Source: Bacillales bacterium UBA4682
Lineage (GTDB): Bacteria > Bacillota_I > Bacilli_A > RFN20 > CAG-288
NCBI GenBank assembly: GCA_002404995.1
Contig: DHKY01000014.1
Location: 7,524 to 71,523, forward strand
DNA: 64,000 bases
Reading direction: 5' to 3'
Part shown: positions 1 to 64,000 of the stretch, piece after piece
Numbering within the stretch: the first letter of the stretch is position 1
Layout of the letters: each line of letters begins with the position of its first letter
The notes under the pieces: generated by a model
What the model saw: only the letters and a program-made list of their open reading frames with translations
What the model was told of the DNA's origin: nothing
The model's database searches: none
Made by a program: the position numbers and the translations under genes

Positions 1-2
1 AT

Positions 3-1223
3 GTCCAATACGGTACGATTCCGACATATGACAAACAGTATCCAACTAGAGCCAAGGATGATGCCTATAGCTATGAATTCAGCGGATGGAATCCGTCAGT
101 CACGGCCGTGATTGGAAACCAAACTTATGTTGCTACTTTCTTCAAGACCAATAACCGGTATTTGGTTAAATTTGTCGATGAAGATGGTTCCCTTCTTCAA
201 AGCTCTTATGTAGACTATGGATCAACTCCATCGTTTAATCAATATTACAGTCCTAAAAAAGAGAGCACGGCCCAATATGACTATGTTTTTAAGGGATGGG
301 ACAAGGAACTATCTCCTGTTACGGAAGATGTAACATTTACAGCCGTATATAGCAAAAAAATCCGGTCGTATACCATAAAGTGGGTTGCGAATGGTTATAC
401 CATCAAAAGCGAACAGGTCGATTATGGCCAAATCCCAAATCAGCCTTCTTTGGCTGAGGTCCCAGATAAGAGTCCGTCCAATGAATACACATATCAATTC
501 AAGGGATGGGATAGAGAAATCGAAGCTGTAACCGGAAATACGACTTATACTGCCGTTTATGAAAGAAAAACAAGACAATATCTGGTTTCCTGGATGGGCG
601 AAAATGGAAACCTTCTTAAAAAAGAACAATGCGATTACCTGTCTTCCGTTGGCTCTTACACGCCTGATTTGACAGATAATCAGATTTTCATGGGATGGAA
701 GACCAATCAATCGAGGAGCGATTATTTGGCTTTCCCCTACACAATCACACAGGATGTTTCCTTTTATGCGACCATCGTGAACAAATTCGAGTTCACCTAC
801 CTACCACTTACCGATTCCTATTCCCTTACGAAGTCAGCTGGTACAAAAGACATGACTACTTTTCCCGCAACTTACGATGATGGGGTTCATGGCTTAAAGA
901 ACGTTACAGAAATCGGAACAAGTGCTTTTGAAGGCACTTCAATTACTTCCATGATCATTCCGGACACAGTTACATACATCCATGGTGAGGCATTCAAGAA
1001 TTGCGACTCTTTAGCAACTCTCTTCATTCCTTCCTCAGTCACCAACATCCAAGAAGGCGCTATTTACGGAGATTTGAATCTTTCTGTTTATTGTGAAGCT
1101 GAAAGAAAGCCAGAAACATGGGATGATTACTGGAATGTTGTTCACTATGTTTCTGGAAAGACTAATCATTTCTCAAATGATACCTTTAATAAAAATATCG
1201 AATGGGGCTATTCAAAAGGATAA
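3..1223 (+). CDS. Cell-surface protein, 5'-partial (reading frame is open from the window start). Has repeated Listeria-Bacteroides/InlB B-repeat (Flg_new-like) modules, motif Y.FKGWD....TYTAVY, and a C-terminal BspA-type leucine-rich repeat.
   Basis: Frame 3 has no stop from nt 3 and already encodes the repeat motif (YSYEFSGWNPSVTAVIGNQTY) upstream of the first ATG at 108. There are at least four tandem ~70-aa repeats. The C-terminus has the TpLRR-like 'IPDTVTYIHGEAFKNCDSLATLFIPSSVTNI'. Confidence 0.7.
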   Translation, partial: VQYGTIPTYDKQYPTRAKDDAYSYEFSGWNPSVTAVIGNQTYVATFFKTNNRYLVKFVDEDGSLLQSSYVDYGSTPSFNQYYSPKKESTAQYDYVFKGWDKELSPVTEDVTFTAVYSKKIRSYTIKWVANGYTIKSEQVDYGQIPNQPSLAEVPDKSPSNEYTYQFKGWDREIEAVTGNTTYTAVYERKTRQYLVSWMGENGNLLKKEQCDYLSSVGSYTPDLTDNQIFMGWKTNQSRSDYLAFPYTITQDVSFYATIVNKFEFTYLPLTDSYSLTKSAGTKDMTTFPATYDDGVHGLKNVTEIGTSAFEGTSITSMIIPDTVTYIHGEAFKNCDSLATLFIPSSVTNIQEGAIYGDLNLSVYCEAERKPETWDDYWNVVHYVSGKTNHFSNDTFNKNIEWGYSKG

Positions 1224-1325
1224 AGACCAAATAGTTTTTTGCACGTTATTCTAATCTAGAAATCAATTGGATAGACTGCTATTGGCAGTAATAATCTTCT
1301 TTTGAGTTTTCTAAGGATCTATTGG

Positions 1326-1410
1326 TTAACCCCGTGCAGGTTCAATTTCTGTCGTCCGCACCAACTCAAATGTAATGGCCTCCGATTCCTAGAAAGGAAA
1401 TCTCGGAGGT
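1326..1410 (+). repeat. Partial 3'-end copy (~85 bp) of the ncRNA-like element annotated at 3597..3928. It includes the tRNA-like 'GGTTCAATTyCTGTCGTCCGCACCA' and a hairpin/T-run terminator.
   Basis: GGATCtATTGG...CCGTGCAGGTTCAATTtCTGTCGTCCGCACCA + GCCTCCG-loop-CGGAGG-TTT aligns with 3831..3928. Sequence upstream of 1326 is unrelated. Confidence 0.6.
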
Positions 1411-1692
1411 CTTTATTATTTCCGAGCAGGTGTGGGTATGGACCCAAAATTCAACGCATATAAGGCTGGAATGGATATCGTTTTAGAAAGGTACCCTTGT
1501 GGTAGGGGAAACGGTCAAAGACGAGGTGCCGTTTATTACTAATGCAAATGCGATTGTGGAAAAGAGTTCATCGTTTCTGGCGATGAATTATCGCGCCACC
1601 CTTATTCTTGCGATTGCACGCCTAAACCAATTGTTGAAGGCGACCGTTCCAATGAGTGGGCTCTTGGGTTTCAGGATGGAACGGCTCTATGC

Positions 1693-1901
1693 ATGATTAA
1701 GCCGACAAGGAGAGTATATTTTTCATCGAAATCAGGCGTTTCTGGCATTGTCTGGGATGAGCGAAGAAAGAAATACTATGTGTCCGTTACCTTGTGTGGG
1801 AAGACCTATTTTCTAGGCTTTTTGCGGATAAAGATGAGTCCATAAAGGCCAGGGTTGCCGGCGAACAAAAATACCTCGATCCTTTATTGTCGAATCAATA
1901 G
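1693..1901 (+). pseudogene. AP2-domain protein remnant (HNH homing-endonuclease- or integrase-associated type), disrupted by a frameshift in a T5/T6 run.
   Basis: Frame 1 gives MIKPTRRVYFSSKSGVSGIVWDERRKKYYVSVTLCGKTYFLGF, then a frame slip, then ADKDESIKARVAGEQKYLDPLL. Together these make a canonical AP2 fold signature (YRGV.W....KW.A.I...GK...LG.F...EEAA.AY). Confidence 0.4.
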
Positions 1902-2126
1902 TTTGAGAAATCTTCTTTATAAAAGGTTCATGTGGTAAACTAATTATGCAGCCAACGAATCTTCAAGCTTCCGGGTTTGTGGAAGCCGACGAGCCAATCT
2001 TCTGTAATGCTATTAAGAGGATTACCCATTAGAGGTTCATAGCGATAGGTCGCTCTATCAGCTTGTCAAATGCATTCTTAAGCTGCAGACAGGAGGAAGA
2101 GTCTTTTTGCGTTCCCAAAACGCATT

Positions 2127-3059
2127 ATGAAGACTTCAGAACAAACTATGGATCTCAACAGAGAGACCGCTATGCGACTTTGGAATAAGCGTTATGGCAA
2201 AGCGACCACCGTGAAGGATTTCACTGGTCGTGAAATGGCCAAGGGCGCTTATAACGACCGCAATAGCGCAAAAGGGTGGAACGTAGATCACATCCTACCG
2301 CAAAGCAAAGGCGGTGCTACGGCCGAGCACAACTTGGCCATCTGCAACATTCAAACTAATGACGAGAAGGCGGATAAGTTCCCGAGCTTTAAAGCAAACG
2401 GAATCGTCTTTGATATCGTCAAAGTCCAGAACCATTACGAATATCGCAAACGCGAAGATTCTCCGAAAGTGGAAGAGGACGACGGGGATGTCAACTTCAT
2501 GGATTCCGCTTCCGGAATTCGCTTCTTTAAAGATTTGAAAGGAATCCAGAACAAGCCACGTTTTGTAGGTTCTATTCTAATCAGACTCAAGAATGTCGAG
2601 TCTACAGCGTTAATCGACATGATTGAAAAGTACTTCGACAAAGAGAACATCTCTTACTCTATGAGCAAAGCTTATTGCTCCGACGTAACCAGAATCATCG
2701 CCAAAAACTACAATATGCCGTTGAAAGATGATATTTCTGAACTACTTGATAAATGTATCGTCCTCAACACCTATTTGGGGCATTACTTCTTACCGATGAA
2801 ATATATCAGTGGTTACGATATTATTTTTAGAACAGATTACTTCGAACAGAAAGAGGAAATGTACATCAAGTCCCAAGGAATTGATTTCAGAGAAATCGAA
2901 AACACTGGATTCGACAATAAGCTGTTCATCAACTATATGGTTTGGAACAACAGCGAAGCCAAGGGGAAGATGCAATTCGACTCTTCTGGTTACGAAGCAT
3001 ACGATTACGTCTATACGGAATTAGCAAAAAACTTAGATAAGGAGGTTAATAGGGAGTAA
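2127..3059 (+). CDS. HNH-nuclease-domain protein. The HNH motif is N-terminal and is followed by a ~220-aa C-terminal domain of unknown function.
   Basis: GWNVDHILPQSKGGATAEHNLAICNIQTNDEKAD is a His-Me finger/HNH signature. The ORF is intact at 310 aa. Confidence 0.7.
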   Translation: MKTSEQTMDLNRETAMRLWNKRYGKATTVKDFTGREMAKGAYNDRNSAKGWNVDHILPQSKGGATAEHNLAICNIQTNDEKADKFPSFKANGIVFDIVKVQNHYEYRKREDSPKVEEDDGDVNFMDSASGIRFFKDLKGIQNKPRFVGSILIRLKNVESTALIDMIEKYFDKENISYSMSKAYCSDVTRIIAKNYNMPLKDDISELLDKCIVLNTYLGHYFLPMKYISGYDIIFRTDYFEQKEEMYIKSQGIDFREIENTGFDNKLFINYMVWNNSEAKGKMQFDSSGYEAYDYVYTELAKNLDKEVNRE

Positions 3060-3196
3060 GCAAGATACTCTGCCTCCTGAAAGCCATATAGAAGCGGTCA
3101 GCGACGACCGCTTTTTTCTATGAAGCAATCGACTATACCGAAACCAAACAAATTGCGAATAGTCGAGTGGTTTACTAATAAAAAGAGGAAAAACAT

Positions 3197-3427
3197 ATGG
3201 CCATTATTGAAACTGAAGAAGAGGTTGTTGAAGAAATTCCAAAAGTAGTCGAAGCCGAACCATTGACCCAAAAAGAAATCGAGACAATTGCAGGAGAACT
3301 TATCGAAGCAAATCCGGAAAAGCAAAAATTGATGGTTGATAACATCTACGCAAAGTCCGCTACCGTTTTTTTAAATGTGGAGTCCCCGGTTGATTTCCTG
3401 TCGCCTTTCCTGCATCTGAGGCCGTAG
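3197..3427 (+). CDS. Small acidic hypothetical protein (76 aa).
   Basis: ORF with an AG-rich RBS (aaaagaggaaaaacatATG). No recognisable domain. Confidence 0.3.
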   Translation: MAIIETEEEVVEEIPKVVEAEPLTQKEIETIAGELIEANPEKQKLMVDNIYAKSATVFLNVESPVDFLSPFLHLRP

Positions 3428-3563
3428 CTTATGATCTCGTTGTCCCAGAGATCCATGTAAAGGGTGAGCCCGCAAAAAAATGCGTCCACATACCTTAAAC
3501 AGAACACAATAGAATCCTTTCCTACCATCGAAAAAAGTTCGATGAAATCTTTGTTTTTTCCTA

Positions 3564-3591
3564 TTGTATTCGCATTTTGTTTTGTTATAAT
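3564..3591 (+). promoter_or_regulatory. Sigma-A-type promoter of ncRNA-like element copy 1: -35-like TTGTAT and an extended -10 TGtTATAAT.
   Basis: TTGTAT-N16-TGTTATAAT. The -10 element and the downstream start region are conserved in the inverted copy at ~6991. Confidence 0.5.
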
Positions 3592-3596
3592 GCTCT

Positions 3597-3928
3597 CAGG
3601 AACGAAGGCGGTTCCAACCGATGAAACACCATCGACTGGGAGGCTCTAAAGCAGAGCTTGCCATGGTTGTCCGCTTTTGTCCGCAGCCCGTCCGCAAAAG
3701 CCAATGTACGCAAGGTGTTGGCATTCTTTTTCGTACTTTGGGCTGGAAACAAATACGCTATTTTCCGTCCTGTTCCTATCATGTACTCTTTTGTCTTCTA
3801 AATTAAGGAAAAGGATATGTAGGACTTAGAATCCATTGGAGCAATCCGTGCAGGTTCAATTCCTGTCGTCCGCACCAGTAAAAATAAAAGCCTCCGGTTC
3901 CTTCTTGGGATAACCGGAGGCTTTTTTT
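3597..3928 (+). ncRNA. Unclassified structured ncRNA-like element, copy 1 (~330 nt). It runs from the promoter to an intrinsic terminator. It has a 5' hairpin GGAACGAAGGCGGUUCC and a tRNA-like 3' end ...GGUUCAAUUCCUGUCGUCCGCACCA, then a GCCUCCGG...CCGGAGGC-U7 terminator.
   Basis: No ORF. About 75-80% identical to the inverted copy at 6603..6985, with perfectly conserved blocks interspersed with substitutions. It has its own promoter and terminator. Confidence 0.5.
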
Positions 3929-3973
3929 CTACTTGCCAATAAAATGAAATAAACCAACATTTCTATTTTTCAA

Positions 3974-4674
3974 GAGAAGGATAAACAATAGTGTTGCTAT
4001 CCTCAGCATGCGGTATAATCCTTCTGCTATATCAGAGGGGTTCCGAGGCCAGCAACAGGCTGATATAGCAACTTTCTCCTGTGGAAGCGGAAGATGCAGA
4101 GAATCCCGGAAAACGCCTCGGACACAGTGCTTTCCGAAAAAGTCTGGGTTGACCACACCTACATAAACGCGCCGATGTCGGTACGGAAAGGAAAGAAAAA
4201 GTGTGGACTGTCGAAACACCTCCTCCAGGTCGCGGCAGGCATCGGCTCTCACGGCCATGTGCTTCTCCGGCTCGGGAGCTGGGGAATGGCCGGAACGGGC
4301 GATTCGAAGGATGCGTTCCTCGGACATATAGCCCCTAGCTCCGTCGTCTGCCACGACAAGGGGCACTTAGGCGGATGCTTCCCGGGGTGCTGGGAGGTGG
4401 CAGTGAACTCAGAGGACGGAGAAGCACATGGGCTCCTCAATCCGGTCAACCGGCTGTAAGCCCAGGTCAAGCGCAAGTTTACCGTGCACCTGCGGATCCA
4501 CCGCAAGAACGTTCCCCTATGGCTTAACGAGAAGGCGTTCCAGAGGGAAAGGATGGGGAGCCTGGGTTTCGACGGATACCTGTCGTTCTTCTATAAAACC
4601 ATCTTCCTATCCAGGAAAACACTCAGAAGACGCGAGGTTTTCGGGAATTAGCAACACTATTGTTTATCCTTCTC
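3974..4674. mobile_element. MITE-like non-autonomous element A (701 bp), bounded by 24-bp terminal inverted repeats GAGAAGGATAAACAATAGTGTTGC. The interior is GC-rich and non-coding.
   Basis: The left end GAGAAGGATAAACAATAGTGTTGC equals the reverse complement of the right end GCAACACTATTGTTTATCCTTCTC. The same terminal inverted repeats are found at 5714..5861 and 13255..13713. Confidence 0.55.
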
Positions 4675-5044
4675 ATAAAAAAAGATTATATCGAATTTTC
4701 CGATGCCATAATATGAAACTAACGTGTTGAATTTAAGGGGTGCTGACACATTTTATTCAGTCTTAATTCGTTACTGTAAAATGGTTTGGGTTTCCCGGTT
4801 CCTTCATTCTTTTCTATATTGTTTCTAACGTGATTTCGTAAAAGTAAGAACAAATAAGTCCTTTTCAGATGCTCGATATTGTAGAAGCCATCAATCCGGT
4901 TTAGAAGAATTCTAGCGGTTCATTTTGCATTGTCCTAGCTCATATTGTTTTCTTCGATTCTTAGTGCTGACCGAAAAGGTTTGAATGTCTGGGTCTGGAT
5001 TCTTTGCTTTGTTTCTTGTTTGGAATAGGAATTTTAATTTATCG

Positions 5045-5519
5045 GCCATGTACCCTCCTGGAAATATAAATATGCAAACAAATCAAAATCATACGAATTC
5101 AAATCGATGGAATAATAGCAATCTTGATTAGAAAGAGATCCCCCGTTCACAGAGGTGAACGGAGTTAACCAATTATCATTATCATCAACATAAGAAATCG
5201 GAGTGCCTGTAGCACCATCATGTGCATCTTTTAAACCGATAAAATAGATAAATTTACATCATTGCTTCGAAGTCTAACAATACAGTTAAGCGAATAAAAT
5301 GTCCCATTAATTCCATCTTCGACTACATTAATACCATTTGCATTCAAATAATCATCTTCTGAAATTTTACTAATAAAAAGTTCACAGGAAATCCTTGAAT
5401 CTCATGAATCTAAGCCATAATAATAACCAGCTGCAATTACATTATTTCTTTTTGAAACACAAGAAGATAGCAGGCAGATAGCGATGGATGCGACAAAGAG
5501 GCTAATTAATTTTTTGGCA
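5045..5519 (-). pseudogene. Lipoprotein pseudogene. A signal peptide with lipobox (MPKK)LISLFVASIAICLLSSC is encoded, but the frame is broken at an A6 run right after the start, and later by stops.
   Basis: Reverse-strand translation gives the AKKLISLFVASIAICLLSSCVSKRNN... signal. 'atgccaaaaaattaa' terminates in frame, and one fewer A restores MPKKLISLF. There are further in-frame stops. Confidence 0.35.
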
Positions 5520-5713
5520 TTTCGCCACCTCAATGATAATATAGCACACAGGCAATAGTTTTTTTTGCGCATATTGGTGTGACTTTGTCAATACAAATGT
5601 AACCGCCTTTCTGAAAAAAACGAGAATTCAAAAAAATTGGCTCGTATTTTGTGTCAGTTCCAACTACGTTACTCAGAGCATTATTTTTATCGCTAAAGGG
5701 GATATTTTGTATT

Positions 5714-5861
5714 GAGAAGGTTAAACAATAGTGTTCCCAGTTCTCGGGCGCAGTATAATTCCTGTATTACGTTGCTGTAGTTCCGAGGCCGGCCTCAGGA
5801 TGATATAGAAGAAAGATTATACCGCATGCTGAGGATAGCAACGCTATTGTTTATCCTTCTC
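5714..5861. mobile_element. MITE-like element B (148 bp), the minimal member of the same terminal-inverted-repeat family. It contains the palindrome GAGGCCGGCCTC.
   Basis: Terminal inverted repeats TTGAGAAGGTTAAACAATAGTGTT / AACGCTATTGTTTATCCTTCTCAA. The first ~65 nt (as reverse complement) are ~90% identical to element A's left end. The core is shared with element C. Confidence 0.55.
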
Positions 5862-5873
5862 AATAACATTGTC

Positions 5874-6509
5874 TTAAAAAACATATTCACCCCCCTTTTC
5901 AAATAATAATAATATCTCGCCCAAGCTATCATGAACTGAGCTAATGGTCGAAGTGCTGATACCTATTTCTCCTTTTCCTATTACAAAATCACAGCACATT
6001 AGTTGTAAATTAGAAGCGTTTGTCGCTTGTAGTCTATCCCACTCTACGCTAAAAGATAAATTTAATGGATTAACCTTATCAGCGAATTCATTTATATTAT
6101 GTAAGTTCAAGTCAATTGAAAACTCATCGCTATGCATTTCAACAGTCATCCTTTGACGGGGAAACACCAAATCGTATCGTTTATTATTTGCATCCTCCAA
6201 ATTGATTCCCTCGGATTTAAAACAATAAGTAACATTAAACTTATCACTATCAGCTGGAGTCCAATATCGTTGATAATTATTTGTTTTAAACACACTATAA
6301 AAAATAGAATATTCATCGAATGATTCGAAAATATATGTGCCAACAACTTTGCTGTTTGGACCGCCTTCAATAATTTTAACATCTGAAACATCATCACTGC
6401 TCAATGCACCATCACTCATTCCGCTGGAAGTATATGTGGTATGTGAAGTACAACTTGATAAGGAAAAAATCACCAGTAGAGTTGCAATTAACACTCTATC
6501 CTTTTTCAT
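5874..6509 (-). CDS. Lipoprotein (211 aa).
   Basis: MKKDRVLIATLLVIFSLSSC lipoprotein signal peptide and lipobox. Confidence 0.6.
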   Translation of the reverse strand: MKKDRVLIATLLVIFSLSSCTSHTTYTSSGMSDGALSSDDVSDVKIIEGGPNSKVVGTYIFESFDEYSIFYSVFKTNNYQRYWTPADSDKFNVTYCFKSEGINLEDANNKRYDLVFPRQRMTVEMHSDEFSIDLNLHNINEFADKVNPLNLSFSVEWDRLQATNASNLQLMCCDFVIGKGEIGISTSTISSVHDSLGEILLLFEKGGEYVF

Positions 6510-6602
6510 TTACGACCTCCTCTTGCAGAAAAAATTATAAATTAAATTTTTCTACCTTTTTCTCTTGACAAATATAATATAACATACTAAGAAAACGTTT
6601 AC

Positions 6603-6985
6603 AAAAACAAAAATAGACCACCCAACCCTACTATTGCTAATAGGATTAAGCGGTCTTTTATTATGCTTTAGCCAATGCTTTCTTAAGTGTGTTTATACTC
6701 GCCTCGATCTGGGCATTGATCTAGGTGTCGACGTCAACAAAGTTCTTGTTGATGTAGTCCTAGAGAAGGGGTTCATCCCTAAGGTTCCTTAAGGAGCTTA
6801 GAAGAGATAAAAGACGAATTTGAGCGCATTTGTTGCCAGTCAAGACAACGAAAAAGAATGCCAACCACTCGCTTTGATTGGCGTTGCGGACAGGCTGCGA
6901 ACAATAGCGGACGGCTATGGCAGGACCTGATTTTGAGACCCTTGAGCCGATGGAGTTTCACCAGTCGGAACCGCCTTCGTTCCTA
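6603..6985 (-). ncRNA. Unclassified structured ncRNA-like element, copy 2, in inverted orientation. It has the conserved -10 GCTATAATGC, the 5' hairpin GGAACGAAGGCGGUUCC, and ends in an intrinsic terminator (~6603-6660) about 95 nt upstream of the lipoprotein gene 6509..5874.
   Basis: The reverse complement aligns with 3470..3870 over ~350 nt, with identical blocks such as CCTTAAACAGAACACAATAGAA, GGAACGAAGGCGGTTCC and TTGGCATTCTTTTTCGT. It lacks the CCA-type 3' end of copy 1. Confidence 0.45.
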
Positions 6986-7347
6986 GTTGCATTATAGCAA
7001 ACGGAAATGCGTTTTCAAATAGAAATTTCATCGAATTTATCGAAACTTTTTGGATGCTAGAATAGGGTTCTATTGTGTTCTGTTTAAGGGCTATGGACGC
7101 ATTGGTTTTGCTTAAATTCATTCAATATCGATAGGTTATTTACTCTTCTTGAAAATCACTTTAACCGCCGTGGTACAATAAATATAGAATCACGTTTTCT
7201 AATATCAAATAATTAAGTGCTATGGTTCCAAGTTACTATTTAAGTAACTAATCTGGTGAAATTGCCAGATGCATTGCCGTTTGGAACTGTTGAAAAAATG
7301 GGGAAATACTTTGGTAGTGTTGAGACTTCATAAAAGGAGACATTAAA

Positions 7348-9162
7348 ATGGATGTAAACGCAGAAAAAATGAATTTCGATGTCAATAGTGTAAGTGTTGG
7401 CACTCTTCTTGGGTATGTTGAGGACAATACAATTGCAATTCCTGAAATTCAAAGACCTTATGTGTGGGAGGCTAAGCAAGTTCGTGATTTGATTGACTCT
7501 CTTTATAAAGGATATCCAATCGGATACATTATCACTTGGAAGAATCCTAACGTGAAGCTTAAGGATGGCTCAACGTCTGAGGGGAAACAAATTCTTATTG
7601 ATGGCCAACAAAGAGTCACTGCCCTTTCAGCGGCTCTTCTTGGAAAAGAAGTCCTTGATGCAGAGTACAAAAAGAAACGAATCAAAATCTCTTTTAACAT
7701 TAAGACCGAAACATTTGATGTTTGCAATCCTGCCAAGGAAAAAAGTCCGGAATGGATTTCGGACATTTCCCGTTTCCTCAAGCCTGGATTAGTGAATATG
7801 TATGAATTTTGTGGAGAATACGCGAAAATTTCTGGACTTGATGCCAATACAGTGAACAACAGAATATCCCGCCTTCTGAGTATTAAGGAATCGAGAGTAG
7901 GAAGAATTGAGTTATCTTCGGAAGCTGACATTGATACTGTAACTGAGATATTTGTGAGAATAAATTCACGTGGAAAGTCACTTTCTCAAGCGGATTTTGT
8001 CATGTCCAAAATCAGCGTTAATGAGAAATTCTCTGGAAATGACATAAGAAAGGCTATCGATTATTTTTCTCACTTTTTGCAAACGCCAACAGATTTTCCA
8101 CATATAAAAGATTGTGACACCGATTTTGCTTCTAAGGACATTTTCAGAAAGATGTCTTGGGCGGCTTCTTATTCAGATAATCTTTATAAGCCAGACTATT
8201 CTGACATGCTTAGAGTTGCTTTCACTTACAAATTCAAAAAAGGGAGACTTCAAGACTTGGTGAGTCTCCTTTCTGGTCGTGACTTTGAAACTAAAGAATA
8301 TAAAGAAGAGATTGCTCAGTCTAGTTTTGAAAGTCTTTATGATGGCGTCAAGGATTTTGTTAACGAAACCAATTACAATCGATACATCATGATTGTTAAA
8401 GGAACTGGAATTATAAACGAGTCCATTAAGCGGTCTCAGGGTGTTATTAATTTTGGATATATCCTTTATTTGCTCATGAAAGAGAAAAAATACCAGCCCT
8501 TTGATATTGAGAAATACGTAATGAAGTGGATTGTTTACTCTATTCTCACACAGCGATATTCTGGCTCTACTGAGACGGGTTTCGAGTACGATGTTAAGCG
8601 TTTAGATGCTTGTGGAAACATTCCCGAATATATTGATTCTCAAGCAGAAGCAGAACTTTCTGACGCTTTTTGGGAAAAGGTTCTTCCAGATCGTTTCAAT
8701 ACTTCAGTAGCTGGTAGTAGCTATTGGTATATTTTTCTTGCTGCACAAATAAAAGAAAATGATCATGCCTTTTTATCAAAAAGTAGTACTGTCAAAGACT
8801 TACTTGAGCAGAGAGGAGATGTTCATCATATTTTCCCGAAAAAATATTTGATTAAAAATGGTATAGATATTAAGCAGCGATATAATCAAATAGCAAATTA
8901 CGTTTATCTACAACAAGAAACAAATATTGCTATTAGCGACAGAGCACCCAACCAGTACTTTAAAGAATTAGAGGAACAGATAAATGGTGGCAAACAACGC
9001 TATGGATGCATACTTTCTCAAGACGAGCTGGAGGCCAATCTTGCCGAAAATGCTATCCCCTCAGGAATTCAGTCAATGGAATACGACTCATATGATAAAT
9101 TCCTTGAGGAACGCCGGAAACTTATGGCTGAAAAGATTAAGAAATATTTTCAAAGCTTTTAG
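7348..9162 (+). CDS. GmrSD-like type IV (modification-dependent) restriction endonuclease: N-terminal DUF262 (ParB-like NTPase/nuclease) and C-terminal DUF1524 (HNH/His-Me finger).
   Basis: N-terminal IAIPEIQRPYVWE...LIDGQQRVTAL (DUF262 motifs). C-terminal DVHHIFPKKYL...NYVYLQQETNIAIS (DUF1524). Confidence 0.8.
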   Translation: MDVNAEKMNFDVNSVSVGTLLGYVEDNTIAIPEIQRPYVWEAKQVRDLIDSLYKGYPIGYIITWKNPNVKLKDGSTSEGKQILIDGQQRVTALSAALLGKEVLDAEYKKKRIKISFNIKTETFDVCNPAKEKSPEWISDISRFLKPGLVNMYEFCGEYAKISGLDANTVNNRISRLLSIKESRVGRIELSSEADIDTVTEIFVRINSRGKSLSQADFVMSKISVNEKFSGNDIRKAIDYFSHFLQTPTDFPHIKDCDTDFASKDIFRKMSWAASYSDNLYKPDYSDMLRVAFTYKFKKGRLQDLVSLLSGRDFETKEYKEEIAQSSFESLYDGVKDFVNETNYNRYIMIVKGTGIINESIKRSQGVINFGYILYLLMKEKKYQPFDIEKYVMKWIVYSILTQRYSGSTETGFEYDVKRLDACGNIPEYIDSQAEAELSDAFWEKVLPDRFNTSVAGSSYWYIFLAAQIKENDHAFLSKSSTVKDLLEQRGDVHHIFPKKYLIKNGIDIKQRYNQIANYVYLQQETNIAISDRAPNQYFKELEEQINGGKQRYGCILSQDELEANLAENAIPSGIQSMEYDSYDKFLEERRKLMAEKIKKYFQSF

Positions 9163-9325
9163 TCTTCCAAATGTTTGACGAGACTATGTCCGCTTATAAG
9201 GCCAATTATCTGATATACTCATAAGTGCCATCTTCATAACCGGCAACAGGACGTCGGTTGTTGAGTAGTCATTTGAAGGAAAATCACGTATAGAGGCTTC
9301 TTTTTTCCTTTATGGCGCGCTGAAA

Positions 9326-10765
9326 ATGACAATAGGGGGATTTATGGATATTTATGAGAAATATAAGATTCATGTAATTAACGGTAGACGTTACTACGAA
9401 TATAACGTGGATGAAAAGCTCCCCTTCCTAGATAATACGATTCCCTATTATTTCAAATACAATGACATTGAAATCTACGATAACCGATGGATGTTTTTGG
9501 CTTTGAAGCTCGTTCAGGAATTGGATAAACGGAACCCAAAGACGGATGACTACTTATTAGGCATACGATATAGCTGGAGCAAGACTGACGTCTTTTCAAA
9601 AACAAAGAAGACGAATTATCTTCCTTTCAGAGATCTCTATCTAAATACTAACCATACTTCGACACACGCTTTGATGAGCATACAATGTCTTCTTCGTGCC
9701 TATGGTGTCAACCCCTCCGATTGTTTTCTCTTAATCAACCGTCATCCTGTCGCAGAACCGGTAGAGGTTAGAGATTACTTTATTGATCAAGAAAGACGCG
9801 GATTTTCCAAGGCTTTGTTGGCTAGACGTTTCAACTTTGCGAGAATAAGCAAGATTCTGTCCAATTTTGAGGTTATCAATAAGATACTGGCAAAGACAAC
9901 GCCGAGTTTTGACAACTTCTATCTTTTTGATGATTACAATTATTTCACAAACTACAAATGCAAAGTCATTGAAAAGGCTGAGATGGTCTATCAAGACAAG
10001 CCGCAGAATATCGTGCTGATTAAGAAATACCTCGACTATTACGATGATTATCTGAGAAACAAGAAGTTCTTCCAGGAATACGATAGCAAAGCCGTGTCCA
10101 TGGAATTCGAGGAACAGATCAAAAAGGAAATCGAATACCTGTTCTCCTCTTTGAAGTCCACAATCATCACTTCCTCTAAGATTTATTCACGCCTGAAGCT
10201 TTTGTATCCTGAGCAAATGAACCAGATAAAGTTCCTCGGCACCCCAAAGGATCTTTTCGAATTCCTTAAACTGAATTTCAACAACACCTACTATTTTCAG
10301 GAGCCTTATATTTCAAAGACTCCGATTTCGAATCTGACCACAGATGAAATCACCACGAACTATGCCTACTCATTGGATGGGTTCGATATCCGGAAACTCA
10401 ATGATTACGCTGACAAGATGCACATCAAACGCATCTCTAATTATTTGGTTTTCATCATCGATTCCTCTGAGGATTACGTCTTAGTCGGGCAGGGCATAAT
10501 GAAAAAGAAATCCCTACTTGATATTGATGACTCCTATTTATCAGAACTTGGCGATGCGCTTTCCTTCTATATCAATAGCTATGGAACTATCGATAGCCGG
10601 ACATACAAAGGATATTCATCCCTCCCTCAACCAAAGATTAATCAGAAAATGGATAAGAACCTTCTTTTTGGTTTGGCTTTATCGTATCTGAAGGACAAAT
10701 TCGATGTGGAGAGTCTAGGCGGAAAATACAAGGACTTTGAGTATCTAATAAAGGCTAAGAAATAA
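9326..10765 (+). CDS. Hypothetical protein (479 aa) with no recognisable motif, immediately downstream of GmrSD.
   Basis: Long intact ORF, Lys/Tyr/Asp-rich, same strand as GmrSD and 160 bp downstream of it. Confidence 0.5.
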   Translation: MTIGGFMDIYEKYKIHVINGRRYYEYNVDEKLPFLDNTIPYYFKYNDIEIYDNRWMFLALKLVQELDKRNPKTDDYLLGIRYSWSKTDVFSKTKKTNYLPFRDLYLNTNHTSTHALMSIQCLLRAYGVNPSDCFLLINRHPVAEPVEVRDYFIDQERRGFSKALLARRFNFARISKILSNFEVINKILAKTTPSFDNFYLFDDYNYFTNYKCKVIEKAEMVYQDKPQNIVLIKKYLDYYDDYLRNKKFFQEYDSKAVSMEFEEQIKKEIEYLFSSLKSTIITSSKIYSRLKLLYPEQMNQIKFLGTPKDLFEFLKLNFNNTYYFQEPYISKTPISNLTTDEITTNYAYSLDGFDIRKLNDYADKMHIKRISNYLVFIIDSSEDYVLVGQGIMKKKSLLDIDDSYLSELGDALSFYINSYGTIDSRTYKGYSSLPQPKINQKMDKNLLFGLALSYLKDKFDVESLGGKYKDFEYLIKAKK

Positions 10766-10848
10766 TAAATACAAAATATTTGCAAAATATTACGAAACTA
10801 TTGCCATTCATATGGCTGCTTTTGTATAATCTTTTCGGAGGTTGGAGC

Positions 10849-11076
10849 ATGGAAAACAAGAAAGAGAACTTCAAGCGCATCTCCGAAAACCGAGTTTCGA
10901 AGATCTTAGTGCTACTCTCTCAGCTAACCAATTTGAGCAACTCTTCTTATTACGAATACACGGATGAGGACATCGAGAAGATCTTTTCGGCTATCGAAGA
11001 AGAGACAAAAAAATCCAAAGAGCTGTTATTGAAAGGAAAGAACAACAAAAAGCGCCAGAAACGCTTTGAGTTGTAA
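10849..11076 (+). CDS. Small hypothetical protein (75 aa).
   Basis: Start chosen at the ATG preceded by GGAGGTTGGAGC. It is 13 bp upstream of the GHKL gene's RBS. Confidence 0.4.
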   Translation: MENKKENFKRISENRVSKILVLLSQLTNLSNSSYYEYTDEDIEKIFSAIEEETKKSKELLLKGKNNKKRQKRFEL

Positions 11077-11091
11077 GAGGAGGACATTTAT

Positions 11092-11970
11092 ATGGATGGA
11101 TTGAAATGGAGATTCCCTGCCGCTAACCACGGCGAAAAAAAGGGAATCAGTTCAGGGGACGCGGAAGCCTTCCGCAAATTCCCTTACCAGGCCTTTGCGC
11201 GAGAGATTCTTCAGAACTCTATCGACGCGAGAGCTTCCGACGAAGAACCGACACGGGTCGAATTCGCTTCTTTCGAAATAAAGAAGGAAGATCTCCCAGG
11301 ATATGCTGATTTGGAAGCCCAAGTGCGTCGCTGCAAAGAGTTCTATCAATATAAGGAAGAATATAAAGAGGCTTACGACAAGATCCTTTCGGTTTTCGAT
11401 AAGGAAACTATCCAGTGTCTCCGCGTCAGCGACTACAACACCAGTGGTTTAGTCGGCGTCGATTCCAACAGCTTGAAGGGAAACAAATTCAATGCCCTTG
11501 CCAAGGGAACAGGCCTTTCTGAGAAGAATGGCTCCCTGTCCGGCGGTTCAAAAGGCGTTGGAAAGAATGCAGCTTTCCTCATGTCTAAGATCAAAACGGT
11601 GTTCTATTCGACCAATGCTAATCAGGACACGGATGGGAATGCCTCTACTCATTTAGGATACATGGGCGTTTCGAACCTTGTTTCCGGTTGGATTGATGAA
11701 CAGCATAAGAACCCTGGAGATGATTACACTCAGGGAACTGGATACTTTTCCTCAGATGATTCAAATGATGCAATTCCCAGTGTATTGGATTTGGACCCAT
11801 CTTGCCACAGAAGAGAAAACCAAAGCGGAACGGATATTTATATTTTAGGGTTCGAGCCAGAATCGGAATGGAGAAACGAAATCATCTGCAGCATCCTGGA
11901 TTCGTTTATGGCTGCTATTACACGCAATCATCTATTGGTCTCCGTTGATGGCCGAGGGAATACTTCGTCG
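11092..11970 (+). pseudogene. GHKL-superfamily (HATPase_c, Hsp90/MORC/sacsin-like) ATPase, N-terminal part only. The ORF runs out of frame into a Fic C-terminal fragment.
   Basis: N-box EILQNSIDA, G1 box DYNTSGL, G2 box GSKGVGKNAAF. Homologous sequence ends around 11970, where frame +2 begins to encode unrelated Fic sequence. Confidence 0.55.
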
Positions 11971-11974
11971 CCCC

Positions 11975-12391
11975 GTTTTGTATCTGTCGTTGTACCTGAA
12001 AGCAAATCGTGTCGAGTATTACGACAGATTGAGTGAGGTCCGTGCCAAGGGCAACTACGAACAGTGGATCAAATTCTTTTTGCGCGGGATTATCGAAACT
12101 TGCGATGACGGCATCAAAACAATTGGAAAGATAAATTCGCTTGTCCGGTCGGACGAAGAAAAGCTTGCCAAAAAAGCCAAAACGGTTTCAATGGTTTTCG
12201 ATTATATCAAGCAGCATCCGATTATTTCTATCGGTGGAGCCGCAATCGCACTTGGGCTGTCCTACAATGGCGTATCCGGTGCAGTCAAAAAGATGGTTGA
12301 AGCTGGCATACTAAACGAAATCACGGCAAAGACCCGAGACCGGGTTTTCGAGTATTCGGGATATATCGATATCTTAAAATCGGGAACTTAA
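11975..12391 (+). pseudogene. C-terminal fragment of a Fic/DOC-family protein (winged-helix tail). The Fic catalytic core is absent.
   Basis: PVLYLSLYLKANRVEYYDRLSEVRAKGNYEQWIKFFLRGIIE... matches the conserved Fic C-terminal module (PILYLSRYI..NR.EYY..L......W..FFL). No upstream HPFx(D/E)GNGR region is present. Confidence 0.5.
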
Positions 12392-12479
12392 TACGCAGGG
12401 GCAACCATCGTTAACCGTTGACATCTCTCTTCCCTAACCAAGGGAAGAAAAAGTTGCTTCGATTACTCCGGCAATCGGA

Positions 12480-13130
12480 TTCTAGTTATGCTCCATCCTA
12501 TGCCGGAAAAGGACCTGTCCAGCCATCCCTTCTGGATCCCTCGGGACTTCTTCAGAAACCACTTGAAGTCGGAGAACAGATGACGAAGAGCTCAAAGCCT
12601 TCTCTTTCAAGGTCGTTGCTCCTTCGGAGTTCCCTTCCTGCTGTGATTGAAAATCCCTTCGCGTCAGCGCGTTCATGGATGACGGAAGTCCCCCTGACGA
12701 ATCCGGTCCTTCCACGCCTTTCTCAGCGGCTCAGCAGTCGGATGGCCGGTCTTGGCGATGTCCTCCTTCTGCGAGGATATACCAAATTTCTTTCCCTTCT
12801 CCTTCGTCTTTCTGCTCAGTCCTACATATAGGTCCCATCCACCTCTGCCTTTCCCAAGGAGACCGAAAACGTATGTCCACACTTCTTGCAGAGTTGTTTT
12901 CCCTGTCTTTGCCCGTAGCAGACGACCCTGCGCGAATGGCAGTAGGGACACAAATTCGGCTTCCTGCCGTTGACAACAGAAAGGAATCCGTCTCTGGCCT
13001 TCCGCGACTGGTATCTTCCGAGTGCGGAAAAAACGGCGACTATCATATGCGATGCTCCCGAGGGTTCCGGAATTCGAGGAAGCGGGAGTATCGCTAAATA
13101 TCTGCCTCTTCGGATTTCGGAACACTTATA
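12480..13130 (-). mobile_element. Degraded IS1595-family transposase remnant (N-terminal zinc ribbon is intact, the rest is frameshifted). The segment is GC-rich relative to its surroundings.
   Basis: Minus-strand ORF 13046..12822 encodes CPYCHSRRVVCYGQRQGKQLCKKCGHTFSVSLGK, i.e. Zn_Tnp_IS1595 (CPHCGS...C..CG..FSVTSGT). Multiple overlapping short ORFs and a local GC jump. Confidence 0.45.
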
Positions 13131-13254
13131 TTTAGCGAATCCTTTATAGCACAGGAAAGAGATACCAACACTTAACCAGGAATATATTAAAGCATACTAA
13201 AAACCCTCCTTTTTCATGAATTTGAGCAAAAGAAAAGAGCCCATGATTTAAAGC

Positions 13255-13713
13255 GAAGGATAAACCATAGTGTCCCAGTCCTCGGACGCAGTATAATTCC
13301 TGTATTACGTTGCTGTAGTTCCGAGGCCGGCCATGGGCATCGCCCGAAGCAGCACGGAAGAGAACACGGGAAATAAATATGGGTGTGCCATGGCTGCAAG
13401 AGGATATTCTCGGACAAAAGCTGCACGAGCCTGTCCTATACCAAGCTGAAAACCTCGCAGATCAGGATGCCCCCTGTTCATGATCTCGGAAGGGCCGACC
13501 CTAAGATAGGTGCTCACCAAGCGCATGTGTCATCTTCTGCGGAAGGAGTAAAGGCAGAAAATCCGGAAAACCGCCGGGAACAAGGTGATACTCCAACGGA
13601 GAAGTTGGGGACTTGTCGGGACATGCGCTTGATCTACCGATTGATCTTCTTTCCGGTAAAACATTCAGAAAATGGGGAGTATTTGGCCATTAGCAGCACT
13701 ATTGTTTGTCTTC
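13255..13713. mobile_element. MITE-like element C (459 bp) with the same terminal-inverted-repeat family (GAAGGATAAACCATAGTGTCCC ... GCAGCACTATTGTTTGTCTTC).
   Basis: The left ~75 nt are near-identical to element B (CGCAGTATAATTCCTGTATTACGTTGCTGTAGTTCCGAGGCCGGCC). The right ~60 nt are similar to element A's right end. Confidence 0.5.
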
Positions 13714-13852
13714 TAATTGATATTATATGTAAGCATCATTTTATCAGTTGAATAGCTCAACAATCATTCCTTTACAAAAGATAACAGCTAAACTAACATC
13801 AATAATTATGAAGAGAACAAGACAATAGTACCGACACGAAAAAGAAGAAATT

Positions 13853-14121
13853 ATGGCTACAGCAGATCTCACTGTAGAATTGGACGATGACTTAAAGAAA
13901 CGTTCTGAGGCATTATAGGATGAACTTGGGATTGACCTAACCACGGCTATCAATGTTTTCCTCCATAAATCCATAGCTGTAGGTGGTTTTCCCTTCGATG
14001 TAAGAATCGAGGAACCCAACAAGAAGACAACGCTTGCTTTGCACGAGGCAGAGAAATTAGCCAAAGCTCCTGGTATCAAGGACCTTAACGCCGAAGATGC
14101 CTTAAAAAGCCTTAAGAAATA
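13853..14121 (+). pseudogene. RelB/DinJ-family antitoxin gene with an in-frame TAG at codon 22.
   Basis: MATADLTVELDDDLKKRSEAL*DELGIDLTTAINVFLHKSIAVGGFPFDV... is the RHH DinJ signature. TAG is at 13916-13918. There is no toxin ORF downstream. Confidence 0.5.
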
Positions 14122-14239
14122 AACAGGAAGGTTGTATAGATATCTCGTTTCAAAAAGGACTATAAGCGGGGCCATCTCAATATAAACCTTTACATAACGC
14201 CATAAGTCCAAAATAGAATTAATATTGCAAGAAATAAGA

Positions 14240-14377
14240 TAGATGACAAAGGAACACTCTTTCTAGGCTTAAAGGAATTCCTTATCAATCCAGATTCCAT
14301 AAAATCCTAAAAGATCTTTTAAAACCACATTTGTTTTCTAAAACATAAAATTGCAAGAACTTGCAAAAATTTTAGTT
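14240..14377 (+). repeat. 138-bp direct repeat, identical to 15637..15774. It consists of the last ~38 codons of a COG1373 ATPase gene plus ~65 bp of 3' flank, including the palindrome TTGCAAGAACTTGCAA.
   Basis: Exact duplication. A third copy of 'TGCAAGAACTTGCAAAAATTTTAGTTA' at 14413..14441 sits between a TATATAAT box and the RBS of the ATPase gene. Confidence 0.8.
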
Positions 14378-14453
14378 ATAAATCTTTTTTGGCTTCTTCA
14401 AGTTATATAATAAATGTGCAAGAACTTGCAAAAATTTTAGTTAGGAGGCAGAT

Positions 14454-15704
14454 ATGATTGAAAGAAACGAATATCTGAGAAAGCTCATTGACCGAATGGG
14501 AAATGGAAGGATCAAGGTAATCACTGGCATCAGAAGATGCGGTAAATCCTATTTGTTATTTGAAATATTTTATAACTATCTGCTTGAAAACGGGGTTGAT
14601 AAGTCACATATCATCGCTTTACAACTAGATGACAGGCTGAATATCAAATTCCAAAATCCAGAATATTTGTGTCAATATGTTCATAATCAGATTACTGACG
14701 ACGGGAAGTACTATATACTTTTAGATGAAGTGCAATTCGTGGATCATTTTGAAAGGGTTTTGAATTCTTTCCTGCACATCAAAAACGCAGATGTTTATGT
14801 GACTGGAAGCAATGCGAAATTTCTTTCTTCGGACATTATTACTGAATTCAGAGGAAGAGGAGACCAAATTTATTTATCGCCGCTGTCTTTCAAAGAATAT
14901 TATGATTATTGCAAAATAGATTTTGATGATGCGTGGAATGAATATTCCATGTATGGAGGCATGCCTTTTCTTTTGACTTGCAAAACAGACGAACAAAAAG
15001 TTCATTATTTAGAAAACCTTTTCACTGAGACCTACATAAAAGATATTGTCAATCGTCACAATATCCGAGACACCGACGTTTTAGAAGATGTCCTGAATAT
15101 TGTTTCTTCAAGTGTCGGTTCATTGACAAACCCTAATAAGTTATCGAATTCATTCAAATCTATCAAGAGCATCGATGTGGCACCTAACACAATCAAGCAA
15201 TATCTTGATTATTGCATTGACTCCTTTTTGTTGCAAAAAGCATACCGGTACGATGTCAAAGGAAAGAAATACATTGACACGCCTTTAAAATACTATTTCA
15301 CCGATATAGGCTTAAGAAACGCAAGACTAGGATTCAGACAGCAGGAAGAAAACCACATCATGGAAAACATCCTATTTAACGAATTGGTAATCCGTGGATA
15401 TAAAGTAGACGTTGGTGTTGTAACCACCAGTGAAAAGAACCCAAATGGTAACTATGTAAGAAAAAACCGAGAAGTTGATTTTGTCTGTAATCTCGGATAT
15501 GAGAGATACTACATACAATCCGCGTTTGCTCTCGATGATGCAGAAAAGAAAGAGCAAGAAGAAAAATCCTTGCTGAATATCCATGACGGTTTTAAAAAAA
15601 TCATCATTGTAAGAAATAACATCAAGAAATGGATAGATGACAAAGGAACACTCTTTCTAGGCTTAAAGGAATTCCTTATCAATCCAGATTCCATAAAATC
15701 CTAA
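14454..15704 (+). CDS. AAA+ ATPase of the COG1373 / AAA_14-DUF4143 family (P-loop ATPase fused to a C-terminal PD-(D/E)xK-like domain).
   Basis: VITGIRRCGKSYLL Walker A at the N-terminus. C-terminal NREVDFVCNLGYERYYIQSAFAL (E.D..-type nuclease-fold motif). Paralog of 34833..36068. Confidence 0.8.
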   Translation: MIERNEYLRKLIDRMGNGRIKVITGIRRCGKSYLLFEIFYNYLLENGVDKSHIIALQLDDRLNIKFQNPEYLCQYVHNQITDDGKYYILLDEVQFVDHFERVLNSFLHIKNADVYVTGSNAKFLSSDIITEFRGRGDQIYLSPLSFKEYYDYCKIDFDDAWNEYSMYGGMPFLLTCKTDEQKVHYLENLFTETYIKDIVNRHNIRDTDVLEDVLNIVSSSVGSLTNPNKLSNSFKSIKSIDVAPNTIKQYLDYCIDSFLLQKAYRYDVKGKKYIDTPLKYYFTDIGLRNARLGFRQQEENHIMENILFNELVIRGYKVDVGVVTTSEKNPNGNYVRKNREVDFVCNLGYERYYIQSAFALDDAEKKEQEEKSLLNIHDGFKKIIIVRNNIKKWIDDKGTLFLGLKEFLINPDSIKS

Positions 15705-15774
15705 AAGATCTTTTAAAACCACATTTGTTTTCTAAAACATAAAATTGCAAGAACTTGCAAAAATTTTAGTTAGA
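15637..15774 (+). repeat. Downstream copy of the 138-bp direct repeat (3' end of the ATPase gene + flank with the TTGCAAGAACTTGCAA palindrome).
   Basis: Identical to 14240..14377. Confidence 0.8.
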
Positions 15775-15963
15775 ATGCTTGTCCTCAAAGAAAACTGCCG
15801 ATGTTGTCAGAGAGGGAACTGACGCAAATTTCACCAGTCCCTTATCCTGTTATGCGAGGAATGCACTTTAGTCTATTATTTGCACATATAAAGCACACGT
15901 TTAGCTACCTTCATTTCCCTCGAATCGTATAATGAAGTCAGATACAAGTAAGGAGGCATATAT

Positions 15964-16218
15964 ATGGCAAGTGTAAACGTCACAATTCGAATGGATGCGG
16001 ATGACAAGGTCAAGGCGGAGAAGCTCTTCTCCGAACTTGGACTCACAATGAATGATGCCTTCAATATGTTCGCTAAGCAGTCCATCAGAGAGCAGGGCAT
16101 CCCCTTCAAAGTCACAAAGAACACCGGCGTCCAATACATAGACCGAAGCCTTCTCGACAAAATGTTGGAAGAATCCGAAAAGAAGCACCACAAAATCTAT
16201 GAGGAACTAGCCAAATAG
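15964..16218 (+). CDS. RelB/DinJ-family type II antitoxin.
   Basis: MASVNVTIRMDADDKVKAEKLFSELGLTMNDAFNMFAKQSIREQGIPF is the DinJ RHH signature. Confidence 0.7.
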   Translation: MASVNVTIRMDADDKVKAEKLFSELGLTMNDAFNMFAKQSIREQGIPFKVTKNTGVQYIDRSLLDKMLEESEKKHHKIYEELAK

Positions 16219-16224
16219 GCTGTT

Positions 16225-16500
16225 ATTTCTCAAAAGATGACATACTCTTTATCTACTCAAAGCTGAAAGACGATTTCGAGGAAATGATGGAATCCGGGTG
16301 ATGGAATGCTGGACTCTGCGATAAACACGCAACTCCAGACCTTCGATTCTAGGAATCCGGATCCGACCGGCATCGACAAGATTGCAAGATTGTCTTTTGG
16401 ATTAGTCATCCTTTCATAGATGAAAACAAAGGAATCGCTGCTAAGGTCTTGGATATAGGCCTTGATATGAACAGCAGTTTCTTTAAGGCAACAAGCGAAG
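16225..16500 (+). pseudogene. Probable YafQ/RelE-family toxin remnant downstream of dinJ, broken by frameshifts and stops.
   Basis: Fragments SKLKDDFEEMMESG* and WNAGLCDKHATPDLRF* in different frames resemble the YafQ K/D-rich N-terminus and the W.GY.E.HI.PD.L core. No intact ORF. Confidence 0.3.
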
Positions 16501-16898
16501 AGATAATCGAGGAATTCCTCGGTCTGGCCGCTGGGAAAATCGACTATCCTAGTTTTCTTTCCTGGGTCAATTCGAAAATCTGATTTATTGAAGTACTGGG
16601 TTTTCCATACCAGAGGGCTTAAACGCATTCTTTTTATTTCTTGAAGAAGCTTTTTTGTCTGATAACGATACTCGAGTTCCTTCTGGTAGCAGACTCAAGT
16701 CCGATTCGAGTGATTGTTTAGGCTTTTATCTCAAACTTTAAGGGAGAATATAGGAGCGATAGTTTCTGAACTTGTAGGTTGCAACAGCTTCCTAACCTCT
16801 GTATTCTTTCTGTTTCTATTCTAAATACGTATTCGATTTCAAGGTAGAAGCGAAATCTTTTGCTCTTATTTGATTAAAAACAGTTCTTTATCCAATGG

Positions 16899-17489
16899 TT
16901 ATTTTAAAACGGTTAACAAAGTCTCTGTATCAATAACTCGGCTATCATAACAACGAGAGAAGTAATTCAGTCCATCTTCCTGCGTCCCAATCAGGAAAGT
17001 ACCACAGGCATCTGCTGGAACAATGGTCTTATATCCTAAATAATAGGCGCTCGCCAAGGTCTGCAAGACACAGATATTCGTATCCGCACCAAAAGCAATC
17101 AGGGTATCCACACCTAATTCCTTTAATAACAAATCAAGGTCCGTCTGGAAGAATCCGCTATAACGGCGTTTCGGAACAATGTAATCCTTATCCGTCACAT
17201 GGAAAGCAGCTAAGGGCTTAGCCGCCTCAGTCCCTTTGATTCCGTGTTCACCCCAAAGTTCCAATTCTTTGTCTAATCCTTTGATATGAGCATCACAGGA
17301 AAAGATAACTGGTATATCAAGTTCCCGAGCCTTGTTGACAATCTTCACTGCATTATGGACAACACCATCCAACGCTTGGATATTTCCTAAGGAACCCCCT
17401 AATAGATCAATGACTAAGACAGCGCATTTCTTCAAATCAATCTTCTGACTATTCTGCCAAGCAGTGTTCTGATGTTCTGGTAAATACAT
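16899..17489 (-). CDS. Isochorismatase-family (cysteine hydrolase, YcaC/PncA-like) protein.
   Basis: AVLVIDLLGG...PVIFSCDAH...TLIAFGADTNICV are isochorismatase-fold motifs, including the catalytic Cys. Confidence 0.75.
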   Translation of the reverse strand: MYLPEHQNTAWQNSQKIDLKKCAVLVIDLLGGSLGNIQALDGVVHNAVKIVNKARELDIPVIFSCDAHIKGLDKELELWGEHGIKGTEAAKPLAAFHVTDKDYIVPKRRYSGFFQTDLDLLLKELGVDTLIAFGADTNICVLQTLASAYYLGYKTIVPADACGTFLIGTQEDGLNYFSRCYDSRVIDTETLLTVLK

Positions 17490-17835
17490 GTTTATTGAAT
17501 ATCTCTTTCCTTCTAATTATAAGATAAAACACAACCTAGACAGATAAAATCAGCACTATCTTTTTTCTGACTTCCTAAAGATATTTGTTTTTTCAAAAAC
17601 ATTCTTTACCTTAATGAGACTAATAAAGGAGGGTCTTGCTTACGAATTTTAAAATTCATTTTATATTCTACCATCATTTCTAATTCCTGTTTCAATAGAA
17701 GAGAACCAACACATTTTCTTGCTGCCTATAAAGCAGCAGAAAGCATCAAAGAAACCATCTTGTCAGAAATATAAAAAACTGCCTTGGAAGTCTTTCCTTA
17801 TCCAGGCAGTTTTCCTCGTAATATTTAGGTAATCC

Positions 17836-18651
17836 CTACTGCTTCAGTTTCTTTTTCTTTCGGAAGGATACCCTTTGTTTTAAGAGGAACCTAATAAGAA
17901 GGAAAGCAATCGAGGTCCTTACGATCGTAGCACCAGGCTTCAAATCAAGGTGATAAGCAAGAATCAAGCCAATCAGCCTGGATGCAACGGAGAATAGTAC
18001 ACTGAAGATCCTTGTCCACTTATATCCTTTCTTCAACTGCAAAGCAATAGCAGTCGGAAGGACAACCAAGGAAGATACCACCAAGGATCCGACGACTTTG
18101 CTTCCTATTGCAATCGTAAGACTAAGCAGAAGGTCCCTGATGAAAGTAAGAAGATTTGTTTTGACTCCGTCAATCTTCGCCTCATTCTCGTTATAGAGGA
18201 CGGAAAACACCGGATAATAGAAGAGAAGGACAAAAGCCAGGATTACAAAAGCAAGGACAGCAGTGATAATCAGCTGAGTATCTGTGATAGTCAGAATGGA
18301 ACCGAAGAGATAGGCATCGAAGTTATTGGCCTTCGTAAAACTCGATAGAATGCCAGCAAGGCCAATGGAAGCACTCAGTACAATTGCCACACCGATTTCC
18401 GAAAACTTATTGAATTTCTTTCTCAGGATATCAATGAAAAGGAAAGCGATGACACAGGCAATCACACTCCTTAGCCTAGGAGATAGGCCGGCGGCAAGGC
18501 CAATAGCGACACCTGCCAAGGAAGAATGGGCCAGAGCATCTCCAGAAGAGGATAGCCGCCGGAAGACAGCAAAACTACCGACAAGCGGCAAGGCGATACC
18601 AAGCAGGAAACAGATAGCAAAGGCAACCTGCCTGAATTTATAGGTCAACAT
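17836..18651 (-). CDS. znuB: Metal (Zn/Mn) ABC transporter permease, ABC-3/ZnuB-like.
   Basis: Polytopic membrane protein of 271 aa. Operon with ZnuC- and ZnuA-like genes, divergent from a Fur-family regulator. Confidence 0.75.
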   Translation of the reverse strand: MLTYKFRQVAFAICFLLGIALPLVGSFAVFRRLSSSGDALAHSSLAGVAIGLAAGLSPRLRSVIACVIAFLFIDILRKKFNKFSEIGVAIVLSASIGLAGILSSFTKANNFDAYLFGSILTITDTQLIITAVLAFVILAFVLLFYYPVFSVLYNENEAKIDGVKTNLLTFIRDLLLSLTIAIGSKVVGSLVVSSLVVLPTAIALQLKKGYKWTRIFSVLFSVASRLIGLILAYHLDLKPGATIVRTSIAFLLIRFLLKQRVSFRKKKKLKQ

Positions 18652-19315
18652 GATGATGCCCTCTTTTCAGTTCATCTTGGTAAGACAGTACTTTTCCGCC
18701 CTCGATGAAATAGATAAGATCTGCGCTTTTGAGATCCTCCGGGTGATGGGAAACAAACAGAATGCCTTTTCCTTTCTTCTGGAGGCCTTCGATAATCGAT
18801 ATCAGGCTTTTATGGGTCTCTTCGTCAAGTCCAGCATCCGGTTCATCTAAGACAATCAAATCCGGATCCTTTATCAGAGCTTTCGCAACTTTGACTCTCT
18901 GCAGCTGTCCACCGGACAGTTCATTGACAAGCCGCTTTCTCAGCGGATAGAGACCGAATTCCTCAAGCCTTTCCTTCACTTTCTCTTTTCGTTCCTTAGG
19001 ATGAAAAAAGGATAAAGCGGATGGGAAACCTAAGGATACGATTTCCTCTACCGTCGCTGGAAAAGAACCATCCGAAAGAGAAGTAGTCTGGGCAATATAG
19101 CTGATTTTATTGACATTCCGTTCGATTTTTCCTTTCGTGGGTCGGATAAATCCTAAGGCAAGCTTAAGGAAAGTCGATTTACCACCTCCGTTCGGGCCTA
19201 AGATACCGATGAACTTATGATCCGGTAAATCTAAGGTAACATCATCCAACACCAAGGCATCGGAATAGGAAAAGGAAACATGATCAAATCGAATCATCAT
19301 TGCACGCCTTGACAA
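18638..19315 (-). CDS. znuC: Metal ABC transporter ATP-binding protein, ZnuC-like.
   Basis: GILGPNGGGKSTFLKL Walker A, LSGGQLQRVKVAKAL signature, ILDEP Walker B. Confidence 0.8.
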   Translation of the reverse strand: MSRRAMMIRFDHVSFSYSDALVLDDVTLDLPDHKFIGILGPNGGGKSTFLKLALGFIRPTKGKIERNVNKISYIAQTTSLSDGSFPATVEEIVSLGFPSALSFFHPKERKEKVKERLEEFGLYPLRKRLVNELSGGQLQRVKVAKALIKDPDLIVLDEPDAGLDEETHKSLISIIEGLQKKGKGILFVSHHPEDLKSADLIYFIEGGKVLSYQDELKRGHHHVDL

Positions 19316-20165
19316 TCTTTGATAGATTGTCTTCCCTTAAAGATACATAGTCGACTTTCCCCTCATCGCTTTCTTCGATACTCTCCAATGTATAAAGGGT
19401 ATCCGTCTTCACCTTTGCTTCTTCAGCGATTTTCTTTGCAATATCCGGGCTCACGGCATCTTCATAGAAGATGGTCGTAACATGGTATTCTTTGACCTTC
19501 TCGATAAGTTCCTCCCTCTTTTTCGCAGTCGGGGCAGCATCCGGTTCAAGACCGGCAATATAGATTTGTTCTAATCCATAATCGCTTGCAAGATAGCCAA
19601 AAGCAGCATGGGAAACTACAAGATATTTATTCTTAACACTGCTAAGCTGATCCGTATATTTTTTATCCAGTTCCTGGAAACGGACTAGTTCCTTGGAATA
19701 GTTTGCTTCATAGTAGTCTTTGTTCTCCCCATCGATGCCAACTAAAGTATTCTTAATGTTCAGTAGTTCCGTCCTGGCATTCTTGACAGACAGCCAGACA
19801 TGGGGGTCCGTTACACCATTTAACGTCTTAGGAGTAATGTCTTTGGTTACTACATAGGATTTCTCTTTCAGTTCCTTCGGAAGAGAATCACTCCATTTAT
19901 CGAGGCCTAATCCATTCAGAAGAAGAGCAGAAGAAGTGGTCCTGCCGGCTATTTCCTTTGCTGTCGGCTCATAATCGTGGGGTTCCTGCCCATAAGGAGT
20001 GAGGCATTTCACATCATACTTATCTCCGGCTACTTTCTTAGCCCTATCATAAATCGGAAAGAACGTAGTATAGATTGTTCGTTCATTACTTTCCTTTTTT
20101 CCGCAAGAAGCAAGAGCTAGAGGTAAGACAGATACCAGCAACATCATTTTCTTAGTAAGTTTCAT
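19284..20165 (-). CDS. znuA: Metal ABC transporter substrate-binding lipoprotein, ZnuA/TroA-like.
   Basis: MKLTKKMMLLVSVLPLALASC lipobox. Cluster-9 substrate-binding-protein fold motifs (HDYEPT, DPHVW, HAAFGYL). Confidence 0.8.
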   Translation of the reverse strand: MKLTKKMMLLVSVLPLALASCGKKESNERTIYTTFFPIYDRAKKVAGDKYDVKCLTPYGQEPHDYEPTAKEIAGRTTSSALLLNGLGLDKWSDSLPKELKEKSYVVTKDITPKTLNGVTDPHVWLSVKNARTELLNIKNTLVGIDGENKDYYEANYSKELVRFQELDKKYTDQLSSVKNKYLVVSHAAFGYLASDYGLEQIYIAGLEPDAAPTAKKREELIEKVKEYHVTTIFYEDAVSPDIAKKIAEEAKVKTDTLYTLESIEESDEGKVDYVSLREDNLSKIVKACNDDSI

Positions 20166-20180
20166 ATCGGTCCTTTCAAT

Positions 20181-20195
20181 TGCAAACGGTTTGCA
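20181..20195. promoter_or_regulatory. Candidate Zur/Fur-family operator: perfect 7-1-7 palindrome TGCAAACgGTTTGCA in the divergent znuA/zur intergenic region.
   Basis: Perfect inverted repeat 14 bp upstream of the znuA start and ~70 bp upstream of zur. Confidence 0.45.
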
Positions 20196-20265
20196 TTTGC
20201 AGCAACGCGGACTACTATACTCCTGGTGGATTGATTTGTAAAGACAAAAGTTTTAAAGTAAGAGC

Positions 20266-20676
20266 ATGATTGAAGACTTATTCAAAACCCACGGCTTGAA
20301 GACAACAAAGAGCCGCCTTGCTATCTATAAAGCCTTAGATACAAAGACTTACCCATGCACTGCGGAAGAGCTATCTAAGGATATCCAGGATGAAGAAATT
20401 AACCTTTCGACAATCTACCGTACTTTAAACGCCTTTGTAAAAGCCGGACTTGTAAAACTCGAAGTCAATGAACGCAAGGAGAACGTCTTCTCTTTGGACA
20501 AAAAAGAAGACAAACATATCCTTGTCTGCAAAAAATGCCATAAACGGATTCCCTTGAAGGGCTGTCCTTATCATAAGGTCAATGAAAGGATTGAAAAAGA
20601 GACCGGATTTCAGATTGAAGATCAGAGCACTGAAATCTATGGTCTCTGCCCGGATTGTCAGAAGAAACAGCGCTAA
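20266..20676 (+). CDS. zur: Fur-family metalloregulator (Zur-like).
   Basis: Fur N-terminal wHTH, HxC..C and C..C zinc sites (CKKCHKRIPLKGCPYH ... CPDC). Divergently paired with znuACB. Confidence 0.8.
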   Translation: MIEDLFKTHGLKTTKSRLAIYKALDTKTYPCTAEELSKDIQDEEINLSTIYRTLNAFVKAGLVKLEVNERKENVFSLDKKEDKHILVCKKCHKRIPLKGCPYHKVNERIEKETGFQIEDQSTEIYGLCPDCQKKQR

Positions 20677-20974
20677 GTCTTAAAATATCATTGTTCAATA
20701 ACATTGTTGCATAGCCAAGAATTCAAATAATCTACCACTTAATTCAATAAGATAACTATATTTCGAGCAATAATTGCTTTATCAAAACAGTCTTTTCAAA
20801 GATAAATGCGAGACGAAATATTTTTTGTGCAGATTTCATCACAATATTTTAAGTTTCAAAATTCCGATTATTTTGATTTTATAAATCGTCTTTTATAATT
20901 TTATGATTTGTTACTGCTTAACATTGAGTTTTTTTCTCAATTTTAATACAATATTTAAAATGGAGGCAGGATTT

Positions 20975-22240
20975 ATGCTTTTACAGTTCAATTTCGAAAA
21001 CTATGGTCCTTTCAAAGAAGAAGCATCGCTAAACCTTGAAGCAGCACCCTATGCTGAATTCAAAGAACAGATTCGAACAATCGGGAACAAGAAAATTCTT
21101 CCTTTAGCCGCTATCTATGGTGCAAATGCCAGTGGAAAGTCTTTTACCTACAACGCTTTCAATTACAGGAAGTTCAGGGTGCTTTTTTCCAGGAGCCTTG
21201 ATTTAGAAAAAAGCAAAACGACCCTTAATCCTTTTCCGGAAGCAGTGCCTTTCCGATTAGACAAAGAAAGTGAAAACAGTCCTTCCTCCTTTGAAGTGAT
21301 CTTAACCTCCGAAATAGACGGGAAAGAAATCACTCTTCAATATGGATTTTCTGTATTTCAGCGCCAGATTGTTAAAGAATGGCTTTATCAACTTCCTCAG
21401 CGGAGTACTTCTGCCGTAAAAGAATACCTCTTGCGAGACAGAGAAACTATTAGTATAAAGATTCCCGAATTAGATGATTCCATCAAAACAACTTTAGAGA
21501 AATCTACTCCTTCTTCAGCACTTGTCTTATCTTTTGGTTCCAGACTAAATGTGGAACCATTTAAAACTATTTTTAACTTTTTTAATATTTCCTTAGTTAC
21601 CGACTTTGGTAACCTTTCTGAAATGTTTTTCCGTGAGCACCTGCTTCCTATAGGTATAGCTGAAAACAAAGAAAGCCTATCGGATTGTGTTTCGTTTCTT
21701 CAGAGCTTCGAACCTTCTATCAAGAATATTCGATTAGAGGAAATCAAGCAGGACAATAATCAAAAGCAATATTTTATTAAAACCATACATAGAACGATAA
21801 ACGGAGAAGAAGTGGAATTTCGAAGGGAAAACGAATCCTCAGGAACAAAGAAAAGGTTCCAATTCTATAGTTTTCTTCGCCAGGCAATCAGTACGGGAAG
21901 TGTCCTTTTCGTTGATGAACTCAATTCACGTCTTCATCCTCTGCTTTTGCGGAATATTCTTCTGCTTTTTCTTTCCCAGGAAAAGAATCCAAACCATTCA
22001 CAGCTAATTTTCACTTGCCATGAGCCTTGGCTGTTAAGCGCAAAAATTCTACGCCGCGATGAAATTTACTTTACAAACAAAAATCTCAAAACCCAAGCTT
22101 CTGAGCTCTATTCCTTGGCTGAGTTCAAAGATGAAAAGGGAATGAAAATACGTTCCGATGAGGACTTTGAAAAGAATTACCTTCTCGGAAAATATGATGG
22201 AATCCCCGTTCTTTCAAATATGGGAATAAAAGGAGAATAG
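20975..22240 (+). CDS. AAA_21/OLD-type ATPase (AbiLi-like) of a two-gene abortive-infection-type module.
   Basis: FNFENYGPFKEEASLNL...IYGANASGKS N-terminal Walker A typical of AAA_21/AbiEii-like ATPases, and FVDELNSRLHP Walker B. Start chosen after the GGAGG RBS. The ORF track's upstream extension begins at 20903. Confidence 0.65.
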   Translation: MLLQFNFENYGPFKEEASLNLEAAPYAEFKEQIRTIGNKKILPLAAIYGANASGKSFTYNAFNYRKFRVLFSRSLDLEKSKTTLNPFPEAVPFRLDKESENSPSSFEVILTSEIDGKEITLQYGFSVFQRQIVKEWLYQLPQRSTSAVKEYLLRDRETISIKIPELDDSIKTTLEKSTPSSALVLSFGSRLNVEPFKTIFNFFNISLVTDFGNLSEMFFREHLLPIGIAENKESLSDCVSFLQSFEPSIKNIRLEEIKQDNNQKQYFIKTIHRTINGEEVEFRRENESSGTKKRFQFYSFLRQAISTGSVLFVDELNSRLHPLLLRNILLLFLSQEKNPNHSQLIFTCHEPWLLSAKILRRDEIYFTNKNLKTQASELYSLAEFKDEKGMKIRSDEDFEKNYLLGKYDGIPVLSNMGIKGE

Positions 22241-22244
22241 GCAA

Positions 22245-22895
22245 ATGGGACTTGGCAGACCAGGGAAAAAGCCCCGAAAGCAAGGGTCACGACGAGAACT
22301 TTTTGAAAATATCCTGATTGTTACGGATGGTGAGAAAACAGAAGCTAATTATTTTCAGGGACTACGTAATTCATTTCCTGAGCCTATCAGAAATAAGATA
22401 AGCATAAAAATCCTAGCTAAGCTTGATACACAAGAACTTGTTGAACGATCACTGAAAGAACAGAGAGAAGACCCTAGGGAACGGGAAATCTGGATAGTTT
22501 TCGATAAAGACAATCGGCCTGATGATTTTGACAGAATAATATCAAGTGCCAAAAAGCATGGTATTAATATTGCTTGGTCCAATCCCTGTATTGAGATTTT
22601 CTTTCACGCTTATTATGGGAAAAGGCCGAAAAACACAGATGCAAAGCAATGTATTTCTGCTTTTTCTATCGATTTTCAAAAAGCAACCAAGAAAGAATAC
22701 TTGAAAAACGACAAAGAAATTTATGATATCCTGTGTCATTCAGGAGATGAGAAGAAAGCTATTGAATTTTCCAAAAAGAAATTAAAGCAATCAATAAATG
22801 AAGCCGAAAGTAAAAAGCCTTCTTCTTATTGTCCGGGTTCTACTCTTCATGAATTAGTTGGTAAAATCACAAGCCATCGCCCGGAGAACAAATAA
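22245..22895 (+). CDS. RloB-like protein (TOPRIM-like, AbiLii-like partner).
   Basis: ILIVTDGEKTEANYFQGL matches the RloB N-terminal hallmark (ILIVcEGEKTEpnYF). It starts 4 bp after the ATPase stop. Confidence 0.65.
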   Translation: MGLGRPGKKPRKQGSRRELFENILIVTDGEKTEANYFQGLRNSFPEPIRNKISIKILAKLDTQELVERSLKEQREDPREREIWIVFDKDNRPDDFDRIISSAKKHGINIAWSNPCIEIFFHAYYGKRPKNTDAKQCISAFSIDFQKATKKEYLKNDKEIYDILCHSGDEKKAIEFSKKKLKQSINEAESKKPSSYCPGSTLHELVGKITSHRPENK

Positions 22896-22920
22896 GGAGA
22901 AGCGTTTATCCAGAATCTAA

Positions 22921-22957
22921 AAAAGACTATGGGATTTTACTCCCATAGTCCTTTTTA
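22921..22957. terminator. Bidirectional intrinsic terminator between convergent genes.
   Basis: AAAAAGACTATGGGA-ttttact-TCCCATAGTCCTTTTT. Confidence 0.6.
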
Positions 22958-22960
22958 AGA

Positions 22961-25855
22961 CTAGTTCTGTTTCTTAGACACAACGTAGGATGTGATAAGC
23001 CTAGCTAAGCCAGCAACAGCGATGACACCGAAGACAATTACACAGGTATTGAGAGTGATTTCCCACCAAGGAGTGACTTCCTTGATGACACTGTCGCCCT
23101 TGATACCATTCCTGGCCCAGGATTTGTTGGAGATAGTGTAAAGGATACGTTTGGCGGAATCACGGACCTTCTCACAGAAGGCAGCATTGTTCTTATAGTC
23201 TTTCAGATCATTCGCGCTTCCCATAAAGAGGTTCGTTCCACCCCTATAGCCGTCATCATAGACCCTATAGGTACCGCCATTGGAAACCGCCCTATCGGTA
23301 ATAGCATAGCCTTTGAAACCCCATTCTTTCTGCAGAATGTTGATAGAAAGATTCTCGTCTCCGCCTGTCCATAGACAGCCGGAACGATTGAAGGAAGACC
23401 TAATCGCACCGGTGTCGCCTTTCGTGACTGCGATTTCAAAAGGAGTCAAAAGAAGTTCACGGGCTTCCTGTTCATTTAACCAGATGCTGATACCATTTCG
23501 CTCTGTTTCGCATTCATTGAAGGCAAAGTGCTTCAAGTGGGCAACAACGCCTTTCCCCTGCAGGCCCTGAATCTCATAGGCAGCAGCAAGTCCGGTCAGC
23601 AGAGAGTCTTCAGAGAAGTATTCGTTGCTGCGTCCGATAAACGGAGTGCGATGGAGATTGACTCCTGGAGCATAGATACCATGGGTATCGGAAAGGATAA
23701 TGTCTTCAGCAAAGGCGTCTCCGACTTTCTTGATAAGATCAAGATTGAAGGAGGAAGCCCAGATACCTTCGCTCGGGAAGGAAGAATCGGTCTTTGTCGC
23801 TGTGACAGCCGTCGGACCATCCAAATCAACGGTTTCCGGCAAACCGACAGAAGCCAGAGTAGCTGTCGACCTTTGACCGGAAGTAACTAATTTAATCTGG
23901 TCTTCCTTTGACCTCGAATCAAGGAGAGTGTCCCAATACGGAGAATCAAATTCGACACCACGCAAAGAAGCGACGGTAAGCTTCTTTTCTCCTTCTGCAG
24001 TTTGATTATAGCTTGGCCTAGTGCCATCACTTGGCAAAGAGCGATGCGAGCTTAGATCTTTGATCCTCTGTTCTGTTGCGGTAAAGGAGATTGCCTGTTT
24101 CGGCCAGGTTCCGCTCCAGTCTTTCCGGGAGACATACGTAACCTTATTATCTCCTTTTCCTTCATATCGGTTCCTATCTGCATGATCAAGTTGGTTGGTG
24201 ATAGCTTCACCGGTTTCTTCGCTCTTCGAATAGGTTTCACTATCCGTCTTAGAAAAGCTGATCTTATAGGCAAAAGTGGATTTTCCTTCGCCAATCCTCT
24301 TAGAAGCATCGATGGAAGACTTATTCCTGAGGATGTTGTTCAATGCATCATGAGCATCACTGCCAAGAGAGAGATAATAGTCACCCTCTTCTAAAATGTA
24401 GGTCTTATACCCATCGGCATCATAGGTCTTAAACTGTGATTTCTCAACGGAGAGCTTAACGGTCTCCTTCTCGCCTGGTTCTAATTCTTTGGTCTTAGCG
24501 AAGCCGACAAGTTCAATGGCAGGTTTTTCAATGCCATGGTCTTTGTCATAGTTGGTATATGGTCTCTGCCTGTAGATCTCTACGGCATGCTTTCCTTTGA
24601 CTTCTCCGGTGTTTGTAACATCGAGGGAAATCTGATAGGTCTTCTCGTCACTGGAAGGAATGACCTTAAAGTCCGAATAGGCAAAGCTCGTATAGCTAAG
24701 GCCATAGCCAAAGGGGAAGGCAACATCGGCGCTGTAATCGTAATCGCCGTTGTTTCCCTGCTTTAGAACAGCATCCTCGTATCTTGTCTCATAATACCGG
24801 TAGCCAAGGTAGACGCCTTCGTTATAGACGCCATAGGAACGATTGGTCGAATTGAGTTTTGCCTTCTTCCAGTTCGTATAACCGGAAGCAAAGGATTTAT
24901 TGAAGTTCAGTTCCCAGCTTGCCCTCGCGGGAGAAGAGAAATTGTCCCGGCAATAGGTGTCGGAAAGACGACCGCTTGGATTAACGGTTCCATCGAGGAC
25001 TTTAGCTACGGCGTTCAATCCATAAGAACCGACATTCCCAACCCAGAGAAGAGCATCCACATCGATTCCTTCCCGGTAGAGATAATCCTGTTCGATTGGA
25101 TTGGCAGTATTCAGAAGAACAACGACTTTCTTCAGCTTTCCCTGTTTTTTCCTTTCGGTCAGTCCTTTTAGAAGGTCAAGCTCATCTTTGGAAAGCGACA
25201 GATAGGATCCGTCTTCGCCATCGCTTCCGCTGGTTGAAAGATCTTTTCCTTCTCCTGATTCACGGGAGAATGTCACAATAGCAGCATCCGAATACTGTTC
25301 GATGGAAGATAAGGTAGCCGCATCATATTTATCATAAGGGACTTCATTAATCGTATAGAGAGACGCAGAGGTCACTCGTCCGTAGTCTTTACCAGCACCA
25401 TTGGCATAAAAATCGGTCAGAGTGGGATTGACAGAAAAGCCTTCCTTTGTCAAAGCATCCTGAAATGTCACATATTTCGAAGAATCCGTGGAAGAAGAGC
25501 CGGAAGTGTTGTAATTGAAGCGGACAGAGGCTGTACCCAGAAGGGAGACTTTGCTTCCTTTGGCAAGCGGAAGGGCCTTGTTCGCATTCTTCAATAAGAC
25601 GAGTCCTTCTCCTTCGACCTCCTCGGCTGTTTTGCTGACATAGTCCTTCACGTCCTTTGCATCTGTATAGGTTCGCTTGAAATACTGGGCATCGGCATCA
25701 TTTCCTTTGTTGGTTGTCGTGATGCCCAGGGCATTATTGATAGCACCGGAATTGGCCTTAGCGATGCTTCTTCCAGAGAGAGTGATAACAAAAAGCGTAG
25801 AAGCCGAAAGGAAGAGAACGTTATACAGCTTGGAATGGGCAAATATCTTTTTCAT
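22961..25855 (-). CDS. Glycoside hydrolase family 3 (beta-glucosidase/xylosidase-like) surface enzyme with an N-terminal signal peptide and a C-terminal transmembrane anchor.
   Basis: GH3 N- and C-domain motifs (KHFAFNECETERNG, GYAITDRAVSNGG) and a fibronectin-like C-terminal domain. Hydrophobic tail ITLNTCVIVFGVIAVAGLARLI. Confidence 0.75.
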   Translation of the reverse strand: MKKIFAHSKLYNVLFLSASTLFVITLSGRSIAKANSGAINNALGITTTNKGNDADAQYFKRTYTDAKDVKDYVSKTAEEVEGEGLVLLKNANKALPLAKGSKVSLLGTASVRFNYNTSGSSSTDSSKYVTFQDALTKEGFSVNPTLTDFYANGAGKDYGRVTSASLYTINEVPYDKYDAATLSSIEQYSDAAIVTFSRESGEGKDLSTSGSDGEDGSYLSLSKDELDLLKGLTERKKQGKLKKVVVLLNTANPIEQDYLYREGIDVDALLWVGNVGSYGLNAVAKVLDGTVNPSGRLSDTYCRDNFSSPARASWELNFNKSFASGYTNWKKAKLNSTNRSYGVYNEGVYLGYRYYETRYEDAVLKQGNNGDYDYSADVAFPFGYGLSYTSFAYSDFKVIPSSDEKTYQISLDVTNTGEVKGKHAVEIYRQRPYTNYDKDHGIEKPAIELVGFAKTKELEPGEKETVKLSVEKSQFKTYDADGYKTYILEEGDYYLSLGSDAHDALNNILRNKSSIDASKRIGEGKSTFAYKISFSKTDSETYSKSEETGEAITNQLDHADRNRYEGKGDNKVTYVSRKDWSGTWPKQAISFTATEQRIKDLSSHRSLPSDGTRPSYNQTAEGEKKLTVASLRGVEFDSPYWDTLLDSRSKEDQIKLVTSGQRSTATLASVGLPETVDLDGPTAVTATKTDSSFPSEGIWASSFNLDLIKKVGDAFAEDIILSDTHGIYAPGVNLHRTPFIGRSNEYFSEDSLLTGLAAAYEIQGLQGKGVVAHLKHFAFNECETERNGISIWLNEQEARELLLTPFEIAVTKGDTGAIRSSFNRSGCLWTGGDENLSINILQKEWGFKGYAITDRAVSNGGTYRVYDDGYRGGTNLFMGSANDLKDYKNNAAFCEKVRDSAKRILYTISNKSWARNGIKGDSVIKEVTPWWEITLNTCVIVFGVIAVAGLARLITSYVVSKKQN

Positions 25856-25858
25856 AGT

Positions 25859-26353
25859 CTAGTTCTCCTTGGTGGTGACAAGTTTTACTTCGTCCTTAAC
25901 CGGCTTTTTGGAAAGGAAAACAGAAATCAGATCCGCAAGGAAAGCAAGGAAGAAGAAAATAACTGAGAAGAGGAAACCCATGGAAAAAGAAGAGCCGTCA
26001 ATGGCAACTAAGAGATTGGCGACATAATTCACCTGCGTTCCGATATAGCAGATAAAGCTATAGAGAGCGAAAAGATACGCAAACTCCCGAACCAGTTTCC
26101 ATTCCCTGATCCTTGAGAAGAGAGAGAGGGCAAGCGAGCAGGCAGTGGTGACAAAAAGAACAACAGAGTACTTCGGAGCAAACTCGTTTACTCCGGTAAG
26201 CGCATAGAGAACCAATGAAATCAGTGAGAAGACAAATCCAAGGGCAACAAAATAAAAGCCTTTCGTCCGTTCCTTGAAAAATTTCGCAAGCTTATCCATT
26301 TCCTTTTCCTCAGGCAAGATTATCCCTATGGGCATCAAAGGTAAGACCGACAT
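25859..26353 (-). CDS. Small polytopic membrane protein (4 predicted transmembrane segments).
   Basis: Hydrophobic segments. Starts 4 bp downstream of the GH3 gene on the same strand. Confidence 0.4.
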   Translation of the reverse strand: MSVLPLMPIGIILPEEKEMDKLAKFFKERTKGFYFVALGFVFSLISLVLYALTGVNEFAPKYSVVLFVTTACSLALSLFSRIREWKLVREFAYLFALYSFICYIGTQVNYVANLLVAIDGSSFSMGFLFSVIFFFLAFLADLISVFLSKKPVKDEVKLVTTKEN

Positions 26354-27545
26354 CCGAATAGCAGGTCAGACAGTCAATCCTTGGAGCTTCGGCAGCCCTT
26401 GTGCCACTAGCATCATGACGAGTAGAGTTATTCGTGATGAGCTTGATGACATTCTTTCCCTGCTTCAGGGAAAGGGAAGTAGAAAGCGTGAATTCCGAGA
26501 ATGCCTTCTTCCTCTTCACATCACGTCCCGAAGGAACATTGTCAAGGACAATGGTTCCATAATCAATGCTCTCTCCGTTGACCGAGACAATCCAGTTTTC
26601 CTTTGTGAAAGTCCTATCAAAATACTCGGCAGAAAGGGATGCCTTTAAAATCGCATCATCGGTAGCCTTATCGGCTTCGACATCGAATTGGATAAAGGCT
26701 TCTTTGTAATACAAATCACAGACGAAATGATCATTCGAGCAGCCGCCTTCCACAATCGAACCGCTGAAGATGAGACCGGTTCCGGAGACATCAGAAGAAT
26801 AGCCATGTCCGATTTTTTCTCCAAAGCCATTGATATTCTTGTCTTCATCGCTTGTCAGGCCATCGAGCTTCGTATATTCAGCTTCAAAAGTATCAATCTT
26901 AAACCAACGGGCATAGATATCGGCATCCGCATCGAATTTCTTGGTTTGTTTGACCGGATTAACAAACTCCGCAGAATCATACCAGTTCTTCAAATAATAT
27001 CCTTTGCGGTAAGGCTTTCCAGGGAATGCCTTTAAACGATCTCCCCTAGCCGCATTGGTCGACCTTGTGATGTAGATACTATCCCCCGAATGGAAATTGA
27101 CAGTATAGGCATCGTCCTTATCCTCAATCCAGTTTGCATATAGGATGATTCCTTCTTTGGCCGTGCTGGTCAGATCAAAGACATTCGCCCCCTTCTCATC
27201 GGTTGACCAATAAGAGAAAAGATAGCCTTCTCTTTCCCTAGCCGGGAAGGAAGAAAAAACCTGTCCTTTGATTTCCTTCACCCTCTTATCGCTAGGAGCT
27301 CCCTCATAGTTATACTTGAAGACAATGCTCACTTCATCTTCTTTGACATCCTGACTAGGAGAAGAGGTCGAGGCCACCGTATTCTCGGTTGTATCCTTCT
27401 CCTGAGAAGCAGAGGGTGCTTCGCTGATTCCTTCCCCGCCTTTATCCGAGACACTCGGCTGAGAAGCAGCTGATTCATTTCCACCGCATCCGACCAAGGC
27501 AAACAAAGCAAATAAGGCAATAGCAGATTTTCCGAATTTATTCAT
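26310..27545 (-). CDS. Lipoprotein with Listeria-Bacteroides repeat-like and carbohydrate-binding-like regions.
   Basis: MNKFGKSAIALFALFALVGCGG lipobox. YLFSYWSTDEKGANVFD...ILYANW resembles a B-repeat. Confidence 0.55.
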   Translation of the reverse strand: MNKFGKSAIALFALFALVGCGGNESAASQPSVSDKGGEGISEAPSASQEKDTTENTVASTSSPSQDVKEDEVSIVFKYNYEGAPSDKRVKEIKGQVFSSFPAREREGYLFSYWSTDEKGANVFDLTSTAKEGIILYANWIEDKDDAYTVNFHSGDSIYITRSTNAARGDRLKAFPGKPYRKGYYLKNWYDSAEFVNPVKQTKKFDADADIYARWFKIDTFEAEYTKLDGLTSDEDKNINGFGEKIGHGYSSDVSGTGLIFSGSIVEGGCSNDHFVCDLYYKEAFIQFDVEADKATDDAILKASLSAEYFDRTFTKENWIVSVNGESIDYGTIVLDNVPSGRDVKRKKAFSEFTLSTSLSLKQGKNVIKLITNNSTRHDASGTRAAEAPRIDCLTCYSDVGLTFDAHRDNLA

Positions 27546-27724
27546 GATATGGATTCTCCTTTAATGGCGGAAGCTTTCCCGCCGAGAATATTATTTCAAG
27601 TTGTGATTTCTAAGCGGTTACATTGAAAAATACAGAGTTGAAATGGGATAAAAAGATAAAATGTGTGCTAAAAAGCAGAAAACAGGGACAAACGTCCGCT
27701 AGAAAAATTTGTTTCTCAACAAGA

Positions 27725-27757
27725 TATGCAGCAGGCCAAGCTGGCCTGCTGCATAAG
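27725..27757. terminator. Intrinsic terminator downstream of the 1411-aa GH3 gene.
   Basis: TGCAGCAGGCCAAGCTGGCCTGCTGCA perfect hairpin. Confidence 0.55.
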
Positions 27758-27782
27758 GAAACATCAATCGATTCGACTCGGA

Positions 27783-30700
27783 TTACTTCTTCTTCTTGAA
27801 GACGAAGGCAACAGCAACCAATGCACCGACTAAGGCAACAACGCTGACAGTGGTAGCTGTAGCAACAAGAGCCGTATTGGATCCTGCACTAGTCGTTTCG
27901 CCTTTATCACCGGTATCGCCTTTGTCGCCCTTATCGCCTTTGTCACCCTTATCGCCTTTGTCGCCTTTTTCACCATTGGTGATGGTAGTCGAGGTTCCAT
28001 CGCTGTAATTGATGACAAATCCGTTATCGGTTTCGACAACAGAGACAATCGTCTTTTCTTCGGTCGGAGTGGTCGGATTGTTATCGGTGACAACATAGTT
28101 GACCGTGAAGTAGGCAACCTCATCCTTAGACTGAGATCCACCCATGCCTGGGAATCCGCCCGGGAAACCTCCACCAGGGAAGCCCATTCCTCCGCCGGAG
28201 GATTTGGCTTTGGCAGTGACCTTGAAGGTAACAGAGTAAGTTCCGCCTTTTGTCGGAGTACCGCTGACCAAGCCGTTTTCAGAAAGAGTCAGTCCCTCAG
28301 GGAGAGCAGATCCTTCATTGACTTCATATTTGACGGATTCGTATTTATCGGTAGAGAAGACATCGGACTCATACTGAATCATCGCCTGCGTACCGACAGT
28401 AAGCTTATCCTCTTCATCGGAGTCAGCATCTCTCTTAAAGGCAGAAGCAAGGGTGATGGAGAAGTCCGCTGTCTTAGTCACATAATTATCGATGGTAGCA
28501 GTAACCTTGAAGTCGAATTTTCCAATCTGGCTGGACTTGCCGGAAATCTTTCCAGTAAGCGGATCAAGAGAGAGACCATCCGGCAGTTTGCCTTCAGAGA
28601 TGGAATACTTGACAGAAGAGCCTACCGTCAGGGCATCCTTTTCAAGAGCGACCGAGTCCTCGAAGGAGGCATAAGCCGTTCCGTTCCTGTTCTTGCCAAG
28701 AAGCTGAAGCTCGGTATAGCCATTCTGGGCATTGGCAGAGTTTGCAGTTGCCCAAAGGACAGAGTGAGCCGTTGCACGGGCATAGTAGTACTGGTTCCAG
28801 GATTCTTTTGCGCTCTCGTTTGCATCGTTCTCGACAATCTTGTATTCGACATCGCCTTTTCCATCACGGAGAGATGGGTTCCAGGTTCCGGAAAGAGTGT
28901 CATACCAAGGTTCGGTCTTATAGACAATACCGTTACCGGCACGGACCATGAGATCAATCGTAGTGCACCAACGCCTTCCTAAGAAGCCATCGGTAATCCT
29001 GAAGCCATGCCATCCGTATTCTTTCTGAAGCAGGCCGGTCCTGAGATACCAGTTGGACTGGTTCGCAACACCGGTGATACGTCCATAGGCAGACCTGCCG
29101 GAGGTAGCTCCGCCTTCCTGAATAGCCCTCTGGAACTCCTTCCTTTCATACTGACGGAGATTCTGCTCGGAAGACCAGACATAGAGCGACTGACCGCCAC
29201 GGTTGGTTTCCTGGTCATTGAAGGCAAGATGCTTGATCATCGGGTTGCAGCCTGCGCTTCTTGCGCCCTTGACGACTTCGGCAGCAATGTAACCGCCCTG
29301 TAAAGCATCCTGAGAATAGTATTCGTTATTACGGCCGGAGAAAGCAGAACGATGCCTGTCCATACCCGGACCATACCATCCCGTACGACCCCTTAAGGTC
29401 GAGATTGAGCCATTGATGACACCTTCCTTATAGGCAAGATCCTTGTTCCAGGTAGAAGCAATCGTGACCTCGCAGCACCATTCATGGGTATTGCCGAAAT
29501 CGTTCGGGCCGTCTTCATCAACCGATTTATCCTTTCCGAAATCATTCAGGGCCGGAGTAGAAGCTCTCGATTCGGTCGAAAGCGAGCAGATTTCTTCCCA
29601 GGTAAGCTGGTTAAGGAACTCATCGTATTTCGGATCATCATAGTCACGTCCCATCAGATCGGCGAATTTCAATGTAACAGTACGATTCGTTGCACTTGCC
29701 GCCTGAGTCCAGGAAGCCGGAATCTCCTCTTTGGTCTTGTACCAAGGCTGGGAAGCGTCTTCCACAAGCTCCGTATTGACACGGAGTCCGTCGGAGGAAG
29801 TATCAATCTGCTTGGAAGGAACAGCCGTCAGACGGGCAATATCTCCATCCTGCCAGATCTTATAGACTTCATCCGTGAACTTGAGTCCAGCAGTAGTAGT
29901 TGCATTTTCGCCTTCTCCGGTGGTGAAAGTCTTCGGAGCTTTCGGGAAGGAGGCAACCTCGGCATCAGCCGTAGAGACATCGAAATCAGCACGGGTCCTT
30001 AAGACTTCCGGATCGCCATCGGCTCCCTCAGCCCTCCTATCGGAAGTACGGAGAGAGTTGTACCTCGTCTTTCCGTTCTTCTCGCCTTTGTACTTGCCGT
30101 TATCGGTCGTAAAGAGATTGGAGACACGGTTGCCAGAGAAATCATCCAGATGCTGATGGACATTGGCATCTAAGTTGAACTTGTATTCGTCAACTGCATT
30201 TTCCGAAGTGATGGCTTCGGAAAGATCACGGTGGGAAGTATCCCTGACACGGATGGTATACTCGCCCTTGTCAAGTTCATAGTCGCCCTTGACGGAGTCG
30301 CCGTTTGCATCCTTGTAATCCCAAGAGGCAAAGTCCTGGACATTGAATTCCACTACGACTCTCTCGCTCTGGCCAGGCTGAAGCTTGCTTGTCTTAGCAT
30401 AGCCGACCAAGTCTTCGGCCGCTTTTTCGATTCCACCCTTGGTGTAAGGAGCCTTGACGTAGACCTGGACTACTTCTTTGCCAGCGACAGAACCGGTGTT
30501 CTTAACATTGACTTCGACATAGAGCTTCTTGACCTTGGCTTCATTGGTATCCGAAGAGAGCTCTGCAGAGGTCAGCTGATGATCGACCTTCTTGGATTTT
30601 TCTTCATCCTTATAGACATCAACGATGTTCCTTGCGAACTTGGTGTAGGACCTTCCATCGCCAAAGCCATAGGCAACATTCTTCTTGTACCATTCCTGAG

Positions 30701-32018
30701 CAGCGCCCGGATTGTTGGCATACCTGTCCTCATAACGGGTCTGGTAGTACCGATAGCCGTTGTAGATATCCTCTTCATAGTCGACGCCAAGGTCAGTCCA
30801 GTCATCGGACTGGGCTCCCTGCTCGATTTCGTAGGTGAAGTAAGAGCCGTATTTGCTCTTGGTCTCTTCCGTTGCCGGAATCAGGTTTCCGTTCTCATCC
30901 TTCTTGTACTGCGGACGGTTGCACCTAAGGGAACCATCTGCTTTGTAATACTTGTGGGAAGAACCAGTCTGGGAGTTGTCGCCGAAGTTCTGCCAAGTCG
31001 GATCCGCAGTGAGATCCATCGGCCATTCATCGACAAGTTTGCCGGAAGGATTGATTTCACCGCTTAAGATCTTGGCGGTACCAAAGAGTCCGTCTTCGCC
31101 CGGACGCCCGATCCACCTCCTGGCATCGATACCGGAATCATTCTTCAGTTCTCCGACTTCCCTGACATTGGAAGTGTTCAATAAGACAATGACTTTCTTG
31201 AAGTTGGCTTTGACGTCCTTGATAAGAGCCCGCTCAGCTTCCGTAAGCCTTAAGGCATGCTTAGAGGTATAGGCTTCCTCTTCCGCAGCACCTGGGACAT
31301 CGACACGGTTGACCGGAGCAGAATCCTTGTTTCCGTCGGTAGAGAAATTCCATCCTCCGCCGCCAGTACCCTGGCTCTTCTTCTGATACGTGGCAAGCTG
31401 TTTATGGGAGGCGATGTCCTCTGCCGTTGCTTTTTCACCCGTGGCACGGGAGACATCGGAACCTTCGCCTGCGTTACGTCCTATGACAACAACCGCAGCA
31501 TCCGAGTACCTTCCGAAGGAGGTACGGACCGTTCCATCGAAGTCATTGAACTGATCAGAGATAGCTCCGCCAGAAGACCTAGGACCGCTGGTTGCCGAGA
31601 CACCCTGATTGGCATAGTGGGCTGCTAGGGCCTTGTTGACATGGAAGCCTTCCTTTTCCCTAGCATCGGCTAAAGTGACAGAAGTCTTACGATTGGACTT
31701 GGATGCAACACCGCCGCCGACTGGGGCATAGGCATTGGTTCCGAAAATGGAGACATAGGATCCGATGCCTAAAGGAAGCGTATTGTTTTCGTTCTTAAGT
31801 AAAACGTTTCCTTCGGCAGAGAGCTCAACATTGAGTTCCTGTGCTGCTTCCTGGGCTTCTTCTAACGTCGAAAATCCCGGATAATACTTATCGCCTTGTT
31901 TCTTCCTGGCAGTGGTACCGTTCAAACCGGTAAAACTGCCTGTTCCGCTAAACACCCTCGCGCCGACGGCAAGAGCAGATAGGGAGAATAGACACCTCTT
32001 CTTGGAATTGTTCTTCAT
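27783..32018 (-). CDS. Very large (1411 aa) GH3-family surface glycosidase with Big-like domains, a (GDK)n collagen-like stalk and a C-terminal transmembrane anchor.
   Basis: GH3 motifs. C-terminal GEKGDKGDKGDKGDKGDKGDTGDKGETT, then TALVATATTVSVVALVGALVAVAFVFKKKK. Confidence 0.75.
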   Translation of the reverse strand: MKNNSKKRCLFSLSALAVGARVFSGTGSFTGLNGTTARKKQGDKYYPGFSTLEEAQEAAQELNVELSAEGNVLLKNENNTLPLGIGSYVSIFGTNAYAPVGGGVASKSNRKTSVTLADAREKEGFHVNKALAAHYANQGVSATSGPRSSGGAISDQFNDFDGTVRTSFGRYSDAAVVVIGRNAGEGSDVSRATGEKATAEDIASHKQLATYQKKSQGTGGGGWNFSTDGNKDSAPVNRVDVPGAAEEEAYTSKHALRLTEAERALIKDVKANFKKVIVLLNTSNVREVGELKNDSGIDARRWIGRPGEDGLFGTAKILSGEINPSGKLVDEWPMDLTADPTWQNFGDNSQTGSSHKYYKADGSLRCNRPQYKKDENGNLIPATEETKSKYGSYFTYEIEQGAQSDDWTDLGVDYEEDIYNGYRYYQTRYEDRYANNPGAAQEWYKKNVAYGFGDGRSYTKFARNIVDVYKDEEKSKKVDHQLTSAELSSDTNEAKVKKLYVEVNVKNTGSVAGKEVVQVYVKAPYTKGGIEKAAEDLVGYAKTSKLQPGQSERVVVEFNVQDFASWDYKDANGDSVKGDYELDKGEYTIRVRDTSHRDLSEAITSENAVDEYKFNLDANVHQHLDDFSGNRVSNLFTTDNGKYKGEKNGKTRYNSLRTSDRRAEGADGDPEVLRTRADFDVSTADAEVASFPKAPKTFTTGEGENATTTAGLKFTDEVYKIWQDGDIARLTAVPSKQIDTSSDGLRVNTELVEDASQPWYKTKEEIPASWTQAASATNRTVTLKFADLMGRDYDDPKYDEFLNQLTWEEICSLSTESRASTPALNDFGKDKSVDEDGPNDFGNTHEWCCEVTIASTWNKDLAYKEGVINGSISTLRGRTGWYGPGMDRHRSAFSGRNNEYYSQDALQGGYIAAEVVKGARSAGCNPMIKHLAFNDQETNRGGQSLYVWSSEQNLRQYERKEFQRAIQEGGATSGRSAYGRITGVANQSNWYLRTGLLQKEYGWHGFRITDGFLGRRWCTTIDLMVRAGNGIVYKTEPWYDTLSGTWNPSLRDGKGDVEYKIVENDANESAKESWNQYYYARATAHSVLWATANSANAQNGYTELQLLGKNRNGTAYASFEDSVALEKDALTVGSSVKYSISEGKLPDGLSLDPLTGKISGKSSQIGKFDFKVTATIDNYVTKTADFSITLASAFKRDADSDEEDKLTVGTQAMIQYESDVFSTDKYESVKYEVNEGSALPEGLTLSENGLVSGTPTKGGTYSVTFKVTAKAKSSGGGMGFPGGGFPGGFPGMGGSQSKDEVAYFTVNYVVTDNNPTTPTEEKTIVSVVETDNGFVINYSDGTSTTITNGEKGDKGDKGDKGDKGDKGDTGDKGETTSAGSNTALVATATTVSVVALVGALVAVAFVFKKKK

Positions 32019-32201
32019 GTTTCCTCCTGAAGCGGGCTTGCGCCCTCAATTCGTATGGCTCTAGTTTAGGGAAAAGGAAGTAAGCGGTTTCAAAAATGGA
32101 AGAAGTGAGGCTTTCTGGGACAGAGAGAAACCGAAATGGGCTGAAAAACAGAAAAACGGGATGAACTATGCCATCCCGTTCGGCTTACTGTGCTCTTTTC
32201 G

Positions 32202-32930
32202 CTAAATCATCCTGTTCTTGGTCAGATCCCTGTACTTTCCGATGATTTCCTCATGGTTCTGCCGTGAAAGGGGAATCTTGGTCTGGTCCTTTAGAGTCAG
32301 GTACGTAGCTGAGAACTTATAGATGTACCGGTAATTGACCAGAAATCCTTTGTGGACACGGATGAAGCCGTAAGGAGAGAGTTCGTCTTCTAACTCAGAA
32401 ATCAGTTTTCTTACTTCAACTCTCTCCTTGCTCTCCGCCCTATGGAAACACTGGTAGTTGTGATTGCTCTCGATATACCTAATGCTGTCTAAGGGTAAGA
32501 GGATTGTCTCTCCATGGGATTTCACTTCGAGATGACGGACTTCTTTGCGGGAAGGAAGGACATCCTCAAAGAAGTGCTTCCTGATATTCTTCGTATCCTG
32601 GAAAAAATTCGTCTTCCGGATGAACCCAATCGGATTGTAGTTGAAACAGGAGAAGACATTGGTCTCGTTCGAGGAGATAAAGATCAAAGGGACTTCCTTA
32701 TCGATCTTTCTCAGTCTTTCCGCAAGTTCGATTCCATCCCTCGGCTTCCTGATAATATCGGAACAAACTAGGTCATAGAGATTGTCTTTCAGGGAATCAA
32801 GGAAGATTTCCCCACTAGTGAATCCTTTGATATTGACTTCCTGATGGAAGCTTTCGCAGAATGCAAGGAAGGCACCTTTTGCAATATCCAAAGATTCCTG
32901 TTCGTCATCAATCCTAGCAATATTAAGCAT
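32202..32930 (-). CDS. LytTR-family response regulator.
   Basis: Receiver domain followed by a LytTR DNA-binding domain (…FIRVHKGFLVNYRYI…). Start set at MLNIARIDDE, which has a GGAAGGAG RBS and overlaps the histidine kinase stop. Confidence 0.7.
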   Translation of the reverse strand: MLNIARIDDEQESLDIAKGAFLAFCESFHQEVNIKGFTSGEIFLDSLKDNLYDLVCSDIIRKPRDGIELAERLRKIDKEVPLIFISSNETNVFSCFNYNPIGFIRKTNFFQDTKNIRKHFFEDVLPSRKEVRHLEVKSHGETILLPLDSIRYIESNHNYQCFHRAESKERVEVRKLISELEDELSPYGFIRVHKGFLVNYRYIYKFSATYLTLKDQTKIPLSRQNHEEIIGKYRDLTKNRMI

Positions 32931-34278
32931 TCTTTTTTTCTCCTTCCGCAGCTTCCAAGTCCAGCCTGGCATCGGCAATGAAATGGTGGTTCTCTATTTT
33001 GAAGCTAATGTATCCGTTGCAGCTTGCAACAATGGACTTAACGATTTTGATTCCGTATCCGTGTCCTTCTCCGTTCTTGCTTGTCTTCAGGTCGATTTTT
33101 TCTTTATCGGTCGGATTTGCGACAGAAATGCGAAGATAGCTATCGGTGATGCCCCTTTTGATGTCGACAGAATCATCTTTTTCCTTCGGTTTGTAGTTCT
33201 CAAGCGCATTGTCGACAAGGTTGGTCCTTAACGCACAGAGCCTCGTCTCTTTAAAGGGAAGAACAGAGGGAACAGCAAGCAGGTACTTCAGAGGAATCTT
33301 CCTGATTCTGGCTTTCGATAGTTCCAGATTCCTGATAGAAGAGATGACACAGTTTCCGCAATCGACGATATGAAAGTCACCGAAGGCTTCCTCATTGGCG
33401 GAGGAAACATAGGCAAGGGCTTCTTCGTACTGTTTTTCCTTCAACAGGTTTTCGATATAAGCATAATGGTTCTTCAGGTCATGGCGTGCAATGGAGGTCC
33501 GCTCTATGCTCTCCTGGTTCAGTTTCAGCCTAGTATAAGCAGAATCGTTAAGCTTCACCCGGGCTTGCCTGACTAACCTGTTTTCCTGCTTTTTCTGGTT
33601 CTGGTAAAGGACCCTGTAGATTCCAACTTCCGTAACCAGAAAGAAGGAAAGGATAAGGACAATGGTGAGAGAAAGATACTTCGACTGGCTCTGATACAGC
33701 GATGGATTTATTTTACTGGTCCTAATTGTGATGATAAACAGCCTAAGGAAGACAAAAAGACTAAGAATAAGCGATGGAGTAGGAATCTCCAGATACCGGT
33801 TGATGTTGTTGATTCCGACGATTAGACCAGTGATCCTCCTCAGAAGGTTCGGAAGACAGCGGACGAAAAGGTTCAGAGATGTCGGAAAAGACGTACAAAG
33901 AAGATTGACCTGATGGCCGATTTCTGTCACAACATAGGCGCTAGAGACAAAAAGAAGCAGTTTAATCATCTTATGCGTATAGTTGCTATGTTCAAAGAAG
34001 AGTATGTAGACAGCACCCGGAACAATAATGGAGCCGACAATGATATAGGGCAGATACGCGCCACTGATAGGAAAGGAAGAGTAGACTGCACTAAGCAAAA
34101 GCATAGAGAGAAAAAGAGCGACAAAAGCGATTATTTTCTGGAGGATATATTTCTTTTTCAGATGCCTATGTCCCACACAGAAGGTAGCATCGAGTGAGGC
34201 ACAGATAAGCTGGAAACAGAAAGGCACTGAAAAGACGAAGGTAAAAAAGCGTTTGAACTGATAAATCCATTCCTGCAT
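32923..34278 (-). CDS. AgrC/LytS-like (HPK10-type) membrane sensor histidine kinase.
   Basis: Six to seven N-terminal transmembrane segments. H-box ARHDLKNH. GHKL ATPase at the C-terminus (GEGHGYGIKIVKSIV). Confidence 0.7.
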   Translation of the reverse strand: MQEWIYQFKRFFTFVFSVPFCFQLICASLDATFCVGHRHLKKKYILQKIIAFVALFLSMLLLSAVYSSFPISGAYLPYIIVGSIIVPGAVYILFFEHSNYTHKMIKLLLFVSSAYVVTEIGHQVNLLCTSFPTSLNLFVRCLPNLLRRITGLIVGINNINRYLEIPTPSLILSLFVFLRLFIITIRTSKINPSLYQSQSKYLSLTIVLILSFFLVTEVGIYRVLYQNQKKQENRLVRQARVKLNDSAYTRLKLNQESIERTSIARHDLKNHYAYIENLLKEKQYEEALAYVSSANEEAFGDFHIVDCGNCVISSIRNLELSKARIRKIPLKYLLAVPSVLPFKETRLCALRTNLVDNALENYKPKEKDDSVDIKRGITDSYLRISVANPTDKEKIDLKTSKNGEGHGYGIKIVKSIVASCNGYISFKIENHHFIADARLDLEAAEGEKKNA

Positions 34279-34765
34279 AACTGATTATCTCCTCCGTTTG
34301 GTTTGTTCTAGTTATTGATTCGAAGATATTGTAACCCTTTTCAAGAACAAAAAAAGAAGGTTTGTTTTCCACACTTTCATTCGAAACGATTTGTTTCCGT
34401 TATTTTGCCAACAAAACTCAAAATAATTATAGATATAAATATAATCTATAAGATGCTAAAGGATACATTGTCTATAAAATCAAACCATAAAAGATTCGTA
34501 GAAAAGCAATATTGATATTTTGTTTTTTGGATAGTTCAATTTATAGATACAAACACTGTTTTCGGCAATTGTTGCTTAATTTCGGATTTATACACATTTT
34601 GATAGGACCAAGAATTGCTTTACAAGCATACAGCATATCCTGATATTTCAGAAAAAATACGTTTCCATGAAACCAGTGTTCTAAAGCATTCAATAAACAA
34701 TGAATATTCCTTGATTTTCTCTTATCATACCAGACTGCAGTATCACCGGATAGTTAAACCATAGC

Positions 34766-34812
34766 ATGTGTTTTTCGTTGGAACTTTTACAATTTTGTTG
34801 AAATTCCAACGA
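34766..34812 (+). repeat. 47-bp direct repeat (second copy at 36069..36115) containing an 8-bp perfect inverted repeat CGTTGGAA-N20-TTCCAACG. It precisely brackets the COG1373 ATPase gene.
   Basis: TTTTCGTTGGAACTTTTACAATTTTGTTGAAATTCCAACGATAA is present 20 bp upstream of the ATG and again starting at the first base after the stop codon. Confidence 0.75.
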
Positions 34813-34832
34813 TAATTCGATATTCTATCTTT

Positions 34833-36068
34833 ATGGATAATATTATTTTACGGAAGCAATATCTCGATAAAATCCGGCCGTTTTATGATTCAAAATATAT
34901 TAAGGCTATTACCGGAATAAGACGTTGCGGAAAGTCCGAGCTCATTAAACAGATAATTAAAGAAATCAAAGATCGCGGAGTTGATGACCAACACATTATT
35001 TTCCTGGATTTGGAAGGAAGAAGCGGTGAAGGAATCACAACACGACTTAAACTAGAGAAGAAGCTTGATTCTATGATTACGGATGACAACAAATACTACA
35101 TTTTCATAGATGAAGTGCAGCACATCAAAAAATTCGAAGAAGCAATAGCATCTGTACGGATAAGTTATAATTGTTCCCTATTTGTTACAGGCAGCAATTC
35201 CAGATTGTTACATGGCAAATTGCAAGATAGATTGACAGGCCGTGCAAAAGAATTCGAGCTGTATCCTTTTTCTTATAAAGAAACTTTGGAATACAAAGCC
35301 GCAAGTGAAATAGAAATAAGTGATGATGATTTTCAAGACTATTTAGAGAACGGGGGAAGGCCTCAGCGATATGAGGAGCAAGACAAATCAGCAATAAAAG
35401 ATTACCTACGTTCCCTTTGTCATTTCATCATCGAAAAAGATGTCTTTGGCTCCCATAATAAAATAAATCGTTTGGAATTTGAAAATATAGCGAAATACAT
35501 TATTTCAACTACAGGCAAGCCTTTTTCGGCTTTATCAATTGCAAAACATTTAAGAAACACAAAGACAAAAGAAGAGCAAAAGAATCTTTCTCAAACAGTC
35601 AATAATTACGTTCAATATCTTCAGGATTGCTATTTCATCACAGCATGCAATCCATATTATCTAAAGGATAAAGAAAGACTAAACGGAGTGAAAAAATACT
35701 ATCCCGTTGATACTGGATTAAGAAGTGCATTCAATGAAACGATAGAATTTGACGACACCTTTGCCCTAGAAGCTGTTATCTTTAACGAATTGATTATGCG
35801 GGGATACGAAGTCAGTTACGGAAAGCTACGGGATGGAGAAATTGATTTCGTTGTAAAAAAAGACACAAGAAAATGTCTGATCCAGGTAGCCTATTCCATT
35901 TCAAACCAAACCACTTTTGACCGAGAATACAAAGCATTTGACAAGGTCAAGGATCATTCCCCGAAATATGTTCTTTCTCTTGATAAGAAAGACACCTCTA
36001 ATAATGGAATCACCCATCTGAATATAATTGATTTCTTGCTTGGAAAGAAAGATATCTGCCTTAGCTGA
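34833..36068 (+). CDS. AAA+ ATPase of the COG1373 / AAA_14-DUF4143 family (second paralog).
   Basis: AITGIRRCGKSELI Walker A. C-terminal DGEIDFVVKKDTRKCLIQVAYSI nuclease-fold motif. Confidence 0.8.
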   Translation: MDNIILRKQYLDKIRPFYDSKYIKAITGIRRCGKSELIKQIIKEIKDRGVDDQHIIFLDLEGRSGEGITTRLKLEKKLDSMITDDNKYYIFIDEVQHIKKFEEAIASVRISYNCSLFVTGSNSRLLHGKLQDRLTGRAKEFELYPFSYKETLEYKAASEIEISDDDFQDYLENGGRPQRYEEQDKSAIKDYLRSLCHFIIEKDVFGSHNKINRLEFENIAKYIISTTGKPFSALSIAKHLRNTKTKEEQKNLSQTVNNYVQYLQDCYFITACNPYYLKDKERLNGVKKYYPVDTGLRSAFNETIEFDDTFALEAVIFNELIMRGYEVSYGKLRDGEIDFVVKKDTRKCLIQVAYSISNQTTFDREYKAFDKVKDHSPKYVLSLDKKDTSNNGITHLNIIDFLLGKKDICLS

Positions 36069-36115
36069 TTTTCGTTGGAACTTTTACAATTTTGTTGAAA
36101 TTCCAACGATAAATC
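36069..36115 (+). repeat. Downstream copy of the 47-bp direct repeat with the CGTTGGAA/TTCCAACG palindrome.
   Basis: Identical over 45 of 47 nt to 34766..34812. Confidence 0.75.
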
Positions 36116-36277
36116 GTTTTGTTTCTTCCACATCTTGGAAAAACATTTGGATTTGCCGGATTTCTAGCATTCGTTTTTCCAGGCACCAAACAGGCATAGA
36201 CGTTGACAAATTACAATCAAACCGATATCTTTATTAGTCTATTAAGTTTTAATAAATATATAAAGGAGCACTAAACA

Positions 36278-38404
36278 ATGAAAAAAACAAAAACAGCATT
36301 GCTTTCTCTTCTCGCCTTTATTCTTCCCCTTAGGGCATGTGGGAAAAATGATCCTGTCAGCAATTCGAATAGCAACCCATCTGTTCCTTCTACTGAGAAA
36401 CCTTCTTTGACCGAAAAGCCTTCGGCTTCCCAGCAGCCATCTAGCGACAGCACGATCCATGTCGATAGCCGTCTTTCTCTCTTCAGGCAGGGAGATCTTT
36501 ACAAGGATGCCATCCGTGCTATCTACCTAAAGAGGGACGGCATCTCTGGTGAAATCGAATGGTCTTCCAACAACGAAGATATCGTTGCTATCGGAAGCAA
36601 TCCGATTAACGGAGCAAGGCCGGAAGTCAATCTGATTGCCAAAGATTACGGAACAGCAGTCATCACGGCAAAGCTGAAATCTGATCCGACCGTCTATTCC
36701 CAATATGAGGTCCTTGTCTCTGACGCCTTCACTCCTAGGAGCACAGAAAGGTTTGCCCTTGTTTCCTCTTCTAGGAAGAGGACAACGACGGAAACCTACT
36801 ATTCCTATGATGTCAACTATACAAAGAGCGAAAACGGAAAGAGTACGGGAGTCACGATCTTTGAGGAAAACGAAGAGCAGTCTTCCGGAAACAACCTTAC
36901 CGATGCCTATCAGATCAACGTCACGGAAAGGGATGGAAAAACCTTTGAAAAGAAGTATGTCCGGGATGGTCGTTATCTTGCTAGCGAATATCTTGATTTC
37001 CAGAACAATGTCCGGAAAAAGATTCTGACCAACACAGACGAGGATCAGACCCAAAGGTACTGGGAAACCTCTCCCTATTTCAACTATCTTGGCTATTCTT
37101 CTGTTGTCACCAAGGAAGACTTTGTCTCCTTCGATAATGGTTCCACCTATCACTTTGTCGGAGGCTATGAAGCCGCTGCACAGATCTGTCTGAACTTCTA
37201 TCAGGAAGACAGGACACCCGATGACAGGTATTTCACCGTCGAAAACGGAACTATCGCCTCTTTCCACGTTGTCATCGATCCGTATAAAGGAAACACCAAC
37301 GATTCCGAGAACATCCAGGTTAAGTACGGAAGGGAAATCACTTCTGTTTTATCCGAACTTGGAACTGCAAAAATCGAGCATCTCGCCAAATATCCTCATG
37401 AATCCTATCAGGATCCAATCACTCAGGCACTCAACACCAGGAAAGCATCGAAAAACTATGTTTCCAGCGTGACCCGCAAGACAAGCGGAAGCGCCGATGA
37501 AAAAACCGTCTATACCTATACGGAAGACACGATTGATATTGTCTATTCGGTCGGTAACCAAGTCCTTACCCACACCGGTGTCCATAAAGTCGATGACAAC
37601 AACTATTACGAATATGAGCACGACGATAGCACGAACACCACCACTATCACAAAGAAACACAACTCCGTGTTTGATGGCACCGACAGCAGCGGAAAGAAAG
37701 TCAACCGCTATCCGACCTTCGACTTTGCCCCAGAGATTTTCGATAAGACCAATGACACCAACACCTTTAATTCCCGTGGAAATACGGCGCAGTTCATCTC
37801 TTACTGTTCCTACATCCCGGCAACTTGGACCCTGCTCCACACCTATGTCGGTGACGGAACCATCGTCTTAGATGGAAACAGCCACTTAAGCAAAGCCAGT
37901 GCCAAGAGGACCGATGGCACTACGGACTACGACTTAAGCATCGACTATTCCTCCTTCGGAACCGCAGCCGTCAGCATCGACTTCTCGAAAGCCACCGAAC
38001 CCACCCTTCCGACTTCTTTCGAAGAAGCTTATCCTTCCTTAGCCAAGGAAAGGAAAGCATGGAACATTTATGATGCTGTTCCTTTCCTCTACTATGAGCC
38101 TGGATACAGCACAGCCGTTGAATGGGAGCGTGCCGACGACACGAATCCGGAATGCGCCTACATCCGGACCAACAGGCTCGACGATAGCCAGGCAGCTGTC
38201 TGCACAAAGTTCATCTCCGATTACAAACAGCTTCTCCTTGATACCGGCTATACCTTGACCGGAAGCAAGGACAAGCATGGCTATGATCTCTATGTAAAAG
38301 GAGATTATAAGATTTCTATCGGAAACGAGCTGAACTGGAACAATCAAGTCCGTCCTGCTGCCGTCATCCGTGTCTATTCCTCTCTTCTCACCAATCCAAA
38401 CTAA
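36278..38404 (+). CDS. Large surface lipoprotein (708 aa) with a Big_2-like Ig domain.
   Basis: MKKTKTALLSLLAFILPLRAC lipobox. S/P-rich linker. Ig-like domain (IEWSSNNEDIVAIG...AKLKSDP). Confidence 0.6.
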   Translation: MKKTKTALLSLLAFILPLRACGKNDPVSNSNSNPSVPSTEKPSLTEKPSASQQPSSDSTIHVDSRLSLFRQGDLYKDAIRAIYLKRDGISGEIEWSSNNEDIVAIGSNPINGARPEVNLIAKDYGTAVITAKLKSDPTVYSQYEVLVSDAFTPRSTERFALVSSSRKRTTTETYYSYDVNYTKSENGKSTGVTIFEENEEQSSGNNLTDAYQINVTERDGKTFEKKYVRDGRYLASEYLDFQNNVRKKILTNTDEDQTQRYWETSPYFNYLGYSSVVTKEDFVSFDNGSTYHFVGGYEAAAQICLNFYQEDRTPDDRYFTVENGTIASFHVVIDPYKGNTNDSENIQVKYGREITSVLSELGTAKIEHLAKYPHESYQDPITQALNTRKASKNYVSSVTRKTSGSADEKTVYTYTEDTIDIVYSVGNQVLTHTGVHKVDDNNYYEYEHDDSTNTTTITKKHNSVFDGTDSSGKKVNRYPTFDFAPEIFDKTNDTNTFNSRGNTAQFISYCSYIPATWTLLHTYVGDGTIVLDGNSHLSKASAKRTDGTTDYDLSIDYSSFGTAAVSIDFSKATEPTLPTSFEEAYPSLAKERKAWNIYDAVPFLYYEPGYSTAVEWERADDTNPECAYIRTNRLDDSQAAVCTKFISDYKQLLLDTGYTLTGSKDKHGYDLYVKGDYKISIGNELNWNNQVRPAAVIRVYSSLLTNPN

Positions 38405-38429
38405 TTTCACCGTACGTTTCCAAGCACAG

Positions 38430-38470
38430 AAAAAGCCTGCCTTAAAGTTCAAAGGCAGGCTTTTTGAGTT
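38430..38470. terminator. Bidirectional intrinsic terminator between convergent lipoprotein genes.
   Basis: AAAAAGCCTGCCTTtaaagttcaAAGGCAGGCTTTTT. Confidence 0.6.
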
Positions 38471-38477
38471 CAGAGGA

Positions 38478-40391
38478 TTAAGAAATACGGGTTGCCTTTA
38501 GCTGAACCCTGGCTCCGAATTCCTCGGAATTACCGGTAGCAAAGGAAATCTCAGCGTTTTTCCCGTTGTAGTAGAAGTCGGCGTTGTTGTTGGAATAAGT
38601 CCAGGTGACGCTACCATGGTCTAAGACAATCGTTGACCTCGTAAGGGAGACCGGACGATCTTGGAATCTTCCGTTCTCCAAGAACGTATAAGTGAAATCA
38701 TAGGCTTTGCCGACAATGAAAGTATATCCGGTTCCTTCCTTATTGAGAGTAAGAGTACCGGTTCCGTTCTCTTTATAAGTGACCGTAAAGGCATCCTTCA
38801 CCCTAGAAGAGTTATTCCTGGAAGGAACGTCTCCGACCCAGGAGCCGACAACATTGGCCTTCACTTCCGCAACTGTCTTCTTCTCTTCTACAAGATAGGA
38901 AACCGTAGTCTTGATGCTTGGATCCTTCTTGCTTCTTACTTCGACAGTTCCTTGTCCAAGTCCGATATTATGAAGAGAATAATATCCGTCATCGTCTTTC
39001 ACAACTTCGATGATATCTTGGGTGAGAGACACGACTTCGATTTCGTCTAAGGAATTATCCGGAGTCTTGGTGATATAGAGAGTCTCACTGTCTCCCTTAT
39101 AGTGGTAAGAAGAGTAGGTATTTGCCTTGATAGAAGTGAGCTTAGGAGAAACGACCTTGACAGAGACTTCTTTTTCAATTCCAGTTTCAGAAACAATTGT
39201 CAGTTTGGTTTCACCGACTCCGATTGCTTTGACAACTCCACTTGAGGCAACAGAGATGACATCATTATTGGTACTCTTCGTGATAGATAATTTGGAGTCA
39301 AGTGCTTTCTCAGGAACCACGGACTCAGCCTGAGCTTCGACATACCTGTTCACAGGGAAGGAAAGAGAGTCTTCTTTGTTCTTTTCGGTTCCGACTCCGT
39401 CCCAGGAGTAGAGGGCAGGAGTGTAATCCGTCCTGAAGTAATCGAGAGGATTGATGGCCTCTTTTCCTTGCCCCTTAAGAGCAGAATAGTCATAGCTGCC
39501 CTTGATTCCGAATTCAACGGATACTTGGTCTTTCGTCTCGCTTAGAAGATCAAGCTTTCCTGTGGCGTTGCCGTTTTCATCGGTCTCAGGCTGGTATTCC
39601 TGAAAATCATAGCTGTAAGAAGAAAGTCTTCCTTTGCTATCCAAAGTCAGATCGATGATGGCTGCAAATTTATACTTGTAGTCGCCGATCTGTTCTTCCC
39701 AGCCTTGGGTAAGATGATAGCTGACTAGATTGTCTTCAATCTTCGGCTCAATATCATCGACGCCAGCAATGATGTTCTTGCTGATCTTGGAAGCGTAGAA
39801 AGAATAGAGGGAATCTAATGCATTCAGATTCGTCTTTTTCTGATAGGTGGACAGATTGCTAGTTGAAACAGCCACCTTAGAAGCCTTGTCCTTCTCCTTG
39901 CCTTTTCCGTAGTCTAAGACGAAATAATAGGTACTGCCCTCGATCTGATTCAGGGAAAGATAAGTATCGTCTTCGATATCCTTATCGTCTTTGTAGTCAT
40001 AGGTTGTCGTCTTCTTCTCCGTTCCAGAGAGGAAGAGGGCGTGATTGGAAAACGCCTGTCCGTCTTCGCTCTTTTCCGTCACTTTGCTAGCATAGTAGCC
40101 AAGCTCATAGGAATAATAATCCCGATGATAGCTGACACCGGATTGGTTTTCCTCTTCCCGTGCCTGCTTGTTGAGATAATCAAAAAGCGAAGTTATCGTC
40201 TTGCTTGGCTCAAACTCAAGTCCGCTGCCTTGGCTGATAGAAGGAGTAACGCTTGTGGTTACTCTGTCACTCGCAGAGGGCTGTTCCGATACGGAAGGAG
40301 CAGAAGGAAGGGAAGGAGAAGATTGGGAGGAATTGGTGCATCCGCAAAGGGATAGAGAAAGGATCGATAAGATAATTAAATTCTTTTTCAT
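38478..40391 (-). CDS. Large surface lipoprotein (637 aa) with Big_2-like Ig domains.
   Basis: MKKNLIILSILSLSLCGC lipobox. S/P-rich linker. Ig-like repeats near the C-terminus. Confidence 0.6.
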   Translation of the reverse strand: MKKNLIILSILSLSLCGCTNSSQSSPSLPSAPSVSEQPSASDRVTTSVTPSISQGSGLEFEPSKTITSLFDYLNKQAREEENQSGVSYHRDYYSYELGYYASKVTEKSEDGQAFSNHALFLSGTEKKTTTYDYKDDKDIEDDTYLSLNQIEGSTYYFVLDYGKGKEKDKASKVAVSTSNLSTYQKKTNLNALDSLYSFYASKISKNIIAGVDDIEPKIEDNLVSYHLTQGWEEQIGDYKYKFAAIIDLTLDSKGRLSSYSYDFQEYQPETDENGNATGKLDLLSETKDQVSVEFGIKGSYDYSALKGQGKEAINPLDYFRTDYTPALYSWDGVGTEKNKEDSLSFPVNRYVEAQAESVVPEKALDSKLSITKSTNNDVISVASSGVVKAIGVGETKLTIVSETGIEKEVSVKVVSPKLTSIKANTYSSYHYKGDSETLYITKTPDNSLDEIEVVSLTQDIIEVVKDDDGYYSLHNIGLGQGTVEVRSKKDPSIKTTVSYLVEEKKTVAEVKANVVGSWVGDVPSRNNSSRVKDAFTVTYKENGTGTLTLNKEGTGYTFIVGKAYDFTYTFLENGRFQDRPVSLTRSTIVLDHGSVTWTYSNNNADFYYNGKNAEISFATGNSEEFGARVQLKATRIS

Positions 40392-40393
40392 TA

Positions 40394-42550
40394 TTAGTTG
40401 AAGCTCGAGAGGTCCTTGCGTTCTTCGCCTTTCCTAGAAAGAGTGAAGGTAGAAGAACCGGAATAGAGATAATTGATGAAGGTTCCAGTCGCCTCATCTT
40501 CACTAATAGCAGAGAAGGAAGTGAAGCCACGGTTGGTGTAGTAGCTGCCTTCGGCACCGATAATAGTGAAAGTCAAGGTAGCATCATCATAAGTCCAGGT
40601 GAAGCTTGCTTCGCTTTCGTAATAGCTGTACCTTCCATTCGAGGCTGTCTTGTACTTACCGGTTCCATCATCGCTGAAGTTGACGACACCTTTGAAATCG
40701 CTGCTTTCTCCATAGAAGGTCTTGCTTAAGACGTTCGCTTTGAAGGTGGCAGAGTTCGGTTTTTCGATGACATTGAAGGAAATTGTCTCCTTGATTTCAG
40801 CATTCTCAGCAGAAGCGACAACATAGGAAGCCTTTCCTAACTTCGTTCCTTTGACTAAATAAGAACCATCATCCTGCTTAGTGAATTCGGCTTCACCGAC
40901 CGAATCTTCGCTCTTAACAAAGGTGACTGCCTGATTTGCTTTCTCCGGAAGGACAGAAACGGTCCTTGCAGCCGTTTCATTGAGATAGATATTGCTCGGT
41001 GCCTTGATAGAAAGAGAGGCTGCCTTTGGCTGGATAGAGGAAATCTTGATTTTCTTTTCCTTCCCGAAGCCGTTATCAAAGACAAGGGTGAATTCTCCTT
41101 CTTTCAGGACAGCAAGGGTCTTCGTATCCACAAAGCCTTCTCCTTCTTCGACGCCTTTCAGATGTGGAAGAATCAAAGTAGGCTTGTTATCCTTCGGAAG
41201 GAAAGTGAAAGACAAGGTCGATCCGTTTTCGACAACGATCTTGGCACTGTCGGTGGCATGTTCCTCATCGGAGAGTGTGTAGTTGATGGAAACGTCATAG
41301 TCGTCCCTGGCAAAAGAGGAAATATCGCTCTTAGCTAACGTGGGCTTATATCCGCGTTCACTTGTAATCTGATAGGTTCCCTTTGCGGTCCCTTTAGCAG
41401 TATCAAGCGGAAGCTTTGTTGCTTCATCGCACTCATTCTCATCATAGCTGACTTTGCTAAGCTTTGCTTCCTTCAAGAAGCAATCCCCATCCCTAGTGAA
41501 GGAGATGTTGTAGACATCCGTCCCAGACCAGGAAGTATAGTAAGCCTTTAAGTCAAACGATACGCTCTTCTTGTCCTGGGAGATGGATTTATTGATATCC
41601 TTTAGATAATAGTTGTAGCTAGAAAGAGAATCTTCATAGTCCTTCAGGGCATAGGTTGCATTATCGGCAAAGAACCTGTTATAGATGTTCTTGGCTCCGC
41701 CGAACGAAGAATATCCGGCTTTGGCGTCGCTCTCTTTGATGTAGTCGAGTCCAACGGATTCACTGTCATCCGAAATGATTCCCTTAAAGGAATATGAAGT
41801 GGAAACTTCCGGAGAGCCTCCCAATGTAGAAGTTGAAGTGATCGAGTAGTAAGTGTCACCCTGTTTTCCGTTCTCCTGGGAATAGAAAGTGGAATAGCTA
41901 TCGCTGCTATTGCTCCTCTGGTGTCCTTTCACGACTAGAACATCGTTCTTTCCTGCCTCGATATCATAGTCATAATAGGAAACCCTTCCGGAGAAGTTGT
42001 CGTTGATGACCTTTCCTTTTTTGAAGTAGGTGCCTTCAACACTCCTAGCTTTGCTGAAATAGGATTTGAATGAAGCCACATTGTTCGGAAGTGAAGAAAC
42101 ATCGACATCTTTCACTTCTAGGATAGAAGGATCACCCAAGGCTTCGGATTTGACTTCGATTTCGACATCATGATTCGGCCTAGTGAAAAGATAGCTGCTT
42201 CCATTCTGAGCAAGATAGCAGGAAGAAGAAGTAACGGAAAGGATTTCTTCTTCACTGCTTGCTATGGTGAAGGAAATTCCTTCTCCGGGAAGAGCCTTGC
42301 CATCGTTTAGTCCAGTGACTTCAACACTGACTTTGTCGCTCTTAGTGAAAGAAACAGCATACTTGGTCTCTTCCTTGACACTTGCACTTGCGCTTGCAGT
42401 ATCTTCCTTAGAGGAAGAAATCGGAGCCGTAACAGACGGAGTTTCGGAAGGAAGAGCGGAAACACTGCTACTATTGCCTCCGCAGGAAGCAAGTGACCTG
42501 CTTCCTAAGGTAAGAAGAGAGAATAGGAATTTCTTTTTGTTTGTCTTCAT
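40394..42550 (-). CDS. Large surface lipoprotein (718 aa) with Big-like domains.
   Basis: MKTNKKKFLFSLLTLGSRSLASCGG lipobox. Starts 3 bp downstream of the upstream gene. Confidence 0.6.
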   Translation of the reverse strand: MKTNKKKFLFSLLTLGSRSLASCGGNSSSVSALPSETPSVTAPISSSKEDTASASASVKEETKYAVSFTKSDKVSVEVTGLNDGKALPGEGISFTIASSEEEILSVTSSSCYLAQNGSSYLFTRPNHDVEIEVKSEALGDPSILEVKDVDVSSLPNNVASFKSYFSKARSVEGTYFKKGKVINDNFSGRVSYYDYDIEAGKNDVLVVKGHQRSNSSDSYSTFYSQENGKQGDTYYSITSTSTLGGSPEVSTSYSFKGIISDDSESVGLDYIKESDAKAGYSSFGGAKNIYNRFFADNATYALKDYEDSLSSYNYYLKDINKSISQDKKSVSFDLKAYYTSWSGTDVYNISFTRDGDCFLKEAKLSKVSYDENECDEATKLPLDTAKGTAKGTYQITSERGYKPTLAKSDISSFARDDYDVSINYTLSDEEHATDSAKIVVENGSTLSFTFLPKDNKPTLILPHLKGVEEGEGFVDTKTLAVLKEGEFTLVFDNGFGKEKKIKISSIQPKAASLSIKAPSNIYLNETAARTVSVLPEKANQAVTFVKSEDSVGEAEFTKQDDGSYLVKGTKLGKASYVVASAENAEIKETISFNVIEKPNSATFKANVLSKTFYGESSDFKGVVNFSDDGTGKYKTASNGRYSYYESEASFTWTYDDATLTFTIIGAEGSYYTNRGFTSFSAISEDEATGTFINYLYSGSSTFTLSRKGEERKDLSSFN

Positions 42551-43005
42551 ATTGATTATCTCCTTTATAAATGAATATCAAAAAGTTCATCCGGCTTTTC
42601 ATAGTAGATTCGATTTTAATAGCCAAGAACTTAAAGCTATTCAGTTTACTAAAAATAATATATTAAATCAAGGAAAGGACCAGCCGATTCTTTTGCCAAA
42701 GGGCTTTAAAAACAGGAAAAGTATCTTTACCTGTTTAATACGCCCTATGAAATATCAATCTTATCTAATTACTTGAATTTGTTCTTCTTTTGCTGACTTT
42801 AATAATCAACTATTATATTTAAGAGAAGGACAAACTATCCTATCGCTTTTATTTTTTTCTTTCAGAAGGAATCTTTTTCGAACATAATTCCTATCGCCAG
42901 AAAACAATTGTATTTTTAGCACAATTTTTCACTTAAAATGAAATTATTCTTTACTCTCTTTTTTCTATACCTATAATAATTAAAAAAAGGGGGGGTAATA
43001 TTCTC

Positions 43006-44256
43006 ATGAAGAAAAAAGGCAAAGAGATGATATTATTGGCTGTTTCAATGCCGTTATTATTAGGCAGTTCCACAGAAGAAAGCCTTCCCAAAAAAGATGA
43101 TCCATATGAAACTGCTGGTTTCATTGTTAAGAACCTTGAAAAGTTTGTTTCTGAATATAACAAATCAAAGTCTGAAAATGGTATTGATGGTCCAGACTGG
43201 CTAGCATCTTCAGTAGAAGGAACCGCTAAAGGAATAGATATTGATGATAATAGTGATTGCATATATTTAGACTTCAATAACGATAACGGGTATGCGTTAG
43301 TCAGCAAAGATTATGAGATTTTAGACAGGTCAATCAGTCGTGATCTTGAGTTTGCTAAGGATGCAGATTGTCTGTATTGGTCCTCTTATGATGGATTTGT
43401 TTATTTAGAGGAAGACGATGACAATGAAAAGCATTATGTTAGTTATGAAACTTCTTTTCTAGACAATAACGAACTGAAAGAAATTGCTTTTCAAGGATAT
43501 CTGGGGCAAGTGAAAGGATATTCGGATGGGAGCGATGGTATTGAGGATATTTCGCCTTATAGGGAGGCAAGATACGGCAAAGGATGGTCATTCTCGTCTA
43601 ATGAATCAAAAACCATCTATAATTTTCAAAATGTAAATCAAGATGATTATGCCGTTGATTTAAAAGAGGGAAACTGTACACTTTCAGCCTATTTCGGAAT
43701 TTTCCGATATTTGCATGATTATGGTGGATTCAGTCAACTTCCCATGGAGTCATCGACTATTTTCTCTATCTTGGATTCAAAAGCATCTAAAGAAGTTCCG
43801 AAAACTTATGCCCTTTTGAGAGAAAACGCGAGGCAATACGGATACACTGACGGATCTTCCGCATGGACTTCTAGGAACATGGTAGTTTGGGGACGAAAAA
43901 CATTATCCGACTTAGGATACAAAGACAAATGGTACAAAACACTTATTAAACGGTATGTTTCATGGTCATTTGGACAACAGGTTGTAAAGAATATCAATCT
44001 AGGTTATCCTGTTATGTGGAACCAGGCAAGAGGAAACTATAACTGTCATTCCATGGTTTGTAAGGGTTATAAAACTTACAAGAAAACCAGTGGTTGGTTT
44101 ATTTTCTCTCATACAGAGAAGAAACACTTCATGGTCATCAATAACAACTGGGACACCAATCGGGATTATTATATCGACTTTGATGGTTATTCATCGGACT
44201 TAGTCAATGAAGGATTCGGAACATTTACAGTAGTGAGAGACAAAGCATGGTTTTAA
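43006..44256 (+). CDS. Secreted papain-like cysteine peptidase candidate (C10/C47-like Cys...His...Asn arrangement).
   Basis: Signal peptide. Putative nucleophile KEGNCTLSAYFGIF. Putative His in NYNCHSMVCKGY. Asn/Asp in VINNNWD. An A7G7 tract lies in the RBS. Confidence 0.4.
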   Translation: MKKKGKEMILLAVSMPLLLGSSTEESLPKKDDPYETAGFIVKNLEKFVSEYNKSKSENGIDGPDWLASSVEGTAKGIDIDDNSDCIYLDFNNDNGYALVSKDYEILDRSISRDLEFAKDADCLYWSSYDGFVYLEEDDDNEKHYVSYETSFLDNNELKEIAFQGYLGQVKGYSDGSDGIEDISPYREARYGKGWSFSSNESKTIYNFQNVNQDDYAVDLKEGNCTLSAYFGIFRYLHDYGGFSQLPMESSTIFSILDSKASKEVPKTYALLRENARQYGYTDGSSAWTSRNMVVWGRKTLSDLGYKDKWYKTLIKRYVSWSFGQQVVKNINLGYPVMWNQARGNYNCHSMVCKGYKTYKKTSGWFIFSHTEKKHFMVINNNWDTNRDYYIDFDGYSSDLVNEGFGTFTVVRDKAWF

Positions 44257-44858
44257 AGAAAAAATTTATTCTACTATCGATGGGGTTCTGCCTGCTTACC
44301 GGATGTGATTCCCGTGGCAGGTATAGACGAGCAGACGGATTTGTTTTTTATGGGGAAAGCACAGAGATTTGTCTCCAAACGAAGTCACAGACTATAACTG
44401 ATTCCTATGAATGTACCGAATTAGCTAAAATTACGAACGAAAAAATCGACTTTATCGATGATGGGGAACAATATGTAGCTTATGCGACGGTTAAGATCAT
44501 TCCTTCTATCCAGGACTTTATTCTTAGCAAACAACAAATTCGTTTTTGGGTAATTCCTCCTAACCGAAGCAATTGCGAAGACAATGAAAGTTCCTGCCTT
44601 CCAAAGAACATGCCGAAAGAATCGAATGACGAAAAGAACATTGAAGTTAATGGTTTAGATATTTTCACAACAAAGCTGAACCAAGAAATAGACTACACCT
44701 TCTGTTTCCTTTATCCTTATGCGGAATATTCAATAAATGATTTTGTCATTAAAGATCTGTTTTCCTCTGCCTTAGAAGTAAAAACAGGTCACTTCAATTC
44801 TTCAGCCTATTTTGTTCCCCTGACAAGAGAGGAACATTTGAAATGTTTAGGATACTGA
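44247..44858 (+). CDS. Small lipoprotein translationally coupled (ATGGTTTTAA overlap) to the upstream peptidase gene.
   Basis: MVLKKKFILLSMGFCLLTGC lipobox. Its start overlaps the upstream stop. Confidence 0.45.
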   Translation: MVLKKKFILLSMGFCLLTGCDSRGRYRRADGFVFYGESTEICLQTKSQTITDSYECTELAKITNEKIDFIDDGEQYVAYATVKIIPSIQDFILSKQQIRFWVIPPNRSNCEDNESSCLPKNMPKESNDEKNIEVNGLDIFTTKLNQEIDYTFCFLYPYAEYSINDFVIKDLFSSALEVKTGHFNSSAYFVPLTREEHLKCLGY

Positions 44859-45043
44859 ATAATAAGTCTCTCTAGTTCACGATGCTTCTCATCAATACAT
44901 TAACAAGATTAATTTCCATACTAAAAACCTCTGTGGAAAGAATGTAGTATCTACTTTTTCCTCTTTTTTCAGGAAATTGGTTGGTAGAGTGAACCACTTA
45001 CAGCTTGATTTTTTTAAAAGTGCAATCTAAATTACTAATTGTT

Positions 45044-45874
45044 ATGCTAAACCAGTATTCGCGCAGTGCTCTTCTCGTCGGAAGAGAAAAGCTCCACAAG
45101 CTCTGGAATAAGAGAGTCATCATCTTCGGTGTCGGTGGTGTCGGCGGAAACGTCGTCGAAGCCTTGGCCAGATTCGGTATCGGTTCCTTTGATTTAGTCG
45201 ATGACGATTTGGTCTGTCTAACTAACATCAACCGTCAGATTCTAGCAACAAGAAAAACTTACGGTAGATATAAAATCGATGTCGCTGAGGAAAGAATCCA
45301 CGATATCAATCCGAAAATCATCGTGAACAAACATCAGACTTTCTATCTTCCAGACAAGAAAGAAGAGTTTGATTTCTCATCTTTCGACTATGTGATTGAT
45401 GCCCTGGATACTGTCACTGCCAAGCTTTCCATTATTGAAAGCGCAAAGAAAGCAAATGTTCCGGTTATTTCAGCTAGGGGATGCGGAAACCGGCTTGATC
45501 CTACAAAGTTAGTTTTGTGTGATATATTTCAAACCAAAAGGGATCCGCTTAGCAAAGTCAGGCGCCGTGAACTACGGAAAAGAGGAATCACTTCCCTGAA
45601 AGTCGTTGCCTCTACGGAGCCTCCGACAAGACCGGATGAAAAAGAAACAGAGGATTCCTGCCTCTACCATTGTGTCTGCCCTCCGAACACAAAACGGAAA
45701 TGCACGGATCGGAGAGATATTCCTGGCTCTACCAGTTTTGTTCCACCGGTAGCCGGTACTCTCATTGCCTACCAAGTCGCCAAAGATTTGATGGAGACAG
45801 AAGAAGACCCTGAAAACCAAAGAGAAGACAATCCGTTTATTCAGGATAAGAGACCATCTTCTCATAATCTCTGA
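45044..45874 (+). CDS. tcdA: tRNA threonylcarbamoyladenosine dehydratase (TcdA/CsdL, ThiF/MoeB E1-like).
   Basis: VIIFGVGGVGGNVVEALARFGIGSFDLVDDDLVCLTNINRQ is a Rossmann E1-like motif typical of TcdA. Confidence 0.7.
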   Translation: MLNQYSRSALLVGREKLHKLWNKRVIIFGVGGVGGNVVEALARFGIGSFDLVDDDLVCLTNINRQILATRKTYGRYKIDVAEERIHDINPKIIVNKHQTFYLPDKKEEFDFSSFDYVIDALDTVTAKLSIIESAKKANVPVISARGCGNRLDPTKLVLCDIFQTKRDPLSKVRRRELRKRGITSLKVVASTEPPTRPDEKETEDSCLYHCVCPPNTKRKCTDRRDIPGSTSFVPPVAGTLIAYQVAKDLMETEEDPENQREDNPFIQDKRPSSHNL

Positions 45875-46805
45875 TAGCAAGCAAACAACAGTCTCTTAAA
45901 AACGGTCTGTATTTATCTACTTGATAATAAGCTTTCAGTAAATAGCTGCCTTGATTAAAAATCTAAGAATGCATTGAAACTGAAAACTTATTTTTAATAT
46001 CAGAAAGATAGTCAATCCGTGGAACAAAGATTTTCCTATATTTCTTCAATAGGAACGCACAGAAGTAAGAAAAAGTGTAGATTTTATTCTGATAACCCAT
46101 ATTCTTCACTGACAGCTTTAAGCCAAACCCGATGTCAATACTTATCCGATGAAATAAGTGCCCGAAGTGGCTTTGAATTACCGTTCTTAACTTTGACTTT
46201 TCTTAGGATTATTTCTGTAATAATAAAGCTTAGGCTCAGCTTAGACAAGTGCTTTTGCAAAAATGAATTCTTATTGGAGTGTTAAAAATATCAAAAATCA
46301 GTCACTTTTTGCAAAAATGTTCTCCCAATTTTCTTTTTATTGTGAATATCTCTGCAAAAAGTAAACATATTTTCTGCCTTAAAGCACATTTTTATAGCGA
46401 AAAAGCAGACTTCTTAGCACATTTTTCAAACGAGAGTTCAAAAGTCTGTATGTGTTCTCAAAAGTAGACTTCCCTCTGAAAGACTGCTTCGGAAAGGTCT
46501 AAAATAGTGTTTCAAGATTCTAGCCAATACGTTATTCTTGGCAAACTTTTTCCTATTAAAACGCTAACCGTATGTAATGGTTTTGATTGTTCTAATTTTC
46601 AAAAAAGTCAAATGATCGAATGGAGTTCTTTTTATAGCTCCAAGCTAATAGTTTGCCTTGACTTCCTTTCGATATACATTTCCTATTTGTTGACCATCAT
46701 TGATTGCTTCGAACTTCAGCTAAAGGTTTCTTTCATTTGACAAATGAGTTTAGGCATAGCTAAATTTGTTATAATATCTATGATGTTTTTTTGGGAGGAA
46801 TCATT

Positions 46806-47456
46806 ATGAAGAAAAGAATTATCATTCCGTTGTTTATTCTAACCAGTCTTCTTTCTGGTTGTGGGAAAACAAATCTTAAAAGCCTTGTGACTGGAAAAAT
46901 CGATTGTTTTTCTATCTCAGTAACAAACGGTGGAACTAAGATTTTTTCAGAAGAGTATAGTTCTTCCTACAATGGGGTTTATGAGTATAGAGACAATGAA
47001 GGAAAATCCATATTCCTCAGCCATCATCTCATTGGTACTTCCTCTAATTACGGAACAAGCGAAGAAGCAGAAATTCATGTGTTTGAGAGCAGATACAAGG
47101 AGCAATACTCAATTTATACCTTCTATAGTTTTATCGGCTGGCTAACAGTTGAGAACAACTATTATTATGATTTAGACGAAAACATTATCGATTGTGAAAC
47201 AAAATGGAGTCAGTATCTCTACGAAAAAGATCCCGGCGAGGAAAAAGGAGATAACGAAAAAGCCTATCAATGCGCTAAAAATTGTTATTTTCAAATAAAT
47301 ACAATTGGCTATCCGTTTCTGTTGCCAAAAGACTCTTCTTCAGGTAATTTCTATTACACTCTGAAAAAAGATAGGGAAGAGAGTTCTTTAGAACGTCACT
47401 CCTATATTCATCTCGGAAAAGATGATATGGTTTCTTATAAAGAAAAGTGGTTCTAA
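46806..47456 (+). CDS. Small lipoprotein, paralog of 55504..56133.
   Basis: MKKRIIIPLFILTSLLSGC lipobox. Shares IDC..I.VT.GG......YSSS.G.VYEYR.E.G.SI.LS....GT with the 55504 gene. Confidence 0.6.
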   Translation: MKKRIIIPLFILTSLLSGCGKTNLKSLVTGKIDCFSISVTNGGTKIFSEEYSSSYNGVYEYRDNEGKSIFLSHHLIGTSSNYGTSEEAEIHVFESRYKEQYSIYTFYSFIGWLTVENNYYYDLDENIIDCETKWSQYLYEKDPGEEKGDNEKAYQCAKNCYFQINTIGYPFLLPKDSSSGNFYYTLKKDREESSLERHSYIHLGKDDMVSYKEKWF

Positions 47457-47484
47457 TCACAATAGAAAAGAAGACAAAAAGGAA

Positions 47485-48087
47485 ATGAATTTAAAAGAAT
47501 ATCATCAAGTTAAGGATAGAACATATTTGGACTACTGCTATTATCTGCAGAAAAAATACGATATTCCTAAATCACCTTACTTTACGAAAAAATGGGTAAA
47601 AACTAAGGGATTATCCAGAACAAGCGAAGGTTTGTTCATTCACCACATCTACGAAGATCATGCCATCAGGCTCGGTGACCCCATATACGCATGTCACAAT
47701 CCATATCAATGGCAGATGCCAGAGAATCTTGCCTATTGTGATTTCCTAGAGCACCTTTTCCTTCACATTCTGATTTGCGAATACCCCTCCCCAGAACACA
47801 ACAAGAATGAAATAGTAGGGGTCGGAGGTGTTGTAAATTTCCTTGTTCCTGAACTTAACGATGTCTATTCGGGATTTGAACCTAAACTCCGATGGAAGCA
47901 AAACTGCTATAACGCAGTCATCATGGATAAAGATGTTTTCTTTGAACTTGTAAAACGCTTCAAACACAATGGTGACAGTGCTATCCGCCTTTATGAAGAC
48001 AGACTCTATCGAAGTTACAACGAATCGTTTGAACTTTGGTCCGCTGAGAAAGATAAAGATATCATTTCAGTCTTAAAGGAACTTTAA
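47485..48087 (+). CDS. Hypothetical cytoplasmic protein (200 aa) located just upstream of an orphan DinJ antitoxin gene.
   Basis: Intact ORF (start taken at MNLKEY). No known motif except HHIYEDH. It ends 52 bp before the dinJ-like gene. Confidence 0.4.
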   Translation: MNLKEYHQVKDRTYLDYCYYLQKKYDIPKSPYFTKKWVKTKGLSRTSEGLFIHHIYEDHAIRLGDPIYACHNPYQWQMPENLAYCDFLEHLFLHILICEYPSPEHNKNEIVGVGGVVNFLVPELNDVYSGFEPKLRWKQNCYNAVIMDKDVFFELVKRFKHNGDSAIRLYEDRLYRSYNESFELWSAEKDKDIISVLKEL

Positions 48088-48139
48088 TCAAAAACATTCT
48101 CAGTAAAAAACAACTCAATAAAAAGGAGAAATCTATCTA

Positions 48140-48382
48140 ATGCCAAGAATTGATTTTACAATCCAAATAGACCCAGAAATCAAAAAAGAAGCAGAAGCTG
48201 TCTTTGAGGATTTGGGCTTAAGCTTCAACAATGGACTCGATTTGCTTTTACGTCAGGTAATAAAAGAAAGACGAATTACTATTGCAGTTCCTGAGCCCAC
48301 TCAAGACGAGACCTCAGATCGTAAGCCATCCACCAAGGAACTTAATAATTACAGGATGCTATTCAGAGAAATCGATAAATAA
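48140..48382 (+). CDS. RelB/DinJ-family antitoxin (no canonical toxin downstream).
   Basis: MPRIDFTIQIDPEIKKEAEAVFEDLGLSFNNGLDLLLRQVIKERRI is the DinJ RHH signature. Confidence 0.7.
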   Translation: MPRIDFTIQIDPEIKKEAEAVFEDLGLSFNNGLDLLLRQVIKERRITIAVPEPTQDETSDRKPSTKELNNYRMLFREIDK

Positions 48383-48480
48383 TGAATTCTTGAGTAAAAG
48401 GAATATTTCTTTTCAGTGTATTTCCAGGAAACAAAAGAGAACACGGGTCCATATGATAAAATAGAAGCGAGGACACACAC

Positions 48481-48978
48481 ATGAACAAGAAATTATTATC
48501 CCTTCTGTTACCCGTATTCAGGCTTACAGGCTGTTCCAATCCGATTGATATCAGGGTGCAATACGGAGACGGAAAAATCGAAGATGATGAAATAGGAGTC
48601 AGCTATCGCATTGACGAACAGAGGAAAGACGGTTATGAAATCAAAGGCTATTCCTATGCTGCTAAGAATGCAAGACTGAGTGATAAGACCTACTTTTCCT
48701 TAGTCGACGTCTCTCCTCTTTACTCCGAATCCTATAACGAACATCTCCTTATCTCCTTCCGGAAACAGGACTATACGAAGAAAGACGATGGAACTTATCG
48801 CATTGACTTTACAATTAAATTGGAAAAGCTCTCCGATTATTTCGATAAAACAGATACCAATAAGAAAGCTTCTTTCTTTATCCATGGGGACGACTTCAAC
48901 CGCAGTGATATAACCACTTATAGCACGAGCGACTTCGAATACACCTTTGATGGTACAACTCTGAAGATTACCAAATAA
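48481..48978 (+). CDS. Small lipoprotein (165 aa).
   Basis: MNKKLLSLLLPVFRLTGC lipobox. Confidence 0.5.
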   Translation: MNKKLLSLLLPVFRLTGCSNPIDIRVQYGDGKIEDDEIGVSYRIDEQRKDGYEIKGYSYAAKNARLSDKTYFSLVDVSPLYSESYNEHLLISFRKQDYTKKDDGTYRIDFTIKLEKLSDYFDKTDTNKKASFFIHGDDFNRSDITTYSTSDFEYTFDGTTLKITK

Positions 48979-49139
48979 CCATTGACTCTTTTCTTTCTAC
49001 GACTATAATTCTCAATCGGAAATGATGTCTTCCAGATATAGGGTCTGCCTATATCAAACCGCTTTGGATTATAAAGCTGATGACGTCTATGCTGGTTTTC
49101 AGCATAGAGGAAATCAGCTTTTTTCATAGGAGGTAGAAG

Positions 49140-50393
49140 ATGTCTATTTTCTTCACTTTGTTTCTGATTATTTTCGGAGGTGTGGTTCTTAACAAGCTGG
49201 CAAAGAGGGTTCATGTTCCTCCTCTTGTTCTGTATCTGCTTTATGGCATTCTTCTTTCTGTATTAGAAGAAAAGTTCGATTCTTCCTTTACTTTCCTCGA
49301 TTCCGGAGTCAGGAATATTTCTTCAGCTATTCGGAAGGTCGCCTTAATTATCATTCTTCTTAAAGCAGGGCTCTCTCTTAATCTATCCGATTTAAAGAAA
49401 GTTGGTAGACCAGCTATTCTAAGGTCTTTTCTTCCAGCCTGTACGGAAAGGGTAGCCGTAGGTATCTTTGGCAAGAGGATTCTGGGTTTAAGCTACACTG
49501 AGAGTTTTCTTCTTGGTTCCGTGCTTGGCGCCGTTTCTCCGGCAGTTGTCATTCCGAGGATGTCAAAACTGAGGGATGAGAAATACGGTACCGAAAAAGG
49601 AATTCCACAGCTTGTCATTGCCGGAAGCAGTATCGATGACATTATCAGGATTGTCTTTTATCAATGCTTCTTGACTAGGGAAAAAGGAGGAAGCCTTTCA
49701 GTGAGGACTTTCCTGAATATCCCCATTTCCATTGTCACAGGTGTCGGTTTGGGAATCCTTTTGGGTAGGCTCTTATCTTTTGTCTTTGATAAAGCAAAAA
49801 GGAACGATACCCTAAAACTGCTACTTCTTCTTTCCATCTGTTTCGGGCTTACTTATTTAGAAGACCTTGTCTCTCCTTATTTTGGATATTCTTCCCTTCT
49901 TTCCATCATTACCTGTGCCATTGTCCTCCATAAGAAAATAGAACCGGTATCCTTAGATCTTAAGAATAAGTTCAATGAAATCTGGTACTTAGCTGAAATC
50001 TTCCTTTTTGTCTTAGTCGGAGCGGGAATCAAGATTGAATATGCCGGCAAATTCTTCCTGCCTGCCCTTCTCCTGCTTTTGATTTCCCTTGCCTTCCGCA
50101 GCTTAGCTGTTACTGGTTGTTTAGTAAAAACCAAGCTGAACTGGAAGGAAAGAGGCTTTGTTGTCATAAGCTATCTTCCGAAAGCGACAGTCCAGGCCGC
50201 TATTGGAGGAGGATTATTGGATCTTGGGAACCAGCTTCTGGCCTCGGGAGCTGCAAATGCAGAAAGTGTCATAGCCGCAGGCACGATTGTTTTATCCGTT
50301 TCAGTCCTTGCTATTCTTCTCACTGCGCCAGCTGCAGCAATTTCAAGGAACCTTCTTTATCCCCATAGGCTGAGAAGAGAAGAGTGCAAATAG
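49140..50393 (+). CDS. Cation:proton antiporter-like membrane transporter (CPA/NhaP-like).
   Basis: About 12 transmembrane segments, 417 aa. N-terminal pattern typical of Na+/H+ exchanger family proteins. Confidence 0.55.
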   Translation: MSIFFTLFLIIFGGVVLNKLAKRVHVPPLVLYLLYGILLSVLEEKFDSSFTFLDSGVRNISSAIRKVALIIILLKAGLSLNLSDLKKVGRPAILRSFLPACTERVAVGIFGKRILGLSYTESFLLGSVLGAVSPAVVIPRMSKLRDEKYGTEKGIPQLVIAGSSIDDIIRIVFYQCFLTREKGGSLSVRTFLNIPISIVTGVGLGILLGRLLSFVFDKAKRNDTLKLLLLLSICFGLTYLEDLVSPYFGYSSLLSIITCAIVLHKKIEPVSLDLKNKFNEIWYLAEIFLFVLVGAGIKIEYAGKFFLPALLLLLISLAFRSLAVTGCLVKTKLNWKERGFVVISYLPKATVQAAIGGGLLDLGNQLLASGAANAESVIAAGTIVLSVSVLAILLTAPAAAISRNLLYPHRLRREECK

Positions 50394-50413
50394 CTCTAGC
50401 TAGAACATCGACT

Positions 50414-51118
50414 CTAAGAATCTTTTTTCTTTTCCTTTTCCGCTAATTGCTTTTTCAGTTCTTCGATTTCCTTATCCTTGGCTTGCAAAGCTTCATTCTT
50501 CTTTTCATCTGTCTTTTTCTTTTTTTCAAGGAAAACGTAGGAAAAGATTCTATAGATTTCAAAGCAAAAGCCGAGCGTACAAGGAATGATGACACAAAAA
50601 GCCATTCCCTTCTTTGACGTCAGAAAAAGCATGAATTTTCCGAGAGGGAGGTTGACAGAGACAACTTTTCCAATGATTTCGCCGCTTCTTCCGTCGCTGT
50701 AAAGCACCTGGCAATCATCTTCGACCGCATCCCCTTTAACGACGTACCTAAAAGTGCCGTCTTCCATTTTCACCAGATCTTCGATGATTCGATGCGTAAC
50801 GGTTTCATTTCCGAGACTTGTATAATTGAATGTCAGGATATCTCCCTTTTTCAGGCTGGAATAGAAAGCATCACTGTTGTCATTTACTTCATCCTTGATA
50901 AGCGAACCAATAGGAATTGTCTTAATCGGATACTCACTTTGTTCTTCCCCATCCATTGAAGAAGAAATTACGACAAGGTATTGGCTGTTTCCGATTCTTC
51001 CTCCCGTCACTCTTGAGGTAATCGAAAGACCAGCAAGCAAAAGAAGCAACACCAAAAGAAAATAGAAAAGAACGTTTCCAGTGATACGGAAGAAGGTTTT
51101 GATTTTTCCTTTATTCAT
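50414..51118 (-). CDS. sipW: SipW-type (ER/archaeal-type) signal peptidase I.
   Basis: N-terminal transmembrane segment. Catalytic Ser in LVVISSSMDGEE and His in ETVTHRIIEDL, then a C-terminal transmembrane segment and a K/E-rich tail. Last gene of the operon with TasA-like genes. Confidence 0.7.
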   Translation of the reverse strand: MNKGKIKTFFRITGNVLFYFLLVLLLLLAGLSITSRVTGGRIGNSQYLVVISSSMDGEEQSEYPIKTIPIGSLIKDEVNDNSDAFYSSLKKGDILTFNYTSLGNETVTHRIIEDLVKMEDGTFRYVVKGDAVEDDCQVLYSDGRSGEIIGKVVSVNLPLGKFMLFLTSKKGMAFCVIIPCTLGFCFEIYRIFSYVFLEKKKKTDEKKNEALQAKDKEIEELKKQLAEKEKKKDS

Positions 51119-51214
51119 AATAAATTCTATTGATAATGCAGTAGCAATCGAGATCTAAGGCAATAATTTAAATAAATGAGGCAGAGAAAACTCTGCCTCA
51201 TTGCTGAAAAGACT

Positions 51215-53155
51215 TTAGCGGGTGAAAGCCTGCTTCACTCCATCAAGGTTAAAAACAACTTTGTCTGTCTTAGAGGGTCCGCCATTTCCTTCATAAGTGG
51301 AATTGCGAACGCCGAATAAGCCAGCCTTGCCATCAATTATTCCCTTTCCAAAGTTTCCAGACCAAGTCGATTTGTTGAAGTTGACAGTCCAGAGAGTATT
51401 CGGAGCCTGACCAGCAGAATTATCGAGAGAAATAACTGTATATTTCAGATCATTCTCGCTGCCAGCCTCATAAGGAGTCTCATTCGTGCTGACAAAGGTG
51501 CAGTCATTAATATCGACAATAACGCCCCTAGGTGCCTCTACATCCTTGAAAAGCTTGATTCCAGCTTTCTTTCCGGAGAAAGAGCAATTATTGAATTCGA
51601 AGTGGGTACCGGCATAAAGGTATACGTTATCGGATTCACTGATGAATTTGCAGCCATCAAAGACAGCCGAAGATCCCTCTTGTCCAGCTGCTCCGTTGGA
51701 GCCAAAGTTTTTCCTCAAGCCATTGATGGTGCAATGGTCAAAATGAAGTGAATTAGCCCGGACAAAGCCAATATTGTTGGAGCTGCCAGTTGCCATAAGG
51801 GTCCTATCTGCAAAGGAAGCATTAGCACCATTATCGAAGGCATAACTAGAAGAATCGGAAATGACAAGTTTAGAGTCTTCGCCTTTACCCTGGAATGCAA
51901 TGCGAACTCCATTGAATTTCGATCCGGCATCACCAAGGTTGAATTCGCCGGAAGGAAGGACAATTTCGTTCAAGGCATCTTTTACGATCGTAACATCCTT
52001 AAGCGAGCCGCCTTCCTGGATTTCAACGTGATTCTTCTTCTCCTGAACAACATAGTAATCACCATCCTGGACAACTTCATAGCCTTCGGCTACAAAGTTT
52101 GCAGCAACGCCGTCCGGTTCAGTCCTGGAATTCGAAGGATCATACTTATAGAAACGACCGCCTTTGACAACAATCTTTGCTGTACCAGCCGTGTAATTTT
52201 TGTCAAGACAATTCAAAGTCCACTTCGGAGTGACCGATTTGAAAGTGCCGCCGTTAATTTCGATTTCTCCTTCTTCGGCATAGATCAAATCATATTGGGA
52301 ATCCGTTCCAGTAACTTCCTGGGTATAGTAACCATCATTAATGACAATTTTTCCGCCATTAGAAACCATGACTGCCATGGCATATTTATTTGTCTCAAGA
52401 GCCGTAACTTTTCCATTGCCTTCGACAGTCAGGACAGAACCGGCCTTTTCATTCCGGATAACACCTGAGCCAGAACCGGTAATCTGTAAATTATCGATGT
52501 TCTTAACACCGTCTTTGACCGTGTAATCAGAAGTAACCGCATTGCTCTGAACCGCTTCCGTAACCAAGGAAAAAGCAAGACTGGGGTTCTCGACCTGAGT
52601 AGCGGTAGCTGGCATTTCGATAGTGAATTCGAAGCTGTCGATTGTTTTAGCAGCCGGAGAAGCCTCACTCCAGCGTCCAGTATTGAAATGCATATTGCTG
52701 GTTTCTGTAATTTTGAGCTGATTAAAGAAATCCCTGCTGGTTCCTTCGGCTAAAAGCATTTTCTGGCAATACTTAATCTTGACGGTACTATTATTGACAA
52801 TATCGACTTTCAGAACAACTTTATCACCCGGCCTCCTTTTATCAATAGAAACAACGTTTTCATCGACACTGGCGTTTCCGAAAGAAAGAGCAAGTTTCTT
52901 CTTTCCGCTATCATTCGTAAGAGTTTTCACATCCGAGTCAGCATAAGTTCCATCCATGTTGATATGTTTCAAATACGATGTGCTCTTAAGCGAAATGTTT
53001 TCTTCGACATTGACTTTTCCGGCAACAACGTTGATTTCTGCCTCAGCTTTGCTGGTAAAGAGAGCATAAGTCGCAGTCGCCGCAGCGGTTCCGAATGCAA
53101 GAGCTCCTAAAACAGATAGTAAAATACCCTTCCCTAATTTTTTTGTCTTTTTCAT
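51215..53155 (-). CDS. TasA/camelysin-like (SipW-cognate signal class) secreted protein, fused to a large C-terminal right-handed parallel beta-helix domain (646 aa).
   Basis: N-terminal LGALAFGTAAATATYALFTSKAEA matches the SipW-cognate motif (GGGTFAYFSD). The C-terminal ~350 aa show N..G...C.F/N.S beta-helix rungs (DHCTINGL, DGCKFISE, NNCSFSGK, NDCTFVST). Confidence 0.65.
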   Translation of the reverse strand: MKKTKKLGKGILLSVLGALAFGTAAATATYALFTSKAEAEINVVAGKVNVEENISLKSTSYLKHINMDGTYADSDVKTLTNDSGKKKLALSFGNASVDENVVSIDKRRPGDKVVLKVDIVNNSTVKIKYCQKMLLAEGTSRDFFNQLKITETSNMHFNTGRWSEASPAAKTIDSFEFTIEMPATATQVENPSLAFSLVTEAVQSNAVTSDYTVKDGVKNIDNLQITGSGSGVIRNEKAGSVLTVEGNGKVTALETNKYAMAVMVSNGGKIVINDGYYTQEVTGTDSQYDLIYAEEGEIEINGGTFKSVTPKWTLNCLDKNYTAGTAKIVVKGGRFYKYDPSNSRTEPDGVAANFVAEGYEVVQDGDYYVVQEKKNHVEIQEGGSLKDVTIVKDALNEIVLPSGEFNLGDAGSKFNGVRIAFQGKGEDSKLVISDSSSYAFDNGANASFADRTLMATGSSNNIGFVRANSLHFDHCTINGLRKNFGSNGAAGQEGSSAVFDGCKFISESDNVYLYAGTHFEFNNCSFSGKKAGIKLFKDVEAPRGVIVDINDCTFVSTNETPYEAGSENDLKYTVISLDNSAGQAPNTLWTVNFNKSTWSGNFGKGIIDGKAGLFGVRNSTYEGNGGPSKTDKVVFNLDGVKQAFTR

Positions 53156-53169
53156 CTTTATATTCCTTT

Positions 53170-53811
53170 CTATTTCGTCACCTGAACAACATGAACAGAG
53201 ATGTCGGCATCAAGGCTTTGGCCTTGAACAAGATTGTTTTCTTCGTCGTCAACAAACTCGAAGGAAAGCGAGAACTTCTTCTTTGCATTCTTATCGACAA
53301 TCGAATTATCCTGATCTTCCAATGAAAAATGAATCTGAGTAAGAATAGAAGCATCTTGCCCCAATTCTTTTCCATCCGCATCGTAGGCTTTCTTTGTCCT
53401 TGCAAGCTGATAGGTAAAGGCAACGTCACCCTGATTCACCAAGGTAAACTCAGCCTTTCCGCCCATCGTAGGAGCAATCTCCACCTGGGGGAACACGCTT
53501 TCCTTATATAATGACAAATCTACACCACCGATATCTTTGTCATATACGCTTTTCCCATCGGAAGTATACTTGCTCAAATCAATAGTCTTCTCGGATGGCC
53601 GTCCAGTAGACTGGTCAATTTCATCCCTTGTAAGAGACGTAAGATACAAGCCTGCCTTCACTCCCTGCCCAATAGTCAGATGAGCGTTCACCTTCTTCTG
53701 GCTTGAGAAAAGAGCATAGGTCGTACCCACGGCAGCACTAATTAAAAGCAGTGCCGCGGACCTGCTGGCAACAAATTTACTATGGAAACTAGGATTCTTC
53801 TTGTTTTCCAT
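53170..53811 (-). CDS. TasA/CalY/camelysin-like (peptidase M73 fold) SipW-cognate secreted protein (213 aa).
   Basis: AALLLISAAVGTTYALFSSQKKVNAHL is a SipW-cognate signal peptide. The size and position match tasA/calY-type fibre subunits. Confidence 0.65.
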   Translation of the reverse strand: MENKKNPSFHSKFVASRSAALLLISAAVGTTYALFSSQKKVNAHLTIGQGVKAGLYLTSLTRDEIDQSTGRPSEKTIDLSKYTSDGKSVYDKDIGGVDLSLYKESVFPQVEIAPTMGGKAEFTLVNQGDVAFTYQLARTKKAYDADGKELGQDASILTQIHFSLEDQDNSIVDKNAKKKFSLSFEFVDDEENNLVQGQSLDADISVHVVQVTK

Positions 53812-53844
53812 TTAACCTCCTTTTATATCTTTAACAGCGATTCT

Positions 53845-54405
53845 CTAGAAAAGTCGCTGAAAAAAGATCACCCTTATCTTTTCCCGGATTTCCAGGAAAA
53901 CACCATTGAGAAAAAGCAATCTTTCCCCCCAAACTTCTTCGGGGACATCCTCGGAGACCCGAAAATAGAAAGAATATTCAGTGGATTTATTTGCAGACAA
54001 AGAGGCCTTATCAATCGCCATAAGACCCCTAATATAAGAGAGGGATTTATTATCAATGATTTTTTCTTTGTCTCTGATTATTGAGACAGAAACATAAGGA
54101 TAAACGGATTCGGTCTCCTGTTTTTCAAACGAGAGGGAGACGTCAATGCTTCTGCTGACTTTGGAAACAAGCTTAATTTCCTTGCTCTTCTCTTGGCCTA
54201 ATCCAATTGTGCCAAGATTGACAGACGAAACAATCTTGTCTTCGGTTTTATCCATAACAAGAACATCATTCGAGTGGGAATTACAGAACGACAGCAAAGC
54301 GAGCGCAAAACAGAAAACAAACGTGAATATCAGAACGATAACGGCATACTTCCGTACATTCTTTTTCATTTTTATGGCTTCATGATACCCCCCCCCCGAA
54401 CCCAT
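53845..54405 (-). CDS. Membrane-anchored protein, first gene of the sipW-tasA-like operon. Its 5' end contains a G10 homopolymer (codons 3-6 if the ATG at 54405 is used; 18 nt upstream if MKKNVRK is the start).
   Basis: ATGGGTTCG-G9-TATCATGAAGCCATAAAAATGAAAAAG. MKKNVRKYAVIVLIFTFVFCFALALLSFC is a signal/anchor. Confidence 0.5.
   Translation of the reverse strand: MGSGGGYHEAIKMKKNVRKYAVIVLIFTFVFCFALALLSFCNSHSNDVLVMDKTEDKIVSSVNLGTIGLGQEKSKEIKLVSKVSRSIDVSLSFEKQETESVYPYVSVSIIRDKEKIIDNKSLSYIRGLMAIDKASLSANKSTEYSFYFRVSEDVPEEVWGERLLFLNGVFLEIREKIRVIFFQRLF
54388..54397. repeat. Poly(C)10/poly(G)10 homopolymeric tract, a candidate slipped-strand phase-variation switch.
   Basis: Only C/G homopolymer of 8 or more in the 64-kb window. 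Located at the 5' end of the fibre operon's first gene. Confidence 0.6.
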
Positions 54406-54711
54406 CTGTCAATTCTTTTTTTGTCCTTTCGGCGGCAAGTTATTTGATAAATTTTTTCTTTTTTTAATTATAAAAGCGGAAACATTCCTTGTTTTTCAGA
54501 TATTTTTAATAAAGCAACTTAATTTTTCAGAATGTAGATATCTACATAAAACTTTTAGAAATAAAATGTGTACCTTGTTTTGCTTCTTTTGCTTCATGCA
54601 GTCCATTCCTCAAGTCCAAGGAGTATTAACCCTTGGTTGGAGTCATGCGTTATACTGTCTCCCATTAATTCTGCAAACCACTGTTCTTTTCTATTTTTTG
54701 TTCAATGGAGG

Positions 54712-55389
54712 TTATTTTGCTAAAGAATAGCTTTCTTTTATTAGTTCTATGATTTCTTCATCCCTCCTTCTATCGTCAAGAAGGATGGTATACCAATGCT
54801 TTTTGTTCCTATGGTAGCCTGGGAAGAAACGTTTATTATCGATGGAAGAAATTCGGCTTTCCTCTCCTCTCAAATCCAGGACATCAAAGACTTGTTTTCC
54901 GTCTAGTCCTAGTTTCTCTGCTTCTACTTCCCTAAATAAGCAATACCATTTCCGGTTTCCCTTCTTCCGGATAATTGCATCCGTTGGGAACTTCGACCAA
55001 AGATGTTCTAAGCTATCCTGATAGTAGTCCGTGATAAATTCAATGATTCGTTCTTTCTGTGTCTTCTTTTTTATCGTGCAGGAAGACAGGATGTTTTCTG
55101 TGATCGTATCGTATTCTTCTTTCACAAGGCTTGCATAGCCACTAGCTCCGTTGACATCCACAAGTTCATACTCTTCACGAAAGTCATTATCAATCAGATG
55201 ACACTCCAGAACATTATCCTTCAAAGTATATTGGGCAGTAAAAGGATAGGACAGAAGAGGCTTCTCAAAGAAAAGTCCGACGTTCTTTTCCTCAAATCCT
55301 AGCTTGCGGAATCCATTTAAATCTACTTCTCTATTTTTCAGTTCTATTTTTCTCATTCTAGCTATCCTCTTCCCTAGTGATTTTATCAC
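54712..55389 (-). CDS. MmcQ/YjbR-family DNA-binding protein with an N-terminal extension.
   Basis: C-terminal RKKGNRKWYCLFREVEAE...KHWYTILLDD matches YjbR/MmcQ family hallmarks. Confidence 0.6.
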   Translation of the reverse strand: MIKSLGKRIARMRKIELKNREVDLNGFRKLGFEEKNVGLFFEKPLLSYPFTAQYTLKDNVLECHLIDNDFREEYELVDVNGASGYASLVKEEYDTITENILSSCTIKKKTQKERIIEFITDYYQDSLEHLWSKFPTDAIIRKKGNRKWYCLFREVEAEKLGLDGKQVFDVLDLRGEESRISSIDNKRFFPGYHRNKKHWYTILLDDRRRDEEIIELIKESYSLAK

Positions 55390-55503
55390 GGAAGCAGAGT
55401 CACCGAGCCTTCAGATAAGAATAGGGATACTCCCATTTCATAAACACTTGTTGTTTATGTGAATGGAAACCAATACAATAGATACAGAGGTGGAAATAAA
55501 AAG

Positions 55504-56133
55504 ATGAAAGGAAAAATCATTTTCGGTTTAAGGCTGTCTTGCTGCTTATTCGGATGTTCAAGCAATACCAGTGGCATCATCGACTGCTACACAATCGAAG
55601 TGACTAGCGGAGGAAAATCTGTTTTAAATAAGACCTATTCTTCAAGCTTTGGAAAAGTCTACGAATACAGAAACGAGAACGGGGATTCGATTTACCTCAG
55701 TAGTAATGTCAAAGGAACAGACTACTATTCTTCTTACTCTGATGATCAAGATGCCGAAATCCGTGTTTTCAAAGACAGATATACGACGGAATATACTACC
55801 TACACTTATCTAGGCTTTATCGGTTTTCTTACCATTGAGCAAAACTATTACTACAATACCATCCGTAAGATCATCGACTGCGAAACCAAATGCAGGGAGT
55901 ATCGGTATGAAAAAAATCCAGACAATCTGCAAGCAAATAATCCAAAAGCCTATGCCTGTGCAAAACAAGGATATTACAAGGTGAATTCGACAACCCAATC
56001 AAAAGACGCTTCTACCAAGAAGTTCTACTACCCTCTAATTCTGGACTTAGAAGATAAATCCTTAGTCAGGCATACCTATTTCAAGCTTGGCGAAGATAGT
56101 ATCGTCTCCTACAAAGTGAAGTGGTTCGAATAA
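55504..56133 (+). CDS. Small lipoprotein, paralog of 46806..47456.
   Basis: MKGKIIFGLRLSCCLFGC lipobox. Alignable with the 46806 gene over the full length (IDCYTIEVTSGGKSV...VYEYRNENGDSIYLS...IDCETKC). Confidence 0.6.
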   Translation: MKGKIIFGLRLSCCLFGCSSNTSGIIDCYTIEVTSGGKSVLNKTYSSSFGKVYEYRNENGDSIYLSSNVKGTDYYSSYSDDQDAEIRVFKDRYTTEYTTYTYLGFIGFLTIEQNYYYNTIRKIIDCETKCREYRYEKNPDNLQANNPKAYACAKQGYYKVNSTTQSKDASTKKFYYPLILDLEDKSLVRHTYFKLGEDSIVSYKVKWFE

Positions 56134-56309
56134 TCCGGCTACGAAGTCATTAAGATTGCGAAAACAAGCAAAAGCAAAAGATGATACTATAGAATTTAAT
56201 ATGCTGTTTTCCCTTTGATTTTGCTTGACAATAGTTGCAATTTAAAATATCATATTTATGTAATCGCTATCAACCTATTGAGTAGGGATCACTCAGGAAA
56301 GAGGTAAAA

Positions 56310-59177
56310 ATGAAAAAAATCAAAAAAGTTTTTGTAGTTTCTTCATTGCTGTTTTTCCCATTAACTGGAACACTGACAAGCTGTCAGCCAAAGACCAGCG
56401 AGGAAATCAAGTACGGAACTGTTTCGGTTGCTGAGGGCATCACCGGTGGCACAGTCAGTGCAACCAAGCTCGGCAATGTAGCTCTGGATACGGAAATCAC
56501 TATCCTTGCAAGTCCGGATGATGGATATGAAGTCGACTCCTACTTTTTAAATGATACAAAGCTTGACTCCAATACCTTTAAGGTAAAAGAAGGTTCGAAC
56601 ATCATCAAAGCCACTTTCAAGCAGACCACCCCGCTGACCGAATTCGGAACCGTGGAAGTCATTTCTGCCAAAGTCACAAACGGAACCATCGTAGCCAGAC
56701 TCGAAGACGGAACTCTCATCGATAAATCAAACAAGAGATTCAAAGCGGGTACCAAAGTCTTTGTCGAACCCACTCCAGTGAACAAAGCCTATCAGATTAC
56801 TTCGATCAAATTAAACGATACGACTGCCGTCAATAAAGATGCGGATGGAAAATATTCTTTCCTTGTTACAGAAGGAAAGAACTTCCTTGGTGCTGATTTC
56901 GGTTTGATTCATCCTGGAAAGGGTTTGATTGACTTAGATAGCTCCTATAAGAACGGAACCGTCGTTATCAAAAACGGAGACACCATCGTCAACAGCGGTG
57001 ATGCTATCGGCAAAGACACGGAATTAAAAATAACCGCTACCGCCGAGGATAAATACATTGTCCGCTATGTCAAAGTCAACGGAAAAGAGCTGACAAAAGG
57101 CGAGAACGAAGATAGCTATTCTTTCAAAGTCAACGAAGGCTTAGTCTCCATTGAAGTCAGCTTTGTTTTCAAAGCAACATCCCTATCCATCAACATTCCA
57201 GATAGCTGGATCAAGGTCGAAAGCCGTTGGGGAAACTATTATTTAGTCGAGCAAGGAGAAACCTATGACTTAGGAGTCACCCTTACACCAGAAGGCAGCT
57301 TTGCTGACTTATCCTGGAAGAAGGGCGATACCGATAAGGACATTGAAGTCAAGGACGGCAAACTCACAGTCCTTAATGCAAGCGAGAACACAAACACGAT
57401 TATCGTCAGTTTAACAGACAACGATTCCATTGAAGCGGAAGTCAATGTCAAGCCGATTTCAAGCGGAACAAGGCTCGCAAGGAAACTGAAAGACAAGCTG
57501 GAAGCGGCCAAGACCTATGAGATTGCAAACACGAAGAAAGTCACATTCCGTTCAATTGTCAATGATGACTATACGAATGAAAACAACCAGTTCGATTTTG
57601 AAACCTATTCCGATGGATATACGGTAACCAAGAAGACGGATAAAGAAGGTGCCTCAAGCTACCTCTATCAAGGCATCAACGATAATACGTTCTATACCTT
57701 AAAGAAGGAAGGCGCAAAGGTCTCTTCTTTGTCTAGCACGGATATTGATGACAGCAACAAAGCGGATTACCAGGATTATCTCAAGACCTTTGGTTCTGTT
57801 GAGTTCTTAGACAATAACGGATTAGGAACCAAATACACAGGTCTGGCAGATCTGTATCAGAAGAGGATTATTGACCAGACCTTCTCTCTCGATGGCGATC
57901 AGAAGGAAATCCGTGCTTCGCTTGTCGGATTGAAAGATGATGAAGGATACAAATTCACCTCCACCTGCACGACGACCGGTCTCCGTAGAGTGAAATATAA
58001 GACCGATGTCACTTCTCTCCTCTCCTTCAATGCTCAGGGCGGCATTGAATCCATCTCCTATAAACGCGTCGATCATCAGATTGACGATGACGGAAATCTT
58101 GTTGCCAGTGCCAAAGACCAGATTACCGAATATACTGCCACCATCGAATACGGTGCAAAAGAGGCCGATCCGAACCACTATTTCAATTTCAACGACTACT
58201 ACTACACTGCCTTTGATTTGAGTCTCTATACGAATAAATCCGATAAGGAAGGAAGCAAGCTGACTATGGATTCCGATGGAAAGTATCACCTTTATGTCTC
58301 CCAGTATGCTTACGGAAATCTCACCGGAATCGTTCCGGAAACTGCTTTATCCGATATTGACGACATCACGGTCACAAAGGATTCTGGAATCAATGCCTAC
58401 GGAAGCGTAAAGTACGGATATACCTTCTATTCGGTGAAAGCCGGCGAATACCACGTTACCCTTGCAAGCAAGAATGTGACAAAGACTCTTACTTTCGTTA
58501 TCGAATATGCACCGATTGAGAAAATCGAATTTAAAACCGTACCCGACTCCCTCTATTTCGATGCTAAGAGCGAAATCAAGGCAACAGTCTCTCCTAGCGG
58601 TGTCGAGAACAGCAATGTCACTTACACCATTGAAGGTGAAGACTTAGGCTGCTCGATTGTCAAAGAAGGAAGCAAGTACAGGCTTCAGGCGGGTTCGACG
58701 GCTGGAACAATCACTGTCAAGGCAACAGCCGATGGCGACAAGAGCAAATCCGTTGCTAAGTCAGTTGTAATCAAAGAGGTGCCTTCCATCTATGAGTCCA
58801 TCAAAGGAAATTCCTATAGGAAGTCAGAGATGGACTATAGCACTTATGACACTACCTATTACACGGTTTCCTTCACGGATGTTTCCAAAGATGTCCTCAA
58901 AGGTACCTTAGTCATCGAAACAGAAGGCTATTATTCGGAAAAGACTACCCTTGCTACCTTTACCTTCGATGTCCAAGTGAAGGGTGCTACCTTGACTCTC
59001 ACCAATATCACCTGCACCAATGATTCCTTGAAAGACAAGCTTTCCAGCACAAGGAGTGGAAATCTGAAGTCCGACGGAACTTTGGATAGCATTAACATTA
59101 CCTATAACGGAACAACTCTGAAACTGCCTAAGAAATCCTCTAGCAGGGAAGGCGGCGAAGGCGGCTTGGATTGGTAA
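56310..59177 (+). CDS. Very large surface lipoprotein (955 aa) with multiple Big-like/Ig-like domains.
   Basis: MKKIKKVFVVSSLLFFPLTGTLTSC lipobox. Repeated beta-rich modules. Confidence 0.6.
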   Translation: MKKIKKVFVVSSLLFFPLTGTLTSCQPKTSEEIKYGTVSVAEGITGGTVSATKLGNVALDTEITILASPDDGYEVDSYFLNDTKLDSNTFKVKEGSNIIKATFKQTTPLTEFGTVEVISAKVTNGTIVARLEDGTLIDKSNKRFKAGTKVFVEPTPVNKAYQITSIKLNDTTAVNKDADGKYSFLVTEGKNFLGADFGLIHPGKGLIDLDSSYKNGTVVIKNGDTIVNSGDAIGKDTELKITATAEDKYIVRYVKVNGKELTKGENEDSYSFKVNEGLVSIEVSFVFKATSLSINIPDSWIKVESRWGNYYLVEQGETYDLGVTLTPEGSFADLSWKKGDTDKDIEVKDGKLTVLNASENTNTIIVSLTDNDSIEAEVNVKPISSGTRLARKLKDKLEAAKTYEIANTKKVTFRSIVNDDYTNENNQFDFETYSDGYTVTKKTDKEGASSYLYQGINDNTFYTLKKEGAKVSSLSSTDIDDSNKADYQDYLKTFGSVEFLDNNGLGTKYTGLADLYQKRIIDQTFSLDGDQKEIRASLVGLKDDEGYKFTSTCTTTGLRRVKYKTDVTSLLSFNAQGGIESISYKRVDHQIDDDGNLVASAKDQITEYTATIEYGAKEADPNHYFNFNDYYYTAFDLSLYTNKSDKEGSKLTMDSDGKYHLYVSQYAYGNLTGIVPETALSDIDDITVTKDSGINAYGSVKYGYTFYSVKAGEYHVTLASKNVTKTLTFVIEYAPIEKIEFKTVPDSLYFDAKSEIKATVSPSGVENSNVTYTIEGEDLGCSIVKEGSKYRLQAGSTAGTITVKATADGDKSKSVAKSVVIKEVPSIYESIKGNSYRKSEMDYSTYDTTYYTVSFTDVSKDVLKGTLVIETEGYYSEKTTLATFTFDVQVKGATLTLTNITCTNDSLKDKLSSTRSGNLKSDGTLDSINITYNGTTLKLPKKSSSREGGEGGLDW

Positions 59178-59191
59178 GGAGATAGTAAAAA

Positions 59192-60313
59192 ATGAAAAAG
59201 ACAAAATTAATCACTCTGTTATCTCTTGTGCTCCTTTCCGGATGCGCAAAAGAAACTGTCAATGAAGTTAAGCTGAACGAATTAAAGGACATCGTCTGTC
59301 TCAAGGACACCTTAGTCCAAGGAGAACAGATTCAGCTAGCCGCCGAGGCTCCGTCCAACATCGATATCAAATGGTCGGTATCGAACGATTTGGCCTCGAT
59401 TACGGATCAAGGACTATTGACTGTCAAAAACAAAGACGGTTCCTTTATCGTAACTGCCAGCTATGGAGAGAAGGATGAGTTCAAAGCCTCCAAGCTCTTC
59501 ACAGTCCATACTCCTAGTATCAAAGAGCTGACAAGAATCAGGTACAATGCAGGAAGCGAATATAATTACACCGTCACTTGGACCGGTGAACTCCTTGACA
59601 GTAAGAAGAATCCAGTCACCAAGAACGATATCCAGAAGAACGAGAAAACGGATGGAGACAATGATCCTGTCTCGCTCTATGAGGACTTAGTCGAGAAAGG
59701 CAATGTCTATAAAGCGGAGAAGGATGGTTATTACTCTAAATACGGAATCGATGGAAACGGAAACGAATACGAGGGCGGAGGATATAACTCTCCGGATGGA
59801 TATGTCCACAACTATGATTTCGTCAATGGAAAGTTCACAGAGAGCGGCATCGATCAGTTCTTAGGAAGGGCAGGTATCCACGACTATAAAGAAGGATACA
59901 CGGGCGACCTATCCAAGTTCGCCGATGATGAGTTCAAGATTGAAGACTCTGGATTAGAATTGAACGAAGACAAATCCTATTTCATCTATGATTCAAAGAA
60001 AGACACAAACGACTACAAGGGTCTGACCTCGTACTCGATTGACTATTCTATTCCGCAGGTTGTCTTCAACACCGTGGATGGCTCCTATGCAAATAGCTTC
60101 AATAGCCAAGGATTCTTTGAAGATCTGAAGGGAAAGATTTCCTATACGGATAAAGAAGTCAACAGGGAATTCGATTTCAAGGATGTTGCCCTAAGCGATT
60201 CCGGGAATTCCTATACGTACCGGGCAAAGTTCAAGATTTCCGATGTCGGCACTACGGTTATTCCTGGACTTGCCGAACAGATTGCAAAAGACAAAGAGAA
60301 CTTGAAAAAGTAA
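59192..60313 (+). CDS. Surface lipoprotein (373 aa) with a Big_2-like domain.
   Basis: MKKTKLITLLSLVLLSGC lipobox. Ig-like IKWSVSNDLASITDQGLLTVKNKDGSFIVTASYG. Confidence 0.55.
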   Translation: MKKTKLITLLSLVLLSGCAKETVNEVKLNELKDIVCLKDTLVQGEQIQLAAEAPSNIDIKWSVSNDLASITDQGLLTVKNKDGSFIVTASYGEKDEFKASKLFTVHTPSIKELTRIRYNAGSEYNYTVTWTGELLDSKKNPVTKNDIQKNEKTDGDNDPVSLYEDLVEKGNVYKAEKDGYYSKYGIDGNGNEYEGGGYNSPDGYVHNYDFVNGKFTESGIDQFLGRAGIHDYKEGYTGDLSKFADDEFKIEDSGLELNEDKSYFIYDSKKDTNDYKGLTSYSIDYSIPQVVFNTVDGSYANSFNSQGFFEDLKGKISYTDKEVNREFDFKDVALSDSGNSYTYRAKFKISDVGTTVIPGLAEQIAKDKENLKK

Positions 60314-60314
60314 A

Positions 60315-62282
60315 ATGAAACGCAGAATCAAATTCCTTCTTTTTTCCTCTCTTCTTTTCTCCTCCGCTTCCGCTTTGGCTTCCTGCAATCCAGGGACTGT
60401 CATAGCAGAGCCTTTGAAGATCGAGGGAGATAGCAAAGCCTACCTAGGCAATACCTATCAATACAAGACCAATAAGGAAGGTGCTGTTTTTTCTGTCAGC
60501 GATGACTCTATTGCCATCATTTCAAACAAGGGAATCCTGACTCCGTTCAAAGAAGGCAAAGTGACAGTCTATGCCCAGTACCAAGACGAAAAAGCACAGA
60601 TCGATGTCACAATCTATCCTGAAAAGGACTATAAGACCTATGCCCTTGAGATTACCTCTCTTCCCTCTAAGCTTTCCTATAACACGGGAGATACTCTCGA
60701 TAAAACCGGTAGGAAGGTCAGTGTCGTCACCTATATCGAGGGTGAAGCCACTAAGAAGCAGGAAACGACGAACTATGAAACCGACTTTGATGGAAAGAAG
60801 TTCACCGAGGCTGGTGAAATCAAAGTCACGGTTTCCTCCAAGAATAATTACTTTGACATTGCATCCACAAGCTTCACTGTCAATGTGTCGGATACCTACA
60901 AAGGAATCCGAGATCAGATTTCCTCTCTGAGCACAAGGACAAACTATACCTTAGAATTCACGAACGGAACAATCAGCTACCTTGCCAAGTATACGGATAA
61001 AGGATTTTCAAACGGTATCTTTGACAAGAGCCATGGCTACATCGATATCAACGAGAAAAACGGAACTGTCAACCAGAGGGTTTTCCTCAACAAAGACGGA
61101 ATCCTGAATGCATCCTTCTACAAAGAGAACAATGTTCTGAAATACGAGGTCAACAACGACTATTATGTCGACTCAAGCACCGGAGAAAGATATAAGCCGG
61201 ATTCCTTATATTCCGTCTCCTCCTTCGATTTCCGTCCGCAGATTGATCAAGACGAGCTGAAGAAATCCCTCTCCAGCGATGATGCTTCCTACACTTTCTC
61301 GGGGTCTGCCCTTTCTTCTTTCTTCCAGGGGCTTGGTTTCAGCAAGGATGAAATTTCCAGCCTTACCCTTTCTGCACAAAAGGATCTAAACAAAGACAGC
61401 CAGATCTACTCAATCAGTAATTCGCTCCTCTCCCTAAAGGTCTATGATATCGGAAAAACCGAAATCACAGAGTTAAAGGATATCCGGGATACCTTAAAAG
61501 GCGTCAATCAGTACAGTCATATCATCGACTTCAGGAACGATATCAAATTAGAGGACGAACAGAGCTATACCTTAGAAGACTTTCCTTCCTTGGACGGAAC
61601 CTATAACTACTACCGCAACGATGACAATGAGAGCGACAACAGCTGTGCCCTAGTCGGCGAAGCAAGGAGCAATCCTCTTCCTGCTTTTGATGAAAAGAGG
61701 AAAAATCTTTCCTTTGATATCTCCTTGAAGCTGAACGACTACCAAGGTCTTAGCATCCGTCAGTACCTTTCCAAAGACAAGACCTGGCTTTTCTCCATCA
61801 GGTATGATGATACCAATCATCTTGTCTCCTATGTGGTCTTCTACTACCAGGGAAGCTTCGATAACTACCTGAGCAAAGACAAATACCACAGCCTCATTGA
61901 GAAACGTCTGGAACTGACATCTTCCTCTCTCTTCGATGAAGTCTATGATAAGGTCTGTTTCTTCTCCAATCGGTCCCTCTCGGATACTGTCTTAGAGAAG
62001 GCAAGCTACCGCCAGCTGAAAGACAAGAGCGGAAACAACCTTCTCCAGATCGAAACCGATGTCTTAGACGAGAAGACCGCAAAGACAGCCGTGAACACTA
62101 TCCAAAGCTTATTGGAAGCAAGCTCCTTTACGAAGAACGAAGTTAAAGACAAAGACGGAAATATCTCCCATATCTTCACAAAGCAGATGGATGGAAAAAC
62201 ATTAAGCGCCCAAGTCGGCTATCGCTTAGATACCTCTTCTGCCATTCCGTCCAACAAACTATTAGTTCTCTTCCAGAGTTAA
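60315..62282 (+). CDS. Surface lipoprotein (655 aa) with a Big_2-like domain.
   Basis: MKRRIKFLLFSSLLFSSASALASC lipobox. Starts 2 bp after the upstream stop. Confidence 0.55.
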   Translation: MKRRIKFLLFSSLLFSSASALASCNPGTVIAEPLKIEGDSKAYLGNTYQYKTNKEGAVFSVSDDSIAIISNKGILTPFKEGKVTVYAQYQDEKAQIDVTIYPEKDYKTYALEITSLPSKLSYNTGDTLDKTGRKVSVVTYIEGEATKKQETTNYETDFDGKKFTEAGEIKVTVSSKNNYFDIASTSFTVNVSDTYKGIRDQISSLSTRTNYTLEFTNGTISYLAKYTDKGFSNGIFDKSHGYIDINEKNGTVNQRVFLNKDGILNASFYKENNVLKYEVNNDYYVDSSTGERYKPDSLYSVSSFDFRPQIDQDELKKSLSSDDASYTFSGSALSSFFQGLGFSKDEISSLTLSAQKDLNKDSQIYSISNSLLSLKVYDIGKTEITELKDIRDTLKGVNQYSHIIDFRNDIKLEDEQSYTLEDFPSLDGTYNYYRNDDNESDNSCALVGEARSNPLPAFDEKRKNLSFDISLKLNDYQGLSIRQYLSKDKTWLFSIRYDDTNHLVSYVVFYYQGSFDNYLSKDKYHSLIEKRLELTSSSLFDEVYDKVCFFSNRSLSDTVLEKASYRQLKDKSGNNLLQIETDVLDEKTAKTAVNTIQSLLEASSFTKNEVKDKDGNISHIFTKQMDGKTLSAQVGYRLDTSSAIPSNKLLVLFQS

Positions 62283-62283
62283 T

Positions 62284-62325
62284 CAAAAAAGCCCTGTCCA
62301 ATTCATGAAACAGGGCTTTTTCTTT
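62284..62325. terminator. Intrinsic terminator after the lipoprotein operon.
   Basis: AAAAAAGCCCTGTCCaattcatgaaACAGGGCTTTTTCTTT. Confidence 0.6.
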
Positions 62326-62613
62326 GGATATATGATCTTTGTGTAATAGAAAAAGTTGATTGTCTGTCTTAGATGGATTGGAAAGTTTATTCCAACCTAT
62401 AGCTATCGGGTTCTCGAACGTTTCCTCAGAAAACTAAGTTTCCATCCTTTTTCTGCCTTAAGTCAGACCCGGTTTTTATATGGGTGATTAAGCATGATTT
62501 ATTCATTTCACCGAATAGAGTTTATTCAAAACACCGAATCTGTATTATTCATTTCACCGAATAACACGGAAAAGGGACGGCTTTCCTAATTTGGCAAGCC
62601 AGCCCTTTCCGCT

Positions 62614-64000
62614 TTACATTTTGCTGATTCTGTATTCGGAGATTTCTTTTTCCTTTTCTTTCCTATCGTAAATAGAAAGATGATCATCCCCGACGAGTTT
62701 GATGGAAGAAGTATCGATATGGATACGTACCTTGTCTCCAATCGAATAGCCTTCTTTATAAGGAACATAAAGATGTGAAATAGGAGATTCAAAGGATTCT
62801 TCGTAATTCAGGCTCCGGTTCAGTTCAAGACGAGAAAGACGCGTGGTTCCGTAAACGCCGTCCCCTTCATAAACCGCTTCAATTTCGCCATCTTCTTGGA
62901 AAGATACAGTATCCGGGGTTAGAACCCTCTTAACCCGATGGGCTCCATTTCGGTAGACAGGATGGAGTTCTTCTTTTTTAAGGAAATCAAGAGTGAGTTT
63001 CCTGCCATTTTCGAGAAGGAAATAGTAATCCCCGTTTTCTTCTTCCAAATAGCCTTTCCTTCCAAAGAGATTGCTCCGCGGAGTTAAGAAGAGAGATTTC
63101 TCATACCTCTCATCGTCTTCAAAGAAATGAATCTTTTCCGGAGGAATCCTGAGAGAAACAACATCGTCTTTATTAGCATCAACACGCCCTGGGACCTTGA
63201 TAACCAATGAAGTCTCGCTGTCGGAATTTGAAACATCCCCTCTCTCCAAATCAAAATCGGTATAGAGGATTGTTTCGTTGCCTAAGACTTCTAGGATATT
63301 AACTTTAGTTTTGAACAATCCATCTTCCGATACCTTGATATCATCCGGACGGATTCCAAGAATCCTCTTATGAGGATTCCCGTCAAGAACCTTACGATTA
63401 AGCTCTTTGAGTTTGGACAATGGGAACGCCCTTTCTCTCCCATGAGTAACAAAAACAAATTCATTTTCTTTCTTCTGTCCCATTCCTTCATAGAAGTTCC
63501 TCTGAGGAGTCCCTAAAAAGCCGGCAACAAAACGATTCTTCGGATAATCAAAGATATTTGTAGGAGTATCAACCTGCTGAACAACGCCTTTGTTCCTGAC
63601 CACAATCCGACTTCCCCTAGTCCTAGCTTCAACTTGATCGTGCGTAACATAGATGAATGTCGTCTTCAGTTTCTCGAAAAGACGTGTGATTTCGACCCGC
63701 CTTGTTGCTCTCAGCTTGGCATCAAGATTCGATAACGGTTCATCCAAAAGGAATATTTTCGGTCGGCGGACAATAGCACGTCCTAAAGCAACACGCTGAC
63801 GCTGTCCACCCGACATAGCCCCTGGCTTGCGATTGAGAAGTTCTTCAATATCAAGAATCTTAGCCGCTGCATGAATCCGTTGATCGATTTCTTCTTTCGG
63901 AACATGGCGGTTCTTTAATCCAAATGCCCTGTTCTGGTAAGCAGTCCTATGTGGGTAAAGAGCATAGTTCTGGAAGACCATGGCAATGTCTCGGTAGTTC
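62614..64000 (-). CDS. Sugar ABC transporter ATP-binding protein (MalK/MsmK/UgpC-like), 5'-partial. The N-terminus, including Walker A, lies beyond the window end.
   Basis: Q-loop [10 protein letters not shown], signature [14 protein letters not shown], Walker [14 protein letters not shown]-loop VTHD, and a C-terminal TOBE-like domain. The ORF is open to nt 64000. Confidence 0.8.

What the first reader, a model, noticed from the sequence alone, without database searches (positions are those of the whole stretch)
50414..54405. sipW-tasA-like fibre operon whose large subunit fuses a SipW-cognate TasA-type N-terminus to a parallel beta-helix domain
Four co-directional genes: a membrane protein (53845..54405), a 213-aa TasA/camelysin-like protein, a 646-aa protein, and a SipW-type signal peptidase (Ser in SSSM, His in THRI). 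Both secreted proteins carry the GT(A/T)TYALF(T/S)S SipW-cognate signal. The 646-aa protein continues into ~350 aa of right-handed beta-helix rungs (DHCTINGL/DGCKFISE/NNCSFSGK/NDCTFVST). This TasA-like/beta-helix fusion is not part of the B. subtilis TapA-SipW-TasA paradigm. It could be a fibre tip adhesin or a polysaccharide-binding or polysaccharide-cleaving head displayed on a TasA-like fibre.
Basis: partly seen in the sequence, partly recalled or inferred. Interest (0 to 1): 0.7.

Follow-up and report, generated by a model that had tools for sequence, protein, structure and literature searches.

The report
TasA-type fibre operon with beta-helix head
This four-gene operon from an uncultured gut bacterium appears to build a TasA-type surface fibre whose large subunit carries a two-part beta-helix head; the design is common but barely described in gut Firmicutes, and the same head also sits on unrelated Bacteroidales pilins.

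Summary

The "membrane protein" is itself a TasA-fold protein with a transmembrane anchor and no donor strand, from a family that sits next to the peptidase gene in at least 12 loci. The fusion is also not rare: 49 of 77 species loci carry a TasA-like domain fused to MID and/or CTD.

The gene set mirrors the tip/shaft/anchor/peptidase model proposed for archaeal Tafi. The MID-CTD cassette also occurs, colinear at 33% identity, on Bacteroidales fimbrillin-like lipoproteins, and MID ends phage tail-fibre proteins. No acidic residue is conserved in CTD, so binding is more likely than catalysis. Homopolymer tracts at the operon head vary in length between samples, which suggests phase variation.

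Verdict: a new variant of a known kind, of moderate interest. Fibre assembly and ligand are inferred, not shown.

The parts
54382..54412 (-). Promoter-like element with an embedded G10 tract. TTGACA is at 54412-54407, a 19-nt spacer contains G10 (54397-54388), and TATCAT is at 54387-54382, 12 nt upstream of the ATG at 54369.
   Evidence: Read directly from the sequence. The scan tool did not report it because the spacer is 19 nt. The tract is G10 in the window and in L085 but G11 in L087. Promoter function is inferred.
53845..54369 (-). Membrane-anchored TasA-fold protein with no donor strand. It is 174 aa from M13; the mechanical ORF extends to 54405 (186 aa). It has an N-terminal transmembrane helix and then a truncated TasA-like beta-sandwich. 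Proposed role: fibre anchor/terminator.
   Evidence: jackhmmer within the fetched loci finds a family of 160-197-aa single-TM proteins immediately upstream of the SipW-like gene in at least 12 loci, with PG and GNEAQ motifs. hhalign of this family (A3) against the TasA-like N-domains (A2) gives 97.5% probability, E 7e-12, over 104 columns that exclude the signal/donor region. No curated family hit.
53925..53930 (-). G6 tract inside the 3' end of the anchor gene.
   Evidence: Cluster members P0157 and P0158 change reading frame exactly after EEVWG, so all three frames are seen in public assemblies. The window's frame is the one that aligns with the family's C-terminal strand.
53170..53811 (-). 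213-aa small TasA-like subunit, the proposed shaft pilin. It has a signal peptide, a predicted SipW-type site GTTYA|LFSS, and a conserved NHL-x-AG motif.
   Evidence: Pfam PF12389 scores 21.2 bits (cut-off 22.5) and TIGR04088 scores 14.4 (cut-off 19). It is 41% identical to the 213-aa gene of L001-L004. hhalign of its family (A4) against the large-subunit family (A1) gives 99.4%, E 4e-21, over 190 columns. Homologues sit directly upstream of large fusion genes in many loci.
52520..53155 (-). 646-aa protein, residues 1-212. This is the signal peptide, the predicted cleavage site/donor strand (ATYA|LFTSKAEAEINVVAGKVNV) and the TasA-like beta-sandwich.
   Evidence: T29, A31, F33, T34 and G46 are invariant in 30 homologues. 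A profile of 31 N-domains hits the TasA fibre 8aur (E 9.8e-7), TasA 5of1 (6.4e-6) and AbpX 9sj2 (9.3e-6). In the model, residues 1-43 are disordered and the rest is beta.
52037..52507 (-). 646-aa protein, residues ~217-373: the MID module, short beta-helix-like rungs ending in a GY-x-VVQDGDYYVV hairpin.
   Evidence: pLDDT is 83-97. The module is about 50% identical to modules in ~390-aa TasA-like proteins, in SLH proteins (in tandem) and at the C-terminus of Mtd_N or collagen-repeat phage tail proteins. No Pfam or PHROG model covers it.
51218..52018 (-). 646-aa protein, residues ~380-646: the CTD module, a right-handed parallel beta-helix with a Cys/Phe ladder (C475, C502, C524, C552).
51175..51202 (-). 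12-bp G+C-rich hairpin between the stop of the 646-aa gene and the start of the peptidase gene. It is terminator- or attenuator-like, with a weak T tail.
   Evidence: Terminator scan. Its function is not tested.
50414..51118 (-). 234-aa SipW/ER-type signal peptidase I. It has two transmembrane segments, S54 in SSSM, H109 in THRI, and a Lys/Glu-rich C-terminal tail.
   Evidence: NCBIfam NF046067 (SipW) scores 59.5 bits (cut-off 190) and TIGR02228 scores 42.5 (cut-off 51.85). A weak match to SEC11C aligns THRI and KGDAVEDD. S54, M55, H109 and G129 are invariant in 33 distinct relatives. It is 53% identical to the peptidase of L001-L004.

Best explanation
The operon encodes a Sec- and SipW-dependent surface fibre of the TasA superfamily, assembled by N-terminal donor-strand exchange from three structural proteins.

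Shown:
- All three structural proteins share the TasA fold family.
- Two of them (213 aa and 646 aa) carry the signal/donor-strand motif.
- The third has a transmembrane helix in place of that motif.
- A Ser/His ER-type signal peptidase is encoded alongside them.
- The 646-aa protein ends in a two-module right-handed beta-helix.

Inferred:
- The peptidase cuts after T-Y-A. This frees the strand LF(T/S)S..., which inserts into the beta-sandwich of the next subunit.
- The 646-aa protein starts or decorates the fibre and presents the MID-CTD head outward.
- The 213-aa protein forms the shaft.
- The membrane-anchored, acceptor-only protein takes the last donor strand and so ends the fibre and ties it to the cell.
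- The head most likely binds a glycan or another surface ligand and is not an enzyme.
- Expression is probably switched by slippage of the homopolymer tract at the operon head.
For: - **Gene set and conservation:**
- **TasA homology:** the N-domain profile hits TasA 8aur/5of1 and AbpX. The 213-aa family matches the N-domain family at 99.4%. The anchor family matches the N-domain family at 97.5%, without the donor region.
- **Motif:** the signal/donor-strand motif is invariant across 30 and across about 100 homologues. By alignment the cleavage site corresponds to TasA A27|A28, with the donor strand at residues 28-38 (PMC9674648).
- **Peptidase:** sub-threshold SipW and archaeal SPase I hits, and invariant Ser/His.
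- **Beta-helix:**
- **Head is a display module:** it is colinear at 33% identity (E 6e-36) with Bacteroidales Mfa2/DUF6562 lipoproteins that lie in tandem after a DUF3575 gene. MID lies at the C-terminal end of Mtd_N and collagen-repeat phage tail proteins and in SLH proteins.
- **No conserved acidic residue in CTD:**
- **Anchor gene linkage:** the anchor gene sits next to the SipW-like gene in at least 12 loci.
- **Precedent for the design:** Tafi has TafC tip (pilin-like domain plus head), TafE/TafA shaft, TafF membrane anchor and TafD peptidase (PMC11821415, PMC12337348). AbpX loci have predicted tip proteins and anchors. Multiple BsaA/TasA paralogues per operon have been suggested to form heteropolymers (PMC11580942).
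- **Tract variation:** G10/G11 here, and C7/C8/C9 in the sister operon.
Against: - No curated model threshold is met by any of the four proteins.
- No multimer prediction could be run, so donor-strand complementation between these proteins is untested.
- The AF2 model of the 213-aa protein failed (pLDDT 39.7).
- The 646-aa protein has both a donor strand and an acceptor domain, so it could sit anywhere in a fibre, not only at the tip.
- The anchor's transmembrane helix is N-terminal, whereas that of H. hispanica TafF is C-terminal (the Natrinema TafF1/F2 counterparts have a membrane helix followed by the jelly-roll domain).
- No DUF5305-type peptidase accessory gene and no sortase or LPXTG gene lies nearby.
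- The closest structural matches include many enzymes.
- The promoter reading of the G tract relies on a 19-20-nt spacer, which is longer than the optimum, and homopolymer length differences between assemblies could in part be technical.
Confidence: 0.6

Rival explanations
1. Decorated matrix fibre rather than tipped pilus. The 646-aa protein polymerises along the whole fibre, alone or alternating with the 213-aa protein, so every subunit carries a beta-helix side arm that cross-links cells or polysaccharide in a biofilm matrix, as TasA or BsaA scaffolds do.
For: The 646-aa protein has both a donor strand and a complete acceptor domain. Many loci carry two to six tandem large paralogues and sometimes no obvious small subunit (L017, L037, L013). 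TasA and BsaA are matrix scaffolds (PMC9674648, PMC11580942).
Against: A small subunit gene conserved directly upstream of the large gene and a dedicated acceptor-only anchor fit a polar, cell-attached fibre with differentiated subunits better. A strong hairpin and the gene order hint at differential stoichiometry, but neither was measured.
Confidence: 0.2
2. Tethered enzyme. The beta-helix head is a polysaccharide lyase, hydrolase or esterase displayed on the cell surface through the TasA-like domain, for degrading dietary, host or bacterial glycans.
Against: Sequence identity to those enzymes is only 7-15%. There is no hit to any catalytic Pfam or NCBIfam family. Across 62 CTD sequences the conserved positions are Gly, Phe, Cys, aromatic residues and Lys, with no conserved Asp, Glu or Arg as expected of these active sites. 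Several of the conserved aromatic and Lys positions are themselves substituted in this protein. Non-enzymatic beta-helix adhesins (PfbA, UpaB, pertactin) score nearly as well.
Confidence: 0.12
3. No fibre at all. The TasA-like N-domain is only a SipW-dependent export and cell-surface retention module, and the proteins act as monomeric surface proteins.
For: Nothing here shows polymerisation. The camelysin/CalY family was first described as cell-surface proteins (my own knowledge of the family; PMC11580942 mentions only its likely misidentification as a peptidase).
Against: The residues that form the TasA donor strand are the most conserved part of the family. An acceptor-only paralogue with a membrane anchor is hard to explain without strand exchange. 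Every studied member of the superfamily polymerises (TasA, BsaA, AbpA, AbpX, Tafi).
Confidence: 0.08

Closest known systems
Bacillus subtilis tapA-sipW-tasA (TasA fibres assembled by donor-strand exchange; PMC9674648, PMC10151520)
   Same: A dedicated ER-type Ser/His signal peptidase is encoded with TasA-fold proteins. The signal peptide ends in a conserved motif that becomes the N-terminal donor strand. An accessory paralogue is present in the operon. Profile homology to the TasA structures is significant.
   Different: Gene order differs. No curated SipW or TasA model threshold is reached. The large subunit carries about 430 extra residues of beta-helix. The accessory protein is a transmembrane-anchored, donor-less TasA fold, whereas TapA is thought to supply the first donor strand.
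Haloarchaeal Tat-fimbriae (Tafi): TafC tip, TafE/TafA shaft, TafF membrane anchor, TafD peptidase (PMC11821415, PMC12337348)
   Same: The four-role design is the same: a two-domain tip protein (pilin-like domain plus a distinct head), a small pilin, a membrane protein with one helix plus a jelly-roll domain that accepts the last strand, and a dedicated signal peptidase. The roles in Tafi are themselves largely model-based.
   Different: The host is bacterial, not archaeal. Export signals are Sec-type, not Tat-type. The head is a beta-helix, not laminin-G-like. The anchor helix is N-terminal rather than C-terminal as in H. hispanica TafF (the Natrinema TafF1/F2 counterparts have a membrane helix followed by the jelly-roll domain). 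There is no TafG/DUF5305 or TafB regulator gene.
Clostridium perfringens sipW-bsaA-bsaB-bsaC (PMC11580942, PMC7395162)
   Same: This is a Clostridial operon with SipW, two TasA-like proteins and one large secreted protein with a functional domain. Paralogues within one operon have been suggested to form heteropolymers.
   Different: BsaC is a von Willebrand A protein, and the paper does not describe it as carrying a TasA-like domain. BsaA locks its subunits with an N-E-K isopeptide triad, which I did not test here. BsaC secretion and efficient BsaA oligomer secretion depend on type IV pilus components.
Bacteroidales type V (Mfa/Fim) pilus-like lipoproteins with DUF6562/Mfa2 N-domains (for example P0183 in L088)
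   Same: They carry the same MID-CTD cassette, colinear at 33% identity. It sits at the C-terminus of a pilin-like domain, in tandem paralogues, in gut metagenomes.
   Different: The scaffold domain, the export route (lipoprotein, outer membrane) and the phylum are all unrelated. Whether these particular proteins are pilus subunits is also only annotation-level.

Membership tests
TasA/camelysin family (Pfam PF12389; TasA superfamily) | Score at or above the Pfam gathering threshold (22.5 bits) | tested here: not met
   The 213-aa protein scores 21.2 bits and the 646-aa protein 13.8 bits. Close homologues P0046, P0052, P0085 and P0100 carry precomputed PF12389 hits.
TasA/camelysin family (Pfam PF12389; TasA superfamily) | Sequence-profile homology to the solved TasA jelly-roll | tested here: met
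   Profile A2 (31 N-domains) hits 8aur at E 9.8e-7, 5of1 at 6.4e-6 and AbpX 9sj2 at 9.3e-6. A4 against A1 gives 99.4%. A3 against A2 gives 97.5%.
TasA/camelysin family (Pfam PF12389; TasA superfamily) | Polymerisation by an N-terminal donor strand | not testable with these tools
   Only single-chain prediction is offered. The donor-strand region is the most conserved stretch and is disordered in the monomer model.
SipW-cognate signal (NCBIfam TIGR04088) | Score at or above the cut-off (19 bits) | tested here: not met
   The 213-aa protein scores 14.4 bits. The 646-aa protein has no hit at E<=0.1. The motif G-x-T-[FY]-A-[WL]-F-[TS] is nevertheless shared with about 100 homologues, some of which JGI names 'SipW-like signal peptide'.
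SipW-cognate signal (NCBIfam TIGR04088) | Actual cleavage by the neighbouring peptidase | not testable with these tools
   This needs N-terminal sequencing or mass spectrometry with and without the peptidase.
SipW (NCBIfam NF046067 equivalog) / archaeal-ER type SPase I (TIGR02228) | Score at or above the curated cut-offs (190 and 51.85 bits) | tested here: not met
   The scores are 59.5 and 42.5 bits. The protein is a relative, not an equivalog of Bacillus SipW.
SipW (NCBIfam NF046067 equivalog) / archaeal-ER type SPase I (TIGR02228) | Ser/His catalytic pair rather than the Ser/Lys of bacterial P-type enzymes | tested here: met
   S54 (in S-M) and H109 (in T-H-R/K) are invariant in 33 distinct relatives, with no conserved Lys in the catalytic domain. 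THRI and KGDAVEDD align with SEC11C.
Right-handed parallel beta-helix (pectin-lyase-like fold) | Structural match to solved beta-helix proteins | tested here: met
Right-handed parallel beta-helix (pectin-lyase-like fold) | Pfam PF13229 Beta_helix hit | tested here: not met
   The query itself has no hit. Homologue P0166 has PF13229 at 33 bits, overlapping its CTD.
Polysaccharide lyase / hydrolase / esterase on a beta-helix | Conserved catalytic acidic or basic residues | tested here: not met
   No Asp, Glu or Arg column reaches 60% conservation across 62 CTD sequences. No catalytic family hit.
Tip/shaft/anchor/peptidase pilus locus of the TasA superfamily (Tafi, AbpX type) | Presence of all four gene roles in one operon | tested here: met
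   The anchor-like, small-pilin, two-part large-subunit and peptidase genes are contiguous. The roles are assigned by analogy.
Tip/shaft/anchor/peptidase pilus locus of the TasA superfamily (Tafi, AbpX type) | DUF5305-type peptidase accessory protein | tested here: not met
   Pfam scans of the four operon proteins and of ten flanking ORFs (45005-48978 and 49140-62282) listed no DUF5305 family. Some ORFs of at least 60 aa in that span were not scanned.
Phase-variable contingency locus | Homopolymer tract at the 5' end whose length differs between otherwise identical sequences | tested here: met
   The tract is G10 in the window and L085 and G11 in L087. The sister operon has C7, C9, C7 and C8 in four samples, and only C9 keeps the first ORF open.
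Phase-variable contingency locus | Tract length changes expression | not testable with these tools
   This needs reporter fusions or read-level population data.

The most novel reading that the evidence does not exclude
The MID-CTD beta-helix is a horizontally exchanged 'pilus head' cassette of the gut microbiome. It is mounted on two non-homologous strand-exchange pilin scaffolds: TasA-type in Bacillota, processed by a SipW-like peptidase, and fimbrillin/type V-like in Bacteroidales. MID is also borrowed by phage tail fibres. The cassette would recognise a shared ligand such as a bacterial cell-wall or host mucus glycan. In Bacillota the fibre that carries it would be held on the cell by a new acceptor-only, membrane-anchored TasA-fold terminator and switched on and off by homopolymer slippage.
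Probability: 0.3. Interest if true: 0.7.

Novelty: new variant of a known kind. Interest (0 to 1): 0.5.

Why it matters
TasA-type fibres are studied mostly as biofilm scaffolds of Bacillus and a few archaea. Recent family surveys kept only proteins of 100-350 aa, so large head-bearing members were filtered out.

Such members, with their own peptidase and a membrane-anchored acceptor-only paralogue, turn out to be widespread in uncultured gut Clostridia and Bacilli. The same head is also used by Bacteroidales pilin-like lipoproteins and by phages.

If the inferred assembly is right, this is a major and essentially unstudied class of adhesive appendage in gut commensals. It comes with a defined candidate ligand-binding module that can be expressed and screened, and with a simple genetic switch.

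Tried and rejected
- **Single-protein genome scan:** the scan of the GTDB genome collection found nothing. The alignment-based scan then worked.
- **Word-indexed searches:** searches with the anchor protein and the 213-aa protein each returned only two proteins (near-identical sequences and one closer relative at 61% or 82% identity), so no deep alignment allowed by the tool could be built.
- **Structure jobs:** The 3-sequence model of the 213-aa protein was unusable (pLDDT 39.7) and was not fold-searched.
- **Direct PDB sequence searches:** the 646-aa and 213-aa proteins found nothing. The anchor-family profile alone hit nothing meaningful. The 213-aa family profile ranked TasA and AbpX first, but only at E 0.11-0.75.
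- **PHROGs:** no family covers MID or CTD.
- **Organism identity:** cluster look-ups of ten housekeeping-size proteins returned no names. The nearest peptidase relatives are L022 (57% identity; titled Bacteroides uniformis, whose binning I doubt but did not check) and L001-L004. A Holdemanella contig (L043) has a similar N-terminus. The host is therefore probably an Erysipelotrichales-like gut Bacillota, but this is not established.
- **'Hyaluronidase' label:** I considered and dropped the label on MID-bearing phage proteins as a functional clue. Their only Pfam hit is the N-terminal Mtd_N domain, and for P0041 the hyaluronidase PHROG hits also lie at the N-terminus, not in MID.

Full report
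**1. What is there**

The region 50414-54405 holds four co-directional minus-strand ORFs of 186, 213, 646 and 234 aa. A convergent Na+/H+-exchanger-family gene bounds them downstream. A 306-bp gap and then a YjbR-family gene bound them upstream.

No curated model reaches its cut-off for any of the four proteins:
- the peptidase scores 59.5 bits against NF046067 SipW (cut-off 190) and 42.5 against TIGR02228 (cut-off 51.85);
- the 213-aa protein scores 21.2 against PF12389 (cut-off 22.5) and 14.4 against TIGR04088 (cut-off 19);
- the 646-aa protein scores 13.8 against PF12389;
- the 186-aa protein has no meaningful hit.

The assignments below therefore rest on profile-level, structural and contextual evidence.

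**2. The 646-aa protein has three parts**

BLAST of the query against its 120 best database relatives separates three regions:
- an N-terminal region (1-~212), shared with many proteins that NCBI calls 'TasA family protein' and JGI calls 'predicted ribosomally synthesized peptide with SipW-like signal peptide';
- a middle module, MID (~217-373);
- a C-terminal module, CTD (~380-646).

MID is about 50% identical to modules found in several contexts. These are ~390-aa TasA-like proteins, SLH-anchored surface proteins (where it occurs in tandem), and the C-terminal end of phage tail proteins that begin with Mtd_N or contain collagen repeats.

CTD is much rarer. An exhaustive phmmer search of 1.84 billion cluster representatives gave 44 hits at E<=1e-3.

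In a 30-sequence colinear alignment, T29, A31, F33, T34 and G46 are invariant. Among 103 representatives of 137 N-domains from other loci, the N-termini examined (70 printed) nearly all carry the motif G-x-T-[FY]-A-[WL]-F-T-[DS].

**3. TasA homology**

A profile of 31 N-domains hits the TasA fibre structure 8aur (E 9.8e-7), monomeric TasA 5of1 (6.4e-6) and the archaeal AbpX fibril 9sj2 (9.3e-6). The family of the 213-aa protein aligns to the N-domain of the large-subunit family with 99.4% probability (E 4e-21, 190 columns), including the signal and donor-strand region.

In TasA the signal peptide is removed by SipW, and residues 28-38 (AFNDIK...) become the donor strand that completes the next subunit (PMC9674648). 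By alignment, the equivalent cut here would be T-Y-A|L-F-T-S in the 646-aa protein and T-Y-A|L-F-S-S in the 213-aa protein. This placement is an inference.

**4. The beta-helix**

An AlphaFold2 model built on the 30-sequence alignment has pLDDT 76.6 and pTM 0.72. Residues 1-43 are disordered and the rest is all-beta, with pLDDT 83-97 across MID.

- Foldseek agrees weakly.
- PF13229 Beta_helix hits the CTD-equivalent region of a homologue.

Across 62 CTD sequences the conserved columns are a Cys ladder (C475, C502, C524, C552), a Phe ladder, glycines, several aromatic positions and Lys571. No acidic column is conserved. I read this as favouring binding or a structural role over catalysis. It is suggestive, not proof.

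**5. The 'membrane protein' is a fourth TasA-fold component**

Iterative searching within the fetched loci links the 186-aa protein to a family of 160-197-aa proteins. Each has one N-terminal transmembrane helix, and each lies immediately upstream of the SipW-like gene in at least 12 loci. They share the PG and GNEAQ motifs of the TasA family.

hhalign of this family against the N-domain family gives 97.5% probability (E 7e-12) over 104 columns. Those columns cover the core sandwich but not the signal/donor-strand segment. The w186 subgroup also lacks the T-x-A|x-F motif.

The protein is therefore a membrane-tethered acceptor-only paralogue. I propose that it accepts the last donor strand, so ending and anchoring the fibre. 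This is the role modelled for TafF in archaeal Tafi (PMC11821415, PMC12337348).

**6. The peptidase**

The 234-aa protein has two hydrophobic segments, S54 in SSSM and H109 in THRI. In 33 distinct relatives from these loci, S54, M55, H109 and G129 are invariant, and no catalytic-domain Lys is conserved. A weak match to human SEC11C aligns THRI and KGDAVEDD.

This is the ER/archaeal/SipW class of signal peptidase I, but not an equivalog of Bacillus SipW.

**7. Conservation and frequency**

A sister operon in four independent gut metagenome contigs (L001-L004) has this gene order:
- a 205-aa protein;
- a 163-aa anchor-like protein;
- a 75-aa protein;
- a 204-aa TasA-like protein;
- a 213-aa TasA-like protein (41% identical to the window's);
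- a 630-aa protein (37% identical);
- a 239-aa peptidase (53% identical).

I scanned one genome per GTDB species with patterns from the alignment and kept the 77 best loci. Scoring their ORFs with domain HMMs I built myself gave these counts:

| Feature | Loci | ORFs |
|---|---|---|
| TasA-like N-domain | 72 | 183 |
| TasA-like protein of at least 350 aa | 70 | 133 |
| N-domain fused to MID and/or CTD | 49 | 81 |
| N-domain fused to CTD | 18 | 18 |
| Exact N-MID-CTD order | 6 | 6 |
| SipW-like gene within the fetched flank | 29 | 31 |

Hosts are mostly uncultured Clostridia (Oscillospiraceae, Ruminococcaceae, Lachnospiraceae, Christensenellaceae), with some cultured species (Brotomerdimonas butyrica, Lentihominibacter faecis, Yeguia hominis, Merdimmobilis hominis) and some Bacilli. 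B. butyrica has six such genes in tandem. They are not a census.

**8. The head is shared across scaffolds and phyla**

Of the 43 CTD representatives that I scanned (all hits except P0002), 15 have the TasA-like N-domain (11 also match my strict motif pattern). Most of the others start with lipoprotein-type or other signal peptides, and one (P0176) is an SLH protein.

Two of them (P0178, P0183) have Pfam Mfa2 (type V pilin) and DUF6562 N-terminal domains. P0183 aligns colinearly to residues 239-557 of the 646-aa protein at 33% identity (E 6e-36), spanning MID, the linker and CTD.

Its contig encodes a DUF3575 protein followed by five tandem DUF6562-family genes, at least four of them with lipoprotein-type N-termini. 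Three carry MID and two carry CTD. The cassette therefore sits at the C-terminus of two unrelated pilin-like scaffolds, and MID alone ends phage tail-fibre-like proteins. This is the strongest evidence here that it is an outward-facing recognition head.

**9. Regulation**

The operon begins with TTGACA, then 19 nt containing G10, then TATCAT, 12 nt before the ATG of M13. The tract is G10 in the window and in one metagenome contig, and G11 in another. In the G11 contig the gene is called from M13.

A G6 tract near the 3' end of the same gene is the exact point at which two database variants change frame.

The sister operon has a poly-C tract 37 nt into its first gene, with C7, C9, C7 and C8 in four samples and identical flanks. 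Only C9 keeps the 205-aa ORF open.

Two lineages with a length-variable homopolymer at the operon head point to slipped-strand phase variation, as expected for an exposed adhesin. The effect on expression is untested.

A 12-bp hairpin separates the 646-aa gene from the peptidase gene.

**10. Comparison with what is known**

- The TasA superfamily, its dedicated peptidases, donor-strand assembly, multiple paralogues per operon, and predicted tip and anchor proteins are all in the recent literature (PMC9674648, PMC10151520, PMC11580942, PMC11821415, PMC12337348, and bioRxiv 10.64898/2026.01.04.697558).
- The AbpX survey kept only proteins of 100-350 aa and the TafE survey none above 350 aa.
- Four literature searches found no description of TasA-like domains fused to beta-helix heads, or of the N-terminally anchored acceptor-only paralogue.

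I therefore class the locus as a new variant of a known kind, not as a new kind of system.

**11. Limits**

- Fibre formation, cleavage, subunit order, ligand and phase switching are all inferred.
- No multimer model could be run.
- The 213-aa model failed.
- The host organism could not be named.

Noticed in passing
window 54388-54397 (minus strand), with TTGACA 54407-54412 and TATCAT 54382-54387: A G10 tract lies in the 19-nt spacer of a promoter-like element just upstream of the operon's first gene. It is G10 in L085 but G11 in L087, where the gene is then called from M13. It is a candidate slipped-strand switch.
   Followed up: partly
window 53925-53930: A G6 tract lies inside the 3' end of the anchor gene. 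Database variants P0157 (164 aa) and P0158 (191 aa) shift frame exactly here, so all three frames occur in public assemblies.
   Followed up: partly
L001 ~1089, L002 ~3369, L003 ~438, L004 ~537: The sister operon has a poly-C tract 37 nt into its first gene (205 aa, no Pfam family, no TM helix). It reads C7, C9, C7 and C8 in four samples with identical flanks, and only C9 keeps the ORF open.
   Followed up: partly
window 51175-51202: A 12-bp G+C-rich hairpin with a weak T tail lies between the 646-aa gene and the peptidase gene. It may act as an attenuator that sets a lower peptidase dose.
   Followed up: no
window 49009-49096: A fluoride riboswitch (Rfam RF01734, 43.1 bits, gathering score 34) lies directly upstream of the Na+/H+-exchanger-family gene at 49140-50393, which is convergent with the operon.
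   Followed up: no
window 1952-2082: A full-length match to Rfam 'Staphylococcus-1 RNA' (RF03112, 109.9 bits, gathering score 87.7), in a genome that does not look staphylococcal.
   Followed up: no
window 46791-47456 and 55459-56133: Two paralogous lipoprotein-like genes (46% identity over 222 aa), both on the plus strand, bracket the ~8-kb segment that holds the fibre operon. This may be a duplication or an island boundary.
   Followed up: no
L085 (ENA ERZ26858363), aligned to window 50816-54771: A 99.3%-identical contig has 29 nt of deletion in two gaps. There the 646-aa gene is called as 68 aa plus 565 aa, presumably split by the deletion (I did not map the gaps): a natural disrupted allele or an assembly artefact.
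   Followed up: partly
window 50414-50530 (peptidase residues ~197-234): The SipW-like peptidase ends in a Lys/Glu-rich, coiled-coil-like cytoplasmic tail after its second TM segment. The C-terminal region of B. subtilis SipW has a separate signalling role (from my own knowledge; not checked here).
   Followed up: no
L017 2273-3619 and L037 1230-2552: In Brotomerdimonas and Lentihominibacter the gene upstream of the peptidase encodes a ~440-aa protein with two or three copies of the anchor-like domain, and the peptidases themselves are enlarged (437 and 375 aa).
   Followed up: no
window 56310-62282: Just beyond the operon lies a cluster of large lipoprotein-like surface proteins. One is 955 aa with an InlB B-repeat-like Flg_new_2 domain, one is 373 aa, and one is 655 aa with a weak hyaluronate-lyase N-beta hit.
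   Followed up: no

What the first reader, a model, noticed from the sequence alone, without database searches (positions are those of the whole stretch)
54370..54405. G10 homopolymer at the 5' end of the fibre operon's first gene: candidate phase-variation switch
C10 at 54388..54397 is the only G/C homopolymer of 8 nt or more in 64 kb of AT-rich sequence. On the coding strand it is ATG GGT TCG (G)9 TAT CAT..., in frame with the downstream membrane protein. If MKKNVRK is the real start, it instead lies 18 nt upstream of it. Gain or loss of one G would shift the frame from the first ATG or change the spacing and structure of the 5' UTR. This is the classic slipped-strand ON/OFF mechanism for surface structures, here positioned to control a TasA-like fibre locus.
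Basis: seen in the sequence. Interest (0 to 1): 0.7.

Follow-up and report, generated by a model that had tools for sequence, protein, structure and literature searches.

The report
Variable poly-G promoter of a fibre operon
A run of ten G's sits between the two recognition boxes of the promoter of a TasA-like surface-fibre operon in an uncultured human-gut bacterium, and its length is the only thing that differs between otherwise identical copies in different samples, so it is very probably a slippage-driven expression switch of a well-known type.

Summary
C10 at 54388-54397 (G10 on the coding strand) is the only G/C run of 8 nt or more in the window (about 0.03 expected by chance).

The proposed mechanism is only partly right. 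The tract is not coding. The orthologue in a second species starts at MKNKVRK and has no upstream ATG, so the true start is 54369.

The tract fills the spacer between a perfect -35 (TTGACA, 54412-54407) and a -10 (TATCAT, 54387-54382). Both hexamers are 6/6 conserved between the two species, while the flanking DNA is 50% identical.

Tract length varies on clonal backgrounds:
- Species 1 shows G9, G10 and G11. One contig matches the window at 6,641 positions with no mismatch except +1 G.
- Species 2 shows G7 and G9, with no mismatch over 2,082 nt except GG.
- Spacers therefore run from 17 to 20 nt.
- Three contigs break within 11 nt of the tract.

This is the porA/opc/vlp type of promoter-spacer phase variation. 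Here it controls a four-gene TasA/SipW-type accessory island in an uncultured gut Mollicutes-like member of Bacilli.

A second G-tract (53925-53930; G5, G6 or G7) changes the C-terminal frame of gene 1.

Switching rate, reversibility and the effect on expression were not tested. It is a new member of a known kind.

The parts
54407..54412 (-). -35 hexamer TTGACA
   Evidence: A perfect consensus read. It is 6/6 identical in species 2, while the 130 columns upstream are 50% identical. It is one of only three TTGACA sites in 64 kb that pair with a -10 hexamer matching at 5/6 or better.
54398..54406 (-). Non-repeat part of the promoter spacer (GATGGGTTC). It contains the spurious in-frame ATG at 54405-54403.
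   Evidence: In species 2 this stretch reads GAAAAGTTCC, so the ATG is not conserved.
54388..54397 (-). Poly-G tract (G10 in the window), the variable part of the spacer. The spacer is 19 nt in the window.
   Evidence: Alleles seen: G9 (L010), G10 (window, L002, L009) and G11 (L001, L022) in species 1; G7 (L008) and G9 (L007) in species 2. It is the only difference on clonal backgrounds.
54382..54387 (-). -10 hexamer TATCAT
   Evidence: Matches TATAAT at 5 of 6 positions, including T1, A2 and T6. It is 6/6 identical in species 2. The same hexamer pair with a 17-nt spacer precedes the neighbouring lipoprotein gene at 56225 (+).
54370..54381 (-). 12 nt between the -10 hexamer and the ATG. This implies a leader of about 5-6 nt with no Shine-Dalgarno sequence.
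   Evidence: The distance is 11 nt in species 2. Most other genes in the window have AGGAGG-type SD sequences. The transcription start is inferred, not mapped.
53845..54369 (-). Gene 1: a 174-aa protein with an N-terminal hydrophobic helix and a beta-rich remainder. It is the first gene of the operon and its function is unknown.
   Evidence: Its start is fixed by the orthologue P0002. It is conserved with the operon in three lineages. It has no Pfam or NCBIfam match. Profile similarity to the TasA-like family is weak (hhalign 50%, E = 1.6e-4).
53925..53930 (-). Second G-tract (G6 in the window) inside the 3' end of gene 1. It sets the C-terminal reading frame.
   Evidence: G5 in L010, L017 and L018 gives the 164-aa frame that is conserved with species 2 and L025. 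G6 in the window, L001, L002 and L003 gives the 174-aa frame. G7 in L009 gives a third frame.
53170..53811 (-). TasA/camelysin-family fibre protein, 213 aa, with a strong SD sequence
51215..53155 (-). 646-aa secreted protein that shares the TasA-type N-terminal signal (ATYALFTS)
   Evidence: It has no family match.
51175..51202 (-). Terminator-like hairpin between the 646-aa gene and the peptidase gene
   Evidence: A 12-bp stem followed by a T-rich tail.
50414..51118 (-). SipW-type signal peptidase I, 234 aa
   Evidence: NF046067 (SipW) E = 3.1e-16 and TIGR02228 E = 6e-11. Both scores are below the curated equivalog cut-offs.

Best explanation
The G-tract is the variable part of the spacer of a sigma-70/sigma-A-type promoter. 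The layout is TTGACA, then 9 fixed nt plus G(n), then TATCAT, then 12 nt, then the ATG. This promoter drives a TasA-like fibre operon: gene 1, a 213-aa TasA-family protein, a 646-aa secreted protein and, probably by read-through, a SipW-type peptidase.

Slipped-strand mispairing during replication adds or removes G's. That changes the distance between -35 and -10, and their rotational phasing, one base pair at a time. Promoter strength and hence fibre production would then vary heritably but reversibly among cells of one clone.

With the usual 17 +/- 1 nt optimum, G8 in species 1 and G7 in species 2 would be the strongest state. The G10 and G11 alleles seen most often (19-20 nt spacers) would be weak or OFF.

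Shown here: the position of the tract, the conservation of the promoter elements, the true start codon, and length polymorphism on clonal backgrounds in two species.

Inferred: that these hexamers are the working promoter, which lengths are ON, and that switching is fast and reversible.
For: 1. Anatomy. A perfect -35 and a 5/6 -10 flank the tract with a 19-nt spacer.

2. Conservation. In a species whose gene 1 is 61% identical and whose fibre protein is 82% identical, both hexamers are 6/6 conserved and a G-tract fills the same place. The 130 columns upstream and the stretch from -10 to the ATG are each only 50% identical.

3. Start codon. The orthologue begins at the residue aligned with Met13 of the long ORF, and the upstream ATG is absent there. 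The tract is therefore upstream of translation.

4. Hypermutability.
- L001 matches the window with no mismatch over 6,641 nt except +1 G in this tract.
- L022 does the same over 1,588 nt.
- Of 45 homopolymers of 5 nt or more in that 6.6 kb, only this one differs.
- In species 2, L007 and L008 come from unrelated SRA runs and have no mismatch over 2,082 nt except a GG indel in the tract.
- About 17 kb of clonal comparison in species 1 shows no substitutions.

5. Allele range. The alleles are G9, G10 and G11 in species 1 and G7 and G9 in species 2, giving spacers of 17-20 nt that straddle the functional range.

6. Assembly breaks. Three contigs from three samples end or begin within 11 nt of the tract (L017, L018, L022).

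7. No competing promoter. No other promoter-like site on this strand lies in the 300-nt intergenic region. The same hexamer pair at 17-nt spacing serves the adjacent lipoprotein gene.

8. Precedent. The porA poly-G tract lies between -35 and -10, with 11G high, 10G about 2-fold lower and 9G about 13-fold lower (PMC3639595). Other precedents are the M. hyorhinis vlp poly-A promoter tract, the M. mycoides Vmm promoter-spacer repeat (PMC10502178) and the Bordetella fim C-stretch (PMC1891110).
Against: - There are no transcript, transcription-start or expression data.
- The two commonest alleles give 19-20 nt spacers, which would be poor promoters. Either the locus is mostly OFF in the gut, or the optimum here is not 17 nt, or the hexamers are not used as assumed.
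- The -10 hexamer is only 12 nt from the ATG and there is no SD sequence. That requires a near-leaderless mRNA in an organism that otherwise uses strong SD sequences.
- Tract lengths come from assembled short-read consensus, some at 2-5x coverage, and G-homopolymers are prone to sequencing error.
- Several species-1 samples have neighbouring ENA accession numbers and may not be independent.
- Within-sample heterogeneity and reversibility were not observed.
Confidence: 0.7

Rival explanations
1. Translational ON/OFF switch. The gene starts at the upstream ATG (54405), the tract encodes Gly codons, and gain or loss of one G shifts the reading frame.
For: With G10 the ATG at 54405 is in frame, giving a 186-aa ORF. 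Gene callers annotated that form in some assemblies.
Against: - The ATG is absent in species 2, and the orthologue starts at MKNKVRK.
- Identity between the species is 83% downstream of 54369 and 50% upstream of it.
- The nearest SD-like sequence is 18 nt from that ATG.
- The G9 and G11 alleles leave the 174-aa ORF untouched.
- The ATG lies between the -35 and -10 hexamers.
Confidence: 0.03
2. The tract is transcribed as part of a longer 5' leader from a promoter further upstream, or by read-through from the YjbR gene. Its length then tunes translation or mRNA stability, for example as an SD-like G-run or through a small upstream ORF.
For: - Gene 1 has no canonical SD sequence.
- No terminator-like site was found between the YjbR gene and the tract.
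- The G-run is followed 4 nt later by an ATG, within TATCATG, in both species.
Against: - The G-run is 18 nt from the real ATG, too far to act as its SD sequence.
- The small ORF that starts in TATCATG is 3 codons long in species 1 and about 34 codons long in species 2, in a different frame, so it is not conserved.
- The region folds no better than shuffled sequence (z = +1.37; 186 of 200 shuffles fold at least as well), and there is no Rfam match.
- This model does not explain why exactly TTGACA and TATCAT are the conserved blocks.
Confidence: 0.1
3. There is no regulatory role. The length differences are sequencing or assembly errors at a difficult homopolymer, or neutral slippage at a tract that happens to lie there.
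For: - Some contigs have 2-5x coverage.
- Contigs break at the tract, which can reflect poor read quality.
- There are no read-level data.
Against: - G11 is seen in a 14.6x contig and again in a second sample.
- The species-2 alleles differ by 2 nt between unrelated runs.
- None of the other 44 homopolymers in the 6.6 kb region differs.
- An uninterrupted G-tract is kept at the same promoter position in two species whose surrounding intergenic DNA is 50% identical. Neutral decay would not be expected to leave that.
Confidence: 0.12

Closest known systems
Neisseria meningitidis porA (poly-G) and opc (poly-C) promoter-spacer phase variation
   Same: A G/C homopolymer of about 9-13 nt lies between the -35 and -10 hexamers of the promoter of a surface-protein gene. 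Single-base slippage grades or switches transcription (PMC3639595). The tract composition, length range and position are essentially the same as here.
   Different: Those are outer-membrane proteins of a Gram-negative pathogen, with measured expression levels and switching. Here the organism is an uncultured gut Mollicutes-like member of Bacilli, the target is a four-gene TasA/SipW fibre operon, the leader is near-absent, and nothing has been measured.
Mycoplasma hyorhinis vlp (poly-A) and M. mycoides Vmm (TA repeat) promoter tracts
   Same: These are Mollicutes, phylogenetically the nearest precedent. Insertions and deletions in a repeat within the promoter or promoter spacer switch transcription of surface proteins ON and OFF (PMC10502178).
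   Different: Those tracts are A or TA repeats that control single lipoprotein genes. Here a G-tract controls an operon for a secreted fibre.
Bordetella pertussis fim2/fim3/fimX 'C-stretch' promoters
   Same: A G/C homopolymer in the promoter of a fimbrial (fibre) subunit gene is polymorphic among strains and alters transcript abundance (PMC1891110).
   Different: In Bordetella the tract sets the distance between an activator (BvgA) site and the -10 box. Here a canonical -35 hexamer is present and no activator is implied.
Bacillus subtilis tapA-sipW-tasA operon
   Same: The cargo matches: a TasA-family protein plus a dedicated SipW-type signal peptidase plus a small accessory first gene.
   Different: To my knowledge the B. 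subtilis operon is controlled by repressors (SinR, AbrB) and not by a repeat tract, and the literature search found no link between TasA/SipW and phase variation. The gene order differs, and there is an extra 646-aa protein. Gene 1 has no detectable similarity to TapA.
C-terminal sequence switching by homopolymers (Helicobacter canadensis)
   Same: A short G/C tract near the 3' end of a gene changes the C-terminal frame instead of abolishing the protein (title of PMC2823697, listed). This resembles the G5/G6/G7 tract at 53925-53930.
   Different: Here the tract is short (5-7 nt). Most of the variation separates strain lineages, and the only within-clone variant (G7) comes from a 2.9x contig.

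Membership tests
SSR-mediated transcriptional phase variation (promoter-spacer homopolymer, porA/opc/vlp type) | An uninterrupted simple-sequence repeat long enough for slippage | tested here: met
   G10 in the window, and G7-G11 across the alleles. It is the only G/C run of 8 nt or more in 64 kb.
SSR-mediated transcriptional phase variation (promoter-spacer homopolymer, porA/opc/vlp type) | [quoted passage not shown] | tested here: met
   The layout is TTGACA, 19 nt, TATCAT, with both hexamers 6/6 conserved in a second species against 50% identity in the flanks. This rests on sequence and conservation only. The transcription start is not mapped.
SSR-mediated transcriptional phase variation (promoter-spacer homopolymer, porA/opc/vlp type) | Tract length is polymorphic within an otherwise clonal lineage | tested here: met
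   Species 1: no mismatch over 6,641 nt and over 1,588 nt apart from +1 G. Species 2: no mismatch over 2,082 nt apart from GG. These are differences between samples. Heterogeneity within a sample was not seen.
SSR-mediated transcriptional phase variation (promoter-spacer homopolymer, porA/opc/vlp type) | A high switching rate and reversibility, the 'twin traits' of phase variation (PMC11868660) | not testable with these tools
   This needs read-level data, single-colony lineages or a fluctuation assay. The organism is uncultured.
SSR-mediated transcriptional phase variation (promoter-spacer homopolymer, porA/opc/vlp type) | Expression changes with tract length | not testable with these tools
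   The observed spacers of 17-20 nt span the range where sigma-70-type promoters lose activity. That is inference from established promoter biology. No measurement was made.
Translational (intragenic) SSR phase variation | The repeat lies inside the translated reading frame, downstream of the genuine start codon | tested here: not met
   For the G10 tract, the genuine start is 54369. The upstream ATG is not conserved, and the orthologue starts at the aligned Met. The separate G6 tract at 53925-53930 is intragenic, but it alters only the last 11 residues of the conserved 164-aa frame.
TasA/camelysin (Pfam Peptidase_M73) fibre proteins | Sequence membership in the family | tested here: met
   The window protein scores just below the Pfam cut-off (21.2 against 22.5 bits). 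However, 34 of its 56 relatives match PF12389, and the family profile hits the TasA structures 5OF1 and 8AUR at E = 1e-5 and 3.5e-5.
TasA/camelysin (Pfam Peptidase_M73) fibre proteins | A TasA-like fold | tested here: inconclusive
TasA/camelysin (Pfam Peptidase_M73) fibre proteins | A dedicated SipW-type signal peptidase in the locus, and a matching N-terminal signal | tested here: met
   The 234-aa protein matches only the SipW and archaeal-type signal peptidase I models (E = 3.1e-16 and 6e-11), both below the equivalog cut-offs. The 213-aa and 646-aa proteins share the (T/A)TYALF(S/T)S signal motif.
TasA/camelysin (Pfam Peptidase_M73) fibre proteins | The protein assembles into extracellular fibres | not testable with these tools
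   This needs expression and microscopy.

The most novel reading that the evidence does not exclude
The locus could be a two-tract combinatorial switch that is a family-wide feature of TasA-type fibre islands in uncultured gut Mollicutes-like Bacilli. A homopolymer in the promoter spacer would set the transcription level. This tract is poly-G in two species. In a third, AT-rich lineage (L025) a poly-T run of at least 15 nt abuts the TATAAT box. A second tract at the 3' end of gene 1 would switch that gene's C-terminal isoform and move its stop codon to 62, 33 or 19 nt from the fibre gene's start. That could modulate translational coupling into the fibre gene, all from a near-leaderless first cistron.
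Probability: 0.15. Interest if true: 0.6.

Novelty: new member of a known kind. Interest (0 to 1): 0.5.

Why it matters
Repeat-mediated phase variation has been worked out almost entirely in cultured pathogens such as Neisseria, Haemophilus, Campylobacter, Bordetella and Mycoplasma. For gut commensals the documented switches are mainly invertible promoters and epigenetic switches.

This case is a clean, comparatively supported repeat-driven promoter switch in an uncultured human-gut lineage, recovered from metagenome assemblies alone. It controls a TasA/SipW-type fibre, a class of surface structure not previously linked to phase variation in the literature I could search.

The finding implies that these reduced-genome gut bacteria hedge expression of a surface fibre that is itself an accessory island, present in two species and absent at the same site in two relatives. 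That fits pressure from host immunity or phage.

There are two practical consequences:
- Assemblies tend to break at the tract.
- Gene callers flip between a 186-aa and a 174-aa model depending on tract length.

Tried and rejected
- **JGI metagenome scans.** Two scans found nothing: one with a variable-gap promoter pattern and one with the fibre protein. They gave no extra tract lengths.
- **Species-representative genomes.** A scan with the fibre protein found no relative. The locus is absent from the representatives, so the organism was placed through the neighbouring exchanger gene instead.
- **Family-wide locus survey.** The wider fibre-family alignments A4 and A5 were too diverse for the locus finder, so no survey of promoters across the family was possible.
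- **More distant fibre loci.** Of the two looked up, L024 had only 73 nt of upstream sequence. L025 starts inside a poly-T run, which is suggestive only.
- **Exact-protein look-ups.** All 12 are used. Four near-identical places were collapsed by the tool and could not be read.
- **Structure and fold searches.**
  - A single-sequence PDB search for the fibre protein found nothing.
  - Foldseek gave only generic beta-sandwich matches.
  - The gene 1 model failed (pLDDT 39), so gene 1 remains uncharacterised.
- **Structured-leader or riboswitch idea.** Rejected, because the fold is no better than shuffles and there is no Rfam hit.
- **G-quadruplex.** Considered and dismissed from the sequence alone: a single G-run cannot form an intramolecular quadruplex.
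- **Palindrome at 54547-54532.** Considered as an operator. It is not conserved in species 2.

Full report
**1. The observation**

On the + strand, C10 occupies 54388-54397. On the coding (-) strand the sequence reads ...GAATTGACAGATGGGTTC-G10-TATCATGAAGCCATAAAAATGAAAAAG....

The window is 41.9% G+C. This is its only G/C homopolymer of 8 nt or more. The next longest are one G7 and two C6 runs. A first-order model expects about 0.03 G/C runs of 10 nt or more in 64 kb, and 2 of 300 third-order Markov simulations reached 10.

ATG(54405)-GGT-TCG-(G)9-TAT is in frame with the downstream ORF (186 aa). The tract also ends 18 nt before the MKKNVRK ATG at 54369.

**2. Which start codon is real**

Only one distant orthologue of gene 1 exists among 5.8 billion proteins: P0002, at 61% identity. 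Its Met1 aligns with Met13 of the 186-aa ORF (MKNKVRKYAVI against MKKNVRKYAVI).

In that species the DNA at the position of the upstream ATG reads AAAAGTTCC. Identity between the two species is 83% just downstream of 54369 and 50% just upstream.

Gene callers give a 186-aa protein when the tract is G10 and a 174-aa protein when it is G11. The 12-residue extension is therefore an artefact of tract length. The true start is 54369, and the tract is not coding.

**3. What the tract sits in**

Immediately 5' of the tract is a perfect TTGACA (54412-54407). Immediately 3' is TATCAT (54387-54382). The spacer between them is 9 fixed nt plus G10, 19 nt in all.

The consensus scanner allows only 16-18 nt spacers, so it could not report this site. 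It did report the same two hexamers at 17-nt spacing in front of the neighbouring 955-aa lipoprotein gene (sequence).

Only three sites in 64 kb combine a perfect TTGACA with a -10 hexamer matching at 5/6 or better, at any spacer from 14 to 22 nt. Two of them are these promoters.

In species 2 the block ATTGACAGA...GTTC(C)-G(n)-TATCATG is conserved, with both hexamers 6/6 identical. The 130 columns upstream and the stretch between -10 and the ATG are each 50% identical.

The -10 hexamer is 12 nt from the ATG in species 1 and 11 nt in species 2. There is no Shine-Dalgarno sequence, although most genes in the window have AGGAGG-type sites. The inferred mRNA therefore has a leader of only about 5-6 nt. 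This is inference, because no transcription start was mapped.

The region has no RNA structure beyond chance (z = +1.37) and no Rfam match.

**4. Does the tract vary?**

Exact-protein look-ups recovered the locus from other assemblies.

*Species 1*

| Contig and sample | Tract | Notes |
|---|---|---|
| window | G10 | |
| L002 (ERZ26858363) | G10 | |
| L009 (ERZ26859173) | G10 | |
| L001 (ERZ26858509) | G11 | 14.6x coverage |
| L022 (ERZ26859182) | G11 | |
| L010 (ERZ26859183) | G9 | a slightly divergent strain |

*Species 2*

| Contig and sample | Tract |
|---|---|
| L007 (SRR9018564) | G9 |
| L008 (SRR30770044) | G7 |

Across both species the spacers are 17, 18, 19 and 20 nt.

The backgrounds are clonal:
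- L001 matches the window with no mismatch over 6,641 nt apart from +1 G in the tract.
- L022 does the same over 1,588 nt.
- L007 and L008 have no mismatch over 2,082 nt apart from GG in the tract.
- Of the 45 homopolymers of 5 nt or more in the 6.6-kb comparison, only this one differs.
- About 17 kb of clonal species-1 comparisons contain no substitution.

Three contigs from three samples start or stop within 11 nt of the tract (L017, L018, L022). That fits either mixed lengths or poor reads at the tract.

Several caveats apply. These are consensus sequences, some at 2-5x coverage. Several samples have adjacent ENA accession numbers and may be related. No read-level data were available.

**5. 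What it controls**

The operon on the - strand has four genes.

- **Gene 1 (53845-54369).** A small protein with one N-terminal hydrophobic helix. It has no family match. It travels with the operon in three lineages. Its similarity to the TasA-like family is weak (hhalign 50%). Its AF2 model failed.
- **A 213-aa TasA/camelysin-family protein.**
  - Its Pfam score is just below the cut-off.
  - 34 of 56 relatives match PF12389.
  - The family profile hits the TasA structures 5OF1 and 8AUR at about 1e-5.
  - The model has pLDDT 91.
  - The fold searches are compatible with TasA but not specific.
- **A 646-aa secreted protein.** It has the same ...YALF(S/T)S signal motif.
- **A SipW-type signal peptidase.** It follows a terminator-like hairpin.

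**6. Organism and context**

The adjacent Na+/H+ exchanger gene is 92% identical to genes in two human-gut MAGs, 'uncultured Mollicutes bacterium UMGS1247' and 'Bacilli bacterium HGM10888'. One of the contigs comes from a Hadza gut metagenome.

In those two relatives the exchanger gene is followed directly by the YjbR gene and the lipoprotein gene. The four-gene fibre operon is missing at exactly this site. It is also absent from all 185,579 species-representative genomes. The operon is therefore an accessory island, as contingency loci often are.

**7. Mechanism and rivals**

The best explanation is slipped-strand changes in a promoter-spacer homopolymer that grade or switch transcription (confidence 0.7). 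By the usual 17 +/- 1 nt rule, G8 in species 1 and G7 in species 2 would be strongest, and the common G10 and G11 alleles weak or OFF. That assignment is inference. Poly(dG) tracts may also shift the optimum.

The rivals are:
- A translational frameshift from the upstream ATG (0.03), which the comparative data contradict.
- A transcribed leader element (0.10), which lacks conserved structure or a conserved small ORF and does not explain the hexamer conservation.
- An artefact or neutral slippage (0.12), which is hard to reconcile with a 2-nt difference between unrelated runs, replication of G11 in two samples, and retention of the tract in two species.

**8. Comparison with known systems**

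The anatomy matches N. meningitidis porA, which has a poly-G tract between -35 and -10 with graded 11G, 10G and 9G expression (PMC3639595). It also matches the Mollicutes precedents vlp and Vmm (PMC10502178) and resembles the Bordetella fimbrial C-stretch promoters (PMC1891110).

Of the defining features of SSR phase variation, three are met here: the repeat itself, its position in the promoter spacer, and polymorphism on a clonal background. Two could not be tested: switching rate with reversibility (PMC11868660), and the effect on expression.

No paper in the searched library links TasA/SipW loci to phase variation or describes this in RF39-like gut Mollicutes.

My verdict is a new member of a known kind, and it deserves moderate interest.

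**9. A second tract**

A G6 run inside the 3' end of gene 1 (53925-53930) is G5 in a sister strain lineage (L010, L017, L018). G5 gives the 164-aa frame that is conserved with species 2 and with a more distant homologue.

The window strain's G6 is a +1 frameshift that replaces the last 11 residues with 21 others. One low-coverage contig has G7, which gives a third frame.

The gap between the gene 1 stop codon and the fibre gene's ATG is 62, 33 or 19 nt respectively. Whether this is phase variation or a fixed strain difference is open.

Noticed in passing
window 53925-53930 (- strand), inside gene 1: A second G-tract is G5, G6 or G7 in different assemblies and changes the C-terminal reading frame of gene 1, giving 164, 174 or 179 aa counted from MKKN. 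The window's G6 state is frameshifted relative to the frame conserved in species 2 and in L025. The stop codon then lies 62, 33 or 19 nt from the fibre gene's ATG.
   Followed up: partly
L025 1-62 (Logan SRR31068210): In a more distant, AT-rich relative whose fibre protein is 47% identical, the contig begins with a poly-T run of at least 15 nt. That run is directly followed by ATT-TATAAT, 36 nt before a gene-1-like ORF. This may be the same homopolymer-next-to-the--10-box design built with a different base. The -35 side is off the contig.
   Followed up: partly
window 50414-54412 compared with L019 5053-5815 and L020: The whole four-gene fibre operon is absent at the same site (between the Na+/H+ exchanger gene and the YjbR gene) in two related gut MAGs, UMGS1247 and HGM10888. 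L019 has about 760 nt of unrelated DNA there. Part of that DNA is the reverse complement of the first 56 nt of L007, upstream of the species-2 promoter.
   Followed up: partly
L002 (ERZ26858363), corresponding to window ~52960 and ~51925: Deletions of 11 nt and 18 nt lie in the 646-aa gene of an otherwise identical contig at 4.6x coverage. The first deletion splits the gene into 68 + 565 aa. This could be real loss of function or an assembly error.
   Followed up: no
window 49009-49096 (+): A fluoride riboswitch (RF01734, 43.1 bits against a gathering score of 34) lies directly upstream of the Na_H_Exchanger-family gene at 49140-50393. It is conserved in L019 and L007.
   Followed up: partly
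window 1952-2082 (+): A strong match to the Rfam family 'Staphylococcus-1 RNA' (RF03112; 109.9 bits against a gathering score of 87.7), in a gut Mollicutes-like genome.
   Followed up: no
window 42982-42995 (+): An A7G7 run lies 10 nt upstream of the ATG of the 416-aa gene at 43006. The G7, the second-longest G/C run in the window, sits where the Shine-Dalgarno sequence should be. It could be a second slippage-prone expression site. No other assemblies of this region were examined.
   Followed up: no
window 54532-54547: A perfect 16-bp palindrome, ATGTAGATATCTACAT, lies about 120 nt upstream of the -35 hexamer in the intergenic region. It is not conserved in species 2.
   Followed up: partly
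L017 and L018 (first bases), L022 (last bases): Three contigs from three different metagenome assemblies start or end within 11 nt of the poly-G tract. The tract is a recurrent assembly breakpoint.
   Followed up: yes
window 56225-56253 (+): The neighbouring 955-aa lipoprotein gene, which has an InlB B-repeat domain, has the same TTGACA/TATCAT hexamer pair at the canonical 17-nt spacing. It has a normal leader of about 55 nt with an SD sequence. It serves as a fixed-spacer comparison for the variable promoter.
   Followed up: yes
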